64,000 bases of DNA from an uncultured Spirochaetia bacterium (GTDB lineage Bacteria > Oederibacteriota > PGYV01 > Palsa-1178): positions 1,227 to 65,226 of the forward strand of contig CAYUDX010000002.1 in the NCBI GenBank assembly GCA_964443355.1. The letters are read 5' to 3'. Below are positions 1 to 64,000 of the stretch, piece by piece; within the stretch, counting starts at the first letter, position 1; the number at the start of each line of letters is the position of its first letter. The notes beneath the pieces are model-generated. The model had not been told where the DNA came from and ran no database searches. It worked only from the letters and a program-made list of their open reading frames with translations. Both the position numbers and the translations under genes were made by a program.

Positions 1-236
1 AAAAAGTCGTGGGAGAATTTAAGATTGAAATTATTATTAATAAGAATTTAAAAGAATTATGGGCTGAAACAAAAAAACATGCAGGTATTACTGAAGAATA
101 TTTTCTAAAATATTTTGAAGGTAAAAGCAAAGGATATGCTATTAAGGTGCAAGATGTAGTAGAGTATAAAAAACCATTTAAATTAAAAGAGAAATTTGGA
201 TTAAATCCACCCCAATCTTTTGCATATGTTTCTTAG
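1..236 (+). CDS. 3' fragment of a hypothetical protein (ASCH-like C-terminus?), 5'-partial at the window edge
   Basis: Open frame from the window start to the stop at 234-236. Very AT-rich codon usage (~27% GC), unlike the rest of the window. Confidence 0.4.
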   Translation, partial: KVVGEFKIEIIINKNLKELWAETKKHAGITEEYFLKYFEGKSKGYAIKVQDVVEYKKPFKLKEKFGLNPPQSFAYVS

Positions 237-302
237 AAAAGCATCATTTGACATAACCTAGTCACGAGTTGTGTTGACAAGTTGTACCCCCCCCGCCCCA
301 TA

Positions 303-330
303 TTGACTTTACCCCCCCCTATTGTTATAA
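303..330 (+). promoter_or_regulatory. Sigma70-like promoter: TTGACT-16 bp-TATAAT
   Basis: TTGACT at 303-308 and TATAAT at 325-330, ~40 bp upstream of the RBS/ATG at 370. Confidence 0.55.
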
Positions 331-369
331 TGACCAATCAGGGCGAATCCTTAATTTCAGGAGGACTTA

Positions 370-1001
370 TGGCAACAAAGGAAAAGAAGAAATTCTCGTT
401 TGTTCAGGCGCAGATATTCATATTTGTTATTATCGGTATCGCTATCGGCGTTGTGATAAGCGCTGTTTATTATGACCAGCTTTTTGACCAGTTCATGGCC
501 CAAAAGCTGCGGTATATCGAGGATGACTGGTCAAAGACCGAGTATTTCGCAAATCGGCTCACAGACCAGGTCATTGCACTCAAAAAGCTCCTCGTGGCGG
601 ACAAGGTCAAGAAGGTGGACTATGAGCCTTTTGACAAGGCATTGGACCTTCGGAGCCGGATAATCGGCGGCGATACCCTCCAGGACAAAGTGCCTCTTTT
701 AAAGGAGCTTCTGGAGAACATCAACGCCATTATCACTTATTACAACTCGCGCATGGACTTGCGGAACAAACGCTTCTCCTATATCGAATGGGGGATGATA
801 ACGGGCGATTACGCCAAGGAATTCGAGGAAACGGTGCCTGAATACAACACCGACGCGGATGACTTTAACGGGAAGATAAAAATATTCCCTTACAGCTGGG
901 TCGCCCAGAAGAAAAAATACAAGGAATTGCCTTTGACTACGGAAGGCAAGATAACGCCGGTGCAGACGGCTACCGAGGAATATACGAGGGAAACCAAGTA
1001 G
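370..1001 (+). CDS. Membrane-anchored hypothetical protein (single N-terminal TM helix)
   Basis: AGGAGG RBS at 358-363 and ATG at 370. The hydrophobic segment IFIFVIIGIAIGVVISAVYY follows a KEKKK stretch. The ORF-track start at 282 lacks an RBS. Confidence 0.6.
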
Positions 1002-1437
1002 ACTTCCCCGGAGGAAAGTCCGGACTCTTTTGGAGCATGGTGCCCGCCGAAAGGCGGGGCGCGCGGGGACAAGACCGCGTGACGGATAGCGCAGCAGAAA
1101 ATATACCGCCGTTCGGCAGGTTTAAGGTTTCCTTCAGAATTGAAGTAAAGGTTGAGGGGAACCCTGAGCCTGTCGAAGGGTAAGGGTGAAAAGGTGGGGT
1201 AAGAGCCCACCGCGTTTTTCCGTGAGGAAGACGGCACTGCAAGCCCCTCCAGGAGCAAGGCCAAATAGAGGGCATATGCCGGAAAGGGAATATCCGAAAG
1301 GATCTTTACCTGCCGGCGGGGACGCTCCAATTCTTTTGCCCGGGTAGGCCGCATAGAGTAATTGCCGCCACTCGCCTTTAGCGCAAGCGATAAGGTGGGA
1401 ACAGAATCCGGCTTACGCACCGGCGTTGTCCTGCCTT
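945..1437 (+). ncRNA. rnpB: RNase P RNA (bacterial type A), rnpB
   Basis: P4 GGAGGAAAGTCCGG at 1010-1023. AAGGGTGAAAAGGTGGGGTAAGAGCCCACC, GGAGCAAGGCCAAATAGAGGG, CCCGGGTAGGCCGC and ACAGAATCCGGCTTA (1401-1415) all match the universally conserved M1 RNA segments. A ~20-bp P1 helix pairs 945-965 with 1416-1435, followed by a U-tract. Confidence 0.9.
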
Positions 1438-1467
1438 TTGTTACATAAAAAAATAAAAGGAACCCGA

Positions 1468-2277
1468 ATGTACAACTTTACAGACCTGCACCTGCATACT
1501 GCCTTTTCATGGGATGCCCAGCAGACCATCGAAGAGCTCAAGACAAAAGCCTTCAATGAGGACGTGAATTTCCTGGGGCTCACCGAACACCTCGATTTCC
1601 ACAACAACCACAAGCAGAGCTACCTCCACCTCGATTATCCCGCGTACACAAAGGCGGTCGAGTCGGCAAAGCGCGATTTCCCCGGTTTTATAAAGGGCGT
1701 GGAGGCCGGCGAGCCGCACATGCACAGGGAGCTTTACGAGAAATGGATGAAGGGCAAGGAGTTTGATTTTATCGCGGCTTCGGTCCACTGGATAGACGGC
1801 GCGACGCCGGTATTTGAGGAGTATTTCAAGAAATACCCCTCGTTCGACGACGCGTATAAGAAATATTTCGAGGAGATTTACAACCTGGTGAACTACGGCA
1901 ATTTCGACGTGGCCGCGCATCTGACCCTCGTGCACAGGCAGGGGGCCAGGCTTTACAGGGAATATTCATATGAAAAATACAAAAAAGAGATCGACGACAT
2001 ACTGAAGGTAATGATAAAAAAGGATATTTCCCTCGAGATAAACTGCTCCGGTATCAGGTTCCCGGCAAAGGCCCTCATTCCCGACGAGAGGGTCATAAAG
2101 GCTTACATCGACCTCGGCGGTAACAGTTTCACAGTGGGTTCAGATTCCCATTCCATCACCAACACATTTTTCGGACTGGGCGAGGGATACGGCGCGCTGG
2201 AGCGGCTCGGAGTTGAGGAAATAACTGTCTATGAGAAAAGGAAGAAGATAAAAATACCGCTGATAAAAGAAACATAA
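1468..2277 (+). CDS. PHP-domain phosphoesterase (histidinol-phosphatase HisJ-like family)
   Basis: The TDLHLHTAFSWDA...GLTEHLDF motif is the PHP H-x-H / E-H signature. AAAGGAA RBS precedes the ATG at 1468. Confidence 0.7.
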   Translation: MYNFTDLHLHTAFSWDAQQTIEELKTKAFNEDVNFLGLTEHLDFHNNHKQSYLHLDYPAYTKAVESAKRDFPGFIKGVEAGEPHMHRELYEKWMKGKEFDFIAASVHWIDGATPVFEEYFKKYPSFDDAYKKYFEEIYNLVNYGNFDVAAHLTLVHRQGARLYREYSYEKYKKEIDDILKVMIKKDISLEINCSGIRFPAKALIPDERVIKAYIDLGGNSFTVGSDSHSITNTFFGLGEGYGALERLGVEEITVYEKRKKIKIPLIKET

Positions 2278-2293
2278 AAATTTTTGATCCATT

Positions 2294-2316
2294 CCCTCTC
2301 CCTTGATGGGAGAGGG
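2294..2316 (+). terminator. GC-rich hairpin (CCCTCTCCC-ttgat-GGGAGAGGG) downstream of the PHP gene, no clear U-tract
   Basis: Perfect 9-bp inverted repeat 17 nt after the stop codon. Confidence 0.35.
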
Positions 2317-2393
2317 TTAGGGAGAGGGTGAAGGGATGTTTGAAAGGCCACCGACAAAGGCATGGTAATTTATTAAATAAAACGGAGATTATT

Positions 2394-3407
2394 TTGAAAA
2401 TATACAAGAACGCCATAAACGCCCAAAAACCTTTTGTCACCAAGGACGGGTCCATCATCCGCTCCATAATGGACTCCACCAACGGCGACGTGAAGAACGT
2501 CTCCCTCGCCGAGGCATCGCTCGCGCCGGGATTGGAGACGCTGGAGCACACGCACAAAAAAAGCGAGGAGATATATTATTTCACGCAGGGAAGCGGCATA
2601 ATGCTCCTGGCCAAAAAAAAGATACCCGTGAAATCCGGCGACGCCGTGCTTATACCCACAGGGACGCCCCACAAGATATTCAACACCGGGAAAAAAACAA
2701 TTAAACTTCTTTGCGCCTGCGCGCCACCTTATTCCCACTACGACACCTTCACCCTGGAAAACAGGTACAAACTGCTGGTATTTGATTTTGACGGCACGCT
2801 TGTGGATTCGGCAACCGGCATTTGGAAGACCGCAAACGAGATGGCTGACAAGTTCGGGATGAAACATTTTAAACGCGAACACGTCATAAGCGTGGTGGGC
2901 ACCGGACTGGACAGTTTTGTGAAGGACCTTTTCCCCGTGCAGGTAAAAAAGATGGGGGTTAAGGAGCTCATAAGGATATACCGCAAGAGTTACGACGTGA
3001 ATTACAAGGCGGGGCTGAAAATATTCAGGAACGTGAAAAAGACCCTGGCCTTCCTTTACGCCAGGGGGCTGTCGCTTGTCATCGTGTCGAACAAGCTCAA
3101 AAAATACGTGGACGACATAATAAAGGAAGTGGGCATAAGCGATTATTTTGACATGACCCTGGGCTCCGAGGATGTCCTCAGGATGAAACCCGACCCTTAT
3201 TCTGTCTATTACCTGATGAAAAAATACAGGGTCAAAAAACGCGACGTGCTGTTTATCGGCGACAGCGAGTACGACGCGCAGACCGCGGCCAATGCCGGGG
3301 TTGACTGCGTTTACCTCACATACGGCTATGCGAACAGGAAGATCATTGATAAGTTAAAACCCGCATATTCCTTTGATGATTTCGGAAAAATAAGCGATAT
3401 TGTGTAA
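2394..3407 (+). CDS. Cupin-domain / HAD-family phosphatase fusion protein
   Basis: N-terminal cupin motif (LEHTHKKSEEIYYFTQGSG...PTGTPHK). C-terminal HAD motifs (FDFDGTLVDS, SNK, GDSEYD). Probable TTG start at 2394 after GGAG; start uncertain (the track gives GTG 2328). Confidence 0.65.
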   Translation: MKIYKNAINAQKPFVTKDGSIIRSIMDSTNGDVKNVSLAEASLAPGLETLEHTHKKSEEIYYFTQGSGIMLLAKKKIPVKSGDAVLIPTGTPHKIFNTGKKTIKLLCACAPPYSHYDTFTLENRYKLLVFDFDGTLVDSATGIWKTANEMADKFGMKHFKREHVISVVGTGLDSFVKDLFPVQVKKMGVKELIRIYRKSYDVNYKAGLKIFRNVKKTLAFLYARGLSLVIVSNKLKKYVDDIIKEVGISDYFDMTLGSEDVLRMKPDPYSVYYLMKKYRVKKRDVLFIGDSEYDAQTAANAGVDCVYLTYGYANRKIIDKLKPAYSFDDFGKISDIV

Positions 3408-3525
3408 TCCCCAGAACCCCCTTTAATTACTGGAAAAGTGGGATATCCTGTGAAAAAACAATTATGAGCATTAAAAACCCCTTATATATATGGCGTTTTA
3501 TTATTTGACCTGTTGTGGGGCAATT

Positions 3526-3534
3526 GTGGATAAA
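3526..3534 (-). promoter_or_regulatory. Perfect DnaA box (TTATCCACA) on the minus strand
   Basis: tgtggataa at 3526-3534. Confidence 0.5.
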
Positions 3535-3563
3535 CAGGCTATAAAACATAAGTTGTTTTTAAG

Positions 3564-3572
3564 TTATCCACA
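3564..3572 (+). promoter_or_regulatory. Perfect DnaA box (TTATCCACA) on the plus strand
   Basis: ttatccaca at 3564-3572, ~150 bp upstream of the guaB start. Confidence 0.5.
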
Positions 3573-3632
3573 TGACTCACAGTATTAACTTTTTATTAAA
3601 AAAATTTCAACCCAAACAAAAATTAACAGTAG

Positions 3633-5213
<1,581 letters not shown>

Positions 5214-5237
5214 TTAAAAAAACAAAAAGGAAAAACC

Positions 5238-6785
5238 ATGAAATACGATACGATATTAATACTTGATTTCGGCTCGCAGTACACCCAGCTTATCGCGCGC
5301 AGGATAAGGGAACTCGACATATATTCCGAGATAGTCCCGTTCAACGTAAGCCTGGACAGGATTAAGGAAATGGCGCCCAAGGGCATTATTTTGTCCGGCA
5401 GCCCGGCCTCCATTTACGACAAAAAAGCGCCGATGCCGGACATGCGCCTTTTCGATCTCGGCATCCCGGTGCTGGGAATCTGCTACGGCATGCAGATCGT
5501 CGCGGAAAAATTCGGCGGCAAAGTGGAAAAGGGCGACCACAGGGAATACGGATTCACGGAACTTAACATCGTGGAAAAGGACCCCCTGCTGAAGGACCTT
5601 TTTGAAAAAGAGATAGTCTGGATGAGCCACGGCGACAAGCTCGTGAAAAAGCCGGCCTCTTTCAAAACGATAGCCAGAACCGACAATTCCGATTTCGCGG
5701 TGATATCGAACCTTGAGAAAAAAGTATGGGCCATTCAGTTCCACCCGGAAGTGGTGCACACAAAGAACGGCAAAGTTATCCTTGATAATTTTTCCACGGA
5801 CATATGCGGGGCAAGGCAGAACTGGACCCCCGAGTCCTACATAAAAGTCGCGGTCGAGGAGATAAGGAACAGGGTCGGCTCCGAGCGCGTGCTTTGCGCC
5901 GTATCCGGCGGGGTGGATTCCACCGTTGCCTCGGTGCTCATCTCAAGGGCGATAGGCGACAGGCTTACGTGCGTTTTTGTCGACAACGGGTTGTTGCGGC
6001 TCAACGAGGAAAAGAAAGTCATGGAAATGTTCAAGAAACTCGGCATAAAAGTGACGCTCATACGCGCGGCCGACGAGTTCCTGAAAAAGCTCAAGGGAGT
6101 CACGGATCCGGAGAAAAAAAGGAAGATAATCGGGAATTATTTTATAGAACTCTTTGAAAAGCACACGAAAAAATTAAAGGCAAAGATGGGGCGCTTCGAA
6201 TTTTTGGCGCAGGGCACGCTTTACCCGGACCTTATAGAGAGCGTATCGGTCAAGGGGCCCTCGGCAATGATAAAGTCCCACCACAACGTCGGCGGGCTCC
6301 CCGAAAAGATGGAAATGAAGCTCATCGAGCCGCTGAAATTCCTTTTCAAGGACGAGGTGAGGGAAATAGGGAAAAAGCTCGGCATTGCCCAGGACGTCCT
6401 CTGGCGCCAGCCGTTCCCGGGGCCGGGGCTCGCGGTAAGGATACTCGGCGACATCACGAAACAGAGGACCACGATACTCAAAAAAGCCGATGACATTATA
6501 ATAGATGAGATAAAGAAAGCCGGATTATACCACAAGATATGGCAGTCCTTCGGCGTGCTGTTGCCGGTAAAGACTGTGGGCGTAATGGGCGATTTGCGCA
6601 CATACGAGAACGTCATAGCGCTTCGCGCAGTGGACTCAAAGGACGGGATGACGGCAGAGTGGGTGAAGCTGCCTTACGATCTTTTAAACACAATAAGCTC
6701 GCGCGTGATCAACGAAGTTAAGGGAGTAAACAGGGTGGTTTACGACATATCCAACAAACCGCCGGCAACAATAGAGTGGGAGTAG
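5238..6785 (+). CDS. guaA: GMP synthase (glutamine-hydrolysing)
   Basis: [20 protein letters not shown] GATase N-terminus, SGGVDS PP-loop and a ...ATIEWE C-terminus. Confidence 0.95.
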
Positions 6786-6901
6786 CGATTTCGCTGATGC
6801 GAAATCGCGGAGCAGTCGAACAGTTGAACAGTGGAACAGATTGAACGGGTGGACTCGGGCGACTGCGGTCAACCTGCTCAAAAAAAGAGGGAGATTAATA
6901 A

Positions 6902-8926
6902 ATGATTTCGTTCGGGCGCCACATTTGCAATGATTTCAACATCGCCATAGAGAAGGAATGGATCATCACCAATAAAATGGGGAGCTTCGCCTCCTCCACC
7001 ATACTCATGGCCAATACCAGGAAGCACCACGGGCTGCTTGTGGCGAAATACCCGGGCATAGACAACAGGATAGTGGTTTTTCCGAACTGCGACGAGGACG
7101 TGGAAATAGCAGGCCATATTTACAACATATCCACGCACAAATACCGCGAGACGGTCTACCCCAAGGGTTACTCGCACCTCGAGAGTTTTACCCTCAAGGA
7201 CGACGTCGTGACCATGCTCTTCCTCATAGACAACGTGCGCCTCAAGAAAGACATATTCCTCATGAAGGATTCCAACACGACGGTCATAACCTACACTGTG
7301 CTGACGCCGAATTCCTACGCAAAGCTCCACGTGAAGCCTTTCATAGCGTTCAGGGAGGCAGAGCATCTCATCAGGGAAATGGCCATATTCGACGCCAACA
7401 TCAACGTGTTGTCCAACGAAAAAATATCCATACAGCCTTACATGAACATACCCCCGGCGTATATTTACAACCCCGACAAGTGCGACTTCAAGCTCGAAGG
7501 CGTCTGGTACAGGGATTTCTTTTACATGCGCGAGGGGCAATCCGGATTCGATTCCATAGAGGATCTTTACAACATCGGGATATTCTCGCTCGACATCGAA
7601 TACAACAAGCCGAAATCCATAATATTCTCGACCGAGGACATGGAGCACGTAAATTCGGAGCAGTTAAGGCGCGAATACAAGAAGCAGATAAAAAAATCAA
7701 AGGACATATGCAGGGACGCGGGCGCGTGCGTGCGCGACGACGATTACAGGCAGAACGTGCAGGAGCTCATAACCGCTGCGGAATCCTTCGTCATAGAGGA
7801 CAATGAAAAAATGCCCATGGTCGTGGCGGGATACCCGTGGCCCCATTACATCTGGTTCAGGGACACATTTGCGTCGCTGCCCGGGCTTTTCCTTGTGCTG
7901 AAAAAATTCGACGAGGCCAGGCAGATACTGGCCGGGTCGATAAAGTTCGAGAAGAACGGACTTCTGCCGCTGAACATGACCATAAATAAAAAAGAGATAA
8001 AATACACATCCGTCGACACGACGCTGTGGTTCTTTTTCGCCCTTTACAAATACCTCGAATACACCAAGGATTACGCCCTGATAGACAGGAACGGCGAATT
8101 TTTCAAGCGCCTTACTTTCATAATCCAGAAGCACGTCGAAGGCACGGACTTCAACATCCACATGACCGACGACGGGCTGCTCTATGCCGGGTACCCCGGG
8201 CTCCAGCTTACGTGGATGGACACGAAGGTCGGCGGGACCACGCCCACGGCCAGGCAGGGAAAAGCCGTCGAGGTGAACGCCCTGTGGTACAACACCCTGA
8301 AGATCATGGAATATATATGCTCGCATAACGGCGAGTCAGGCATGGCCGCGGATTACGCAAAAATGGCCGGAAAAACCTACGAGAGTTTCAACGAGAAATT
8401 CTGGGACGAGGAAGCCGACTGCCTTTATGACTGCATAGAGGACGGCTTCAAGGACAACTCGGTAAGGCCCAACCAGATACTGGCAATAAGCCTGCCCTTC
8501 ATGCTGATAAACGACCCGGAAAAACGCGAGAAGATAATGAACACCATAATAAAGGAACTCTACACCTCCTTCGGGCTGCGCACGCTTTCCAACATGAATT
8601 CGAATTTCAAGTCGCGCTACGACGGCAGCCAGGGGGCCAGGGATTCCGCGGCGCACCAGGGGACCGTATGGGCCTGGACCACGGGACATTTTGTGACGGC
8701 TTACCTTAAGACCTACGGCCGCGGCAAGGATTCCATAGATTTCATCGAGACCGTTTACGAGCCGATATTCGAGCACCTGAAGACCGCCGGACTCGGCACC
8801 GTTTCGGAAATGTTCGACGGCAACTTCCCATATAACGCCCGCGGAAGGATATCCCACGCGTGGGCGGTCGCCGAGCTTCTTCGTTCGTACCTGGAGGATT
8901 ACTCAAGCGTCAACGAGAAGGAATAA
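6902..8926 (+). CDS. Glycogen debranching enzyme family protein (GDE_N + amylo-alpha-1,6-glucosidase domain)
   Basis: TRKHHGLL N-domain motif and the WFRDTFASLPGL catalytic-domain motif; 674 aa. Confidence 0.75.
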   Translation: MISFGRHICNDFNIAIEKEWIITNKMGSFASSTILMANTRKHHGLLVAKYPGIDNRIVVFPNCDEDVEIAGHIYNISTHKYRETVYPKGYSHLESFTLKDDVVTMLFLIDNVRLKKDIFLMKDSNTTVITYTVLTPNSYAKLHVKPFIAFREAEHLIREMAIFDANINVLSNEKISIQPYMNIPPAYIYNPDKCDFKLEGVWYRDFFYMREGQSGFDSIEDLYNIGIFSLDIEYNKPKSIIFSTEDMEHVNSEQLRREYKKQIKKSKDICRDAGACVRDDDYRQNVQELITAAESFVIEDNEKMPMVVAGYPWPHYIWFRDTFASLPGLFLVLKKFDEARQILAGSIKFEKNGLLPLNMTINKKEIKYTSVDTTLWFFFALYKYLEYTKDYALIDRNGEFFKRLTFIIQKHVEGTDFNIHMTDDGLLYAGYPGLQLTWMDTKVGGTTPTARQGKAVEVNALWYNTLKIMEYICSHNGESGMAADYAKMAGKTYESFNEKFWDEEADCLYDCIEDGFKDNSVRPNQILAISLPFMLINDPEKREKIMNTIIKELYTSFGLRTLSNMNSNFKSRYDGSQGARDSAAHQGTVWAWTTGHFVTAYLKTYGRGKDSIDFIETVYEPIFEHLKTAGLGTVSEMFDGNFPYNARGRISHAWAVAELLRSYLEDYSSVNEKE

Positions 8927-9475
8927 ATGCTCATAATAACCGCAAGCCCGAGAAAGAACTCCAACTCCACGGCCGCGGCGCTCTTTCTTGCCGGGCTTTC
9001 CGGCGCAAAATACGGGACAGTTGACGTCAACCGCCTTAAGATTCACCCCTGCAACGCATGCGGAAAATGCTCTATTGCCGGCGACTGTGTTTTTTATGAC
9101 GGCGGCGCACTCCTGATGGAAAAAGTAAAAAAAGCGCGCGCCGTCATTGTGGCTTCGCCCATATATTTTACGGGCGTTCCCGCGCCGCTCAAGGCCTTCA
9201 TAGACAGGAACCAGGCGGTGTGGAGCCTTTATCATGCCGGGAAAATAAAAAAGGCGGAAAAAAAGGACGGCATCATAGTCCTTACCGAGGGACATTCAAA
9301 GCCGAAATATTTCAAACCCGCCGAGAGCGAGATAAGGGCGTTCTTTGCGGTCAATGGCATAAAGACGGTGGCCGTGGTGAAATTAAAAAACATGGACGAG
9401 GCCGGGACGGCCCTTAAAAAAAGCGCGAACCGCGCAAAGCTGAAAAAAGCGGCCCTGCTCATGGGGGCGAAGTGA
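8927..9475 (+). CDS. Iron-sulfur flavoprotein (Isf)-like / NADPH-dependent FMN reductase family protein
   Basis: Flavodoxin-like fold motifs (IITASPRKNSNS, VIVASPIYF) plus a compact C-x2-C-x2-C-x5-C cluster (CNACGKCSIAGDC). Confidence 0.65.
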   Translation: MLIITASPRKNSNSTAAALFLAGLSGAKYGTVDVNRLKIHPCNACGKCSIAGDCVFYDGGALLMEKVKKARAVIVASPIYFTGVPAPLKAFIDRNQAVWSLYHAGKIKKAEKKDGIIVLTEGHSKPKYFKPAESEIRAFFAVNGIKTVAVVKLKNMDEAGTALKKSANRAKLKKAALLMGAK

Positions 9476-10353
9476 TGCTCGACAACGGGAACCTGAAGTC
9501 GTTCATAGGTTTTTTGCAGTATGAAAAGGGACTTTCGGAAAACACCGTGGAGGCCTACACATCCGACCTGAAATTATTCGACGCTTTCCTTGAAAAAACA
9601 AAACCCGCAAAAATAGACGAGGACACGCTTGTGGATTTCATATTTTATTTGAAGAGCTCGGCGCACATCAGCAGGTCTGTCGCGCGCGCACTTGTGGCGG
9701 TAAAGGGGTTTTACAGGTTCCTGACAATGACAGGGAAGATGAAAAATAGCCCTTTCGAGGAGATGGACTCATTCAAGGTAAAAGGGACCATTCCGGAAGT
9801 GCTCGCCGAGTCCGAGATAGAAAAGCTCCTGGCCGCGCCGGACATGACAAAAAAAGAGGGCATCAGGGACAAAGCCATCATGGAGCTCTTATATTCCGCG
9901 GGGCTGCGAGTCTCGGAGCTTGCCGGGCTTGAGCTAACAGACATCAACCTCGAGGAAAAAATGGTGCGCTGCTACGGCAAGGGGTCCAAGGAGCGCATGG
10001 TGCCGCTGGGCGATTACGCGGTGGATTCCCTAGCCGAATACATAGACATAAGGAAGGAATTTTTAAGGGATTTCTCGCAGCATCTGTTCCTTACCAGGCT
10101 GGGGAAAAAGTTCACGCGCGAGGGAGTCTGGAAGGTTGTAAAAGGATACGCAAAAAAAAGCGGCATAACCAAGGACGTTTACCCGCACATTTTCAGGCAT
10201 TCTTTCGCCACGCATTTGCTGGCCGGCGGCGCGGACCTGCGCAGCGTCCAGGAAATGCTGGGACACTCGGACATATCAACCACGCAGATATACACGCACG
10301 TTGACAGGACAAGGCTGAAAAAAATACACAAGCAGTTCCATCCGCGGGGATAG
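9472..10353 (+). CDS. Tyrosine site-specific recombinase, XerC/XerD family
   Basis: N-terminal SAM-like domain (FL.YE.GLSENTVEAY..DL) and a catalytic domain with RHSFATHLL...LGHSDISTTQIYTHV; 293 aa. Confidence 0.85.
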   Translation: MMLDNGNLKSFIGFLQYEKGLSENTVEAYTSDLKLFDAFLEKTKPAKIDEDTLVDFIFYLKSSAHISRSVARALVAVKGFYRFLTMTGKMKNSPFEEMDSFKVKGTIPEVLAESEIEKLLAAPDMTKKEGIRDKAIMELLYSAGLRVSELAGLELTDINLEEKMVRCYGKGSKERMVPLGDYAVDSLAEYIDIRKEFLRDFSQHLFLTRLGKKFTREGVWKVVKGYAKKSGITKDVYPHIFRHSFATHLLAGGADLRSVQEMLGHSDISTTQIYTHVDRTRLKKIHKQFHPRG

Positions 10354-10368
10354 GACGCGTTGTTCTGT

Positions 10369-11105
10369 CCTTGTAGGGGCGGACTCGCCCGGCACTTGTT
10401 TGGCATGGCACGGCTCAGGTTTTGGTTTTGCATGGCGGTCAGTGGTTTTTTTAGCCAATCGGGACGCTCTGGCCGTTGCCGGATGACACGGTAAAAGTGG
10501 TTATGAAGCTTTACGCAGCTATATTGACACATAAAAGTATTAATGTACGATTGGCAAAAAAAACCACTGCCGGCCATTTTTGGTTTGTCCCGGTATTATG
10601 TTTTGTCCATGTAGGGGCGGACCTGTGTGTCCGCCCGGCATTTGTTTGGCATGGTACGGCTCAGGTTTTGGTTTTGCATGGCGGTCAGTGGTTTTTTTAG
10701 CCAATCGGGACGCTCTGGCCGTTGCCGGATGACACGGTAAAAGTGGTTATGAAGCTTCACGCAGCTATATTGACACATAAAAGTATTAATGAACGATTGG
10801 CTAAAAAAACCACTGCCAGCCATTTTTAGTTTGTTCCGGTATTCCATGTAGGGGCGGACTCGCCCGGCATTTGTTTGGCATGGCATGGCTCAGGCTTGGC
10901 CTTGTATGGCAGGCAAGTGCTTTTTTTTCGCCCTGCCATCAAGCTCTATGCCGTGCAGGATGACATAGAAAAGGTGTAATTTAGCTTCACGCAGCTTAAC
11001 TGACATATAAAAGTATTGGGATGGCAGGCCGAAAAAAAACCACTGCCAGCCATTTTTAATTTGTTCCGGTAATTGTGGGCTTGTTCCCTGTAGGGACCGC
11101 CCCAA
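10369..11105. repeat. Tandem array (3 full + 1 partial copies) of a ~237-bp structured repeat
   Basis: Units start at 10369, 10607 and 10844 with CC(T/A)TGTAGGGGCGG. Each unit has a GC hairpin (stem lengthened in copy 2) and a ~30-bp long-range inverted repeat (GCATGGCGGTCAGTGGTTTTTTTAGCCAATCG ... CGATTGGCTAAAAAAACCACTGCCAGCCAT) enclosing ~85 nt. Copy 3 has diverged in both arms in a compensatory way. Confidence 0.85.
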
Positions 11106-11203
11106 GCCATGCACGCCGAAGCTTCAGCGAAGGTGTGTGGCGGCCCGTCCCGGGCCTTGCTTTCAAACCCGGGGTTTATGAAAAACAATGGAGGGTAATA
11201 TCA

Positions 11204-11725
11204 ATGGGAAAAAGGTTCATTGTGATAACTTTGCTGGTGACCGCGGCCCTGGTTGTCGCCGTGTTCTGCGCCGGGCTCGGAATCAGGTCATACAGGGAAA
11301 GATCCTCGATGCACAGTTTCGAGGCTGTCGTGGCAAAAGTCGTCGACGGCGACACTGTCTGGACGGATAATGGTGAAAAGATCAGGCTGCTCGGCATCGA
11401 CACGCCCGAGCTTCACCACCCCGATTATCCGGTGCAGGCTTTCGCACAGGAGGCAAAGGATTACGTGGCCGGCAGGATACTCGGGAAAAAATGCGTCTTT
11501 GAATACAGCGACCTTGACCATTACGACAAGTACGGGAGGACGCTGGCCTTTATTTACATCGACGGTGACCTTGTGAACGCCGAGATAGTGAAAAAGGGGC
11601 TCGGATACGCCAGCGTGAACAAATACCTTTCAAAGACCCGGGAATTCCTGGTAATAGAGAACATAGCCAAAAAGTTCAGGGTGGGTTTGTGGCAATATGA
11701 AGAGGGGGGGCAGAAGAAACAATGA
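11204..11725 (+). CDS. Thermonuclease (staphylococcal nuclease homolog), membrane-anchored/secreted
   Basis: DGDT...RLLGIDTPE SNase motifs with an N-terminal hydrophobic anchor. GGAGGG RBS precedes the ATG at 11204; the track ORF start at 11075 lies in the repeat array. Confidence 0.8.
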   Translation: MGKRFIVITLLVTAALVVAVFCAGLGIRSYRERSSMHSFEAVVAKVVDGDTVWTDNGEKIRLLGIDTPELHHPDYPVQAFAQEAKDYVAGRILGKKCVFEYSDLDHYDKYGRTLAFIYIDGDLVNAEIVKKGLGYASVNKYLSKTREFLVIENIAKKFRVGLWQYEEGGQKKQ

Positions 11726-12195
11726 AGGATGAAAACAAGAATTTTTTCCTAAAGACCGGGACCATCACAGCCGCGGCCTTGATAGTGGCCTTTTGCGTAA
11801 AGCTCTGGATAGTGGACGCTTTCCTTTCTCAGAGGAAACAGCCATCGTTTTCGCGCTCGGCCATAATCAACGGCGGCGTGAAAACAAACTGGGACAAGAC
11901 AAAGCACGTCATAGACTGGCGCGACGCATCGAAGCACGTGGGGGATTACGTCGAAATAACAGGGACAATAGTGGCATCGCACAAGAACGACAAGATATGT
12001 TACCTTAATTTTGACAGGGATTACGTGAACAACGTGGCGCTCATCATCTTCGCGAGCAACTACGAGCGTTTTCCGAAGGATATGGAAAAATATTACCTGG
12101 GCAAAAAGCTGAAGGTTGAGGGCAGGATAAAGGAATTCAAGGGAAGGCTCGAGATACCCCTCGACGACACCGCGCAGATAACAGCGGTAAAATAA
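11722..12195 (+). CDS. Membrane-anchored hypothetical protein with a probable OB-fold domain
   Basis: N-terminal TM helix, and a VGDYVEITGTIVASHKNDKICYLNF...KVEGRIKEFKGRLEI pattern typical of nuclease-associated OB folds. ATGA overlap with the nuclease gene. Confidence 0.5.
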   Translation: MKDENKNFFLKTGTITAAALIVAFCVKLWIVDAFLSQRKQPSFSRSAIINGGVKTNWDKTKHVIDWRDASKHVGDYVEITGTIVASHKNDKICYLNFDRDYVNNVALIIFASNYERFPKDMEKYYLGKKLKVEGRIKEFKGRLEIPLDDTAQITAVK

Positions 12196-12221
12196 GAAGA
12201 ACAGGGACAAGGCGGAAAAAT

Positions 12222-13631
12222 ATGCGGCAAAAAAAACATGCGGTAATAAAAAGAACCGGATTTTTCCTGATGTTCTTCCTTTTCTTTGCCGCCATGCAAG
12301 TCAACGCCTCAGGCGGCGCGCCGGCGTGGAACGTCCCGGAAGGCGCGGATAAAGGGACCGTGGTTCTGCTCGTATCCGACATCCATTTCGACCCTTTCGC
12401 GGACGGCGCGGCCAAGGAACTTGAAAAAACGGACATCGGTTCCTGGCGGGCCATACTTGAGGCCCTGGACAAGGGCAAATTTCCCGATTACGGCGATGAT
12501 ACAAATTTCAGCCTGCTTGAGTCTTCGCTGAAAGAAATAGGAAAGACCGCGGGCGGCGCGGATTGCGCGATAGTATGCGGGGACATGATATGCCACAGGT
12601 TCGAGGCAAAATACAGGCTCCACTGCTCCCTGACCGGGTCCGGCTCCGGGTTTGCATTAAAAACAATCGAGTTCCTTTCCCTTATGATTAAACAGTCCCT
12701 TCCAGGCGTTCCGGTTTATTATGTAGTCGGGAACAACGATTCCGACAACGGCGATTACAATATCAGGCCATCCGGAGAAATGCTTTCCGCCCTTTCATCC
12801 GCCTATGAAACAATAAGCTCGGACAGGAGAGCAAAAGCGGATTTTGCCCGGGGCGGATATTACGAGCTGCCGTTCCCCGGCATCGACAAAGGGGAGCTTA
12901 TCGTATTGAACGACGTTTACTGGCACAGGGGATACAAGCGTTCCCGCAGGATAAAGGAACAACCCGGCGACATTGAAATAAAATGGCTGAAACAGGAACT
13001 CGACGCAGCCTCGGCAAAGGGGAAAAAGGCTTTGATAGCAATGCACATACCGCCGGGCATAGATTCTTATCTGGCGGCTAAAGACAAGGCATGCAAGGGG
13101 CCGGACGGCTTCCTGCTGCCCGGATACAACGACGAATTCCTGGCGCTTATGGCTTCACACGGCGCGGTTGTGGAAAATATTTTTTCCGGCCACACCCATT
13201 TTGACGATTTCAGGGTATTCTCAAATGAAGCCGGGCCGTTTTTGACGGTGTCGATAATCCCTTCCATAAGCCCGGTCCACGGGAACAATCCCGCTTTCGA
13301 GATGGCCATGCTTAAAAAAAACGGGGAGATCGCGGATAAGGCCGTATACAGCCTGGCGGGATACGGGGTCAGCGGCGCCTCGCCGGCGTGGGGGCTTGAA
13401 TACATGTTTTGCGGCGCTTACGGCGTCGGGGATATGGGCCCGGCGAGCATGGCTTCACTTGCGGAATCTATCGGGGAAAAAGAGGCCGCCCGGGACAGCT
13501 ATTTTTCCTTTTATACGGCCGGCAACACCCTGCTTTCCATGCTGCTGGTAAAACAAAGCGCTGCTTACGGCTGCGCGCTGACCGGGGAAAATTTCAGCGA
13601 ATACGCGGAGTGCGGCTGCGGTGTTAAATGA
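12222..13631 (+). CDS. Secreted calcineurin-like metallophosphoesterase
   Basis: Signal peptide, then the motifs DIHFD, GDMICH, GNND, MHIPPG and GHTHFDDF. Confidence 0.7.
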   Translation: MRQKKHAVIKRTGFFLMFFLFFAAMQVNASGGAPAWNVPEGADKGTVVLLVSDIHFDPFADGAAKELEKTDIGSWRAILEALDKGKFPDYGDDTNFSLLESSLKEIGKTAGGADCAIVCGDMICHRFEAKYRLHCSLTGSGSGFALKTIEFLSLMIKQSLPGVPVYYVVGNNDSDNGDYNIRPSGEMLSALSSAYETISSDRRAKADFARGGYYELPFPGIDKGELIVLNDVYWHRGYKRSRRIKEQPGDIEIKWLKQELDAASAKGKKALIAMHIPPGIDSYLAAKDKACKGPDGFLLPGYNDEFLALMASHGAVVENIFSGHTHFDDFRVFSNEAGPFLTVSIIPSISPVHGNNPAFEMAMLKKNGEIADKAVYSLAGYGVSGASPAWGLEYMFCGAYGVGDMGPASMASLAESIGEKEAARDSYFSFYTAGNTLLSMLLVKQSAAYGCALTGENFSEYAECGCGVK

Positions 13632-13733
13632 TAATTATCAATTTCCAAACAGGTTATTAACTCCTTCCGGGTAGTATTATAACCGCACCGTTGATTATTC
13701 TAATTTTAAATTTTGCAAAAAAAGGAGAGAAAT

Positions 13734-14453
13734 ATGAAAAGAATTCCAAGGATATTTTTTGCCCTGTTTTTTTCCGTTTTATTATCAACATGCATGCTTT
13801 ACGCATCCGCAAAGGTATACGTGCCGGCCACGGACGTGGACCTAACTAAAATTTTACCGCCCCCGCCCGCGCAGGATTCCGTCAGGACAAAAAACGAAAT
13901 AGCCGAAATACTCGATTTTCAGGAAAGCCGGACCGACAAAATGGTCAAGTACGCGCAGGCCGACCAGGAAATAAGCGTATTCAGGTTTTCCGACATCATG
14001 GGCGACAAATTCACAAGGGAAAATCTTCCCTTTACGGAAGAATTTTTTCACAATGTTACGGCAAACGCTTCCATAATATCCGGGCCTGCCAAGGATTTCT
14101 GGAAAAGGCCGAGGCCGAGCGTTTATGACCCAAGGGTGAAGCCGTGCGTAAAGGTCCCGCCGAACGCCGCGTACCCGAGCGGACATTCCACGGCAGGCAA
14201 CCTTATGGCAATAATACTGGCGAATATGGTCCCGGAAAAAAGCGCGGAAATATACGGGCGCGGCTGGGATTTTGCGGTCAACAGGATAATAGGAGGGGTG
14301 CATTACCGCAGCGATTCGGAGGCCGGGCGCATGGCGGCCACGGTTATCGCGGCATTTATGTTTAAAAACCCGGATTTTTTGGCCGATTACGAGAGGGCAA
14401 AAGCCGAGATACGCAGGGCGCTCGGCTATGAAGACAAGTCAGCCGGGAATTAG
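13734..14453 (+). CDS. Class A nonspecific acid phosphatase (PAP2 family, PhoN-like)
   Basis: Signal peptide and the PAP2 motifs KRPRP, PSGHS and RIIGGVHYRSDSEAG. AAAGGAGAG RBS precedes the ATG at 13734. Confidence 0.8.
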   Translation: MKRIPRIFFALFFSVLLSTCMLYASAKVYVPATDVDLTKILPPPPAQDSVRTKNEIAEILDFQESRTDKMVKYAQADQEISVFRFSDIMGDKFTRENLPFTEEFFHNVTANASIISGPAKDFWKRPRPSVYDPRVKPCVKVPPNAAYPSGHSTAGNLMAIILANMVPEKSAEIYGRGWDFAVNRIIGGVHYRSDSEAGRMAATVIAAFMFKNPDFLADYERAKAEIRRALGYEDKSAGN

Positions 14454-14471
14454 ATACTATCCCTGAAGAAT

Positions 14472-14513
14472 AAAAAAAGGCCGGTCCCCGCGCGGGAAAC
14501 GGCCTTTTTTTTT
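14472..14513. terminator. Bidirectional rho-independent terminator
   Basis: GC-rich hairpin (GGCCG...CCCGCGCGGG...CGGCC) flanked by an A-run and a T9 run, between convergent genes. Confidence 0.75.
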
Positions 14514-14524
14514 AACGGGGAAAC

Positions 14525-14893
14525 CTAACCCGCAGCCAGTAATTTTTTTACATTGCTGGAAAAATTAATAAAACCATGGGGCTTGTTCAGGTAACCTTTG
14601 GCCCCGAGCCTCACGGCCTCGTCTATGACTTCCTGCGTCTTGACCGAACTGCACATCAATACATCGATGGTGGAGGTGATGGGATTGGACCTTAATTTTT
14701 TCAATGTTTCAAGCCCGTCCATCTCGGGCATTTCCACGTCAAGTATGATGAGGTCCGGCTGTATTTCCGCGGCGACCGAAAGACCTTCCCTGCCGTTGGA
14801 CGCGGAGTAAATCGAATAATCTTCCTTGGAAAGATAGATGCCCGCCAGTTTTTGCTGCAGGGGTGAATCATCAACGATAAGTATCTTTTTCAT
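14525..14893 (-). CDS. cheY: Chemotaxis response regulator CheY-like (single receiver domain)
   Basis: ILIVDDS ... DLIILDVEMPEMDG ... KPHG receiver motifs; 122 aa, immediately downstream of the MCP gene. Confidence 0.75.
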   Translation of the reverse strand: MKKILIVDDSPLQQKLAGIYLSKEDYSIYSASNGREGLSVAAEIQPDLIILDVEMPEMDGLETLKKLRSNPITSTIDVLMCSSVKTQEVIDEAVRLGAKGYLNKPHGFINFSSNVKKLLAAG

Positions 14894-14896
14894 CTG

Positions 14897-16876
14897 CTAC
14901 TCCTCCTTTTTTTTTGCAAATGATATTTTTGCCGGCAGGCCGGAAACTAACGAAAAAAGCCTGTCCAATGCGTCGAGAACCGGGCGCTTGCCGATGCGCT
15001 GCTGCGTATTTTCGCGGCCGCTGTGCCTTCCCACGACGCGCGTCAGGGTGGATACCATGTCGTTCAAATATTTGGACTGCTGCAAAAGGCTGCTGCTTTC
15101 GGCAAGGGTCTCGTTAGTGCTTTCGGTCATTTTGTTTATCACCCTTTCCATCTCTTCCACGCTGACGTATATCTGCTCTATTTCCTTTGACTGGTCGGCC
15201 GAAGCCCCGGCCACCTTGCTGATGAGGGCGGACAGCATGGAGAAAGAATTCCCTATCTCATCAAGGTCTTTTCTCACAGACGAGCTTATATCGACCCCCA
15301 CGGAGACGTTTTTTTGGACTTCACGTATGAGTTTTGTGGTGTTTTTTGCCGCCACCGAGGATTTTTCCGCGAGGCGCCGGATCTCCTCCGCCACGGCGGC
15401 AAAGCCGCGGCCGGCTTCGCCGGCCCTTGATGCCTCTATGGACGCGTTGACCGCCAGTATGTTAGTCTGGAAAGCTATGTCGTCTATGGTGCTTATTATG
15501 TCCGCGGTTTCGTCCGAGGATGTTTTTATGTTGTGTATCGAATTTATGGCTTTTTCCATGTTTTCAATGCCGCCGGTTGTTATCTTGTGCGTGTCGTCCG
15601 TCATGTTTTTCGCCTTGGTGGTGTTTTCGGCGTTGCGTGCGATCATCGCCGATACGAGTTCGAGCGAACCCGAGGTCTGCTCAAGAGAGGCCGCCTGCTC
15701 TGAAGTGCCCGCGTCAAGCATCTGGCTGTTCTTCTCCGATTTTTCCGCGGCTTTTGAAAGGCTGTCGGAGGCTTCCCTTATGGAGGATATTACGCGCTGT
15801 ATCGGCGTTCCTATGGATCCTGCGATAAAAAGGGCGAGGACTATTATAATTAAAATGCTGAAAACAAAGATCCAGCCGACCGAGGTTATCATGGAGTTAA
15901 GGGATGAAAATGCCGTCTTTTTGTCGAGGTCGGCTATTATGGCCCATTTAAGGAAAGGTATCGAGACCGGTGAATAGCTCGATAAAACATCGTTTCCCAT
16001 GTAGTTTTTTGTGTATTTGACCGAGGTCCTGTTGTAATCGATGGCTTCATGAGCCGCTTCCGTGTCGACCATGCTGTGCTTTGCGCCGGTCTCCAGAAAA
16101 GAGGCCTTTACCGAATGTTTTTCCGGGTCAATGAACGAATTGGAGCGCATGAGTTTGTCCGGCCCGATAAGGTATACCTCTCCTATATAAGCGTCTGTGT
16201 CGGTATGGCCGTTGCTCCGCGCGGATTCCCTGAAGATATCCGATTCCTGGGTTATGGAGTTTATGGAGTCCGCGGATATCGTGCATATCATTACGCCGCG
16301 CGTCGATCCGGATTCCGTTATGGGAGACGACAGAAAAACCACGGGTCCGTACAGCTTGTCCAATTGCTGGTAATCCTGGATGTTGAAATTTTTCAGGCCG
16401 TTCAAAAAGGCTTTTGAAACATTTGTGCCGGAATAATTGCGTGAGTTGAGGCTGACCCCCTCCTTTATGGTCCCGGATACGCTGAAAACCACCGAACCGG
16501 CGGAATTCACAAGAAGAACGTCGGAATAATCGTAAGTGTTCATAAAATCCGAAAACAGTCGGGTGTATTTTTTTTTGGCGGCCGCGGACACTCCGGCCTG
16601 ACCGAAGGCTGCTTCGATCTCGTCGTAAGCGCCTGTGAAAGCCGGGTCAAGGGCGGCGAACATCATTGATTGAACCTTGAAAGCGAAAAATTTTTCTATC
16701 TGGGACTGCTTGATCTTGCGTATGGAATCGATGTTTGAGAAGGAGAGCAGGTTGAGTATCCTTCCCATCTTGTCCATTCCGTCGAGTGTGATCACAAAAG
16801 CGGGAAAAATGCCGACGATGAGGAAGAACATAAGAAGTTTAGTCTTAAGGTTTAAGTGTGTCTTCTTTTCCATCAT
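14897..16876 (-). CDS. Methyl-accepting chemotaxis protein (periplasmic Cache-like sensor, HAMP, MA domain)
   Basis: Conserved MCP signalling hairpin ([40 protein letters not shown]) with two TM segments. Confidence 0.9.
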
Positions 16877-16906
16877 ATCCTCCGTTTGTTATGGTGCCGC
16901 GATATT

Positions 16907-17392
16907 TCAGATATCGAGCCAGTCCATCCATTTAAAGAAGGCCCCGAGCTCAAGTATGGCGGCCGTGCCCTGCGGGCATTCTACAGCGCCGTTTACGGGG
17001 CCGCCGGGTACCGGAAAAAGCTCCCTGTCCATGGGTTTTATTTCTTTTTTCGAAAAACTGAAACTGCCCAGGAACGAATCAGCCAGTATGCCTATGGCCG
17101 CTTTTCCGTTCTTTGACGTTTTTATCATGATGAAACAGCTCTTTGCCGAGATATGCTCCGCGGCGGCTTCCGAAAGCGTGCAAAGGGATATAACGGGGCA
17201 TATTTCGCCGCCGTAATTGATGAGCCCGCGTATATATTCCGGCGCGCCGTTGACAAGAACGGTATCCATGCACGGTATTATTTCGCAGACATACCCGTAA
17301 TCCAGGGCAAAAATAGCGCCGCACGATGAAAATATTACATGCATGTTCTCTTTGGATTCGTCCTGTAAAAGAGAGCCCGTTGCCTGTTCCAA
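16907..17392 (-). CDS. cheW: Chemotaxis coupling protein CheW
   Basis: Single CheW-like domain (IFALDYGYVCEI...VPGGP), 161 aa. Confidence 0.8.
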   Translation of the reverse strand: MEQATGSLLQDESKENMHVIFSSCGAIFALDYGYVCEIIPCMDTVLVNGAPEYIRGLINYGGEICPVISLCTLSEAAAEHISAKSCFIMIKTSKNGKAAIGILADSFLGSFSFSKKEIKPMDRELFPVPGGPVNGAVECPQGTAAILELGAFFKWMDWLDI

Positions 17393-17598
17393 TTAAAACC
17401 TCCAAAAGGCCCGGACCGTATAAACCCGCGCCTTGTTATCCTTGATGAATATACAAAAAAAGTATTAATTGCGGGTTAAGCCACGGTGAATTTTTAAATT
17501 TGTTACGGGTGTTTTTAACTTAATTAAATCAAACGGCAGTTTAACAGCCGGTTAACAAATTAATGGTCTAATACCGCAAGAACAGGAGGGCCTAAACT

Positions 17599-19197
17599 AT
17601 GGAAGAGATGCGCATAGAGCTCACGGAGGACCTTGTAAAGGAATTCGCCGAAGAAACCATTGTAAATATTGCAAAGGCACAGGCGGCCATTGTGGCCCTC
17701 GAGTCCGCGCCGGGCGACCATGAACTTATTAATACCGCATTCAGGTCTTTTCACACCCTGAAAGGGTCGGCGGATTATCTGGGTATGACCGCGATCAAGG
17801 AATTCGCCCATTATATAGAGGATATACTCGGGGCGGTCCGGTCAAAAAAAAGTATTTTGGACAGTTTTATGGTCACGGCATTGCTGGAGGCAAGCGACGC
17901 CCTGAAGAACGAGGCGGTGCTGATAAAAAAACAGGAAAAATTCGACCGGGAGCGGTTTAACTTTGAGGTATCAATAATATACAAGGATTTCATCATGAAA
18001 ACCATACCGGGCGCCGGAGAAAAGACGCGGGAAGACGCGGAGAAAAACACGGAAAATTCCGTGGTTGATTTTTCGGGCAGCGACGGACTTCAGGATGAGA
18101 TGGAGATAAGGATAGATTCGAACAGGCTGAATTACTTCATGGCCAACCTGGGCGAGATACTGGCGCTTGAGCCTTATCTAAGGGCGGACATGTCGGAAAT
18201 CGCGGGCCAATTTCCGGAAAAGTCCGCGGCCATAGAAAGGAACCTGTCGAAATTTTCAAGGTCGATAGACCGGCTGAAGAACAGCGCTTACGGGTTAAAA
18301 ATGCTCCCTTTAAAGAGCGCGTTCGTAAAAATGTCCAGGCTCATAAGGGACCTTTCCGTGAAATCAGGTAAAAAATTAAGGCTTGTCACCAGCGGAGGCA
18401 ATGTCGAGATGGACAGGGAAATAGTCGAATCCATCGCCGAACCGATGCTTCATCTGATAAGGAACGCGAGCGACCACGGCATCGAGCCGGCCCGGGAAAG
18501 GACGGCCGCGGGAAAACCAGAGGCCGGGCTGATCAATATCAGCGCATCGATGCAGGAAGGTAGCGTTATAATAAATATAAGCGACGACGGCAGGGGGATC
18601 GACGGGAAAAAAGTGCTGAAAAAGGCCGTGGACGCGGGACTTGTATCCGGCGAAGCGGAATTGACCGAGGATGAGGTTTTCAGGTTCATAATGTCGCCGG
18701 GATTTTCGACCGCGGATAAAATAAGCGAAATATCTGGAAGAGGAGTGGGCATGGATGTGGTCGCAAAAGCCGTAAAAAAAATGGGCGGCACCGTGAGGAT
18801 AAAATCCATTCAGGGCCAGGGAACCAGGGTGTCGATGAGGCTGCCGGTGGTGCTTGCGGTGATCGAGGCTGTTGTGGTGCAGATCAACAATGAAAAATAC
18901 GCATTGCCAGCCGAGAATGCGGGATATGTATTTTGCGGAAGCGGCGGGAATGAGGGAATAAAACTTGTGGATCTGTCGGACGGAAAATGCTCGTCCGGAA
19001 TATATCTTGAGGTAATTGCAGGAGGAAAAAAGGCGGCTCTGCGGGTGGACAGAATCCTGGCCCCGCAGCCCATAGCCATAAAAAAGATACACACGTTAAA
19101 ACTGAAAGACACGCTGTTTTCGGGCGCCACCGTCCTGCAGGACGGCCGTCCGGCACTTATAATATCGGCGGATAAGCTGGTAAAAGCAGAGGCATAA
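17599..19197 (+). CDS. cheA: Chemotaxis histidine kinase CheA
   Basis: Hpt (FHTLKGSADYLG), HATPase_c (HLIRNASDHGIE, GRGVGMDVV) and a C-terminal CheW-like domain. Confidence 0.9.
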   Translation: MEEMRIELTEDLVKEFAEETIVNIAKAQAAIVALESAPGDHELINTAFRSFHTLKGSADYLGMTAIKEFAHYIEDILGAVRSKKSILDSFMVTALLEASDALKNEAVLIKKQEKFDRERFNFEVSIIYKDFIMKTIPGAGEKTREDAEKNTENSVVDFSGSDGLQDEMEIRIDSNRLNYFMANLGEILALEPYLRADMSEIAGQFPEKSAAIERNLSKFSRSIDRLKNSAYGLKMLPLKSAFVKMSRLIRDLSVKSGKKLRLVTSGGNVEMDREIVESIAEPMLHLIRNASDHGIEPARERTAAGKPEAGLINISASMQEGSVIINISDDGRGIDGKKVLKKAVDAGLVSGEAELTEDEVFRFIMSPGFSTADKISEISGRGVGMDVVAKAVKKMGGTVRIKSIQGQGTRVSMRLPVVLAVIEAVVVQINNEKYALPAENAGYVFCGSGGNEGIKLVDLSDGKCSSGIYLEVIAGGKKAALRVDRILAPQPIAIKKIHTLKLKDTLFSGATVLQDGRPALIISADKLVKAEA

Positions 19198-19229
19198 GAC
19201 CGGAACTTTAGTTCAAAAGGAGGCAAAAA

Positions 19230-19421
19230 ATGAAAATGGCAGCCGTAAGGTATCCTGTAAAAAGCAGGGAGCAAATAAAGGAAGAGATAATCAAAAAATC
19301 AATGGACGAAATGGAGCTGAAGTTGTCGGGTCCCGGGATGAAAAGGTTCATGACCCTGGACAAAACGGAACAAAAACGGTTCGTGGCAATGGTCATAGGA
19401 TCTCCGGCGCGCGGGAAATGA
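19230..19421 (+). CDS. Small hypothetical protein (63 aa) downstream of cheA
   Basis: Strong AAAGGAGG RBS with 7-nt spacing to the ATG. Confidence 0.4.
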   Translation: MKMAAVRYPVKSREQIKEEIIKKSMDEMELKLSGPGMKRFMTLDKTEQKRFVAMVIGSPARGK

Positions 19422-19429
19422 GCCTTTAT

Positions 19430-21799
19430 CTAAACGCGCACCATGGTGAGTTCCTTTAAAACGCGGTTCCAGTCGTAATTTTCCGATACGTTGCGCGCCG
19501 CCCTCTTTTTCATCTCCAGGAATTCGATGTTGCCGGATTCGCTCATGTCGACCAGGCGCGATATTTTTTCGCGCCAGTCCCCGGGGTCGTTTGAGCGGGC
19601 GACAAGGCCGGTTACCTTATCCAGTATAATATCCTGCGGGCCTCCGGTATCGGAAACAACGCAGGGAAGGCCGCAGGATTGCGCCTCGAGCACCGACATG
19701 CCGAAGGTATCGGTGACGCTGGGAAAAACGAAAATATCGGAGCCCGAAAGCACCACCGGCAGCATCTGCTGCTGTACCTTGCCGGGGAAAAATATTCTGG
19801 GAAAACAGGCGCACCTGCGCTTGAGCTCCTTCAGATGGGGCCCGTCGCCCAAAATTATAAGGTTCAATGAAGGGTGTTTTTCAAGCAGTTCCAGATATAC
19901 ATTCGCAAGAAAATCAAGGTTTTTGTCCTTTGATATCCTGCCAGTGTAGATGAGCGACGTGCCGTCGCCTATGCCGAGAAATTCGCGCAGGAAAAGACGG
20001 CCCCCGGGCCTGTTCGAGAAAAGCCTTGAATCTATGCCTCTCCTGAAAATCGACATTTTTGAGGGTTCAAAACCGCGCGAGCGCAGTATGGAAATATATT
20101 TCTCTGAGGGGACCCGGACCTCGTCCATGGAAGAATAGAACCACCTTGTGTAGGCCTCGACAATGGAGGCTGCGGATTCGTCGTTTATGATCTCCAGGGA
20201 CTGCGACGTAAAATCGGTGTGATATATGCCGGAGCACTTTATTCCCATAAGTTTTGCGGCAAGGTATCCGGTCATGCCGACAGGGCCGGGCGTTGATATT
20301 ATTATTTCGTCCGGCTCGAAGGCGTATATTTCCTTGAGCGCCGCAAGGATCGAAGGCACCTTGATGGAATACTTTTCATAATAGGGCAGCTCGAACGAAT
20401 GAATGTAAGGCACGTTTATTATGTTGAAAGGCAGCCCCTTCGCCTCCTCGCCCGAAAGGCAGGTGACAAGCTTTATATTCTTTTTATTTATATAGGATTG
20501 CCAGCCGAGGGTTTTCAGAGTGACGGAAACACCGTTGAGGTCGTTAAGGGTGTCCGTGAACCACAGTATCCTTTTTCCTTCAGGAGCGTTCAACTCGCTG
20601 AACCTCGATGCAAAAGACATGACAACGCCGCGGTTCTCATGGATGTGCCTTATTGTCGTGAAAAACGGCGCGGCCAGGAATATCCCGGTGATGGACGAGG
20701 AGACGTTCTTGATAAGGGAGACGATATCGCCCCGGTTAAGGTCCTTTTGCAGTGATACAAGCAGATTTTTTAAGAATTCGTCGGTTATCATCGTTATCTT
20801 GTCGTAAACAATGTCAAGTTTTTCCTCCACGGGAACACCGGCGCATTCCTTAAGGTCGTCGACCAGCCCGGCCAGCAGTCCCTGCATGCCCTTTTGCGCA
20901 CCGCTGAAATATTTCGCCTTTCCGACCTTGAGCTCGTTTTTCAGCGACAGCTTTTTTTTCTCAAAAACATATTCCGTAAGCTGGCTCAAAAGGCTTCCCG
21001 AGAGCCCCGAACCTTTGCGCTTGGAAAAGTCGTAGGCTATCTTGTATATGGCGAACGCAAGCCCCTTGAAATCATTGTGCCTGCCCGCGGCAAGGGACCG
21101 CTTGTCTTTTATTGACGCCAAAAATTCCGCGGGAGACTCTCCCGGGGTTTCGGTAAAAGTTTTGCCGATGAATATGCCCGCGTGGTCGTCGGTGCCGCCG
21201 GTAAAACCCTTTACCCACGGGTCGGCGCTCATGGGTTCTATCCTGTGGCGGTCGTAGATCATGTCTATAAATCCCGGGGTGAGCCCGCCAAGGATCCTGT
21301 TCCATGTCCTGTTGCTGGCGCTGTCCCTGCTGCCGTTTATCGTCTCGAAGACGTCGAAGAGCAGGATGAATTTTTCAAGGTGCGACTCCGTCAGCTTGCC
21401 GTTGACGGAATATGTGGCGTGAGCGACCGAATAGGCAAGCCTTTTTTCCCTGATATAATCGCGCAGGTCGTATATGTCCCCGCGTATCCTGTTTATATGG
21501 CCGAATTCTTCCGGAGTAAAACCGTATATCAGTATGTGCGCCTTGCAGCCGTCTTCCGGGAAGTACGTGGTCACTTCCACCCCGGAAAATGTTTTTTCGG
21601 GATATTTCTGATTCAGGAAAAACGAACCTTCGGCCGTATTATGGTCTGTAATGGTGACGAAGTCCATTTTCTTTTCAAGAGCTTCCTTATAGATGAATTC
21701 CGGCTCCGTGTAGGACTCCGCGGCCCCCAGCCTTTGCAGGAACCATTCCGACGGGTGCATCGAGTGTTTTGAATGAACGTGCATATCGGCCCTTGTCAT
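19430..21799 (-). CDS. PHP-domain phosphoesterase / GT4 (group 1) glycosyltransferase fusion protein
   Basis: N-terminal PHP motifs (ADMHVHSKHSMH, ITDHNT, GGTDDHAG). C-terminal GT-B/GT4 motifs (GRISKDKNLDFL ... FVFPSVTDTFGMSVLEAQSCGLPCVVSDTGG); 789 aa. Confidence 0.75.
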   Translation of the reverse strand: MTRADMHVHSKHSMHPSEWFLQRLGAAESYTEPEFIYKEALEKKMDFVTITDHNTAEGSFFLNQKYPEKTFSGVEVTTYFPEDGCKAHILIYGFTPEEFGHINRIRGDIYDLRDYIREKRLAYSVAHATYSVNGKLTESHLEKFILLFDVFETINGSRDSASNRTWNRILGGLTPGFIDMIYDRHRIEPMSADPWVKGFTGGTDDHAGIFIGKTFTETPGESPAEFLASIKDKRSLAAGRHNDFKGLAFAIYKIAYDFSKRKGSGLSGSLLSQLTEYVFEKKKLSLKNELKVGKAKYFSGAQKGMQGLLAGLVDDLKECAGVPVEEKLDIVYDKITMITDEFLKNLLVSLQKDLNRGDIVSLIKNVSSSITGIFLAAPFFTTIRHIHENRGVVMSFASRFSELNAPEGKRILWFTDTLNDLNGVSVTLKTLGWQSYINKKNIKLVTCLSGEEAKGLPFNIINVPYIHSFELPYYEKYSIKVPSILAALKEIYAFEPDEIIISTPGPVGMTGYLAAKLMGIKCSGIYHTDFTSQSLEIINDESAASIVEAYTRWFYSSMDEVRVPSEKYISILRSRGFEPSKMSIFRRGIDSRLFSNRPGGRLFLREFLGIGDGTSLIYTGRISKDKNLDFLANVYLELLEKHPSLNLIILGDGPHLKELKRRCACFPRIFFPGKVQQQMLPVVLSGSDIFVFPSVTDTFGMSVLEAQSCGLPCVVSDTGGPQDIILDKVTGLVARSNDPGDWREKISRLVDMSESGNIEFLEMKKRAARNVSENYDWNRVLKELTMVRV

Positions 21800-21949
21800 G
21801 GTCAGTCTCCTTATGATTTGGTCGCTATTTCTTTCTTAATACAAGTATGCCGGGGCGGCGCCCGAATAAGCTTAAGCACAAATTAATTTTGTGTTAAACC
21901 CAGGGCGGCGGTATTAACGTAAAATTAAAAGCAAATTCACCCCGCTTTA

Positions 21950-23140
21950 ATGGGGCCGGCCTATATTCATGTCATGATAAAAAAGAGCAGCGGCGAAAAT
22001 GCCGGGAAGCTTCCCGGAGAGTTAAGGATAAATGAAGGTCTGGAACAATGGGAAAAAGAGGCGTTCCTCAGGGTCGTTTCCCCGGTGCTTTCCGGGGAAC
22101 AGGAAAAGACCATACTTACGCCCGGGCGTATTTCCGGCCTCCAGCAGGAAGTCCTGGCGGTCCACTGGCACCCGGAGCACATCCCCATGGAGCTCATAGA
22201 AAAAAGGATAAAGGCCTCGTTTCCGGACGCGCAAAACAGCCTTATAATCCCAACGCAGCACAACACCCTTATGGAGTTGAACGGTTTTGCGGGGGTTGAA
22301 ATAGACTGCTTTTCCCAGGAATTTGACAGGAAAGTGCAGCTTCTGCTGCACTTTACCGCCGACAAAGCCGCAAAAGCCGGGAAAATAAAGACCCTGGCCG
22401 GGCATACCTTCAGGTACAGGTCAAAACAGCTTTTTGACATCCTTCACGCGCTTTCAAGCGGAGATGTGAATGAACACAGGAAAAAGGCGGTCCTTGCCAC
22501 CGGCGCAGGGGAAGATACAGTGGAGTTTGTAAGGATATACGCCCTGAAACTCATGAAACTTATCGAGGCCTCGTCAGGCGCCGTAAACGAGATATTTTTG
22601 AAGAACAAGCTCATCAGGGATTATTTTGACGAACTCAAAGGCGTATACGACACGCACATCATAGATATGGCCCAGATATTCATAAAGTCGGTTAAAGAAT
22701 CGGTAAAAGCCTCTTTTTCCACCGGATATTTTTACAGGACGCAGGATGTCATATCCGAGGCAAGGGCGTGCGGAGCGGGAATCGTCGTGCCGCATCCGGA
22801 ACAGTTCTGGCCGATACTGCTTGCGGATTACGATGTTGACGGGTATGAGGTCTGGAACCCCCAGTCAAGGCAGTTCACGGAGTTCCTCATCGGGGCCGTC
22901 AAAAAGAAAAATTCGTACAGGAAATCCTCAAGCAGGCCGGTTCTCACATTTATGGGGGACGACACGCATATGGGAGAAAAGATAAGAAAAGCCGCGGTGA
23001 TGGACCTTGACAAGGCGGGCAGGGAGATCGGGATGCAGCCGGCATGGGACGACCTTGACATAAGGGAGGCGCTGAAAGCGGCGAAAGCGTCCAGGGACCA
23101 GGTTATAAACGAATACAGGCAGAGGCTCTTGCAGGCCTGA
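21950..23140 (+). CDS. Hypothetical protein with weak PHP-like metal-binding motifs
   Basis: VHWHPEH, GAGIVVPHPEQFW and MGDDTHMG resemble PHP His/Asp motifs. No clear RBS; start uncertain. Confidence 0.4.
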   Translation: MGPAYIHVMIKKSSGENAGKLPGELRINEGLEQWEKEAFLRVVSPVLSGEQEKTILTPGRISGLQQEVLAVHWHPEHIPMELIEKRIKASFPDAQNSLIIPTQHNTLMELNGFAGVEIDCFSQEFDRKVQLLLHFTADKAAKAGKIKTLAGHTFRYRSKQLFDILHALSSGDVNEHRKKAVLATGAGEDTVEFVRIYALKLMKLIEASSGAVNEIFLKNKLIRDYFDELKGVYDTHIIDMAQIFIKSVKESVKASFSTGYFYRTQDVISEARACGAGIVVPHPEQFWPILLADYDVDGYEVWNPQSRQFTEFLIGAVKKKNSYRKSSSRPVLTFMGDDTHMGEKIRKAAVMDLDKAGREIGMQPAWDDLDIREALKAAKASRDQVINEYRQRLLQA

Positions 23141-23158
23141 AAAATTTTAGGAGGTTTT

Positions 23159-23446
23159 ATGGCGTCCGCAAACGACGACTTTAAGTATGAATCGCTCCAG
23201 GACAGGCAGTCGATAGCAAAATACCTTGACGCCCTGAAGGAAGGGTTTTCAAGCGGCAAGATAGCCCTGGGAAGCAGGGAAAAGCAGATAGTTTTTGAAC
23301 CGGCCGGGCTTTTAAGGCTCGAGGTAAAGGCAAGAAGAAAAGGCGACAGGGTAAAGATCAGCCTTAAGTGCGGCTGGCGGGAAGAGAGCCAGGCGAGGGA
23401 ATCACGGGCCGAAACGCTCGTGATCGAATCCAAAAAGCAGGGGTAA
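23159..23446 (+). CDS. Small amphi-Trp-like protein, paralog 1 (95 aa)
   Basis: Aligns with the ORFs at 27122 and 27441: A.EYL..L, GK(I/V).(L/I), ..LEVKA(R/K)(R/K)K, (K/E)(I/L)S(L/W)..W. AGGAGG RBS. Confidence 0.65.
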   Translation: MASANDDFKYESLQDRQSIAKYLDALKEGFSSGKIALGSREKQIVFEPAGLLRLEVKARRKGDRVKISLKCGWREESQARESRAETLVIESKKQG

Positions 23447-23449
23447 AAA

Positions 23450-25093
23450 TTGGAATTTGTAAAAGCCGTCGAGGAAAATTTCAGATTGATGGTGCTTGAG
23501 GTCACAAAACAGCTTGAGGATACGCTCAAGCTCCTCGGCGCGTATTCAAAACAGCTGGCGGAAAAAGTGCGCAACAGGGACGATTACATAGACAGTATGA
23601 AGAACATAGTGGAAAACAAGAATTTTTCATCCGTGGCGGGCAGGGAAAAAGTCGACAAAAAAACCCTCCATAACATGTGGGCGGTAAACACAATAGTGCA
23701 CAACCTGGAACATGTCGCCGACCTTGCGGTGAACATAGCCGACCAGGCCGGATATTTTTCGGAGGCCGATTACATAAAGAAGTACGACTATCCGGAATAT
23801 TTTAAAAAAATACTGGACGCCGTGTCCCTTGTGCCGAAAGCCCTATTTTCGGGGTCCATAAACCAGGCTTTGAAAATATGCAGCGTTGAATACGAGGTCG
23901 ACGCCATGTACGCGCAGGACCTCAAACACATAATAGAAGAGATGCGGTTTTCAAGGGAGGCGGGGAACATGGTGACTTCCATATTCATCCTGCAGTGCGC
24001 CGAACGCATGGGCGACTCCATTTTAAACATGGGCGAGGCCATAATATCCCTTGTAATGGGGGAAAGGATGAAGATACGCCAGTTCCAGGCGCTCGAGAAC
24101 ACGCTCTCAACGGCCGAGGAGAAGCAGAGGATAAGCGAATTCTCGCTTGAATCGGTCGGCGACACCAGGTCGGGAAGCACCATACGCAAGGTGTTCGAGC
24201 CCGGAGGCGACCAATCGTCGTCAAAATGGGTGGTATTCAAGGAAGGCCTTACGTCAAAGCTGGCAAAGGAAAAGGAAAACATGGAAGCCTGGGAAAAAAT
24301 CGAGCAGGGCCTTCCGCCGGGGATATTCGGCTACCAGGCGAACGGAAGGACCGCCTCCATAATACTTGAATACTTAAGCGGCAGGAACATGAAAGACGTT
24401 GTGATAAACGAAAAAAGCGCTAACGTAAAGGAAGCCATGGGGCTGGTAAAATCCACCCTTGAAAGGGTCTGGACCAGGACCCTTAAAAGACAGCAGACAA
24501 AGGCCATGTATATGGAACAGCTCGCCTCGAGGATAGGCGACGTTTACAGGGTCCATCCGGATTTTTTGCACAGTGAAAGCAGGATAGGAGGCCTTGAGGT
24601 CCCGTCATTCGAAGAGATGCTGAAAACGGCCGTACAGATCGAAAAAAAGCTCGAGGCGCCGTTCTCCACGTTCATTCACGGGGATTTCAACATCGACAAT
24701 ATAATATACAACGCGGCGGAAAAAAGGATAAATTTTATCGACCTTCACAGGTCGTCCAACAACGATTACGTCCAGGACGTTTCGGTTTTCATTGTATCGA
24801 ATTTCAGGATGCCTTTTTTTGAGCCCACAGTGAGGAAAAAATTGAACTGGGTAATAAACGATTTCTACGATTTTGCCGCGGAATTCGCGCGCAAAAACGG
24901 CGACGCCACGTTCGACGCGAGGCTGGCCTTCGGCCTGATAAGGTCGTTTTTGACCTCCACAAGGTTTGAATTCAACGGGGAGTTCGCGAAAATCATGTAC
25001 CTGAGGTCGGTATATCTTACGGAAAAAATAATAGCGCACGGCGCGGGGCCCTGGGATGAATTTTACGTCCAGAAGGATATTTTCACATATTGA
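23450..25093 (+). CDS. PhoU-like domain / aminoglycoside-phosphotransferase-like kinase fusion protein
   Basis: N-terminal half contains two PhoU-like helical repeats (...HNLEHVADLAVNIADQ... / ...QCAERMGDSILNMGEAI...). C-terminal half has APH/choline-kinase-fold motifs (IHGDFNIDNIIY, INFIDLHRSS). 4-nt gap after the upstream small gene. Confidence 0.6.
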   Translation: MEFVKAVEENFRLMVLEVTKQLEDTLKLLGAYSKQLAEKVRNRDDYIDSMKNIVENKNFSSVAGREKVDKKTLHNMWAVNTIVHNLEHVADLAVNIADQAGYFSEADYIKKYDYPEYFKKILDAVSLVPKALFSGSINQALKICSVEYEVDAMYAQDLKHIIEEMRFSREAGNMVTSIFILQCAERMGDSILNMGEAIISLVMGERMKIRQFQALENTLSTAEEKQRISEFSLESVGDTRSGSTIRKVFEPGGDQSSSKWVVFKEGLTSKLAKEKENMEAWEKIEQGLPPGIFGYQANGRTASIILEYLSGRNMKDVVINEKSANVKEAMGLVKSTLERVWTRTLKRQQTKAMYMEQLASRIGDVYRVHPDFLHSESRIGGLEVPSFEEMLKTAVQIEKKLEAPFSTFIHGDFNIDNIIYNAAEKRINFIDLHRSSNNDYVQDVSVFIVSNFRMPFFEPTVRKKLNWVINDFYDFAAEFARKNGDATFDARLAFGLIRSFLTSTRFEFNGEFAKIMYLRSVYLTEKIIAHGAGPWDEFYVQKDIFTY

Positions 25094-25110
25094 TCGAAAA
25101 GGAGAAGGTC

Positions 25111-26004
25111 ATGGCGAATAAAAAGATAGGCGTTGTCGGCATAGAGGGCGCCTGGTCCACGGAAATACTTGCGGATACGATAAAAAACCGCACGGGTTTT
25201 GTGAGGATAATAGACATAGAAAAACTTTCCGTCGACCTGGACACCGGAGCCGCTGTTTTTAACGGCGAGGATATCTCGGGATATGACGCGCTTATCATAA
25301 AAAAGATAGGCAGGGATTACAGCCCGGCAATGCTGGACAGGCTTGAAATGCTCAGGTTCCTCAATGAAAGGGGGATGAAAATATTTTCAAGGCCCGACAG
25401 GATAATAAACGTGCTCAACAGGCTCACCTGCACCGTGACCCTGAAGAACGGCTCCATTCCCGTCCCTGAGACCGCCGTCACCGAAGACACCGACGAAGCC
25501 TGTGACATAGTAAAAAAATATAAAAAGGCGGTTTTTAAGCCCCTTTTCACATCCAAGGCGCGCGGAATGACCGTTATATCGGATACGGTCAACATGCACG
25601 ACGAGATAGAAAAGTACAAGAAATCCAACAGCCTGATGTACATCCAGAGGATACTGGACATAGGCGAAAGGGACCTCGGCCTCGTGTTCGTCGGCGGAGA
25701 ATACCTGGCGACTTACGCGCGCGTAAAAAACAACGACGCATGGAACACGACCACAAACAGCGGCGGAAGCTACATGATACACAACCCGTCCAAAGAGATC
25801 ATCAGGCTCGCGCAGAAAGCGCAGGACCTTTTTAAGCTGGATTTTACCTGCGTGGATATTGCGGAGACCCCGGCCGGGCCGGTCGTTTTCGAGGTATCCG
25901 CCTTCGGCGGGTTCAAGGGGGTATATGAATCAAGCGGGATCGAGGCCGCGGAAGTATATCTAAACTATGTATTAAAGGAGCTCAAAAATGGAAAAAAAAG
26001 CTGA
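25111..26004 (+). CDS. ATP-grasp ligase, RimK/glutathione-synthetase-like
   Basis: RimK-like N-terminus (KIGVVGIEGAWSTEILADTIK) and ATP-grasp core (VFKPLFTSKARGM ... GGEYLATYARV ... VDIAETPAGPVVFEVS). AAGGAG RBS precedes ATG 25111; the track start at 25090 overlaps the upstream stop. Confidence 0.7.
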   Translation: MANKKIGVVGIEGAWSTEILADTIKNRTGFVRIIDIEKLSVDLDTGAAVFNGEDISGYDALIIKKIGRDYSPAMLDRLEMLRFLNERGMKIFSRPDRIINVLNRLTCTVTLKNGSIPVPETAVTEDTDEACDIVKKYKKAVFKPLFTSKARGMTVISDTVNMHDEIEKYKKSNSLMYIQRILDIGERDLGLVFVGGEYLATYARVKNNDAWNTTTNSGGSYMIHNPSKEIIRLAQKAQDLFKLDFTCVDIAETPAGPVVFEVSAFGGFKGVYESSGIEAAEVYLNYVLKELKNGKKS

Positions 26005-27103
26005 CACTGTTAGCTGGATAGCGGCGGACCTTGCCGCTTCGCATGAACCAGACAAGACCCTTTTTCTCCAGCTGGGCGACTGCGTGATCAGGGTGCAGTC
26101 GAATTCCGCGGAGCTTATCATGAAGCTTTCGGCATACTATAAAGGTTTCATAGGCGGCAGGACCGCGGATATATGCGTGATGGCCTTCGAGATAGACGAG
26201 CCGGATTTCGGCCGTGAATTCATCAAGAAAGAGCCGGAGCCGGGCAAAACGCGCATCAAAGAGGAATATTCCGACCTTAAGGACGGAAGGATAGTCCGCA
26301 AACTTCTTACGGGCATGCATTTTGTCTTCGGAAAGGGAATTAATCTGGCCGCCGGAAAATGCGTCGAAAATTACAACCAGGTTGTGAATTTTATCAACAA
26401 CCGTTACATAGAAAGAATGCTCAAGGAAGGATGCCTGCTCCTTCATTCGGCGGGCGTGGTGCTTAAAGGAAGGGGGCTGGCCGTGGCGGGGTTTGCCGGC
26501 AAGGGAAAATCCACGCTTGCGCTTACGCTTGTCGGAAGGGGGATGAAATTCCTGAGCAACGACAGGCTCATGGTAAAAAGATCGCAGCAGGGTGTGGCGA
26601 TGTACGGCATACCCAAACTTCCCAGGATAAACCCGGGGACGGTCCTTGCGAGCCCGCTGCTGAAAAAAGTGATACCAGAGAATGAAAGGGTTGAATTCGA
26701 GAAAATCCCGGCGGAAAAGCTGTGGGAGCTGGAACACAAATACGACGTTGACATCGACGAAATTTTCGGGCCGGACAGGTTCGTGCTCACGGCCGACCTT
26801 AAGGCGCTTGTGATAATAAACTGGGACAGGGACGGCGCTGCCCCTTTCGCGTTGAAAGAAGTGAACCTCGGGGATAGGATGGACCTTGTGCGCGCGTACA
26901 TGAAAACACCGGGATTGTTCTTTGAAATGTCGGAAAACACTGCCCCGCCGGATCTTTCTGAGATGGCGTATGTAAACGCCCTCAGGAACGTAAGGATATA
27001 TGAAATAACCGGTTCGGTAAATTTTGAAGAGGCCGCGGACCAGTGCATAAGCCTGCTTGAGCAGGACAAATCCGGCAGCTTCAGTCTGAGCGCCGGAAAA
27101 TAA
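25988..27103 (+). CDS. HPr kinase/phosphorylase C-domain-like (HprK-related) kinase
   Basis: LLLHSAGVVLKGRGLAVAGFAGKGKSTLALTLVGRGMKFLSNDRLMV shows the HprK-C P-loop plus the SxD motif. 371 aa with a novel N-terminal domain; 17-nt overlap with the ATP-grasp gene. Confidence 0.65.
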   Translation: MEKKADTVSWIAADLAASHEPDKTLFLQLGDCVIRVQSNSAELIMKLSAYYKGFIGGRTADICVMAFEIDEPDFGREFIKKEPEPGKTRIKEEYSDLKDGRIVRKLLTGMHFVFGKGINLAAGKCVENYNQVVNFINNRYIERMLKEGCLLLHSAGVVLKGRGLAVAGFAGKGKSTLALTLVGRGMKFLSNDRLMVKRSQQGVAMYGIPKLPRINPGTVLASPLLKKVIPENERVEFEKIPAEKLWELEHKYDVDIDEIFGPDRFVLTADLKALVIINWDRDGAAPFALKEVNLGDRMDLVRAYMKTPGLFFEMSENTAPPDLSEMAYVNALRNVRIYEITGSVNFEEAADQCISLLEQDKSGSFSLSAGK

Positions 27104-27121
27104 AAAAGGAGGATGGACAAA

Positions 27122-27409
27122 ATGGGAAAACATGAGATCAAACTCAAAGGGAACCTTGATGCGGGAAAAGCGGCGGAGTACCTGTCGGATCTTGCCGGCA
27201 GCATGAGGAACGGCTCGATTTACATCCAGAAAGGCGGCGAGTTCGTGAATTTGAGGCCTTTTGGCAGCCTTGAATTCGAGATCGAGGCGAAGAGGAAGAA
27301 GCACAAGGAAAAAATAACCATCGAACTGTCCTGGAGCAGGAACGAGAAGGACGAAATAGAGGATGACGACCTGAAGATCGCCTCACCCGACCAGGAAAAA
27401 AAAGCGTAA
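27122..27409 (+). CDS. Small amphi-Trp-like protein, paralog 2 (95 aa), acidic C-terminal tail
   Basis: Paralogous to 23159 and 27441. AGGAGG RBS; the ATG at 27113 abuts the RBS, so the ATG at 27122 is preferred. Confidence 0.65.
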   Translation: MGKHEIKLKGNLDAGKAAEYLSDLAGSMRNGSIYIQKGGEFVNLRPFGSLEFEIEAKRKKHKEKITIELSWSRNEKDEIEDDDLKIASPDQEKKA

Positions 27410-27440
27410 AAATACGCGATAAAAAACGGAGGTTTCTGTC

Positions 27441-27743
27441 ATGGGTAAAAAAGAAGTTGAGCTGAATTCGGAAGCGACGCTGGAAAAGGCAGTTGAGTAC
27501 CTGGAAAGCATCATAGCCGGGCTGAAAAAAGGCAAAGTTTTCATACAGCAGGGCGACGAAGTGGTCGAACTGACCCCGAACAAGACGGTGTCCATTGAAG
27601 TCGAGGCAAAACAGAAAAAGCACGGGGAAAAGGTGTCGTTCAAGCTGAGCTGGAAAAAGGAATGCGCGGAGGAAGCGGAAAAAGAAGAAGAGGAAACATT
27701 CAGGATAACGTCCGCACAACCGGATGTAAAAGCGGAAAAATGA
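27441..27743 (+). CDS. Small amphi-Trp-like protein, paralog 3 (100 aa), acidic C-terminal tail
   Basis: Paralogous to 23159 and 27122. CGGAGG RBS with 8-nt spacing. Confidence 0.65.
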   Translation: MGKKEVELNSEATLEKAVEYLESIIAGLKKGKVFIQQGDEVVELTPNKTVSIEVEAKQKKHGEKVSFKLSWKKECAEEAEKEEEETFRITSAQPDVKAEK

Positions 27744-27825
27744 ATATGGCAGCCGCCCTTCGGACTTTTACCCGGAGGGCCGCAATTATATGCAGAAAAA
27801 TAAGACCGAAATCCGCACCGGCATA

Positions 27826-27877
27826 TTAACCCAATCTTAATAATTTTTTGGTAATAATTTAATAAATTCTGTATAAT
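27826..27877 (+). promoter_or_regulatory. Pho-box-like array: 11-bp periodic hexamer direct repeats (TTAACC/TTAATA/TTGGTA/TTAATA/TGTATA) running into a TATAAT -10
   Basis: Hexamers at 27826, 27837, 27848, 27859 and 27870; TATAAT at 27872-27877, just upstream of the response-regulator gene. Confidence 0.5.
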
Positions 27878-27906
27878 ATGTGTATCAAAAAAGGCGGTTA
27901 TTAAAA

Positions 27907-28584
27907 ATGGAAAAATTGATCGCAATAGTCGACGATGAGGACGACATACGCGAACTCGTGTCGATAAATCTGAAAAAGGCCGGTTTTAAGACCAAGGAAT
28001 ATTCCGACGCGGACTCGCTCATAAAATCACTTTCAAAATCCCTGCCCGACCTCATCATTCTCGACATAATGATGCCCGGCACCGACGGCATCGAGACCGT
28101 CAAGATATTAAAAAGGGACGACAGGTATTCCATGATCCCGGTCATACTGCTTACGGCAAAGAGCGACGAGCCTGAAAAAGTGGTCGGCCTCGAGATCGGC
28201 GCGGACGATTACGTCACAAAGCCATTTTCGCCCAGGGAGCTTGCGGCCAGGGTAAAGGCCGTATTAAGGCGCAGGGAAAATATCCGGGAGACGTCGGAAA
28301 TCGTCGAGATAGGACCGGTCACGATAGACATGGACAAGCACGAGGTCGCCGTCAGGGGAAAAAAAGTCGAGCTCACAGCGACTGAATTCAACATTCTGCA
28401 CATACTCGCCCTTAAAAAGGAGCGCGTGCTTTCGCGCGAACAGATACTGGACAACCTGTGGGGAAGCGAAAAAACCGTGGTCGACCGCACGATAGACGTT
28501 CACATAAAACATTTGCGCACAAAACTCGGGCCTGCCGGGAAAATGATAAGGAACATCCGCGGCGTGGGGTATAAAATCGAATAA
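27907..28584 (+). CDS. OmpR-family response regulator, PhoB/PhoP-like
   Basis: Receiver domain (IAIVDDEDDIRELV ... LIILDIMMPGTDG) plus a winged-helix output domain; upstream of a PhoR-like kinase and the pst operon. Confidence 0.8.
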   Translation: MEKLIAIVDDEDDIRELVSINLKKAGFKTKEYSDADSLIKSLSKSLPDLIILDIMMPGTDGIETVKILKRDDRYSMIPVILLTAKSDEPEKVVGLEIGADDYVTKPFSPRELAARVKAVLRRRENIRETSEIVEIGPVTIDMDKHEVAVRGKKVELTATEFNILHILALKKERVLSREQILDNLWGSEKTVVDRTIDVHIKHLRTKLGPAGKMIRNIRGVGYKIE

Positions 28585-30314
28585 TGAAAAACAAACTTTT
28601 CATCAGGATATTTTTGAGCTACATAATAATCGCGGCGGCAACCGCGGTCCTGGCGGGATTTTTTTCCATCAACTCCATCACATCCCATACGATCGAGACC
28701 CAAAAATCGGTACTGAAAAAGATCATCATTGTCATAACCCCGTCCGTCATCCCTTACCTTAACAACCCTGGAAGCGAGGGGCTCGAGGATTTTGTCAGGA
28801 AAATGAGCGCCGGTACGGATATAAGGTTCAGTTTTATCAACAAGGAAGGGCGCGTGCTGGCGGATTCCGAACACGACCCGGAGACCATGGACAACCACAG
28901 CTACAGGCCCGAGGTAAGGGCCGCCCTTGACGGCAAGGACGGGTATGCCATGCGCTACTCCAATACAATAAAGGAAAACATGCTTTATTACGCATCCCCT
29001 TATTTTGGCGAAAAGAACACCGTCACAGCCGTCATAAGGGCCTCGATGCCGGTTTCGGACATAAGCGCGCTGTCCGACGCCATGATAATGGAGATAATAA
29101 AGGCCCTGTTCCTGGTCCTGCTTGTTGCGCTCGCGGCGGCTTATTTATATTCGCAGAATCTGTACAGGCCCATAAAGGAGCTGGCCATAGCCTCTGGCAA
29201 GGTGGCGGCAAAGGATTTTGACGTAAGGGTGGCTGTCAGGCAACGCGATGAAATGCACGAACTGGCCGAGAATTTTAATTTCATGACGTCGCAGATAAAG
29301 CAGCTTTTTTCCGACCTGACCGAAAAACAGAAACAGCTGGATTCCATAATAGATTCCGTGTCCGAAGGGCTGCTTGTGGTGGACGAAAAGGGAAGGATAG
29401 TGCTCATAAACAAAAGTTTCCGCGCGATCGCCGGCGCGGAGATAAAGGAAGGCGGATTTTACTGGGAATGCTTCATGCCGGTAAAATTCAACGAAATGGT
29501 GGAAAGAGGCTTGAAGAACAGGAGCTATTTCGTGGAACAGCTCGACATCAAGGGCAGGACATACCTTTGCAGCGCGAATTTTCTCGACGAAAAAAAGCAG
29601 GCGGCTTTCGTCCTTTATGACATATCCGAGTTCAAGGACCTGGAACGCATCAAGAAGGATTTTGTGGCAAACGTGTCCCACGAACTGCGCACGCCTCTGA
29701 CTGCCATAAAGGGTTTTGCCGAGACACTGGAGCAGGATTCAAAGGACGCGGAATCGCGCCATTACCTCGACATAATAAAAAAGAACGCCGACAGGCTCAT
29801 CAATATAGTCACGGACCTGCTGACATTGTCCCAGCTGGAAGAGATGGAAAAGCTGGGTGACACCGAAAAAGTCAACATGGCAGAGGTCGTCGCCAACGCC
29901 GCAAAGATATTTGAACAGGCGATCAAGGCAAAGGGGATAGAAATACGAGTGAACATGGACAAAAATCTGCCGGCGATAAAAGGGGATTTTTTCAGGCTCG
30001 AGCAGGTATTCATAAACCTGATAGACAATGCCGTAAAATACACGGAAAAAGGGAACATCGAAATATCGGCAAAATCGGACGGTAAACAAATAATAATGAA
30101 GGTGGCGGATACCGGCGCGGGAATAGCGCAGGACCACCTGCCCAGGATATTCGAAAGGTTCTACGTGGTGGACAAGTCGCGCTCCAGAAAACTCGGCGGC
30201 ACCGGGCTCGGGTTATCCATAGTAAAGCACATAATAGGGCTCCACAACGGCCGCATCACGGTCGTCAGCGAGCAGGGAAAAGGCACGACATTCGAGATAA
30301 CGCTCCCGCTTTGA
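28584..30314 (+). CDS. Sensor histidine kinase, PhoR-like (TM-HAMP-PAS-HisKA-HATPase)
   Basis: HisKA H-box SHELRTPL; N, G1 and G2 boxes (NLIDNAVKYT, DTGAGI, GGTGLGLSIV); two TM segments. Confidence 0.8.
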   Translation: MKNKLFIRIFLSYIIIAAATAVLAGFFSINSITSHTIETQKSVLKKIIIVITPSVIPYLNNPGSEGLEDFVRKMSAGTDIRFSFINKEGRVLADSEHDPETMDNHSYRPEVRAALDGKDGYAMRYSNTIKENMLYYASPYFGEKNTVTAVIRASMPVSDISALSDAMIMEIIKALFLVLLVALAAAYLYSQNLYRPIKELAIASGKVAAKDFDVRVAVRQRDEMHELAENFNFMTSQIKQLFSDLTEKQKQLDSIIDSVSEGLLVVDEKGRIVLINKSFRAIAGAEIKEGGFYWECFMPVKFNEMVERGLKNRSYFVEQLDIKGRTYLCSANFLDEKKQAAFVLYDISEFKDLERIKKDFVANVSHELRTPLTAIKGFAETLEQDSKDAESRHYLDIIKKNADRLINIVTDLLTLSQLEEMEKLGDTEKVNMAEVVANAAKIFEQAIKAKGIEIRVNMDKNLPAIKGDFFRLEQVFINLIDNAVKYTEKGNIEISAKSDGKQIIMKVADTGAGIAQDHLPRIFERFYVVDKSRSRKLGGTGLGLSIVKHIIGLHNGRITVVSEQGKGTTFEITLPL

Positions 30315-30347
30315 TCCCGTTTTTACCCATTTCCGATTAATCAGAAA

Positions 30348-30390
30348 TTAACAATCCAATCATACCGCCTTAACACCCTTTTCTTATAAT
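30348..30390 (+). promoter_or_regulatory. Pho-box-like array: TTAACA-N5-ATCATA-N5-TTAACA-N5-TTCTTA overlapping a TATAAT -10
   Basis: Hexamers at 30348, 30359, 30370 and 30381; TATAAT at 30385-30390, upstream of the porin gene. Confidence 0.5.
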
Positions 30391-30494
30391 TTCATCGTAA
30401 AAATAAAAAGCCAGTGAGCTTTATGTCAAATAAAAAAACACGGGAATTTTTGAAGGATGAAGACAGGGATCTTAAAAAACCAAGGAGGAAGGAA

Positions 30495-31613
30495 ATGAAA
30501 AAAGCACTAAGTTTTGTTTTAGCAGCAGTTTTTGCCCTCACGTTCTTTGCCTTTGCTTTTGCGGACGTCACGACGACATTTTACGGAATGCAGTGGCTCC
30601 GGTATGATTACCAGGTGTACGGGGGATCTTACGGCCCGGCGACATACGCAGGCGGAGGAGACAGCGACAACACGTTTTCCATACCGAGGACGTATCTGAG
30701 ATGGAAAATGGTGGGGGACGGATTTGAAGGGAACATAACCCTTGACATCAACAACGTGGACGGCGGACAGAATTCGGGAAAAAACTGGTCAAAAGACCTG
30801 CCGGGAGCCCTCACAACAGGCTCAATAGACTGGGCAATATGGGTAAAGAAGGCTTCTGTTGATTTCACAAACATACCGTTCCTTTCAAATATCGACGCCG
30901 CGATAAGGGTAGGACAGCAGGACGTGTATTTCGGAACGATCGATACATGGTCATATCCTACGATAGAGAAAGCCATCGAAGACAAGAACGGAGTCATCAG
31001 CAGCGCAGACCAGGGAATATCGCTCGTCGGAAAGCTCGGCGGATGGGGCGGATATGAAGCGGCTGTTTACAACGGGACCGGATACAAGACAACAGCGATC
31101 GATTCAAACCAGGACATCACCGACAAAGCGTATGATATGAGCGTGCTTTTGACCCCTATCGCGGGAATTTATGCAAGGGCATCCTATTATCACAGGCTCA
31201 CCAATCCCCTCGGCACAAAGACTTACGGTTATAACACATCGGCTTTGGTCGTTGGCGGAGCATCCGGACCGATAGAAGGTTTCGTGGAATATTTGACGGC
31301 CAATGACGCAAGCAAATACACCGCGGGCTCGGTATCAGGAGTCCTCGTCGGATGGGAAGGCTATATGGGCATAAAGCTTACAGACATGGTACAGCTTGTC
31401 GCCAGGATAGACACATACGACCCGGATACAAGGACGCACAATAATGAAGTCAACACATACATAGCAGGCGTGAACATAGCCATGACGAACGCGACAACTT
31501 TACAGCTTGATTACCAGCTTGACGCCAACAAGTTCCCGTACCTCGGCGGCGCCAAAGACAACAACAATTCCAACAACAACCAGTTCCTTGCGCAGCTCGT
31601 CTGGAAATGGTAA
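30495..31613 (+). CDS. Outer-membrane beta-barrel porin (possibly phosphate-selective, OprO/P-like by context)
   Basis: Signal peptide, alternating amphipathic strands and a C-terminal aromatic (LVWKW). AGGAGG RBS precedes ATG 30495. Located between phoBR-like genes and pstS. Confidence 0.55.
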   Translation: MKKALSFVLAAVFALTFFAFAFADVTTTFYGMQWLRYDYQVYGGSYGPATYAGGGDSDNTFSIPRTYLRWKMVGDGFEGNITLDINNVDGGQNSGKNWSKDLPGALTTGSIDWAIWVKKASVDFTNIPFLSNIDAAIRVGQQDVYFGTIDTWSYPTIEKAIEDKNGVISSADQGISLVGKLGGWGGYEAAVYNGTGYKTTAIDSNQDITDKAYDMSVLLTPIAGIYARASYYHRLTNPLGTKTYGYNTSALVVGGASGPIEGFVEYLTANDASKYTAGSVSGVLVGWEGYMGIKLTDMVQLVARIDTYDPDTRTHNNEVNTYIAGVNIAMTNATTLQLDYQLDANKFPYLGGAKDNNNSNNNQFLAQLVWKW

Positions 31614-31680
31614 CATTGTAGAAACAGAAAAACAGGATCCGAGTAGTTAAATAAAAACTGATAAAAATCAGGAGGGTAAG

Positions 31681-32523
31681 ATGAAAAATTTAACAAAGGC
31701 GGCGGCAGTTCTCGCGCTTGCCGCGGTACTTACGGTTCCCGCTTTCGGATGGAATTTTCCGTGGGCGTCGAAATCCGCGAACAAGCTTGCGCTTCAGGGC
31801 TCCACAACGGTCCTTCCGATAGCGCAGAAAGAAGCGGAAGAGTTCATGAAGGCGAATAAAGATGCGGACATATCGGTTTCAGGCGGAGGATCGGGCGTCG
31901 GAATATCGGCCCTGATAGACAGCTCGTGCGATATCGGCGATTCCTCAAGGTCGATAAAGGCGAAAGAAATAGTCATGGCAAAGCAGAAAGGCGTAAATCC
32001 CGTGGGAACGATCATCGCCAATGACGGCATTGCGGTCGTCGTTAACAACGGGAACAAAGTAGAGGCGCTTTCGCTCGACCAGCTGAAGGCCATTTATTCC
32101 GGCCAGATAACAAAGTGGAGCCAGGTAGGCGGATCCGACGACACCATAGTGATAATTTCGCGCGACAGCGCATCCGGCACATTCGAGGTTTTCAACGAGC
32201 TGGTCCTGAAAGGCGCGAAACTGCGCGAGGATTCACTCATGCAGGCTTCCAACAAGGAAGTGGCGGAGACGGTCGCAAAAACACCGGGCGCGATAGGCTA
32301 CGTAGGGCTGGGATACCTCTCGAGCGACCTTAAGGCCCTTAAGATCGCGGGAGTCATGCCTTCCGATGCGACCGTATTGAACGGCACATACAAGCTCTCA
32401 AGGCCCCTTTATATGTACACGAACGGCGACCCTTCCGGGCTCGCAAAAACCTTCATCGACTTTATTTTAAGCGACGAAGGACAGAAAATAGTCAAAGATG
32501 TCGGGTTTGTGGTGGTAAAGTAA
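31681..32523 (+). CDS. pstS: Phosphate ABC transporter substrate-binding protein
   Basis: Signal peptide, then the PstS-family core (LQGSTTVLPIAQKEAEEF ... SGGGSGVGI). Confidence 0.85.
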   Translation: MKNLTKAAAVLALAAVLTVPAFGWNFPWASKSANKLALQGSTTVLPIAQKEAEEFMKANKDADISVSGGGSGVGISALIDSSCDIGDSSRSIKAKEIVMAKQKGVNPVGTIIANDGIAVVVNNGNKVEALSLDQLKAIYSGQITKWSQVGGSDDTIVIISRDSASGTFEVFNELVLKGAKLREDSLMQASNKEVAETVAKTPGAIGYVGLGYLSSDLKALKIAGVMPSDATVLNGTYKLSRPLYMYTNGDPSGLAKTFIDFILSDEGQKIVKDVGFVVVK

Positions 32524-32672
32524 ATCCAGAGACCTGCAATAAAAGTTCCTGAAAAGGCCCGCCTTTTGGCGGGCCTTTTCTTTTTAACACAATCTTAACA
32601 ATCGGGCAACTTTCCATTAACATGCGGGCCATATAATATGTTGGAAAATAGAAGAAAATAACGGAGAAAAAA

Positions 32673-33551
32673 ATGGCAAAACAAACCGGAATGAGGAAAA
32701 ATTTTATCGAACGCATATTGCCCGCAGTCGCGTCAATATCGCTGCTTTTTCTCCTGGGCATCGCGGTCACACTGGTATTTGCCTCTTTGCCGGTGTTCCA
32801 GACAGTATCGGTCAAGGACTTCATTTTCGGGACCGACTGGAGGCCGACTGCCGAGCCGCCGTCGCTGGGGATATGGTCGCTGATAGTCGCATCCTTTTTT
32901 GTCACAGTGGGCGCAATACTTTTTGCGGTACCGCTGGGGCTGGGCAGCGCGGTGTATATAGCCGAGCTGGCGAACCCCACCATGAAGGAAATATTAAAAC
33001 CAATAATGGAAATACTCGCCGGCATCCCGTCGGTTGTTTTCGGTTTTTTCGGAATAGTATTCGTGGCGCCCATAGTCCAAAAAGTGTTCCACCTGAATAC
33101 GGGGCTCTGCGGTTTTACCGCGGCCCTTATACTCGGCATAATGGCCATACCGACGATCTCCAGCATCTCGGAGGACGCGATATCCGCGATATCAAAGGAA
33201 CTGCGTAACGCATCGTACGCCCTTGGCGCAAACAAATGGGAGACCATAATAAAGGCCGTCATCCCCGCCGCAAAATCCGGCATATTCACCGCTATCATAC
33301 TCGGTGTGTCCCGCGCCATGGGAGAGACAATGACGGTATTAATGGTCGCCGGAGGCGCCGTAAAAGTGCCGACCTCGCTGTTTGACCCGATGAGGCCGAT
33401 GACCGCGACCATCGCCGGGGAAATGGGAGAAGCGGTCGGAGGCAGCGCCCATTACCACGCCCTTTTCGCAATGGGGCTCGTCCTGTTCATCATAAATATA
33501 TGTTTCAATTTAACCGCCGAGTATTTCCAGAAGGGGAAAAGGAATGTTTAA
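32673..33551 (+). CDS. pstC: Phosphate ABC transporter permease PstC
   Basis: Six-TM permease with the EAA-like loop (ASYALGANKWETI). Confidence 0.85.
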   Translation: MAKQTGMRKNFIERILPAVASISLLFLLGIAVTLVFASLPVFQTVSVKDFIFGTDWRPTAEPPSLGIWSLIVASFFVTVGAILFAVPLGLGSAVYIAELANPTMKEILKPIMEILAGIPSVVFGFFGIVFVAPIVQKVFHLNTGLCGFTAALILGIMAIPTISSISEDAISAISKELRNASYALGANKWETIIKAVIPAAKSGIFTAIILGVSRAMGETMTVLMVAGGAVKVPTSLFDPMRPMTATIAGEMGEAVGGSAHYHALFAMGLVLFIINICFNLTAEYFQKGKRNV

Positions 33552-34428
33552 AAACATGGCTTCGGCAATCAGATCAAAGGAATCAAGGTCCATAAACCAG
33601 GAGCTTGGGTTTACCCTCCTGAAATTATGCATTCTTATGGTCGTTTTGTCGCTGGGCGTGCTGGTTGTATTCATTATAGTAAAAGGGGCCGGAGTCATTA
33701 ATATACAATTTTTAACCCAGTCGCCGCGTGACGGAATGGTAAAAGGGGGTATTTTTCCCGCAATATTGGGGACTTTTCTTCTTTCATTGGGCGCCATAAT
33801 TTTTGCACTGCCGACGGGCGCACTTACGGCTGTGTGGCTCACCGAATACGCCACAAGCCAGAGATTTGTGCGTATAATAAGGATAGGGATAAACAGCCTT
33901 GCCGGAGTGCCTTCCATTGTTTTCGGGCTTTTTGGCCTGGCGTTCTTTGTTAAATTCATGGGTTTCGGCGTATCGCTGCTGTCCGGGTCGTTCGTTCTCG
34001 GCATCCTTATACTGCCGACAATCATCGGGGCCTCCGAAGAGGCGCTTTTGACCGTGCCGAAATCTTTCAAGGAAGCCTCGCTCAGCCTTGGCGCCACAAG
34101 ATGGGAGACAATGTCAAAAATAATCCTGCCCAACGCCATTCCGGGGATCCTGACCGGGATAATTTTGAGCGTCGGCCGCGCGGCCGGGGAGACGGCGCCG
34201 ATACTTATGACGGCCGCGACATTTTACACGGCGCGCCTGCCGAATTCGCTTTTTTCAAAGGTCATGGCGCTGCCCTACCATATTTACGCGCTTATGACCG
34301 AGGGTTCCGCGAAGGGCCAGACAGAGATAGCCTACGGGACCGCGCTTGTGCTTTTGATGCTGGTGCTTGCAATAAACAGCGTTGCCATATATATCAGGAT
34401 AAAGGCAAGAAGGAAGAGGAAATGGTAA
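33544..34428 (+). CDS. pstA: Phosphate ABC transporter permease PstA
   Basis: Second permease with SLSLGATRWETMSKIILP. Start overlaps the pstC stop. Confidence 0.85.
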   Translation: MFKNMASAIRSKESRSINQELGFTLLKLCILMVVLSLGVLVVFIIVKGAGVINIQFLTQSPRDGMVKGGIFPAILGTFLLSLGAIIFALPTGALTAVWLTEYATSQRFVRIIRIGINSLAGVPSIVFGLFGLAFFVKFMGFGVSLLSGSFVLGILILPTIIGASEEALLTVPKSFKEASLSLGATRWETMSKIILPNAIPGILTGIILSVGRAAGETAPILMTAATFYTARLPNSLFSKVMALPYHIYALMTEGSAKGQTEIAYGTALVLLMLVLAINSVAIYIRIKARRKRKW

Positions 34429-34461
34429 TGGAAACGGCGAAAACGACGACGGGAGAAAACC

Positions 34462-35226
34462 ATGAGTGAAAACATCAGGATACAGGTAAGTAATTTCAAC
34501 GCCTATTACGGCGACAAGCACGCATTAAAGAACCTTAATATCGACATACCGGGGAACATGATAGTCGCCATGATCGGGCCTTCGGGCTGCGGGAAATCTA
34601 CTTTTTTAAGGTCGATAAACAGGATGAACGACCTCATAGACGGCTTCCATGTGGACGGGGCCATGAAAATAGACGGGCATGACGTATATGACAAAGATAT
34701 CGACGTCACAAAGCTCCGCAGGAACACGGGCATGGTATTCCAGAAACCGAACCCTTTCCCGAAATCGATATTTGACAACATAGCATACGGCCTTAAGATC
34801 AACAAGATGTGCGGCAACCAGAAGGACCTCGAGGAAAAGGTGGAAAAAAGCCTCATCGAAGCCGGATTGTGGGAAGAGGTGAAAGACGACCTTGACAAGA
34901 GCGCCTTCGAGCTTTCCGGAGGCCAGCAGCAGAGGCTCTGCATAGCTAGGGCCCTTGTGATAAAGCCTGAGATCATACTCATGGACGAGCCCACGGCATC
35001 GCTTGACCCGATATCCACCTCAAAGATCGAGGAGCTCATACAGGTGCTTAAAAGCGAATATACCATAGTCATCGTGACACATAACATGCAGCAGGCGGCG
35101 CGCGTCGCGGACAGGACGGCGTTTTTCATGCTCGGAGAAATAATAGAATACGATGTGACCTCGAAAATGTTCACAAAGCCGGAAAAAAAGATGACCGAAG
35201 ATTACATTACGGGAAGGTTCGGATAG
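34462..35226 (+). CDS. pstB: Phosphate ABC transporter ATP-binding protein
   Basis: Walker [10 protein letters not shown], signature LSGGQQQRL, Walker [12 protein letters not shown]. Confidence 0.9.
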
Positions 35227-35266
35227 TTTTTTTTCGCTCAAAACAAATACGCGATCGGGAGGTTTT

Positions 35267-35926
35267 ATGGAGAGGCATTTTGACGAAGAATTGAACAACC
35301 TGAAGAGGAATATACTGAAGATGGCGTCCCTTGTGGACGAGGCCATAGACAAGGCCATCAGGGCCCTTGTGGAAAGAAAAGAAGAGCTTGCCATGGAAGT
35401 TGAGAACCAGGACAACGCCATTGACATGCTCGAGATCGAGATAGACATGCTATGTCTCGACCTTCTCGCGCGCAGGCAGCCCATCGCCATCGACCTGAGG
35501 TTCATTGCCTCGGTAATGAAGATAAACAGCGACCTGGAACGCATAGGCGATCTTGCGGCCAACATAGGCCACAAGACGCAGATCCTCGTCAAATATCCGC
35601 AGCTGAAGCCTTTGATAGACATACCTAAAATGGGCGAGCTGATAAGGGGGATGCTGAAAGATTCCATAACCGCGCTTGTCGACAAGAATTCCGAGCTTGC
35701 CAGGAACATAACGGCCAGGGACGTCATGGTGGACGACCTTTACGTCCAGGTTTTCAGGGAAGTGCTCACGCACATGATGGAGGACAACGACAACATAAAG
35801 ACAGGGATAGAGCTGATATTGATAGCGAAACATCTCGAGAGGATGGCCGACCACATCACAAACATAGCCGAGGATATAGTTTACATGGTCGAGGGAAAGA
35901 CGATAAAACATAAATTTGAGGCGTAA
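35267..35926 (+). CDS. phoU: Phosphate signalling complex protein PhoU
   Basis: Two PhoU repeats (..[12 protein letters not shown].. / ..[18 protein letters not shown]); 219 aa. Confidence 0.9.
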
Positions 35927-35952
35927 AATGTTCCGGTGGAAAGGAAATCGGC

Positions 35953-36381
35953 ATGGATAAGACAAAAGTGCTCTTTGTTTGCATCCACAATTCGGCGCGC
36001 TCGCAGATGGCGGAGGCTTTTCTCAACAGGCTCGGGGAAAAGGATTTTATGGCCGAGAGCGCGGGCATAGAGCCGGGAAAGCTCAACCCCTACGTCGTCG
36101 AGGTGATGGCTGAGATAGGGTATGATATTTCAAAGAACGCGACAAAGAGCGTATTTGATTTTGCCAAAGAGGGCAGGAAATACGATTATGTCATAACCGT
36201 GTGCGACAAGGATGCGGCAGAGCGGTGCCCGGTTTTTTACGGACCGCATGAGCATCTCCACTGGTCCTTCCCGGACCCTTCCACGATGGAAGGCACCGAC
36301 GACATGAAAAGGTCGAAGGCAAGGGCCGTAAGGGACGAGATAAAGAGAAAAATAATACAATTCGTGGCGCACGAGTTGTAA
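35953..36381 (+). CDS. arsC: Arsenate reductase, thioredoxin-coupled LMW-PTP type (ArsC), paralog 1
   Basis: [15 protein letters not shown]-loop (C-x5-R-S) and [13 protein letters not shown] with the Cys82/Cys89 pair. Confidence 0.7.
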
Positions 36382-36400
36382 TAAAAAATTTAAGATCAGA

Positions 36401-36435
36401 TTTGACATATTCCATGCGGTGGTTATAACGGCGCC
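36401..36435 (+). promoter_or_regulatory. Sigma70-like promoter TTGACA-16-TATAAC for the second arsC-like gene
   Basis: gatTTGACAtattccatgcggtggtTATAACgg. Confidence 0.45.
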
Positions 36436-36472
36436 GGGAGTTTCATGAATTGAAAATCAGCCGGAGGTTTTT

Positions 36473-36898
36473 ATGGATAAAATAAAAGTTTTGTTCGTCT
36501 GCACGCATAACTCCGGCCGTTCACAGATTGCCGAGGCATTCTTGAACAATCTCGCCGGTGACAGGTTCTTCGCGGAGAGCGCGGGCATCGAAGCGGGGGT
36601 GCTGAATCCCGTCGTGGTCGAGTCCATGAAAGAGGCGGGCATCGACATCTCCAAGAACAAGACCAAATCCGTCTTTGACTTTTATAAACAGGGCAGGCTG
36701 TACTCATATGTCATTACAGTTTGCGAAAAAGAGGCCGCGGACCGCTGCCCCGTATTCATCGGCGTCACCAGGCGCATACAGTGGTTCTTTAAGGACCCGG
36801 CAAAGTTCGAGGGCACGCACGACGAAAAATTAAAGCAGGTCGACCAGGTAAGGGACGAGATAAAAGAGGCTGTAATAAAATTCACCGCCGAAACATGA
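36473..36898 (+). CDS. arsC: Arsenate reductase / LMW-PTP family, paralog 2
   Basis: [14 protein letters not shown] and [13 protein letters not shown]; ~50% identical to paralog 1. Confidence 0.65.
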
Positions 36899-37230
36899 TC
36901 ACGCCTCCCGCCCGTACGCGTCTTTTTGCGCTTTTCTTCTGAAAGATCAAACACACTTCCGCCGCCGCTTTTAACGGCATAAACCCTTTTTATCCAAAAA
37001 AACAACGTCCGGCGCATCCCGCAATAATGAATAATGCATGAGGTCGGAGCATGCCCGAAAACCGCCAAAATTTTAAACGCCCGTCTTTTAAGCCATATGA
37101 TCGGGCCGAACAGCCCGCGGCCTTCCGTTAAAAAACCAGCGCATTGAACATCCTAAAGCTTGCAATAAATTAATTTGAAATTAAGTGTATATGAATGCGC
37201 GGATTGTATAGTTTCCGTGCAAGAAAAGAT

Positions 37231-37248
37231 TGTACGGATGTCCGTACA
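37231..37248. promoter_or_regulatory. Perfect palindrome TGTACGGA-tg-TCCGTACA (candidate GntR/PhnF operator)
   Basis: Lies 35 bp upstream of the GntR gene start at 37283. Confidence 0.45.
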
Positions 37249-37282
37249 AGTCGCGACTAATAATGCTTGGAAAGGACTCTCC

Positions 37283-38008
37283 ATGATAACAAAAGAAAAG
37301 CCGTTGTTTGAGCAGGTGTCGGGCTCGATCCTCACGCAGCTGGAGAAACGGGAATACGGCATAGGTTCCAGGCTGCCGAGCGAGGAAGAGTACCGGAACA
37401 AATACAGGGTAAGCAGGCATACGGTCAGGGAGGCCCTGAGAAAACTTGAAGGCGAAGGCTATATTTACAGGATACAGGGAAAAGGGGCTTTTCTCGCGAA
37501 AAAAAAGGTTTCCTATAATGTTTCCAAAAAGACCCAGTTTTCGCAGTCCGTGCTTGATACAAGCCTTGCCACCAGCTCAAAGCTCATGGGGATATCGGTA
37601 ATATACGCCGACGAGAAGGGTGAACTCATGGAAAAGCTCGAGGTGGGAAAAAAGCAGAAAGTATGGGCCCTTGAGATCCTGAGGTTCATAAACAACGCCC
37701 CTTTTATTTATTCAACCTCCTACCTGCCGGAGAACAGGTTCAGGGGACTGGACAGGCACTTGAACGGAAGGTCGTTCTCCCTGTACAAATTATTGCAGGA
37801 GAATTACGCGGTGAACGGAATAACCAGGACTTCCTCCGTCTTTGAGGTGGGGATACCGGGAAGAGAGGAAATATCGGTCCTGCAGATATCAAAAACGATC
37901 CCGTTGATGATAGTGAAAAGCCGGGCAAAGGATGCTGATGAAACAATGGTTGAATACTGCGTTTCAAGGTTCAGAGGCGACATGGCCAGCCTTAAAGTCG
38001 CATTCTAG
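37283..38008 (+). CDS. phnF: GntR/HutC-family transcriptional regulator (PhnF-like; HTH + UTRA domain)
   Basis: GntR HTH (LPSEEEYRNKYRVSRHTVREALRKLEGEGYI) with a UTRA-like C-terminal domain; heads the phn cluster. Confidence 0.65.
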   Translation: MITKEKPLFEQVSGSILTQLEKREYGIGSRLPSEEEYRNKYRVSRHTVREALRKLEGEGYIYRIQGKGAFLAKKKVSYNVSKKTQFSQSVLDTSLATSSKLMGISVIYADEKGELMEKLEVGKKQKVWALEILRFINNAPFIYSTSYLPENRFRGLDRHLNGRSFSLYKLLQENYAVNGITRTSSVFEVGIPGREEISVLQISKTIPLMIVKSRAKDADETMVEYCVSRFRGDMASLKVAF

Positions 38009-38068
38009 GAGGTGATAAGGCAAGTGCAGGGTCCGGGAATTAAAAAAAATATAAACGGAGGAAACAAG

Positions 38069-38971
38069 ATGAAATTGCTGTTGAAGCTCATGCTCGTTGT
38101 TCTGGCGTTAGGTTTCTCGGTATCAGCCTGTTTCGCGGAAGATGAACTTGTGATGGGGATCATACCGGCGGAAAACCCTGATATGATGGTGAAGCAGTAC
38201 ACCCCGATGGTGGATTGGCTTTCAAAACAGATGGGAAAGAAGATCAAGATAATCACTGCGACGGATTACACCGGAGTTGTCGAGGCAATGAGGGCGAAAA
38301 AAGTCGACATCGCCTGGTTCGGGCCGTTTTCGTATGTGATGGCCAATGAAAGGGCCGGCGCCGAGGCTGTGGCCGTAGGCATTGACAAGAACGGCGTTTC
38401 CACATACCGTTCGTACCTTGTCACAACCCCTGAAACGGCAAAGCTGCTCGGCATAACCAAGATAGAAAAAGGCGAAGAGGGCATGAAGGCCATATTTGAA
38501 AAGCTCCAGCCTTTCAAGAAAAAACTCAGCTTTACGTTCACGGACCCGGCATCAACGTCGGGCTACGCGATCCCGAGGTATTACATGAACCTGGTTGGAT
38601 TCGACCCCAAGGATAATTTTAAATCGGTCGGCTTTGTGGGCACGCATGACGCGGCGGAGCTTGTGGTAAAGAACCAGATCATACAGATGGCTTCGGACAA
38701 CAATATCAATTACGCGAAGATGGAGAAAATGAAACTGATATCCCCGGAAACGAACGTTATAATCTGGGAATCCCCCGAACTGCCCGGCTCACCCCTGGCA
38801 TTAAGGTCGGACCTTCCGCAGAGCGTTAAGGATGATTTCAAAAAGTACATCCAGGAAGTTCCGAAAGATATCGTGACCGGCTACGGCGAGGTGACAGGGT
38901 ACCAGATAGTGACTGACGCCGATTTTAAGGTCATCAAAGACGTAAAAAAAGTAATAGACGCGCTGAAATAA
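38069..38971 (+). CDS. phnD: Phosphonate ABC transporter substrate-binding protein
   Basis: Signal peptide and PhnD family motifs (MGIIPAENPDMM ... IAWFGPFSYV). GGAGG RBS. Confidence 0.8.
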   Translation: MKLLLKLMLVVLALGFSVSACFAEDELVMGIIPAENPDMMVKQYTPMVDWLSKQMGKKIKIITATDYTGVVEAMRAKKVDIAWFGPFSYVMANERAGAEAVAVGIDKNGVSTYRSYLVTTPETAKLLGITKIEKGEEGMKAIFEKLQPFKKKLSFTFTDPASTSGYAIPRYYMNLVGFDPKDNFKSVGFVGTHDAAELVVKNQIIQMASDNNINYAKMEKMKLISPETNVIIWESPELPGSPLALRSDLPQSVKDDFKKYIQEVPKDIVTGYGEVTGYQIVTDADFKVIKDVKKVIDALK

Positions 38972-38979
38972 GGGACAAC

Positions 38980-39735
38980 ATGGTAAAGATAAAATCCTAT
39001 TCAAAAAAGTTCGGGGACCGCGCGGTGCTCTCCGACATAAACATCAGCATCAGGGAGGGTGAGAACACCGTGCTTATCGGCGCCAGCGGCTCGGGCAAGA
39101 CCACGCTGATAAGGAGCATAAACGGCATGGTCGTTCCGGATTCGGGAGAGGTTTATGTCGGCGATGAAAAGATCCAGTTCAAGGATAAGAGAGCGCTCAG
39201 GGAAAAAAGGAAGCATATCGGGATGATATACCAGCATTTTAACCTGGTGGAAAGGACGACCGCTCTCCACAATGTGCTGACAGGCGCCCTTGGCAGGCTT
39301 GACATCGGCATGGACCTGTTCAGGTCCACCCTTGGTTTTTTTGAAAAAAAGGACAAAGAAAAAGCGCGCGAGATGCTGAGTTTTGTCAAGATCGAGTCCA
39401 TGCACGACAGGAGGGTGGACAGGCTCAGCGGCGGAGAAAAGCAAAGGGTTGCGATAGCAAGGGCCATGATGCAGGAACCAAGGGTAATGCTGGCGGACGA
39501 ACCCACGGCGAACCTTGACCCTGAAACATCAAAGAGCATAATAAAACTGCTGCTTAAGGTAAACAAGGAAAAAAAAGTGACGCTTGTGGCGGTGCTCCAT
39601 GACGTGGATACGGCAAGGAAATATTTCGACAGGGTGATCGCGCTGCGGAACGGACGGGTTTATTTTGACGGCAAAACAAGCGACCTGAAAGACAACTGCA
39701 TCAGTGAAATTTACGAAGCGGAAAAGGCAAATTAA
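38980..39735 (+). CDS. phnC: Phosphonate ABC transporter ATP-binding protein
   Basis: Walker A GASGSGKTT, LSGGEKQRV, LADEPTANLD. Confidence 0.8.
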   Translation: MVKIKSYSKKFGDRAVLSDINISIREGENTVLIGASGSGKTTLIRSINGMVVPDSGEVYVGDEKIQFKDKRALREKRKHIGMIYQHFNLVERTTALHNVLTGALGRLDIGMDLFRSTLGFFEKKDKEKAREMLSFVKIESMHDRRVDRLSGGEKQRVAIARAMMQEPRVMLADEPTANLDPETSKSIIKLLLKVNKEKKVTLVAVLHDVDTARKYFDRVIALRNGRVYFDGKTSDLKDNCISEIYEAEKAN

Positions 39736-39739
39736 TCAG

Positions 39740-41296
39740 ATGAACAGCGACAATATCAGGACTATGGGGCCCACGGCTGCGAAGTACGCAGCCTGGGCCC
39801 TGTTTTTACTGGCCTTAACAGGGTCTTTTGTAAGGACGGAATGCAATCCCGCGCATCTTATCGGGGGCATTCCGTGGATATTGTCCCTTGTCAGGGAAAT
39901 GTTCCCCCCTGATTTTTCAAGATGGAGGGAATACCTGCGCCTAACCATGGAAACAGTCGCCATGGGATTGTGGGGGACGCTTTTTGCCCTTATATTATCA
40001 TTTCCAATGTCTTTTTTGGGCGCGGTGAATACTTCGCCAAATAAAGCATTGCAGGCAATCGTAAAGTCATTTTTTACTTTTTTGAGGGCTATCCCGGAGC
40101 TTGTTTACGCCCTGATCTTCGTATTTTCCCTCGGGTTCGGGGTGCTGCCGGGCATACTGACGCTCACATTGGCCTCCACCGGGATGCTTGGGAAATTTTT
40201 TGTGGAAGCCATAGAAAGCGTTGACCCGAAAACGATCGAGGCGGTCCAGGCAACGGGCGGGCATCACGCGGCTGTTTTGAGGCACGCCGTTTTTCCGCAG
40301 GTTTTCCCGCTTTTTATCGGATACGTCCTTTACACCTTTGACCACAACATAAGGACGGCCATGGCCATAGGCATAATCGGCGCGGGCGGCCTCGGCCTGG
40401 AACTGTTCCGCACAATGCAAACCTTCAAGTACCCGCAGGTATTTGCCATCCTGATCATAATGTTCGTAATTGTGACGCTGGTTGACAGGGTCTCGCTGTA
40501 CATGAGGAACAAGGTGATCTCGGGAGACATACTTGAAAAAGGCAACAAGGTCATTTTCACGGCGGCTTCATGGATAGTCGCCGCGGCTTGCGTGTGCCTT
40601 TTGATATACGTGCCCCTTGACCTTGGCCAGATGATAAAAGGCATGCCGTTCCTATTCGATTTTGTGGCAAAAACATTTCCCCCGGACTTTTCGGACATGC
40701 CGAAGTACCTGGGGCTCGTCGTGGATACGCTTGCCATAGGTGTGAGCGGAACGGCGCTAGCCATAATAATTTCAATACCTTTGGGGATACTGGCGTCAAA
40801 AAACTTCGCGCGTTATCCGGTCGTATTCAACATAGCGAAAGAAATAATAAATTTTTGCAGGGCGATAGGGGATGTGGTTTTTGCCCTGATATTTGTCGTC
40901 GCGGTCGGCCTTGGGCCCTTTGCAGGAGTGCTGGCGCTGGGAGTGCATTCGGCCGGTTTGCTGGCAAAATTTTACGCCGAGGCCATAGAAAATATCGATA
41001 CAAAACCGAAAGAAGCCGTTGAAGCGACGGGAGCAAAGACGATCCAGGTCATCAGGCATGCCGTCTTCCCCCAGATCATGCCGCTTTTTAACAGTTACAA
41101 CCTTTACATTCTTGACAGGAATATCAGGACGTCGACCGTCCTGGGACTTGTCGGGGCCGGAGGCATAGGTTTTGAACTGACAATGGGCATAAGGCTGTTC
41201 CAGTACAACAAGGTATTGGCGCTGCTGATAATAGTCATGACCACAATATTCATTGTGGACAAGATATCGGAATATGTAAGAAAAAAAATAGTATAA
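39740..41296 (+). CDS. phnE: Phosphonate ABC transporter permease, fused tandem PhnE-PhnE
   Basis: ~519 aa with two homologous permease halves, each carrying an EAA loop (AVQATGGHHAAVLRHAVFPQ / AVEATGAKTIQVIRHAVFPQ). Confidence 0.75.
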   Translation: MNSDNIRTMGPTAAKYAAWALFLLALTGSFVRTECNPAHLIGGIPWILSLVREMFPPDFSRWREYLRLTMETVAMGLWGTLFALILSFPMSFLGAVNTSPNKALQAIVKSFFTFLRAIPELVYALIFVFSLGFGVLPGILTLTLASTGMLGKFFVEAIESVDPKTIEAVQATGGHHAAVLRHAVFPQVFPLFIGYVLYTFDHNIRTAMAIGIIGAGGLGLELFRTMQTFKYPQVFAILIIMFVIVTLVDRVSLYMRNKVISGDILEKGNKVIFTAASWIVAAACVCLLIYVPLDLGQMIKGMPFLFDFVAKTFPPDFSDMPKYLGLVVDTLAIGVSGTALAIIISIPLGILASKNFARYPVVFNIAKEIINFCRAIGDVVFALIFVVAVGLGPFAGVLALGVHSAGLLAKFYAEAIENIDTKPKEAVEATGAKTIQVIRHAVFPQIMPLFNSYNLYILDRNIRTSTVLGLVGAGGIGFELTMGIRLFQYNKVLALLIIVMTTIFIVDKISEYVRKKIV

Positions 41297-41307
41297 AAGA
41301 GGCCGAC

Positions 41308-41748
41308 ATGGATGAAAAAAAGTTGAATGAACGGATGCGGGAAATTGCCGCCGCCCTTGATGACGGCGCGTTCCTGGCGCTGCATGACGCAGTGATGAAG
41401 ACGGGGGCTGAATTTGTAAAGGGGCCTGAAACAGGGCTATTAATGATGGAACTGAAAGACACGTTTGACACCGGTTTTTATCTGGGCGAGATATTGATTA
41501 CGGAGGCAACGGCTGAATTGGACGGCCGGCAGGGGTATGCGATGGTTATCGGCGACAGCCCCGTGAAAGCCGGGTTATTTGCCGTAGTGGAAGCCATTGA
41601 AAAAGACCCGGATAAATATGCCGCCGTAATTGATGAAACAGAACAAGAGCTTGAAAAACTTGAAAATGCGGCGGGCGGATCCGTCAGAACGGAAAACGCC
41701 TTTATTTCCAGCACAAGGGTGAATTTTGAAAGCATGAGGAAGGGATAA
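41308..41748 (+). CDS. phnG: C-P lyase complex subunit PhnG
   Basis: 146 aa; the C-terminus STRVNFESMRKG parallels the E. coli PhnG tail (ASRVDFFTMVRG). Confidence 0.75.
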   Translation: MDEKKLNERMREIAAALDDGAFLALHDAVMKTGAEFVKGPETGLLMMELKDTFDTGFYLGEILITEATAELDGRQGYAMVIGDSPVKAGLFAVVEAIEKDPDKYAAVIDETEQELEKLENAAGGSVRTENAFISSTRVNFESMRKG

Positions 41749-41751
41749 ACA

Positions 41752-42315
41752 ATGGGAACCCAAATTGAAATTGACAGGAAACAGGAAATTTTCCGGGAAC
41801 TGATGGGAGCAATGGCAAGGCCGGGCAGATTAACCGGGATCACGCCGTCAAAAGTCGGGATCCTTACGGACGTCCTGGATGTTTTACTGGACCATGAGGT
41901 CGTTTTTTGCGTCCTCGGGGAAAATAAAGATCTTTTGGAAAAAAGGATAACCGCCGCGACAGGTTCGATGCCGGCCGGCATAGGCAGCGCTGATTTTGTG
42001 ATTACGGCCGCATGCGATACCGGCGACGAACTGTATAAGGCGAAAAGAGGATCTCTGGAATATCCGGACAATGGGGCGACGGTCATATATTATTCCGCCG
42101 CACCGCAAGGAAATAAAAACAATCAGGATTTTATTTTCAAAGGGCCGGGCATAGCTCCCGGATCCGGCCCCGTATCTCCGGGTATACCGGAAAATGAATT
42201 AAAAAAACTCTCGGAAATAAACTCGGACTATCCTCTCGGCCTGGATGTTGTAATAATATCCGGGAACAGCCTGCTCTGCATCCCCAGGTCATCCAAAATA
42301 ACGGGGGTGAAATAA
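41752..42315 (+). CDS. phnH: C-P lyase complex subunit PhnH
   Basis: 187 aa; N-terminal pattern F..LM.AM.RPG and position in the cluster. Confidence 0.7.
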   Translation: MGTQIEIDRKQEIFRELMGAMARPGRLTGITPSKVGILTDVLDVLLDHEVVFCVLGENKDLLEKRITAATGSMPAGIGSADFVITAACDTGDELYKAKRGSLEYPDNGATVIYYSAAPQGNKNNQDFIFKGPGIAPGSGPVSPGIPENELKKLSEINSDYPLGLDVVIISGNSLLCIPRSSKITGVK

Positions 42316-43400
42316 TGGGATATATAGCGGTAAAAGGAGGCAAAGACGCCATTGAAAACGCGGAAAAATACCTGGAGTTCCAGAGGTTAAAAGGGGCTTC
42401 CGACGACCTGTCCATCGGACAGATAAAAGACCAGCTGTACTTCGCTGTGGACAGGATCATGAGCGAAGGTTCTTTATACGCGCCGGAGCTGGCCGCGCTC
42501 GCCTTTAAACAGGCCGCGGGGGACACACTTGAGGCGTCGTTCATATTGAGGGCATACAGGACGACCAAGCCCCGGGTGGGCTATTCACTGCCCTGCAACA
42601 CGCAAAAAATGAAAGTTATACGGAGAATATCGGCCGCGTTCAAGGATATACCGGGAGGGCAGATACTGGGCCCGACGTCCGATTATACCCTGAAGCTGCT
42701 GGATTTCGGGCTTGAAGAGGCGGACAATGAAAAAAGAAAGGCGGAACTGGAAAAATTATTGGGCGATATCGTCAATTACAAAGATTATGAAGACATAGGC
42801 GAATTGCCCAGGGTCATTGATATGCTGAGGAAGGAAGGCCTGGTCATAGAGAACAAACGGGCAAAGGAAGGTGAAATATTTGATATTACGAGGGAATCAA
42901 ATGTTTTTCCGGCATCAAGGAGCGCTTCATTGCAGACGATGGCCAGGGGCGAAACAGGCGGCCTGCTGCTTTTGGCTTATTCGAACGTCCGGGGTTACGG
43001 GGACATTCACCCCGCGCTCGGGGAACTGAGGGTGGGGTACGTGCCGGTCATGATAACCCATCCCTTGACCGGGGAGCCTTATGAAATTGGGAAGGTGAAA
43101 ATTACCGAGGCCGAGATAATCGCGCGTTTCAATGTCGAGGGGGAAAAGCCGAAATTCTCCCTCGGGTACGGGGTCTGTTTCGGCCATAACGAAGTAAAAG
43201 CCATATCAATGGCCATACTGGACAGGGCCATGGCGGCAAGCGGGGCAAAACACGCGTCAAACGACCAGGAATTTGTCCTGTCGCATGTCGACGGCATCGA
43301 ATCCATGGGTTTTACCATTCACTGGAAGCTGCCTCATTACGTCACCTTCCTGTCGGACCTTGACCGTTTGAGAAAGGCGCAGGAGGTATCCAAAAAATGA
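42315..43400 (+). CDS. phnI: C-P lyase complex subunit PhnI
   Basis: MGYIAVKGGKDAIENAEKYLE parallels the E. coli N-terminus MYVAVKGGEKAI; 361 aa. Confidence 0.85.
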   Translation: MGYIAVKGGKDAIENAEKYLEFQRLKGASDDLSIGQIKDQLYFAVDRIMSEGSLYAPELAALAFKQAAGDTLEASFILRAYRTTKPRVGYSLPCNTQKMKVIRRISAAFKDIPGGQILGPTSDYTLKLLDFGLEEADNEKRKAELEKLLGDIVNYKDYEDIGELPRVIDMLRKEGLVIENKRAKEGEIFDITRESNVFPASRSASLQTMARGETGGLLLLAYSNVRGYGDIHPALGELRVGYVPVMITHPLTGEPYEIGKVKITEAEIIARFNVEGEKPKFSLGYGVCFGHNEVKAISMAILDRAMAASGAKHASNDQEFVLSHVDGIESMGFTIHWKLPHYVTFLSDLDRLRKAQEVSKK

Positions 43401-44269
43401 ACAACGCGTCTGAAAAAATCGAAGGAAATAACAAGTACAATTTTGCGTTCCTGGATGAGAACGCCAAGAAAGAGATACGCAGGAGGATACTAAAGGCCAT
43501 TGCCATTCCCGGATACCAGGTGCCGTTCGGATCGCGTGAGCTTCCGATAGCGCGCGGATGGGGAACGGGCGGGCTGCAGATAACCCTCTCCATAATAGGC
43601 AGGAACGATATTTTAAAGGTCATCGACCAGGGATGCGACGACAGCGTGAACGCCGTCAACATCAGGAGGTTCATTAAAAGCGTCACGGGGGTTGAAATGA
43701 CGACCGACACGGAAAAGGCGACGCTTGTGCAGACAAGGCACAGGATACCGGAGAAGCCGCTGACAAAAGACCAGATAATTATTTTTCAGGTGCCTTTTCC
43801 CGAGCCTTTGAGGACAGTGGAGCCCTCCGAGGCGGAAACGAGGAGGATGCACGCCGAAGCCGATTACAGCAGGATGTGGCTTTATCTTTATGAGGACATC
43901 GTGAAATGCGGGGAAATAAGCATAGGCGCCAGGTACCCCGTTTTTGTGAACAACCGGTATATCATGGACCCGAGCCCGATACCCAGGTGGGATATTGAAA
44001 AACTGAATAATTCGGAATGCCTCAACCTTTTTTGCGCGGGCAGGGAAAAAAGGATCTACGCCATACCCCCTTATACGGCCGTTAAGCCTCTCGAGTTCGA
44101 GGATTTCAGGTTCAGGACCGAGGATTTTAAGGGGAAAAAATGCGAAAAATGCGGCAGCGCGGATTCTTACCTGGATGAAACGATCGACGATTCCGACGGC
44201 ACCAGGCATTATTATTGCTCGGACGCGGATTACTGTGAAAAAAACTCGGACAACGCGGTGAAAAAATGA
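43397..44269 (+). CDS. phnJ: C-P lyase catalytic subunit PhnJ (radical SAM, [4Fe-4S] C-terminal Cys cluster)
   Basis: AIPGYQVPFGSRELPIARGWGTGG plus the C-terminal C-x2-C-x21-C-x5-C cluster. Confidence 0.9.
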   Translation: MNNASEKIEGNNKYNFAFLDENAKKEIRRRILKAIAIPGYQVPFGSRELPIARGWGTGGLQITLSIIGRNDILKVIDQGCDDSVNAVNIRRFIKSVTGVEMTTDTEKATLVQTRHRIPEKPLTKDQIIIFQVPFPEPLRTVEPSEAETRRMHAEADYSRMWLYLYEDIVKCGEISIGARYPVFVNNRYIMDPSPIPRWDIEKLNNSECLNLFCAGREKRIYAIPPYTAVKPLEFEDFRFRTEDFKGKKCEKCGSADSYLDETIDDSDGTRHYYCSDADYCEKNSDNAVKK

Positions 44270-45144
44270 TCAAAAAACCCGTCCTGAAAGCCAGGCATAT
44301 CACAAAAATATTCGGGAAAGGCTGCCCGACGTGCCTGGATGACGACTCGAGTTTTGAGGGCAACATTTGCCCGGACTGCAATTCCGTGGTCGGGTGCAAA
44401 AATATTTCCTTTGACCTGTATCCCAATGAAGTGCTTGGAATAGTGGGAGAGAGCGGCTCGGGAAAATCAACGCTGGTCAGGATGCTTTACCTCGATATCG
44501 AACCCACCAAAGGGGAGATGTTCCTTGAGTTTGACGGGGACGGCGCGGAGCCGGAAGGATATTCAGGACTGCCGCCGCAGGCCGTCGGATGCGATATTTT
44601 TGGCGCCAGATCATTCGTTAAAAGGCATATAAAGAACTTTTTTTTCGGCATGGTGTACCAGTCCGCGCAGCTGGGGCTGAAGCTTGACGTTACGGCCGGC
44701 GGGAATATTGTGGAACGCATGCTTATGGCCAACGGTAGGGACATCAAAAAAATGAGGGCCAGGGCCTCGTACCTCCTGGGTAAAACGGAGATCCCGGTCG
44801 AGAGGATGGACGAACCGCCGAAAAATTTCAGCGGCGGCATGCAGCAGAGGGTGCAGATAGCAAAGGCCATTTCCAACGAACCGGCGATACTGCTGCTCGA
44901 TGAGGTTACCACGGGGCTTGACGTGTCGGTCCAGGCAAAGGTCCTTGACTTGATCCGCAAGCTGCAGAACGAGATCAAGGTGTCCATGCTTGTGGTATCG
45001 CACGACCTCGGGGTCATAAGGCTTTTGACGAACAGGACCATAGTTATGAAGGACGGAAGGATTATAGAGTCGGGACTTACGGACCAGATACTGGAAGATC
45101 CGCAGGAAGAATACACGCAGATACTTGTTAATTCCGCGTTATAA
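44266..45144 (+). CDS. phnK: C-P lyase-associated ATPase PhnK (with an N-terminal Cys4 insertion)
   Basis: VLGIVGESGSGKSTL ... FSGGMQQRVQIAKA ... C-terminal EDPQEEYTQILVNSAL. Extra insertion CPTCLDDDSSFEGNICPDCNSVVGC. Confidence 0.85.
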   Translation: MIKKPVLKARHITKIFGKGCPTCLDDDSSFEGNICPDCNSVVGCKNISFDLYPNEVLGIVGESGSGKSTLVRMLYLDIEPTKGEMFLEFDGDGAEPEGYSGLPPQAVGCDIFGARSFVKRHIKNFFFGMVYQSAQLGLKLDVTAGGNIVERMLMANGRDIKKMRARASYLLGKTEIPVERMDEPPKNFSGGMQQRVQIAKAISNEPAILLLDEVTTGLDVSVQAKVLDLIRKLQNEIKVSMLVVSHDLGVIRLLTNRTIVMKDGRIIESGLTDQILEDPQEEYTQILVNSAL

Positions 45145-45158
45145 GGACGGGAGAAAAA

Positions 45159-45842
45159 ATGATAAAGATAAGCGGATTGTCAAAGACGTTCAGGATGCAC
45201 ATTTTGAAAGGTAAAATAATAGAAGGGTTTAAGGACGTCTCTTTTTCCGTAAAGCCGGGACAGGCGCTGGGCATTAAGGGGAAAAGCGGCAAGGGCAAGA
45301 GCTCGGTCTTGAAGTGCGTGTACAGGACATATATACCCGGCAGCGGAAGCATTATGTACGCGTCGGGAAGTTACGGCGACATGGACCTCGCGTGCGCCAG
45401 CGAGCATGAGGTTATTTCAGTAAGGAAATCGGAGATAAGCTTCATAACGCAGTTCCTGCACATAATCCCGAGGGTATCGGCCCTCGATGTGGTGGCGGAG
45501 CCGCTTGTCGCCTCCGGGGCCGGTGCGGCCGAAGCCAGGGAAAAAGCGGCCGCTCTTTTGTCCGAACTGGGAATACCGGAAGGGCTATTTGACGCGTTCC
45601 CGTCCACTTTCAGCGGCGGAGAGAAACAAAGGATAAACATAGCCCGCTCCATAATAAAAGCTCCGAGGCTGCTTTTGATGGACGAACCCACCGCGTCGCT
45701 TGACAAAAAATCCACGGTGACGGTGGTTGAACTGCTCAAAGGCCTCAAGAAAAAAGGTACGACAATGATCGGGGCCTTCCACGACATGTGGGTGATGGAC
45801 CAAATATCGGACTCGATATATGAAATGGACGGTGGGCAATGA
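45159..45842 (+). CDS. phnL: C-P lyase-associated ATPase PhnL
   Basis: ABC ATPase without a permease partner (GKSGKGKSS ... FSGGEKQRINIARS ... [11 protein letters not shown]); 227 aa. Confidence 0.8.
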   Translation: MIKISGLSKTFRMHILKGKIIEGFKDVSFSVKPGQALGIKGKSGKGKSSVLKCVYRTYIPGSGSIMYASGSYGDMDLACASEHEVISVRKSEISFITQFLHIIPRVSALDVVAEPLVASGAGAAEAREKAAALLSELGIPEGLFDAFPSTFSGGEKQRINIARSIIKAPRLLLMDEPTASLDKKSTVTVVELLKGLKKKGTTMIGAFHDMWVMDQISDSIYEMDGGQ

Positions 45843-46999
45843 AAAAATCAATGCTTATAAAGAACGCGCGCGTGGTGACCCCGCACGGGATCATTGAGAA
45901 CGGCGGCGTGCTCGTTGAGAACGGCAGGATAACGGCGGTAGGGCCGCATATGGCTGAAAACGGAGGGGATGTTTTTGACGCTTCAAACCGGTGCCTTCTC
46001 CCGGGTTTCGTCGACCTGCACTGCGACTGCATAGAAAAAGAGATCGAGCAAAGGCCTGAAAGTTATTTCCCGCCGAATATCTCGATACTTGAAACGGACA
46101 AAAAAGCCGTGTCTTCGGGTATAACCACCACTTTTTATTCCCTGTCGTTTTCCGGGTCTGAAATAGGCCTGAGGTCGAACGCAAAGGCAAAGGAGATAGT
46201 GCATGAAATAATGCGCTTAAAAAGCCGCCTTATCGCGGATTCGAGGATACACGCGCGTTTTGAGATAACGGCAACCGAAGCCGTGCCCCTGCTTACCGAG
46301 CTCATTACCGAGGGGGCAATTGACCTGTTTTCAATCATGGACCACACCCCGGGACAGGGCCAGTTCAAGGATGAAAGGGCCTATAAGAATTATTACGGCA
46401 AGACATATAAAAAGGACGACAGCTCCATGGAGCAGACCATAAAGGAAAAAAGGGAGCGGAAAAAGACGGAGGCGCCGGGGAATATTGAAAAGATGATAGC
46501 ATTGTGCAGGATGAAGAACATCACAATAGCCTCTCACGACGACGATTCCGAGGAAAAAATAATGTTCCTGAAGGAAAAAAACATACCCATATGCGAGTTC
46601 CCGGTGAACATTGATACGGCAAAAAAAGCGCGCGCTGAAGGCTTGAACGTGGTCCTGGGCGCGCCGAATATAATAAAGGGCGGGTCCCACTCGAATAATT
46701 TAAGCGCCTTGGACGCCATAAGGGACGGCTACTCGAGCATCATATGCTCGGATTATATGGCCACTTCAATGCTGTACGCGGTCTTCAAACTGGTTTCCAT
46801 GAAAATACTCGGCCTCCACAGCGCCGTGAACATGATCAGCTTAAACCCGGCAAACGCGGTGAACCTCGGGGAGAGCAAGGGTTCGCTTGAGGCCGGAAAA
46901 GACGCGGACATTATACTGGTGGACGACAGTTTCGAGGTGCCTGTCATAGAGAAAGTCTTCATAAAAGGAGCCGAGGTTTATCACAGGTGCAGGCCGTGA
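45839..46999 (+). CDS. phnM: Amidohydrolase-family PhnM (ribose 1-methylphosphonate 5-triphosphate diphosphatase)
   Basis: Amidohydrolase motifs (LLPGFVDLHCDCIE ... SHDDD ... ICSDY); 386 aa, directly after phnL. Confidence 0.8.
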   Translation: MKKSMLIKNARVVTPHGIIENGGVLVENGRITAVGPHMAENGGDVFDASNRCLLPGFVDLHCDCIEKEIEQRPESYFPPNISILETDKKAVSSGITTTFYSLSFSGSEIGLRSNAKAKEIVHEIMRLKSRLIADSRIHARFEITATEAVPLLTELITEGAIDLFSIMDHTPGQGQFKDERAYKNYYGKTYKKDDSSMEQTIKEKRERKKTEAPGNIEKMIALCRMKNITIASHDDDSEEKIMFLKEKNIPICEFPVNIDTAKKARAEGLNVVLGAPNIIKGGSHSNNLSALDAIRDGYSSIICSDYMATSMLYAVFKLVSMKILGLHSAVNMISLNPANAVNLGESKGSLEAGKDADIILVDDSFEVPVIEKVFIKGAEVYHRCRP

Positions 47000-47715
47000 A
47001 GATCGGGCTGATATCCGACATACACGGCAATTACGCCGCTTTGAAAACGGTGATAAGGGAATTAAAGGCCGCAGGCGCGGATGCAGTTTTGAACGCGGGA
47101 GATAATGTGGGCTATTCTTCCGGCCATGAAGAGTGCATCAAACTGCTTGTTGATGAGAGCGTATCCGGCTGCATGGGCAATTATGACGAGGCCGTGGCTT
47201 TTGACAGGCCGGTATGCGGCTGCGGCGAAAGCGATGATAAAGCGCTCATAAAAATGCGCGCGGCATCCCTTAAATGGGCCCGTGAGAACGCCTCGCCGGA
47301 GGCGAATAAGTTCCTGTCGCTTCTGCCACGGAAACTGGAATTGAACCCTGGCAACATAAGTATACTGGCTGTGCACGGAGGCCTTGACGTTATTAACGAT
47401 ATGATCGGGGAAAATGATGACGCAAAAATGGGGGAGATGGCCTCCAAAACAAACGCCGACGTAATTGTTATGGGGCACACCCACATCCCTTTTTCCAGGA
47501 AGGCCGGCGGCAAATTGTTCGTAAATCCCGGCTCCGTCGGCAGGCCCGTAGACGGCGATCCGAGGGCGTCATACGCCATACTGACCGTAAGCAACGGCTT
47601 AAACATAGAACTGCGCAGGACGGTGTATGACGTTGAATCCAACATCAGCGACCTGGTATCGGCGGGCCTTCCGGCTGAAATAGGGGCCGCTTTAAGGTGC
47701 GGGAGGGAGATATAA
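46987..47715 (+). CDS. Metallophosphoesterase (YfcE/MJ0936-like phosphodiesterase) at the 3' end of the phn cluster
   Basis: LISDIHGN, AGDNVGY, GNYD, VMGHTHIPF. Overlaps the phnM stop. Confidence 0.7.
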   Translation: MQAVKIGLISDIHGNYAALKTVIRELKAAGADAVLNAGDNVGYSSGHEECIKLLVDESVSGCMGNYDEAVAFDRPVCGCGESDDKALIKMRAASLKWARENASPEANKFLSLLPRKLELNPGNISILAVHGGLDVINDMIGENDDAKMGEMASKTNADVIVMGHTHIPFSRKAGGKLFVNPGSVGRPVDGDPRASYAILTVSNGLNIELRRTVYDVESNISDLVSAGLPAEIGAALRCGREI

Positions 47716-48665
47716 TGAAAAGGATAGGGTACAGGATCGACGACCAGAAAATAGACGGCAGCCTGAATAATCTTACGGGAGAGCTTGATTCCCTGAAAGG
47801 ACTTGGTTTGCGGTGCGTTGAACTGCCCGTGCACGGGCTGGATGTGATAAAGAACTGTGAAATTGACGGTAAAGCCTTAAAAGGAGTCGCGGATATCCTT
47901 GGCCGGTACGATTTTGAGTACAGCGTGCACTGCGCCGATTCAATGGACCTTATGGATGAGGGGAATTTCCATGATAATCTGAAGGTTTTTTCCTCCTCCC
48001 TGGAATTCTGTTCGCATATAAAATCCGGCGTATTTGTTTATCATCCCGGAAGGTTCATACCCGAGGGGGAGTTCCACTTTAAAGACAGGATAGCGCCCGA
48101 TGAGGCGCGCAGGCAGGAACTTTTGGCCATGGAGGCGTCATGCATCAAAGATCTGGCCGACAAATATCCGGGAGTCAGGATATGCATGGAAAATGCCAGG
48201 CCCTATAAGGACATGGCGCGTTACTGCTATGCGGAGGAAATGGACCGGCTTGTCAAACAGGTCGAAACAATCAGGCGGGTCAATGTCGGTATAACCCTTG
48301 ACACCGGACACCTGAACCTGTCGGCAGGGTATTATAATTTTGACATAATGAAGGCGGTGGACACGGCGAAAAAATATATTTTCCACGTCCATCTGCACGA
48401 TAATTTCGGCAAGGTGTGTTATTATCACGAGAAAAAGCAGACGCATCTTATCCCGCTGGGAAAAGGCGACTGCCATATGCCCATAGGGAGTGGAAACGCT
48501 CCAATAAAGGCCGTTATTAACTGCCTTGGCGCGGAGTATGAGGGTATATATGTATTAGAATACAGGGGCAGGTATAAGGAGTTCTTAAAGGGATCTGTTG
48601 AAAAACTCATGCATTTCTTGTCCGATACGGAACAAAAGGAGACTGGAAATGGCAAAAACATATAA
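47715..48665 (+). CDS. Sugar-phosphate isomerase/epimerase (xylose-isomerase-like TIM barrel family)
   Basis: TIM-barrel AP-endonuclease-2 family pattern (VELPVHGLD ... CMENARP ... ITLDTGHLNLS ... HVHLHDN). TAATG overlap with the upstream gene. Confidence 0.6.
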   Translation: MKRIGYRIDDQKIDGSLNNLTGELDSLKGLGLRCVELPVHGLDVIKNCEIDGKALKGVADILGRYDFEYSVHCADSMDLMDEGNFHDNLKVFSSSLEFCSHIKSGVFVYHPGRFIPEGEFHFKDRIAPDEARRQELLAMEASCIKDLADKYPGVRICMENARPYKDMARYCYAEEMDRLVKQVETIRRVNVGITLDTGHLNLSAGYYNFDIMKAVDTAKKYIFHVHLHDNFGKVCYYHEKKQTHLIPLGKGDCHMPIGSGNAPIKAVINCLGAEYEGIYVLEYRGRYKEFLKGSVEKLMHFLSDTEQKETGNGKNI

Positions 48666-49716
48666 CATCGCGGTAATGGGCGGGGATGGTACCGGACCGG
48701 AAGTCCTGGCTGAAGGAATGAAAGTCCTGAAGGCGGCCGCGGAGAAACATACGGTGCGACTTCATTTCGTGGATTACGACCTCGGCGGCGAAAGATACAT
48801 GAAGACGGGGGATCTTGTGCCGGATTCATGCATGGAAGAATTTAAAAAGGCTGATGCGATATATTTCGGAGCCATCGGGCATCCCGACGTAAAACCCGGG
48901 ATACTTGAAATGGGGATACTTTTTAAGCTGCGTTTTGTCCTGGACCAGTATATTAATTTAAGGCCCGTAAAGCTTTACCCAAATGTGGAAACACCGCTGA
49001 AGGATAAAGGGCCCGAGGACATTGATTTTGTCGTGATCAGGGAAAATTCCGGCGGCATATATACGGGAATGGGCGGCGCGGTAAAAAAAGGCACTGCGAA
49101 CGAGATCGCGACGCAGGTTATGGCATATTCGCGCTTCGAGGTGGACAGGTGCGTTAAGTACGCGTATGAACTTACAAGAAAGCGCGACAGGAAGAACATG
49201 CTGACCCTTGTGCATAAGAGCAACGTGCTTACGCACACCGGCGATCTGTGGGTAAGGGCGCACAGGGAAATGGGGGACAGGGATTTCAAGGATATTAAAC
49301 AGGATTACGCACACGTGGATGCGGCCGCAATGTGGTTCTTGAAAAACCCGGAATTTTTTGACGTTATAGTGACTGAAAACCTGTTCGGCGATATCATAAC
49401 CGACATCGGGGCCATGATACAGGGCGGTAAGGGGATAGCCGCGGGCGGCAACATCAATCCCGAAGGCGTATCGATGTTCGAGCCTATCGGAGGCTCCGCC
49501 CCGAAATACACCGGTAAGAACGTGATAAATCCGCTTGCGGCAATAAACGCGGCGGCGATGATGCTCGACACGCTGGGAGAGGCCAAAGCGGCCATGGCGA
49601 TCGACAATGCGGTGACCGACGCGTTGAAGTCCGGAAAGATAAAATCAATGTCCGCCGGCAAGATGGGAATGGGAACAAGGGAGCTCGGTGATTATGTGGC
49701 ATCACTTGTAAAATAA
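48649..49716 (+). CDS. Isocitrate/3-isopropylmalate dehydrogenase-family oxidoreductase (LeuB/tartrate-DH-like)
   Basis: YNIAVMGGDGTGPEV N-terminus and the GSAPKYTGKNVINPLA motif. AAAGGAG RBS; 17-nt overlap with the upstream gene. Confidence 0.7.
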   Translation: MAKTYNIAVMGGDGTGPEVLAEGMKVLKAAAEKHTVRLHFVDYDLGGERYMKTGDLVPDSCMEEFKKADAIYFGAIGHPDVKPGILEMGILFKLRFVLDQYINLRPVKLYPNVETPLKDKGPEDIDFVVIRENSGGIYTGMGGAVKKGTANEIATQVMAYSRFEVDRCVKYAYELTRKRDRKNMLTLVHKSNVLTHTGDLWVRAHREMGDRDFKDIKQDYAHVDAAAMWFLKNPEFFDVIVTENLFGDIITDIGAMIQGGKGIAAGGNINPEGVSMFEPIGGSAPKYTGKNVINPLAAINAAAMMLDTLGEAKAAMAIDNAVTDALKSGKIKSMSAGKMGMGTRELGDYVASLVK

Positions 49717-49747
49717 ACAGGAATAAGCAAAACCTGTATGCGCCGCT

Positions 49748-49777
49748 TGACAAATCCGCCAAATCCCATATAATCAT
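49748..49777 (+). promoter_or_regulatory. Strong sigma70-like promoter TTGACA-17-TATAAT
   Basis: cTTGACAaatccgccaaatcccaTATAATcat. Confidence 0.6.
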
Positions 49778-49802
49778 TATAAACCCTTTGCAAGGTGAAA
49801 AA

Positions 49803-49970
49803 ATGGATTTCTGGCTCCGGTTAAGGAACGCTTTTTTAAAGCTGCTCATAAAATTTGACAACGGTTTTCTTTGCGATACCTGCAGGTACAACCATCCAAG
49901 CGACTGCCTTCGGCCTGAAAGACCGAACGCGAAGGAATGCAAAGAGTACAGGCATAAATAAATTAAAAAT
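49803..49970 (+). CDS. Unannotated small Cys-rich protein (55 aa; C-x2-C ... C ... C, putative zinc ribbon)
   Basis: Below the ORF-track size cut-off. AAGGTGA RBS, the ATG 26 bp after the -10, and translation MDFWLRLRNAFLKLLIKFDNGFLCDTCRYNHPSDCLRPERPNAKECKEYRHK. Confidence 0.45.
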
Positions 49971-49996
49971 TAACAATTAAGAATTAACAATTAAGG
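49970..49996 (+). repeat. Four 7-bp periodic direct repeats TTAACA-a-TTAAGA-a-TTAACA-a-TTAAGG
   Basis: AT-rich leader between the small Cys-rich ORF and the FmdB-like gene. Confidence 0.5.
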
Positions 49997-50077
49997 TATT
50001 CCATCACGCTATTATAATTAAGGCTGGGATTAAGATAAAAATAGCAATTAACAACACAACGGCAAAAGGAGACATAA

Positions 50078-50368
50078 ATGCCCACATATAATTATGAATG
50101 CGCCCACTGCGGCCTATTCGAAGCCGAACATTCCATAAAACTGGACGCTTATAAGATCTGCCCGAAATGCGGGGGCAAGGACATTAAACGCCTCATAGGG
50201 AACAATACCGCTTTTATCCTCAAGGGCGGCGGATTTTATGAGACGGATTATAAACGCGGCTCCGGCAGCGACTACGCCTCCAAGAAAGCCGCGGACAGCG
50301 CTGCGCCCGCACCTGCTGCGCCCTGCGCCGGCTGCGACAAGGCAAAATCAGGGGAATGCAAACCATAG
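50078..50368 (+). CDS. FmdB-family zinc-ribbon protein
   Basis: MPTYNYECAHCGLFE ... ICPKCGG classic FmdB N-terminus, with a second CxxC near the C-terminus. Confidence 0.7.
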   Translation: MPTYNYECAHCGLFEAEHSIKLDAYKICPKCGGKDIKRLIGNNTAFILKGGGFYETDYKRGSGSDYASKKAADSAAPAPAAPCAGCDKAKSGECKP

Positions 50369-50613
50369 CCCCCCATTTTGAATGCGTTTGACTTAAGCAA
50401 AATCATGTGTTATTATTGAAAAGGAACAATAGCCCGCCGAAAACATTCTTTTTACGGGTTATCCGGCCAAAAAGCATTGCCTGTCATTTGATAATTTGCC
50501 CGCACTTGTGGATCCTCTAAAAAAAATTCCGGCTATTGCTTATGCGCGTCTAAAAATAAGGCTGAAAATATAACGACATTACAAATTTTTTAATCCATTT
50601 AAAGGAGGGCGGT

Positions 50614-51039
50614 ATGAAACGAACGGCAGGATTATGGATCGACCACCGGAAGGCTTTCATCGTGACTTTGACCGACAACGGGGCGGAAACGCTCCAGATA
50701 TTGTCGGGGGTGGACAAACAACGCGGGCGAATGGACGGGGTACGCCTGAATGAAAAGTTCGAGTCGCATAAAGTGGCGGCAGACGACAGGCAGCAGCGGG
50801 ATTATGCGGGGCACATGGACGCTTTTTACAGGAACGTTATGGATAAAATAAAAGGTTCGGGTTCGATACTTCTGATGGGCCCGGGCGAGGCAAAAGGCGA
50901 ATTCAAAAAGTTCATGGACAGGCACGGGAGCGAAAACACCGTGGTGATGGTCGAGGCCGACGACAAAATGACCGACCCGCAGATAGTGGCCAAAACGCGC
51001 GAATATTTTCTGGAGAAAGACACAAAACTAGGGGACTGA
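50614..51039 (+). CDS. Hypothetical protein (possibly host-attachment/eRF1-like family)
   Basis: AAAGGAGGG RBS. N-terminus WIDHRKAFIV resembles the Host_attach-family start; weak. Confidence 0.45.
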   Translation: MKRTAGLWIDHRKAFIVTLTDNGAETLQILSGVDKQRGRMDGVRLNEKFESHKVAADDRQQRDYAGHMDAFYRNVMDKIKGSGSILLMGPGEAKGEFKKFMDRHGSENTVVMVEADDKMTDPQIVAKTREYFLEKDTKLGD

Positions 51040-51051
51040 CAGGGGAAAAAA

Positions 51052-53412
51052 ATGCTTTCCAGGATCAACTCGTTTCCGGAACAATTAAGGCGCATATTCA
51101 ACCCTGATGAGTGGATGATCAGGCTTTTAAGGCTTTCGGTCATAAAGGAACGTTCCACGCTTCCCGGAGCCGTAATAATACAGATCGACGGCCTGAGCCA
51201 TACGGAGTTCAACCGCGCCCTGCACAGGGGTGAGATGCCCAGGCTGGCCCGGCTTTTGAAAAAAGAGGGTTATACGCAGAGGGTCCATTACAGCGGCCTG
51301 CCCTCATGCACACCGGCGGTACAGGGGAACCTTTTTTACGGGGTGAAAAGCTGCGTGCCGGCGTTCAGTTTCAGGGACAAAAAGACGGGGAAAGTCTTCA
51401 ACATGTTCATCCCCCGGGACTCGGCCGAAATAGAAAAACGCCTGAAAAGAAAAGGGGAGCCCCTGCTGAAGAACGGCAGCTCATACGGGAATATTTTTAC
51501 CGGAGGCGCCCAGGAAGCGCATTTCTGCGTTTCGGCCATCGGCTGGGGGACGCTGCTTAGCGCGGCGAACCCGTTCGCCATAATAATATTCATCGCTATG
51601 CACCTTCTGGTCATCATACGCGCGGCCCTGCTGACGGTCCTCGAGTTCATCCTGGCGCTCTTTGATTCCATACGCGGGTTTATAGAAGGCAAGGACCTCT
51701 TTGCCGAGATCAAATACATCCCGTTTCGGGTCATTGCCTGCGTTATCATAAGGGAAGTTGTCGGCATAGGCGCAAAAATAGACATTACCCGAGGTCTTCC
51801 CGTAATACACATAAACCTTGCCGGTTATGACGAGCAATCACACCACCGCGGGCCGGGGTCCGGGTTCGCCCACTGGTCCCTCAGGGCCATTGACAGCGTG
51901 ATAGGCGGTATATGGAAGGCCACCAAAAGATCGATCCGCCGCGAGTATGACCTTTTTATTTATTCCGACCACGGGCAGGAAGAGACGAGCGATTATGAAA
52001 AACTGCACGGCAGGCACGTCCAGGCGGCCGTGAACGGGATAATGAAGGAAGTAATAAAGCATGACAATCTTCGCATGGAATCACTGTCGGGCAACCACAG
52101 CTGGCGTGCAGGTCTGATGCGCTATAGACCGCCCGTTGAAACCGCCCCCGAACAGGAAAAGAAAGACAAGGCGAACGAAGCCGTCATAACGGCCCTGGGG
52201 CCGGTGGGGTTCATATATCCCGCAAAAAAACTTTCCATGGCGCAAAAACAAAACGTAGCAAGGGCCCTTGTTAAAAAAGCCTGCATTCCAATAGTCGTCG
52301 TATCCAATTCGGCCAATACAGCATCCGCCTGGAACAGCGAAGGGAAATTCCTGCTTCCGCGCGACGCATCTAAGGTGCTCGGAGGCGACCACCCGTTCCT
52401 GAAACAGGCGGCGGAGGACCTTGTGGGATTAAGCCGCCACAAGGACGCCGGGGAAATAATGATCCTGGGTTATAAACCCGTGGGAAAGTCCGTCACATTT
52501 TACGCGGAGCGCGGCAGCCACGCGGGACCGGGAGCCCATGAAACAGCGGGTTTTGCGTTGATACCCCCGGGGGTAAAGACCGATGAGAATAAGATATTCA
52601 GGACCGGGGACCTGCGCGATGCTGTCTTAAGCGTACTGAAAAGGGAGGACAAGGCGGGCCCGGGCGTTGAAAAAAATCCGGACGGCCGTGCCAGCCTTAA
52701 AATAATGAGCTATAACATACACGCGTGCAAGGGAAGGGACGGCAAAGTTCGGCCCGACAGGATCGCGGAAGTGATTGCGTCGCACGCCCCGGATATCGTG
52801 GCGCTTCAGGAAGTGGATTCCCGGGAAAACATGCACCAGGCGAAGATAATAGCCGGACTGCTCTCCATGAACTTTTATTACCATTCGAGCGTCCTGCTCA
52901 AGACCGGCATGCACGGCAACGCGATATTAAGCCGTTACGGCATGAAACTGAAAAAAGAGGGGGCCCTGCCGAGCCTTCTAAATACTCGCTTGCTTGAAAA
53001 ACGAGGCGCTCTCTGGGTGGAGATCAACGCCAACGGGAAAAAGATACAGGTCATAAACACCCACCTGAGCCTTTTCCCGAGGGAGAGGATGATCCAGGTA
53101 AAGGAACTGCTGGGGCCGGGATGGCTGGGAAATCCCGGATGCAAAGGCGCCGTCATAATATGCGGCGATTTTAATTCGACGCTCAATTCGCGGGTGTGCA
53201 GGGCCCTGGGCAAAAAATTCCACAGCATACACTTCCACGCAAAGGGGTTCAGCCACCTGAAGACCTTCCCGAGCTTTTTCCCGCTGGGGCTCGTCGACCA
53301 TATCTTCCTCGGCGGCGGGATAAAAGCAGTAAAGATCGAGACGCCGAAAACGCGCATGGAACGCAGGGCATCGGACCATCTCCCCCTTATATCGGAGGTA
53401 AAGATCCCGTGA
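51052..53412 (+). CDS. Large fusion protein: alkaline-phosphatase-like (type I phosphodiesterase/nucleotide pyrophosphatase) core + TM segment + endonuclease/exonuclease/phosphatase (EEP) domain
   Basis: AlkP-core motifs (VIIQIDGLSH ... SDHGQE). C-terminal EEP motifs (IMSYNIHAC, ALQEV, NTHLS, CGDFNS, SDHLPL). Confidence 0.65.
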   Translation: MLSRINSFPEQLRRIFNPDEWMIRLLRLSVIKERSTLPGAVIIQIDGLSHTEFNRALHRGEMPRLARLLKKEGYTQRVHYSGLPSCTPAVQGNLFYGVKSCVPAFSFRDKKTGKVFNMFIPRDSAEIEKRLKRKGEPLLKNGSSYGNIFTGGAQEAHFCVSAIGWGTLLSAANPFAIIIFIAMHLLVIIRAALLTVLEFILALFDSIRGFIEGKDLFAEIKYIPFRVIACVIIREVVGIGAKIDITRGLPVIHINLAGYDEQSHHRGPGSGFAHWSLRAIDSVIGGIWKATKRSIRREYDLFIYSDHGQEETSDYEKLHGRHVQAAVNGIMKEVIKHDNLRMESLSGNHSWRAGLMRYRPPVETAPEQEKKDKANEAVITALGPVGFIYPAKKLSMAQKQNVARALVKKACIPIVVVSNSANTASAWNSEGKFLLPRDASKVLGGDHPFLKQAAEDLVGLSRHKDAGEIMILGYKPVGKSVTFYAERGSHAGPGAHETAGFALIPPGVKTDENKIFRTGDLRDAVLSVLKREDKAGPGVEKNPDGRASLKIMSYNIHACKGRDGKVRPDRIAEVIASHAPDIVALQEVDSRENMHQAKIIAGLLSMNFYYHSSVLLKTGMHGNAILSRYGMKLKKEGALPSLLNTRLLEKRGALWVEINANGKKIQVINTHLSLFPRERMIQVKELLGPGWLGNPGCKGAVIICGDFNSTLNSRVCRALGKKFHSIHFHAKGFSHLKTFPSFFPLGLVDHIFLGGGIKAVKIETPKTRMERRASDHLPLISEVKIP

Positions 53413-53456
53413 ACGCCGTAATGCGGGGTTTATAATAAAATCAAAGGCGGTGGATT

Positions 53457-54140
53457 ATGTTCAGGAAGTATTGCGCTGTCCCGTTTGCTTTTTTGATTAT
53501 GCTTCTGTATTTACCGGTTTACTCCGATTTCTCCGTTGATACGGACGCCCCGACCGCGATAGACAAGTCTTTTATCCAGAGCGAGATGGACGACATCGAC
53601 GCGCAGGTGCAGGACCTCGACTACGATATCGACGGCCTTAACCTGTCAAAAGAGGCGCTGAACGCGCAGATATCCATCATGCAGAACCAGCGTTTGCTGG
53701 ACGATCTTACCGCAAGAAGGAACGACCTTAACTCAAAGACTCCGGCCCTCGGCACAAAAAAGAAAAGGACAAAGGACCGGGACGCGCTTGTAAATAAACT
53801 GGCATTATTGAACAAGGAGATAGCCATAAGGAACGAGATGATAGCCCTTTACAAGCTGCAACTCGCGGACGACGAAAACTCACAGGAAGTCAGGACCGGG
53901 AATCTCGTATATATCCAGGCGCAGATAAAATTAAGGGAAGACGAGATAACCGCCCTTTCAGGGACAGATGCGGACGGCAGGACCATGAATGCGGCCGCGG
54001 CCGCAACGCCGGACGCCGCCGCACAGGCCCTGCTTGACAAGATAAAAAATATCGACGCCAGGATATCGGTTGACCGGCAAAAAATTGACGACCTCAAAAA
54101 ACAGGAGGCCCCGCTGGAAATACAGCTTAAAGGGATGTAG
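53457..54140 (+). CDS. Secreted coiled-coil hypothetical protein
   Basis: Signal peptide, then heptad-rich low-complexity sequence. Confidence 0.45.
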   Translation: MFRKYCAVPFAFLIMLLYLPVYSDFSVDTDAPTAIDKSFIQSEMDDIDAQVQDLDYDIDGLNLSKEALNAQISIMQNQRLLDDLTARRNDLNSKTPALGTKKKRTKDRDALVNKLALLNKEIAIRNEMIALYKLQLADDENSQEVRTGNLVYIQAQIKLREDEITALSGTDADGRTMNAAAAATPDAAAQALLDKIKNIDARISVDRQKIDDLKKQEAPLEIQLKGM

Positions 54141-54301
54141 ATCGGAAACGGCAGATGATGAAGGAATAATCATGTTATTTTTAACATTTTATGTTATAAT
54201 ACGGAAAGCAAGTTTTACAATAAGAAACAATTATGAGTTTTTAAGGGGATCAAACTGCGACCGCTTGCTTGTTTTAAATAAACAAGATTGGGGTTATTAG
54301 G

Positions 54302-55255
54302 ATGGAACAAAACGAGATCAATCAATATCACGGTTTGATAGGCGACAGCAATCAAATTTCATCCATCAAAACATATTTAAACGAAATAAAATATTCAAAA
54401 CTTCCTGTTTTGATCGAAGGTGAAACAGGAGTTGGAAAATCCCTCATCGCCTCGATAATCCACAAGATAAGCGACCGCGCCGCAATGCCGAAAGACCTCC
54501 TTGAAAATGAATTATTTGGACATGAGGTGGGGGCCTTTACCGGAGCCACCAGGGTAAAGCGGGGGCTCTTCGAAGTCGCCGATAGAGGAACGCTTTTTCT
54601 GGACGAGATCGGGGAGATCGATCCGGGCAACCAGGTCAAGATACTGGATGTGATAGAAACCGGGAAATTCAGGCGCCTCGGCGGAAACGAGGAAATATTG
54701 GTCGACGTGCGTATCATTACCGCCACCAACAGGAACTTAAAAGACGAAGTTGAAGAGGGCAGGTTCAGGCAGGACCTCTTTTTCAGGCTCAACGTCCTGT
54801 ATGTGTTCATACCTCCGCTCAGGGAAAGAAAAAAGGACATTCCTTCGCTCATAGAACATTTTATTAAGGCAAAATCCGGGGACCCCGGAAAAGCAGGGAG
54901 TTATTTCAGCGTTGAAGAGATGGAAACCATAACGGGCGGACAATGGCTTGGAAATTCGAGGGAACTCCTTAATTTTGTGGAAAAGACGCTTGTTTTTAAT
55001 TCCAACAAGATAAAAAGGGACGAATTCCTGAAGGAGATAGAAACCGTAAACGAAAAAATAGGAACGGAAATTGAGCCATCTGCCGAGGCGTCGGAAAAGG
55101 TGGAAACATTCGAGGCTTTTATCGACAACGCGGAAAAGGTTTTTCTCACCCAGATGCTGAAGAAATACAAATACAACAAGACAAAAATAATCAACGAATT
55201 AAAGATCAGCAGGGCAAAATTTTACAGACTGCTCAATAAATACAAGCTCAATTAA
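54302..55255 (+). CDS. Sigma-54-dependent transcriptional activator lacking an N-terminal regulatory domain (AAA+ core + Fis-type HTH)
   Basis: Walker A GETGVGKS, GAFTGA loop (GHEVGAFTGA), Walker B LFLDEIGE, C-terminal HTH. The AAA+ domain begins within ~10 residues of the start. Confidence 0.85.
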   Translation: MEQNEINQYHGLIGDSNQISSIKTYLNEIKYSKLPVLIEGETGVGKSLIASIIHKISDRAAMPKDLLENELFGHEVGAFTGATRVKRGLFEVADRGTLFLDEIGEIDPGNQVKILDVIETGKFRRLGGNEEILVDVRIITATNRNLKDEVEEGRFRQDLFFRLNVLYVFIPPLRERKKDIPSLIEHFIKAKSGDPGKAGSYFSVEEMETITGGQWLGNSRELLNFVEKTLVFNSNKIKRDEFLKEIETVNEKIGTEIEPSAEASEKVETFEAFIDNAEKVFLTQMLKKYKYNKTKIINELKISRAKFYRLLNKYKLN

Positions 55256-55310
55256 AACAGGCCTGCCGGATTTAAACAGTTTTCCCCATCACACCCGGGA
55301 ACATGCCGTT

Positions 55311-55328
55311 TAAAATACATATTGTATC
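55311..55328. promoter_or_regulatory. Palindromic upstream activator sequence (AAATACA-tat-TGTAT), copy A
   Basis: ~130 bp upstream of sigma-54 promoter A; paralogous to the site at 58962-58985. Confidence 0.5.
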
Positions 55329-55445
55329 AAAAACGGACATCCTGAAAAATAAATTATCCACTGTCCAGCCATGATAAAAACATCACAAACCTAATTATGC
55401 CCTTTATAACACAGGATAATATTACCCGCGCTCCCGTGCTTTATC

Positions 55446-55462
55446 CTGGCATGGTAAATGCT
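55446..55462 (+). promoter_or_regulatory. Sigma-54 promoter A (cTGGCAtggtaaaTGCt; -24 GG / -12 GC, 10-bp spacing)
   Basis: Exact GG-N10-GC geometry; identical 16-mer at 59097-59113. Confidence 0.7.
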
Positions 55463-55556
55463 TTATATGCATGCATATAATTCCATTTGACGACGGCTCT
55501 ATTTGATGAAAGCGCCGGTTAATTCAGTGGATTCCCCCAAAAAAGGAGCTAAACAA

Positions 55557-55604
55557 TGGAAAAGGAATATTTATGTCAAAAGGTTTTCGAAACAGTAAAT
55601 TAAT
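55557..55604 (+). pseudogene. Frameshifted remnant of the small coiled-coil gene (paralog of 59207..59497)
   Basis: ATGGAAAAGGAATATTTATGTCAAAAGGTTTTCGAAACAG aligns to the 5' end of the 59207 gene with a 2-nt deletion; stop after 15 codons. Confidence 0.5.
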
Positions 55605-55707
55605 GAATTTTTCAGATTAAAAGCGGGAGGAATAAAAAAACATGACGGATAAAAACGATCTTTCGCATCTTTGATTTACAAATATATCATAAAGGGAGGA
55701 AATTTAG

Positions 55708-56553
55708 ATGAAAAAATTACTATCAGTATCGGTTGCGGCGATTTTTGCGGTCATTGTACTTATCGTGGCCGGTTGCGGAAGCTGGAACAAAACAACAGGC
55801 CCTTTGTCCAGGATCAATGTGAATCTTGGAACCGCGTCAACAATGGGGGGCATCGGCGGAGGCGCCGGAATGACCAATCAGGGGGTTAATACCGTGGTCA
55901 ACGGGGATATCGCGACCACAGGCGCTTCCACGCTGGTTACCGGGTTTCACGATACCGGAAATGTTTATACTGAAACAGGCTCCAATATAGGGCACGTAAC
56001 AGGGAAGATATATACCGCTCCGCCTCCTCCTTCAGGCGGCGACGGATCGGAAGGAACCGCGTCAACATTTGCCGTGGCCGCACAGGCCCTGGCTGACGCG
56101 CAGACCGCGTATGACAGCCTTATGCCTGCTTCCATGCCCGGAGGCATAGACCCCGGAGCCGGACAACTCGGCGGGTTGACACTCGCGCCCGGCATCTATA
56201 AAGCAGCCGGAGGCACGTTCCTGATCACGGGATCGGATCTTACCCTTGACGGAAAAGGGGACCCGAATGCCGCCTGGGTTTTCCAGATGGCCAGTTCGCT
56301 TACCGTCGGCGACACTTCGCCGCGCTCCGTATTGCTGATAAACGGCGCCCAGGCCAAAAACGTATACTGGCAGGTGGGCAGCGCCGCTACTATAAACGGA
56401 GCGGCCGGCGGGACAATGGTCGGCACGATCATCGCTTATTCAGGGGTGACGTTCTCGACCGCAGGGTTAACAACGATAACGACGCTTAACGGCAGGGCCC
56501 TTGGTTTGAACGCTTCCGTAACGCTGGTAAACACAGTCATTAATGTGCCATAA
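55708..56553 (+). CDS. Lipoprotein with ice-binding-like (DUF3494) beta-helix domain
   Basis: Lipobox VAGC. DUF3494 core motifs (LGGLTLAPGIYK ... LTLDGKGDPNAAWVFQ ... INGAQAKNVYWQVGSAATI ... LNGRALGLNASVTL). GGGAGG RBS. Confidence 0.75.
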   Translation: MKKLLSVSVAAIFAVIVLIVAGCGSWNKTTGPLSRINVNLGTASTMGGIGGGAGMTNQGVNTVVNGDIATTGASTLVTGFHDTGNVYTETGSNIGHVTGKIYTAPPPPSGGDGSEGTASTFAVAAQALADAQTAYDSLMPASMPGGIDPGAGQLGGLTLAPGIYKAAGGTFLITGSDLTLDGKGDPNAAWVFQMASSLTVGDTSPRSVLLINGAQAKNVYWQVGSAATINGAAGGTMVGTIIAYSGVTFSTAGLTTITTLNGRALGLNASVTLVNTVINVP

Positions 56554-56612
56554 ACGGCCGCTTAAAGGAATTTTCCAAATTCTAAAATACGTAAATAGAA
56601 AAGAGGTTTAAA

Positions 56613-57704
56613 ATGAAAAAAATGAATTTAACCGTTCTTTTTGCGAGGATGGCGGCAACGGCCGTATTGGTCCTTGCTTTGGTCCTTCCGGCGGCTGTTT
56701 TTGCTGAAATAAGGGAAGGAAGCTTTGAATTAACCGGTTTCGGGGGTTACAATTTTTTTGAAACAAGGCAGAACCTGCACGATCATCCCATCTATGGAGG
56801 CCGTCTGGGCTACAATGTGCTGGACAACCTCGGCGTTGAGTTCTCGGCTGAATTCATGAACACCGCCGTGTATAACAACGGCATAACAGGCTATACAAAA
56901 GGGCGTTTTACGGCTCCCGCGGGTAATGTGGATATTATGTTCTGGAACGCCGACCTTGTTTATCACTTCATGCCAGAGGGAAGGCTGAATCCTTTCCTGG
57001 CGGTCGGCGCCGGCGCCACCCAGTATACTCCGAGCATAGAAAATTATGAAATGACAACGCTGAATTTTGCCGCAGGCGTGAAATACTGGGTCCTTGACGA
57101 CCTTGGAGTAAGGCTGGATCTCAGGGACAATATGGTCTCCGAGTTCATTCACGATACCTACAATAATGTCAATGTCACCATCGGCATAGACTACCAGTTC
57201 CTTGGAAAAAAATCGGAGCAGCAGGAACCTACGACTACGCCTACACCCACGCCGACAAAAATAGTAAAAAAGGAGGTTGTTTTTGTTGCTGAAGAACCGA
57301 AACCGGAAGAAAAAGTCCTTGAGGTGGTTCCCAAAGCCGATGTGGTCGTTCTTGTATTTGAGGACATGCACTTCAATTTTGACAAATCAACGCTTACCGA
57401 CCAGACAAAAAATGTGATCAAGAAAAGTATTAAAGAGATGGATAAGAATCCCAACGTAAAGATACTTATTGCGGGGTATACATCCGCCGCGGGGACCAAA
57501 GAATACAATCAAAAGCTCAGCGAAAGAAGGGCCGCTGCAGTCAGGGATTACCTTGTAAGTGAAAAAGTCATATCGCCGGACAGGTTGTCCATAATAGGAT
57601 ACGGCGAAATGCGGCCGCAGGAATATGAAACAGTACCCAGTGATCATTATTCCAAGGCGGCCAAGGCGAATATGACTGTGCTTTTTACCGTGGTTGTGAA
57701 ATAA
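56613..57704 (+). CDS. OmpA-family outer membrane protein (beta-barrel + PT-rich linker + peptidoglycan-binding OmpA_C)
   Basis: Signal peptide, beta-barrel N-domain, PTTTPTPTPTK linker, and OmpA_C (NVKILIAGYTSAAGTKEYNQKLSERRAAAV). Confidence 0.85.
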   Translation: MKKMNLTVLFARMAATAVLVLALVLPAAVFAEIREGSFELTGFGGYNFFETRQNLHDHPIYGGRLGYNVLDNLGVEFSAEFMNTAVYNNGITGYTKGRFTAPAGNVDIMFWNADLVYHFMPEGRLNPFLAVGAGATQYTPSIENYEMTTLNFAAGVKYWVLDDLGVRLDLRDNMVSEFIHDTYNNVNVTIGIDYQFLGKKSEQQEPTTTPTPTPTKIVKKEVVFVAEEPKPEEKVLEVVPKADVVVLVFEDMHFNFDKSTLTDQTKNVIKKSIKEMDKNPNVKILIAGYTSAAGTKEYNQKLSERRAAAVRDYLVSEKVISPDRLSIIGYGEMRPQEYETVPSDHYSKAAKANMTVLFTVVVK

Positions 57705-57759
57705 CGTAAAGCCGGGCTTTCAGATTCCTGATATCTGTAAAACAAACAGGGGGATGTTT

Positions 57760-58206
57760 ATGGGAAAAAAAATATCGTTATTTTTAAAGACATCGACGTG
57801 CATTTTATTGGCATTTTTATTGATAGGCTGCGGGACGCTCCTGTATCCAAAACGCATCGGCCAGAGGAGCGGTAACATTGACGCCGGTGTCGCTGTTTTG
57901 GACGGGCTGTGCCTGCTGCTTTTTGTGGTCCCGGGAATTGTGGCTTTTGTCGTTGATTTCTCGAACGGCACAATTTACCTTCCTGGAGGAAACAGGAGCA
58001 TGCTTGACAGGGAAGACGCGAAAAAGATAAGCTTTGACGCCAGGAGATGCACAATAGCCGACATAGAAAAAATAGTAAAAAATGAGACCGGCTATGAAGT
58101 CGACAGGCCGGATACAAGGATTTACGCTTTCTCTTCCATGAAAGAATTGGATATGAATTTGGCCGCATTGACGCAAAATACAGCCATTGCCGTATGCAGT
58201 AAGTAA
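57760..58206 (+). CDS. Hypothetical lipoprotein
   Basis: Lipobox LIGC, then a TM-like segment. AGGGGG RBS; ATG 57760 preferred over 57754. Confidence 0.5.
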   Translation: MGKKISLFLKTSTCILLAFLLIGCGTLLYPKRIGQRSGNIDAGVAVLDGLCLLLFVVPGIVAFVVDFSNGTIYLPGGNRSMLDREDAKKISFDARRCTIADIEKIVKNETGYEVDRPDTRIYAFSSMKELDMNLAALTQNTAIAVCSK

Positions 58207-58287
58207 AAGCGGCCAAGTATAATGGTATTACCTTAGGGAAGGAAAAAATTTTAATGATATTGTAACGTGGAAAAGGAGGCTGTATTA

Positions 58288-58452
58288 ATGAACAAATGGG
58301 TGTGCACGGTTTGTGGATACATTTATGATCCGTCGAAAGGGGATCCTGATAAAGGAGTGGAACCGGGGACGCCTTTTGAAAAAATTCCAGTCGAATGGGT
58401 GTGTCACGAATACGGGGCCGCAAAAATGGCTTTTAAAGAACTGAAACAATAG
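58288..58452 (+). CDS. Rubredoxin-like protein lacking the fourth cysteine ligand
   Basis: [12 protein letters not shown] ... GDPD ... PGT.FE.IP ... WVCHEYGA: the canonical second knuckle CPxCG is replaced by CHEYG. AAGGAGG RBS with 8-nt spacing. Confidence 0.7.
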
Positions 58453-58505
58453 TTTTCAGTTTGATGCGAATAATTTAAAAGAAAAGCCGCAGAGGATGAT
58501 TTAAA

Positions 58506-58877
58506 ATGGGAAAAAAAGCATTGGTTATCGATGATAATATAAATAATCTATTGCTCGAAAAAGATCTTCTTGAAACAGCCGGTTTCGAAGTGTTTGAAGC
58601 GGAAGACGCTTCCACGGGAATAGCCATGGCAAAAAAGGAAAAACCAAATATCATCATTATGGATGTCCGGCTGCCGGATATGCGCGGTACAGAAGCCGCA
58701 AAAATGCTGCGAAAAGTCAAAGAAACGAACGATATTCCCATTGTTTTTGTAACTGCTTCGGTATTGCAGGAAGACGTGGAAGCGTTAAAAGTTATTCCTC
58801 ATACCGGATATATAGGCAAACCAATAAATACACGCACGTTTGTAACGGAAATAAGCCTATATTTACGGTCAAATTAA
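58506..58877 (+). CDS. Single-domain response regulator (receiver only)
   Basis: ALVIDDN ... IIIMDVRLPDMRG ... GKP receiver motifs; 123 aa. Confidence 0.75.
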   Translation: MGKKALVIDDNINNLLLEKDLLETAGFEVFEAEDASTGIAMAKKEKPNIIIMDVRLPDMRGTEAAKMLRKVKETNDIPIVFVTASVLQEDVEALKVIPHTGYIGKPINTRTFVTEISLYLRSN

Positions 58878-58961
58878 AGGCCTTGTCTTAAATAAAAAAG
58901 GTCGTAAACACAACAAAAACTCCGAGGGAAATCATTTCCCGGAGCGCGCCTGCCACCCTGT

Positions 58962-58985
58962 TTAAAATACATATTGTATTTAAAA
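58962..58985. promoter_or_regulatory. Palindromic upstream activator sequence (TTAAAATACA-tat-TGTATTTAAAA), copy B
   Basis: Better-preserved dyad than copy A; ~130 bp upstream of sigma-54 promoter B. Confidence 0.55.
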
Positions 58986-59096
58986 CGTACATTCTCAAAA
59001 ACAAACCATCCATGGCCGCTCCCTGATAAGACATCATAAGCCGTATTATGTCCTTTATAACATCGGTTAAAATCACCCCTGCGTCCATGCCCTTTC

Positions 59097-59113
59097 CTGG
59101 CATGGTAAATGCT
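59097..59113 (+). promoter_or_regulatory. Sigma-54 promoter B (cTGGCAtggtaaaTGCt)
   Basis: Identical to promoter A; ~95 bp upstream of the ATG at 59207. Confidence 0.7.
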
Positions 59114-59206
59114 CTATATACATATATATGAATCCATATAATGCCGGATGTATTTTGAAAAAGTGCCGGTCAATTTAAGTGGATTTCCAAAAAAAGGAGT
59201 TAAACG

Positions 59207-59497
59207 ATGGAAAAAAGGGATGTTTATGTCGAAAGGTTTTCGAAACAACTGAAGGATTGGAATTTGAAAATAGACAGGCTGGTCGCCGGCGCGGATAAGG
59301 CGGCCAACGGCGCCAAAATCGAATTTTCAAAACAAATCGAACTTTTAAAGCAAAAAAGAGAGGATGCCGCTGGAAAATTGCAGCATTTAAAAGATGCGGA
59401 CGCGGATGCGTGGGAAAGCATAGTGGAAGGCACACAAAAAGCCTGGGACGACCTCAAGCAGGCCATGCATACCGCGAGCGAAAAACTAAAGCAATAA
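59207..59497 (+). CDS. Small coiled-coil protein (96 aa), first gene of the sigma-54 operon B
   Basis: AAAGGAG RBS; helical, charged sequence; an intact paralog of the remnant at 55557. Confidence 0.55.
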   Translation: MEKRDVYVERFSKQLKDWNLKIDRLVAGADKAANGAKIEFSKQIELLKQKREDAAGKLQHLKDADADAWESIVEGTQKAWDDLKQAMHTASEKLKQ

Positions 59498-59498
59498 C

Positions 59499-60515
59499 AT
59501 GGCAGCCGAAAATTTTACCCTGCGGAAGGCCGAACCGTTCGGAACGGATGAAATAAAGGCGCGGATGGAAAACGGTGAAAAGCTTGCCCTTGTGCTGCCG
59601 GGCGGCGGATCAAGGGGGCGATGGCAGTTTGGCGCCATATACCGTCTCTATCAGATAGGCGTGCTGGACAGGGTCGATTTGATATGCGGCACTTCCGTGG
59701 GCGGTTTGAACACATTATTTACCGCCAAGTACAAATCCGATATGGAAAAGCCGCTTTTAATATGGAACAACATAAAAAAAAATTCAGATGTATACGACGG
59801 CATAATGAAGTTGAGGACTCCATTTGATTTTGTCAGGCTGCTCGCGCAGATATTCACCGACAACAAGGCCCGCAGCATATTGAATCCCAGGGGGCTTTAC
59901 TCGCTCATAGACAGGGAATTTGCCGGGATGACGCTTAAGGATCTCTCCTGCCCCGTATGCCTTGCGACCACCAACATGTCTACGGCGGATTTTGTCGAGA
60001 TAAGCACCATGACGGATCCGGATTTTTCAGCCGTTCAGCTGGCAAAGCTGACCAGCGCCATACCCATTATTTTTCCCGCGGTGGAATTTGCCAACGAAGG
60101 TTACACCGACCTCGGGGTGGACGGCGGAATGGGAAGGCATAACCCGGTAAAGCTCGCGATAAAGAACGGCGCCACAAAAATAATACTGATAGGGACGTCG
60201 CCCCATAAGATCCCGAGGGAAGCGCTGAGAAAAGACGTAGTGTCCCTGGGCGGGCGCCTTGAAAACGCCCTGATGCACATCTTTGAGGAGTCTTCCTGGG
60301 ATGAGGCGGACCTTTACAAAAAATTTTCCGACCTTGACGCGGCGCAGTATCCACCGATCGAATTCCTGGACCTTTACCCTAAGGACGGGACATATAACCT
60401 GGAATATGAGATAAACGCCCTTGATTTTTCGGGAACCATGACAATGCAGAACGGATACGACCATGCCGTAAAGAATTTTTCCCCGGAAGTCATCGGCGAT
60501 TTTTTGACGTCATGA
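59499..60515 (+). CDS. Patatin-like phospholipase
   Basis: Oxyanion LPGGGSRG, nucleophile elbow GTSVG, catalytic Asp in DLGVDGG. Confidence 0.8.
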   Translation: MAAENFTLRKAEPFGTDEIKARMENGEKLALVLPGGGSRGRWQFGAIYRLYQIGVLDRVDLICGTSVGGLNTLFTAKYKSDMEKPLLIWNNIKKNSDVYDGIMKLRTPFDFVRLLAQIFTDNKARSILNPRGLYSLIDREFAGMTLKDLSCPVCLATTNMSTADFVEISTMTDPDFSAVQLAKLTSAIPIIFPAVEFANEGYTDLGVDGGMGRHNPVKLAIKNGATKIILIGTSPHKIPREALRKDVVSLGGRLENALMHIFEESSWDEADLYKKFSDLDAAQYPPIEFLDLYPKDGTYNLEYEINALDFSGTMTMQNGYDHAVKNFSPEVIGDFLTS

Positions 60516-61441
60516 CGCCGTTTTGGAAGCTTGTTATGCGCACCGCCGTCATCCCGGCGCTGATCATTTGTTCCGCCGGTTGCGCCACATACGCTCCGGC
60601 AACAGAACAGCATTTGAGCCGGGAAATACAGACCATGGTCGCCGAAGCGCCGGTATTGCCCCGGGGACCGGTTTCACACAGGGACGCCGTCAGGTCGGTA
60701 AGTTATGAAAGAAAAGGGGATAAGGCAATGACTATGCTGATAAAGTCCAGGGGTTCGGCAAAAGAAATCGAACTGGCGGACAATATCATTGATGATTATA
60801 AGAACGCCCTCATATTGGACGGCAAAAGCGGGATACTTGTGCACAAATATTGCCAGGCCGTCGAGCTAAAGTACAATTTACTGATGCCGGAAGGGGAAAA
60901 AGAGGCCGAAAGGCAAAAAGCATATGCCGACACCCTTGCCATGCTGGAAACGCTGTATCCCGGAGAAAACAATGCGGTTTACGCGGATTATGACAAGGCG
61001 CTTTTCCTGGTGCTAAATACTGCGTATTCAAATATTTTTCAGGTGATAGGGGTAGTTAACAGGGTCCATGCGCTTTGCGAAAAGATATATAAGGAAGACG
61101 CGGGTTTTGAGGATCACGGAGCCCTGACGGCGCTCGGCAGGATAAACTTACTTGCCCCGAATATCCCGGTCTTTATTTCATGGCCCGATAAAAAGCTTTC
61201 CCGTAGTTATCTTGAGGAAGCCCTCAAATACAACCCGGATTCCCTGCTGGTGAAATTTTTCCTTGCCGACACAATGTACGCCCTCGGTGAAAAGGAAAAA
61301 GCCGCGGTATATTTCATGGAAGTCGCCGGAAGGACACCCAGGGAAGATATTAATTATTTTGAGGACAGGAAGGTGCGGAATATATGTATTACCAGGATGA
61401 AAGAACTCGGGATACAACTTCCGGATACGATTTGTATGTAA
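60512..61441 (+). CDS. Hypothetical lipoprotein (helical, TPR-like?)
   Basis: Lipobox SAGC. Overlaps the patatin stop (ATGA). Confidence 0.45.
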   Translation: MTPFWKLVMRTAVIPALIICSAGCATYAPATEQHLSREIQTMVAEAPVLPRGPVSHRDAVRSVSYERKGDKAMTMLIKSRGSAKEIELADNIIDDYKNALILDGKSGILVHKYCQAVELKYNLLMPEGEKEAERQKAYADTLAMLETLYPGENNAVYADYDKALFLVLNTAYSNIFQVIGVVNRVHALCEKIYKEDAGFEDHGALTALGRINLLAPNIPVFISWPDKKLSRSYLEEALKYNPDSLLVKFFLADTMYALGEKEKAAVYFMEVAGRTPREDINYFEDRKVRNICITRMKELGIQLPDTICM

Positions 61442-61646
61442 ACGGAATTGATATTGAAATGCGGCGCAATGAAAATTCGGCTGATTCAGGTTCATGCATT
61501 TCCGTTTTGCCGCCATTTCCTTATATTATTGGCGGATTTTTGTTCCGGAAAAATATTGACATATTGACGGCACGGCAATTGCTGCTATTGATGTGAAATG
61601 TTTTTATTTTATCCGATTTTACGGATAAAAATCAAAAGGAGGGTTC

Positions 61647-62258
61647 ATGAAAATTTTTTCAGCTATGCTCACGGTCATTTTTTTTGCAAGTGTTCCGGTT
61701 TTTGCCGACGATTCGTCAAAGACACCGGCTTCGGAGGCTACGGCTGACAGGGTGGCGATAGGAACGGTAATTCCCGAAGCCACCAGGACGGACGCGCAAA
61801 TACACAGGATAGACAAAAAGATCGGCAAGATCGACAGGGAAAAGGATTCTATAGATACGCATCAGGAGAAGCTTGAGAATTCAAAGGAAAAAGCCGAGAT
61901 TTCGAATATTAAAGGAGGTTTTGACGAGTTAAAACTGACCGTATCTGAAAAAATCACCTGGGCCCAGATAAAGAAATTAAGAGCGGACAAGCACAAACTA
62001 CAGGCCTCATTGCTCTCCGCAAAGAGCAATGATGAAAAAGCCTCCATCAGTGCCAAGATCGGCGAAAACAAGGCAAAGGACGCATGGCTTGCCGCAAAGA
62101 TAAAATCCGTCGATGCGAAAATGCTCGAGGATAAGGACGATATAAACAGGGAACAGGTCAAAATAAAGAAGATCGACATAAAGCAAAAGGGACTGGACTC
62201 GGACAATAAGGACCTTAATAACGCTAAGGAAGATCTTGAGGCAAAAAAGGCGAATTAA
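61647..62258 (+). CDS. Secreted Lys/Asp-rich coiled-coil protein
   Basis: Signal peptide. AAAGGAGGG RBS. Terminator hairpin at 62337-62397. Confidence 0.5.
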   Translation: MKIFSAMLTVIFFASVPVFADDSSKTPASEATADRVAIGTVIPEATRTDAQIHRIDKKIGKIDREKDSIDTHQEKLENSKEKAEISNIKGGFDELKLTVSEKITWAQIKKLRADKHKLQASLLSAKSNDEKASISAKIGENKAKDAWLAAKIKSVDAKMLEDKDDINREQVKIKKIDIKQKGLDSDNKDLNNAKEDLEAKKAN

Positions 62259-62336
62259 TTTCAAACGGGAGGAAAAAACAGGCTCCCTAAAGCGCGCCGA
62301 AGATACATTTAGTGCCGGAAACGATACAGATGGAAA

Positions 62337-62397
62337 ACGCACATCCCGGGAAGGGCGCGGACGATTTGCGGCAAACCGGGGTGTGCGTTTTATTTTA
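62337..62397 (+). terminator. Rho-independent terminator (long imperfect hairpin AACGCACATCCCGG ... CCGGGGTGTGCGTT + T-rich tail)
   Basis: Downstream of the 61647..62258 gene. Confidence 0.6.
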
Positions 62398-62543
62398 TCC
62401 TGTTTTTAAGGCGTGTTAACAAGCCGACACTTGCTTTTAAGGCTTTAAACCGGATCAAAAAAGTTGTGGCATGTTAATTGCTTTTAATATATCCAGCCGT
62501 GGAGGATTTATCCCCGCGGAAATAAGTTTAAAAGGCGGCATCA

Positions 62544-62960
62544 GTGTTAACAAAAACAAAGAAACACCTGATCCTGATCGCGGACGACGACAAGTATATC
62601 CGGGAATTGCTCCATAGGGAGCTTGATCTGTCGGAATATGAGGTAAATATCGTCAACAACGGGGACAAACTCATCAGCCTTCTACAGACAAAAAAAGCGA
62701 GCCTTGTGATAACGGACATATACATGGACGACACGGACGGTTTTGAGGTTATCACCATAGTGAAGAGGCTGAACCCATATATTCCGATCATAGTGATCAC
62801 CGGCGACAATGATATTGAACTGGAAAGAAAGGTGAGGAACAAGGATATTTTCGCATATTTTATTAAACCTATCGAGATAAAAATATTCCATGAAACGATC
62901 AAAGCTGCAATCGACGGTTTCAGCAAATCCGAAGCGTTGAGTTTTGACAGGAAGCACTAA
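62544..62960 (+). CDS. Single-domain response regulator (receiver only)
   Basis: LILIADDD ... LVITDIYMDDTDG ... FIKP receiver motifs. GTG start after AAGGCGG. Confidence 0.65.
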   Translation: MLTKTKKHLILIADDDKYIRELLHRELDLSEYEVNIVNNGDKLISLLQTKKASLVITDIYMDDTDGFEVITIVKRLNPYIPIIVITGDNDIELERKVRNKDIFAYFIKPIEIKIFHETIKAAIDGFSKSEALSFDRKH

Positions 62961-63012
62961 GGCATGAACCATCGTTTATGAGCGTGATACGGAACGGTAA
63001 AAAGGAGCAAAA

Positions 63013-63513
63013 ATGAAAAAGATTTTTTCACTGGCATTGGCACTGATTTTTGCAATAAGTTCAATAGCCGCCGCGGAAGTCTGGATAGCCGGGCACGCGG
63101 TCACCGGCGACGACTACGCCGGCGCAAGAGGCCTGGGCATAGGCATCGTGCTGGGTGAGATAAACGGCTTGAGCGTCAAAAATTGGGTCAGCCGGGACAA
63201 TGCGGTCCAATTTGACTTCAACTGGGACGTAAACTACGGAGGCCTTGGTTTTGGCGCCGCGTATCTTATACATAATTTCAACATAATAGAGGCGGACAAC
63301 AACCTGTGGCCCCTGTATTTCGGGATAAAAGGATGGGCCGCCATGTCGTCGGGGACGGCCAACGCAGGAATTCAAGTGCCGCTCGGTTTCGCATGGATAC
63401 CGAGGACCGCGCCTATCGATATTTTTGTCCAGTTCGAACCGGGTATCAGCGTCATCCCGGACATGCATTTTGCGCCGGGAGGAGGCTTAGGCATCAGGTT
63501 CTGGTTCGGTTAG
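63013..63513 (+). CDS. Small outer-membrane beta-barrel protein (8-strand, OmpW/OmpX-like size)
   Basis: Signal peptide, alternating aromatic/Gly strands, C-terminal RFWFG. Confidence 0.55.
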   Translation: MKKIFSLALALIFAISSIAAAEVWIAGHAVTGDDYAGARGLGIGIVLGEINGLSVKNWVSRDNAVQFDFNWDVNYGGLGFGAAYLIHNFNIIEADNNLWPLYFGIKGWAAMSSGTANAGIQVPLGFAWIPRTAPIDIFVQFEPGISVIPDMHFAPGGGLGIRFWFG

Positions 63514-63548
63514 AGTACTTGGAACGATGAAAAAAAATGGAGGAAAAA

Positions 63549-64000
63549 ATGAAAAAATCAACACTTTTGCTGGTTTGCGCTTTTCTGACACTGTCTTTAA
63601 GCATTATCTCCGCGGGTTGTAAAAAGAACAGCACGACATCGCCGGGGGCCATTCCAACGGCTATACCGACGGTGACCGGCGGCATAGGCCAGGCTGCCGT
63701 GGTTCTCGGGACTTCGGCAAGGTTCGCGATACTATCCGACCAGTCAATAACCGACGTTCCGACATCGGCAATTACCGGAGATGTGGGAATAAGCCCGGGA
63801 AACAGGTCTTCGTGCGCCTTATTGCCTGCTGAAGTCAACGGCACCGGAGCGAACGGAGCTTATGCAATTTACGCGGCAGATGACGCGGGAAGCGTTCCCG
63901 CAATGCTTGTACAGGCCAAAACAGACGCGTTAAACGCCTATGGCGACGCGATAAACGCCTCACGCGGCACCCCGACATCCATATCTGGAAATCTTAACGG
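63549..64000 (+). CDS. Second ice-binding-like (DUF3494) lipoprotein, 3'-partial at the window edge (missed by the ORF track)
   Basis: GGAGGA RBS and ATG 63549. Lipobox SAGC. N-terminal DUF3494 signature LGTSARFAILSDQSITDVPTSAITGDVGISPGN. Open to the end of the window. Confidence 0.7.
   Translation, partial: MKKSTLLLVCAFLTLSLSIISAGCKKNSTTSPGAIPTAIPTVTGGIGQAAVVLGTSARFAILSDQSITDVPTSAITGDVGISPGNRSSCALLPAEVNGTGANGAYAIYAADDAGSVPAMLVQAKTDALNAYGDAINASRGTPTSISGNLN

Follow-up and report, generated by a model that had tools for sequence, protein, structure and literature searches.

The window, by which we mean the whole 64-kb stretch of DNA analysed, encodes a sigma-54 activator (bEBP) without a sensory domain next to repeated promoter regions, which raises the questions of what this protein controls, through which sites, and how it receives its input. 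In our best reading, the activator is a PspF/HrpS-type domain-less bEBP that governs a modular envelope/stress regulon in which every operon block opens with a cassette composed of an upstream site and a −24/−12 promoter.

The activator and the promoter cassettes

The activator gene and the cassettes are located as follows.

54302..55255, + strand: domain-less sigma-54 activator (bEBP), 317 aa, deletion allele, with AAA+ core and divergent Fis-type HTH
54477..54489, + strand: junction left by the in-frame loss of 30 nt between short direct repeats CGCAATGCC, from comparison with L001 and L002
55308..55594, + strand: cassette A (alignment with copy B), with UAS palindrome (core ATACATATTGTAT, 55315-55327), promoter TGGCATGGTAAATGCT (55447-55462; exact match), leader, RBS and 5′ remnant of an sll1863-family gene
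55556..55603, + strand: 15-codon remnant ORF, sll1863-type 5′ end, lacking 2 nt and cut off at the duplication breakpoint (~55597)
58960..59247, + strand: cassette B (alignment with copy A), with perfect palindrome AAATACATATTGTATTT (core 58967-58979), promoter TGGCATGGTAAATGCT (59098-59113; exact match), leader and RBS
61425..61583, + strand: cassette C, with palindrome ATACGATTTGTAT (61425-61437; 1 mismatch), which overlaps the stop of the TPR gene, and promoter CGGCACGGCAATTGCT (61568-61583)
62303..62482, + strand: cassette D, with degenerate upstream element GATACATTTAGTGCCGGAAACGATACA (62302-62329) and promoter TGGCATGTTAATTGCT (62467-62482)

The ORF at 54302-55255, which is the sole bEBP gene of the window, matches Pfam Sigma54_activat with 182.6 bits (cut-off 20.2) and AAA_lid_14 with 46.6 bits, and contains GAFTGA at 54530 and the Walker A motif GETGVGKS. 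The HTH_8 score of 19.5 bits is below the Pfam cut-off of 22, with model positions 3-42 of 42 covered. Only 11 residues precede the AAA+ domain, in agreement with the initial annotation, which had described an AAA+ core plus an HTH and no sensory domain. The relative L008/L009 carries two activators in tandem, which are paralogous and 86% identical. Because rpoN was found neither in the 64-kb window nor in any relative locus examined, the presence of sigma-54 is something that we can only infer.

Cassettes A and B are true paralogues with 74-91% identity per segment and about 78% identity from UAS to promoter, which confirms the initial view of two paralogous regions with a bEBP-type upstream site. 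The palindrome of these regions, ATACAtatTGTAT, had been attributed to both copies: its core is exact in A (55315) and B (58967), but its outer arm is perfect in B only, A reading TGTATCA. Exact copies of the 16-mer TGGCATGGTAAATGCT lie at 55447 and 59098, 132 and 131 bp past the palindrome start, respectively, so that the identical −24/−12 promoter proposed about 130 bp downstream is present in both copies, as are the common RBS and gene start said to follow it. In copy A, the A-run that follows the ATG is 2 nt shorter, and the shifted frame still reads KRNIYVKRFSKQ where B reads KRDVYVERFSKQ. This 2-nt deletion had been held responsible for the loss of the small ORF of A, but the ORF is also truncated at the recombination breakpoint, A/B homology ending at ~55597. 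The pair arose when a segment was duplicated or recombined with one breakpoint within an sll1863-type gene, an event that placed a cassette and a gene stub ahead of the DUF3494 operon. The arrangement in L004, where the cassette adjoining the activator gene drives two sll1863-family genes, fits a past in which cassette A drove such a gene. The earlier proposal of promoter duplication and capture holds insofar as a cassette and the first ~14 codons of an sll1863-family gene are fused before another operon; it does not hold as a one-off pair.

The window contains four cassettes rather than the two counted at first, with C (61425/61568) and D (62303/62467) in addition to A and B. The promoter, leader and gene of cassette C are orthologous to the single cassette of L003. 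The palindrome of cassette D is degenerate (3 mismatches), and its upstream element and promoter are both conserved in L003 and L004; the strict palindrome pattern has no good match at the D-type site of L004. With up to one mismatch allowed, the promoter pattern gives 5 matches versus 0.13 expected per 64 kb, four of them on one strand and within 7 kb, and the palindrome gives 4 matches versus 0.86 expected. The four promoters are preceded, at a distance of 131-164 bp, by palindromes with 0, 0, 1 and 3 mismatches, while random 110-nt windows contain the palindrome at up to one mismatch in 1.4% of trials.

Operon blocks and conservation of the cassette

Four operon blocks lie behind the cassettes.

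55708..58877, + strand: operon block A overall (genes from Pfam/NCBIfam)
55708-56553, + strand: Ice_binding/DUF3494 lipoprotein
56613-57704, + strand: OmpA-family protein
57754-58206, + strand: lipobox protein
58267-58452, + strand: rubredoxin-like protein
58506-58877, + strand: single-domain receiver, 123 aa
59207..61441, + strand: operon block B overall
59207-59497, + strand: sll1863-family 96-aa protein (NCBIfam NF052504)
59499-60515, + strand: patatin-like phospholipase (Patatin, E=1e-24)
60512-61441, + strand: TPR protein with possible lipobox (TPR_19 23.8, below the cut-off of 25)
61647..62258, + strand: block C, secreted coiled-coil protein, 203 aa (from relatives)
62544..63513, + strand: block D overall
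62544-62960, + strand: single-domain receiver, 138 aa (orthologues in L003, L004 and L006)
63013-63513, + strand: 166-aa protein (orthologues in L003, L004 and L006)

The downstream genes listed in the initial annotation are borne out by Pfam/NCBIfam, the gene after patatin, given there as a lipoprotein, encoding a TPR protein with a possible lipobox, and no terminator-like site was found between promoter A and 55708. The 203-aa protein of block C is 77% identical to the product of L003 11140-11751 and 56% identical to that of L004 5938-6537, both of which likewise sit behind a cassette. Block D orthologues share 61-91% identity in L003, L004 and L006; past the end of the window, as seen in L001, the block goes on with genes for an Ice_binding protein and for a protein of 250 aa.

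Cassette A directly follows the activator gene, and a palindrome and promoter pair occupies the same position behind the orthologous activator in L003 (10937/11060), L006 (10975/11127), L008 (2421/2584) and L004 (11113/11263), the last having further cassettes at 3287/3449 and 5736/5874; related loci carry at most four. When seven cassettes are aligned, nothing is invariant except the palindrome and the −24/−12 element. These are the parts that relatives conserve, and the spacer can vary freely. The orthologue of cassette B, with the same downstream genes, is found in L092 and L096 at 86% nucleotide identity, beginning exactly at window position 58958. L096 has the cassette-sll1863-patatin array but nothing of the activator island at the syntenic place, which indicates that the cassette does not always adjoin the activator gene. 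Scanning the entire collection for palindrome plus promoter revealed five contigs, all with homologous modules (sll1863-patatin, CsbD, DUF3494-like proteins and an orthologue of the 123-aa receiver beside the cassette). In all, the palindrome and promoter pair occurs four times in the window, beside orthologous activators in four related taxa, and on five other metagenome contigs. The cassette is the standard control module of the regulon and not a one-off pair.

We consider it likely that the island, in what is probably a Candidatus Goldbacteria genome, is a sigma-54 regulon under the sensor-less bEBP. The C-terminal Fis-type HTH of the activator would bind the inverted repeat ATACA-N3-TGTAT, a candidate site located 123-164 bp upstream of each TGGCAYG-N-TAAWTGCT promoter, with an extra half-site (G)NACA about two helical turns downstream of the palindrome. 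The activator would then form a ring, loop to the sigma-54 RNA polymerase and spend ATP to open the promoter; binding to the palindrome, use of sigma-54 and the direction of regulation are what we infer here. Every operon block would start with a cassette: A with DUF3494, OmpA, lipoprotein, rubredoxin-like and receiver genes, B with sll1863, patatin and TPR genes, C with the 203-aa coiled-coil gene, and D with receiver, 166-aa and DUF3494 genes. Given these contents, the output would consist of envelope and general-stress proteins. The input would most likely arrive in trans or through the abundance of the activator.

State of the activator and source of its input

The initial annotation overlooked that the window carries a shortened allele of the activator. 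L001 and L002, two otherwise identical assemblies, match the window exactly over 19.7 kb and 9.7 kb apart from a 30-nt indel, and encode an intact activator of 327 aa. The residues removed, AMPFIILRCG, correspond to PspF residues ~57-66, strand beta2 of the AAA+ core, and are present in 13 of 13 aligned relatives, the 327-aa protein among them, as well as in NtrC1 and PspF; the Pfam score is 209.6 bits with them and 182.6 bits without. By alignment, the equivalents of PspF F60, I61 and N64 fall inside the deletion. In PspF, activation drops sharply and sigma-54 engagement is lost when F60 or I61 is substituted, and N64 belongs to the glutamate switch (PMC3791423). Loss of beta2 should inactivate the activator of the window and thereby silence the four promoters, provided that the deletion does not come from assembly; the 317-aa allele is probably either dead or an assembly artefact. 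A system that survives in this genome as a relic, with a real deletion, a null activator, silent promoters and the stub of cassette A as a further sign of decay, is a serious possibility that we nevertheless do not favor. The 9-nt direct repeats flanking the deletion are what replication slippage would leave, and the exact 317-aa protein is recorded at NCBI. However, the gene is intact in two independent same-strain assemblies, and the downstream genes are identical and intact in both forms, which leaves no time for decay; the deletion may also be a consensus error or a minority variant.

For the intact regulon, control in trans is plausible because the activator has no sensory domain in cis. 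The initial annotation had speculated that the first gene of block B encodes a PspA-like anti-activator exerting negative feedback by binding the activator. An sll1863-family gene does come first behind the cassette in the window, L092/L096 and L004, where it directly follows the activator gene, and Sll1863 of Synechocystis is an abundant, strongly salt- and stress-induced protein of unknown function (PMC8670252). The 96-aa protein itself argues against this role. It matches NF052504 (sll1863 family stress response protein) over its full length with 89.2 bits (cut-off 35), whereas Pfam gives no match at E≤10, PspA_IM30 included. A PDB profile search returns apolipoprotein A-I-like amphipathic helices, with PspA and Vipp1 absent among the 60 matches listed, and the AF2 model, a compact three-helix bundle (pLDDT 91), has no significant fold match in the PDB, Foldseek giving none at E<0.3. 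Residues Y51, L52 and W56, with which PspF docks PspA, are K, I and A in the activator; other genes follow the activator-adjoining cassette in L003, L006 and L008; and the family is large (1878 representative clusters at E≤0.001), its name-giving member being cyanobacterial, and cyanobacteria are not known to have sigma-54. With neither PspA likeness nor docking patch, the proposed feedback is improbable.

Two-component input is also unlikely, if less remote than such feedback. One of the single-domain receivers (138 aa at 62544 or 123 aa at 58506) would act in trans with a kinase encoded elsewhere, in the style of a split NtrC. The 138-aa receiver is among the most conserved members of the island (61-91% identity in L003, L004 and L006) and in three taxa stands behind a cassette D of its own. 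In L006, the activator gene is immediately preceded by genes for a PAS histidine kinase and a 138-aa receiver; in L093 and L095, a kinase gene and the gene orthologous to that of the 123-aa receiver immediately precede a cassette. As judged by eye from the translations, neither receiver has lost its acidic pocket, its phospho-acceptor Asp or the conserved Thr and Lys. Their 26-35% identity to the receiver domains of full-length NtrC-type relatives is, however, ordinary for any receiver, and single-domain receivers are common and mostly act on other targets. Finally, the palindrome could be the site of a repressor or of a different bEBP encoded elsewhere, its closeness to the activator gene being coincidental. 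In its favor, L096 keeps a cassette without the syntenic activator island, and similar half-sites precede sigma-54-like promoters beside 45%-identical domain-less bEBPs in L090 and L091. We give this explanation little credence: the first cassette starts ~60-120 bp from the activator stop codon in five taxa, the window contains no second bEBP, and distances of 123-164 bp between site and promoter are typical of bEBP sites in NtrC and PspF systems.

Comparison with known systems

The regulon proposed here resembles the PspF-PspA system of E. coli in its activator, an AAA+ core with a C-terminal HTH and no N-terminal sensory domain (43% identity to PspF over the AAA+ domain), and in the upstream sites and sigma-54 promoter that control envelope/stress genes. 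The activator is nevertheless not a PspF orthologue (TIGR02974, 212 bits versus a cut-off of 443), the locus has no PspA homologue, and the YLW docking patch is replaced by K/I/A. Moreover, PspF of E. coli targets one psp operon plus pspG, whereas the window system comprises several operons with four or more cassettes. HrpR/HrpS of Pseudomonas syringae are described in the cited accounts as domain-less bEBPs under trans control by a small unrelated protein (PMC3105312, PMC4145663). The likeness to HrpR/HrpS-HrpV lies in the domain-less bEBP and extends to the tandem activator pair of L008/L009, but the window has one activator gene, neither HrpV nor HrpG has an identified homologue, and the target is not a single hrpL-type promoter. 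Among solved structures, NtrC1 of Aquifex aeolicus (4ly6, 1ny6, 1ny5, 3dzd) is the best sequence match (E ~2e-63) over the whole AAA+ domain including GAFTGA, but it has an N-terminal receiver domain, which the window activator lacks together with ten beta2 residues. The family match of the 96-aa protein to Sll1863 of Synechocystis PCC 6803 fits a stress regulon through the stress induction of the latter. The window gene, however, stands behind a sigma-54 cassette and precedes a patatin-like lipase, while the Synechocystis gene neighbors sll1862 and is regulated otherwise. Overall, the system is of an ordinary kind, and comparison with relatives supports it well.

A sensor-less activator and its promoter cassettes

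The sequence of this region and its comparison with related loci provide good support for a predicted sigma-54 regulon island, in which a PspF/HrpS-type sensor-less bEBP would act on four UAS-promoter cassettes with an envelope and general-stress cargo. The activator gene and the four promoters are located as follows.

54302-55255, + strand: activator, a domain-less bEBP of 317 aa (Pfam match)
55447, + strand: promoter A, TGGCATGGTAAATGCT, intergenic
59098, + strand: promoter B, TGGCATGGTAAATGCT, intergenic
61568, + strand: promoter C, CGGCACGGCAATTGCT, before a 203-aa gene (relaxed scan)
62467, + strand: promoter D, TGGCATGTTAATTGCT, before the 138-aa receiver gene (relaxed scan)

The only strong Pfam matches of the activator are Sigma54_activat (PF00158, 182.6 bits with a cut-off of 20.2), Sigma54_activ_2 and AAA_lid_14, and the protein carries GETGVGKS (Walker A), FLDEIGE (Walker B) and GAFTGA. 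Residue 12 is the first of its AAA+ domain, and no upstream extension of the ORF is possible, which leaves no space for a sensory domain, in line with the initial annotation. The final ~40 residues align with positions 3-42 of 42 of the Fis-type HTH model HTH_8 at 19.5 bits, below the cut-off of 22; the alignments to the PspF and NorR models end 1-3 residues before the C-terminus, and two aligned homologues (P0015 and P0026) have a precomputed PF02954 match. Querying the collection contigs with the 327-aa form of the activator, found in the otherwise identical assemblies L001 and L002, returned only relatives of 36-51% identity from many phyla. The nearest named bEBP relatives belong to the Candidatus Goldbacteria/Goldiibacteriota group, and GuaB of the window is 70-82% identical to proteins named Candidatus Goldbacteria or Goldiibacteriota at NCBI; a literature search on Goldbacteria and sigma-54 found nothing. 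More distant domain-less bEBPs (322 aa, 45% identity) occur at L090 10001-11566 and L091 10001-11618, with a sigma-54-like promoter and a CheY-CheA chemotaxis-like cluster downstream of them; half-sites related to the palindrome described below, ATACAACCTGTTT and ATACTATTTGTTT, lie upstream of that promoter. Upstream of the activator, the window, L003, L004 and L009 all have a conserved neighbour, a 786-aa protein (51052-53412 in the window) that joins a phosphodiesterase/nucleotide pyrophosphatase domain to an endonuclease/exonuclease/phosphatase domain and is split into two genes in L009.

Cassettes A and B, the two paralogous regions noticed at first, are direct repeats at 55308-55594 and 58960-59247 with 78% identity from palindrome to promoter. 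The palindrome core ATACATATTGTAT is exact in both, but the longer AAATACA-tat-TGTATTT form originally described is perfect in B only. The identical 16-mer promoter lies 132 and 131 bp past the palindrome, matching the ~130 bp first described, with its GG and GC at the sigma-54 consensus spacing, and is followed by an RBS and ATG common to both cassettes. In cassette A, 2 nt are missing after the ATG, and the shifted frame still reads KRNIYVKRFSKQ where the B counterpart reads KRDVYVERFSKQ. The A/B similarity ends at ~55597, a breakpoint at which the small gene in A is cut short in addition to being frameshifted, so that the 2-nt deletion is present but is not alone responsible for the loss of the ORF. 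The flanking genes are those first described. One of them, the rubredoxin-like protein at 58267-58452, has CTVCG, with CHEYG in place of the second CPxCG; its fourth iron-binding Cys is absent and a His is present, as in the 89%-identical homologue of L004 (1508-1669). A weak match to the palindrome, AAATACAAGCTCAATTA, is found at 55238-55254, 75 bp upstream of UAS A, within the NKYKLN codons that end the activator gene, and also at L003 10859; it may act as an additional, weaker site or simply reflect the coding sequence.

Extending the search for the promoter and palindrome showed that the pair of cassettes belongs to a set of four in the window. Promoters were recognized by GG and GC doublets spaced as in the consensus TGGCAC-N5-TTGCW, a spacing found in all four, each intergenic and on the + strand. 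A relaxed scan yielded 5 matches over the window, where 0.13 would be expected, 4 of them within 55.4-62.5 kb. In cassette C, ATACGATTTGTAT lies 143 bp upstream of the 61568 promoter, over the stop codon of the TPR gene. In cassette D, a degenerate element, GATACATTTAGTGCCGGAAACGATACA, lies 164 bp upstream of the 62467 promoter and is conserved in two other taxa, and D-type promoters are conserved in three taxa. We also compared contigs encoding orthologous activators (65-83% identity), and a palindrome paired with a promoter follows the activator gene in each of L003, L004, L006 and L008.

Palindrome and promoter positions in loci of related taxa
L003: palindrome 10937, promoter 11060
L004: palindrome 11113, promoter 11263; palindrome 3287, promoter 3449; palindrome 5736, promoter 5874
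L006: palindrome 10975, promoter 11127
L008: palindrome 2421, promoter 2584

The palindrome-promoter distances range from 123 to 164 bp, and a palindrome with at most one mismatch occurs in only 1.4% of random 110-nt windows of the same loci. Seven cassettes from four taxa, when aligned, have only the palindrome and the -24/-12 columns GGCA..G.TA..TGCT as invariant positions, and their spacers diverge; by eye, many cassettes have a third half-site, (G)NACA, ~21 nt past the first ATACA. Scanning the metagenome collection for palindrome plus promoter retrieved five contigs, all with homologous modules, in which the cassette precedes an sll1863 orthologue (90% identical) and patatin (89%), or CsbD and a DUF3494-like protein, or else stands between a kinase with the orthologue of the 123-aa receiver and a large DUF3494-like protein.

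We infer the use of sigma-54 because both the GAFTGA activator and the -24/-12 elements are conserved; neither an rpoN gene nor the RpoN-box motif was found in the 64-kb window or in 91 loci. No sigma-54 promoter was found upstream of the activator's own operon (50369-50613 or 54141-54301), and autoregulation is therefore not supported in the window, although the activator of L004 lies downstream of a cassette. Rfam models gave no match over 53000-64000, so the cassette leaders are not known riboswitches or sRNAs, and scans for sigma-70 promoters and terminators stayed at chance level. Elsewhere in the window, the intergenic stretch 10368-11071 consists of three tandem ~246-bp units (80-98% identical), each with a near-perfect ~118-nt hairpin that weakly matches, on both strands, miRNA-precursor models only.

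The deletion in the activator allele

Compared with Aquifex NtrC1, the window activator lacks 10 residues between SDR and AMPKD. This segment, AMPFIILRCG, is kept in 13/13 aligned relatives, and its strand beta2 residues are also present in NtrC1 and PspF; a complete AAA+ alpha/beta core is thus seen in the 327-aa allele of L001 and L002 and not in the window allele. These two independent assemblies (JGI and ENA, respectively) match the window base for base over 19.7 kb and 9.7 kb, apart from a single 30-nt difference bounded by the direct repeat CGCAATGCC. By alignment, the lost residues correspond to approximately PspF 57-66, where the "W56 loop" ends and strand beta2 lies, and include the equivalents of F60, I61 and the glutamate-switch position 64. 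Substitutions of F60 and I61 in PspF strongly reduce activation and abolish sigma-54 engagement, and position 64 belongs to the glutamate switch (PMC3791423). The Pfam score falls from 209.6 bits for the intact protein to 182.6 bits for the deletion allele. The deposited allele is thus probably either non-functional or mis-assembled, a point of practical relevance: if the deletion is real, it would be a slippage product yielding a dead activator and therefore four silent promoters; otherwise, the missing 30 nt are an assembly error. The position of PspF N64, gone in the window allele, is Arg (FIILRCG) in 11/11 aligned orthologues that retain the segment (65-97% identical; alignment A2); Asn is retained there in the two domain-less relatives of 45% identity.

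Cassette-bounded operon blocks

Cassettes A and B and the single cassette of L003 are about equidistant from each other (78%, 74% and 74% identity). The L003 cassette combines an A/B-like UAS and spacer with a promoter-proximal part, leader and gene that have their orthologues in window cassette C. Relative to L003, the window therefore has ~6.1 kb (blocks A and B, the gene sets behind these cassettes) between UAS and promoter C, a difference that may equally reflect loss in L003 by recombination between cassettes. In L004, the activator-adjacent cassette drives, as judged by position, a pair of sll1863-family genes, of 94 and 97 aa, and the product of the latter is 59% identical to the 96-aa sll1863-family protein encoded behind cassette B; this arrangement fits with cassette A having once driven an sll1863-type gene. 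The metagenome contig L096 (reverse strand), from a close relative, shares 83-90% nucleotide identity with L003 in the flanks, but the whole 12-kb island of phosphodiesterase, activator and regulon blocks (L003 6508-18535) is missing between a 250-aa gene and pth. L096 nevertheless retains cassette-sll1863-patatin after comEC, and its similarity to the window starts precisely at 58958, where cassette B has its left edge. Operon blocks thus begin at cassettes, and their order and content vary among relatives.

One reading that reaches past a routine regulon is that cassette-bounded blocks may be gained, lost and reshuffled through recombination between cassettes; the A/B stub, the mixed make-up of the L003 cassette, the homology edge at cassette B and the absence of the island from L096 point in this direction. 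The promoter-module duplication and capture suggested initially is supported in substance, as a single event in a generally modular island. If the cassette is indeed a portable module, it would be a route by which genes enter the regulon and a natural example of a promoter-plus-enhancer module spreading to new operons.

Candidate partners and relation to known activators

The initial annotation speculated that the 96-aa protein could be a PspA-like anti-activator. The protein belongs over its full length to the stress response proteins of the sll1863 family (NF052504): its residues 3-95 cover model positions 1-93 of 93, at 89.2 bits for a cut-off of 35. An exhaustive search, used instead of a word-indexed search that retrieved only the protein itself and one fragment, found 1878 representative clusters at E<=0.001, mostly of ~95 aa; the domain also occurs in proteins of 180-530 aa, as tandem duplicates or triplicates or in fusion with other regions. 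In Synechocystis, Sll1863, a protein of unassigned function, ranks among those most strongly induced by salt and most abundant, and knocking it out gives no salt phenotype (PMC8670252). No Pfam family, PspA_IM30 (PF04012) included, matched the 96-aa protein at E<=10, and no PspA or Vipp1 chain appeared among the 60 listed of 105 PDB profile matches at E<=10. The listed matches were exclusively to apolipoprotein A-I-type amphipathic helices, a weak resemblance that we attribute to amphipathic-helix composition rather than homology. AlphaFold2 (72 sequences) predicts a compact three-helix bundle (helices 2-31, 34-63 and 66-95; pLDDT 91), without the long ESCRT-III-like helical hairpin of PspA, and Foldseek found nothing in the PDB at E<0.3, the best matches being designed three-helix bundles. 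The YLW patch of PspF (Y51, L52, W56), which docks PspA (PMC3791423), aligns with K, I and A in the activator. The 96-aa protein therefore resembles PspA neither in sequence nor in fold, and the activator lacks the docking surface, which leaves the proposed PspA-like role unsupported.

HrpV, the anti-activator of HrpS, offers another precedent, and the 96-aa protein is a speculative candidate for a comparable, PspA-unrelated anti-activator, although in 3/4 related taxa examined the activator-adjacent cassette drives a non-sll1863 gene. Such a partnership would give the widespread, uncharacterised sll1863 family its first molecular function. The stand-alone receivers are equally speculative candidates for in-trans input to the activator: these two single-domain proteins are conserved as a pair, and kinases adjoin receivers in L006, L093 and L095. 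Comparison with the NtrC receiver domain was uninformative. We rate these two further readings, the cassette as a portable, recombinogenic module and the control of the sensor-less activator by a new kind of in-trans partner, as improbable.

Three points are worth keeping: a defined putative binding motif, the island's apparently modular evolution in cassette-bounded units, and the allele with the deletion. The analysis provides a comparison-backed regulon, with predicted site, promoter type and cargo, for a domain-less bEBP of an uncultured candidate phylum, and ties the uncharacterised sll1863 and CsbD stress proteins and the DUF3494 "ice-binding-like" envelope proteins to predicted sigma-54 control. 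To our knowledge, the domain-less architecture has until now been known mostly from PspF and HrpR/HrpS. Tandem domain-less paralogues (322 and 319 aa, 86% identical) at L008 231-2304 and L009 3150-5223, followed by one cassette, are reminiscent of the HrpR/HrpS pair. The window activator resembles PspF in lacking an N-terminal regulatory domain, but it falls below the PspF equivalog cut-offs (TIGR02974, 212.2 bits against 443.55; PRK11608, 184.2 bits against 529) and is not a PspF orthologue.
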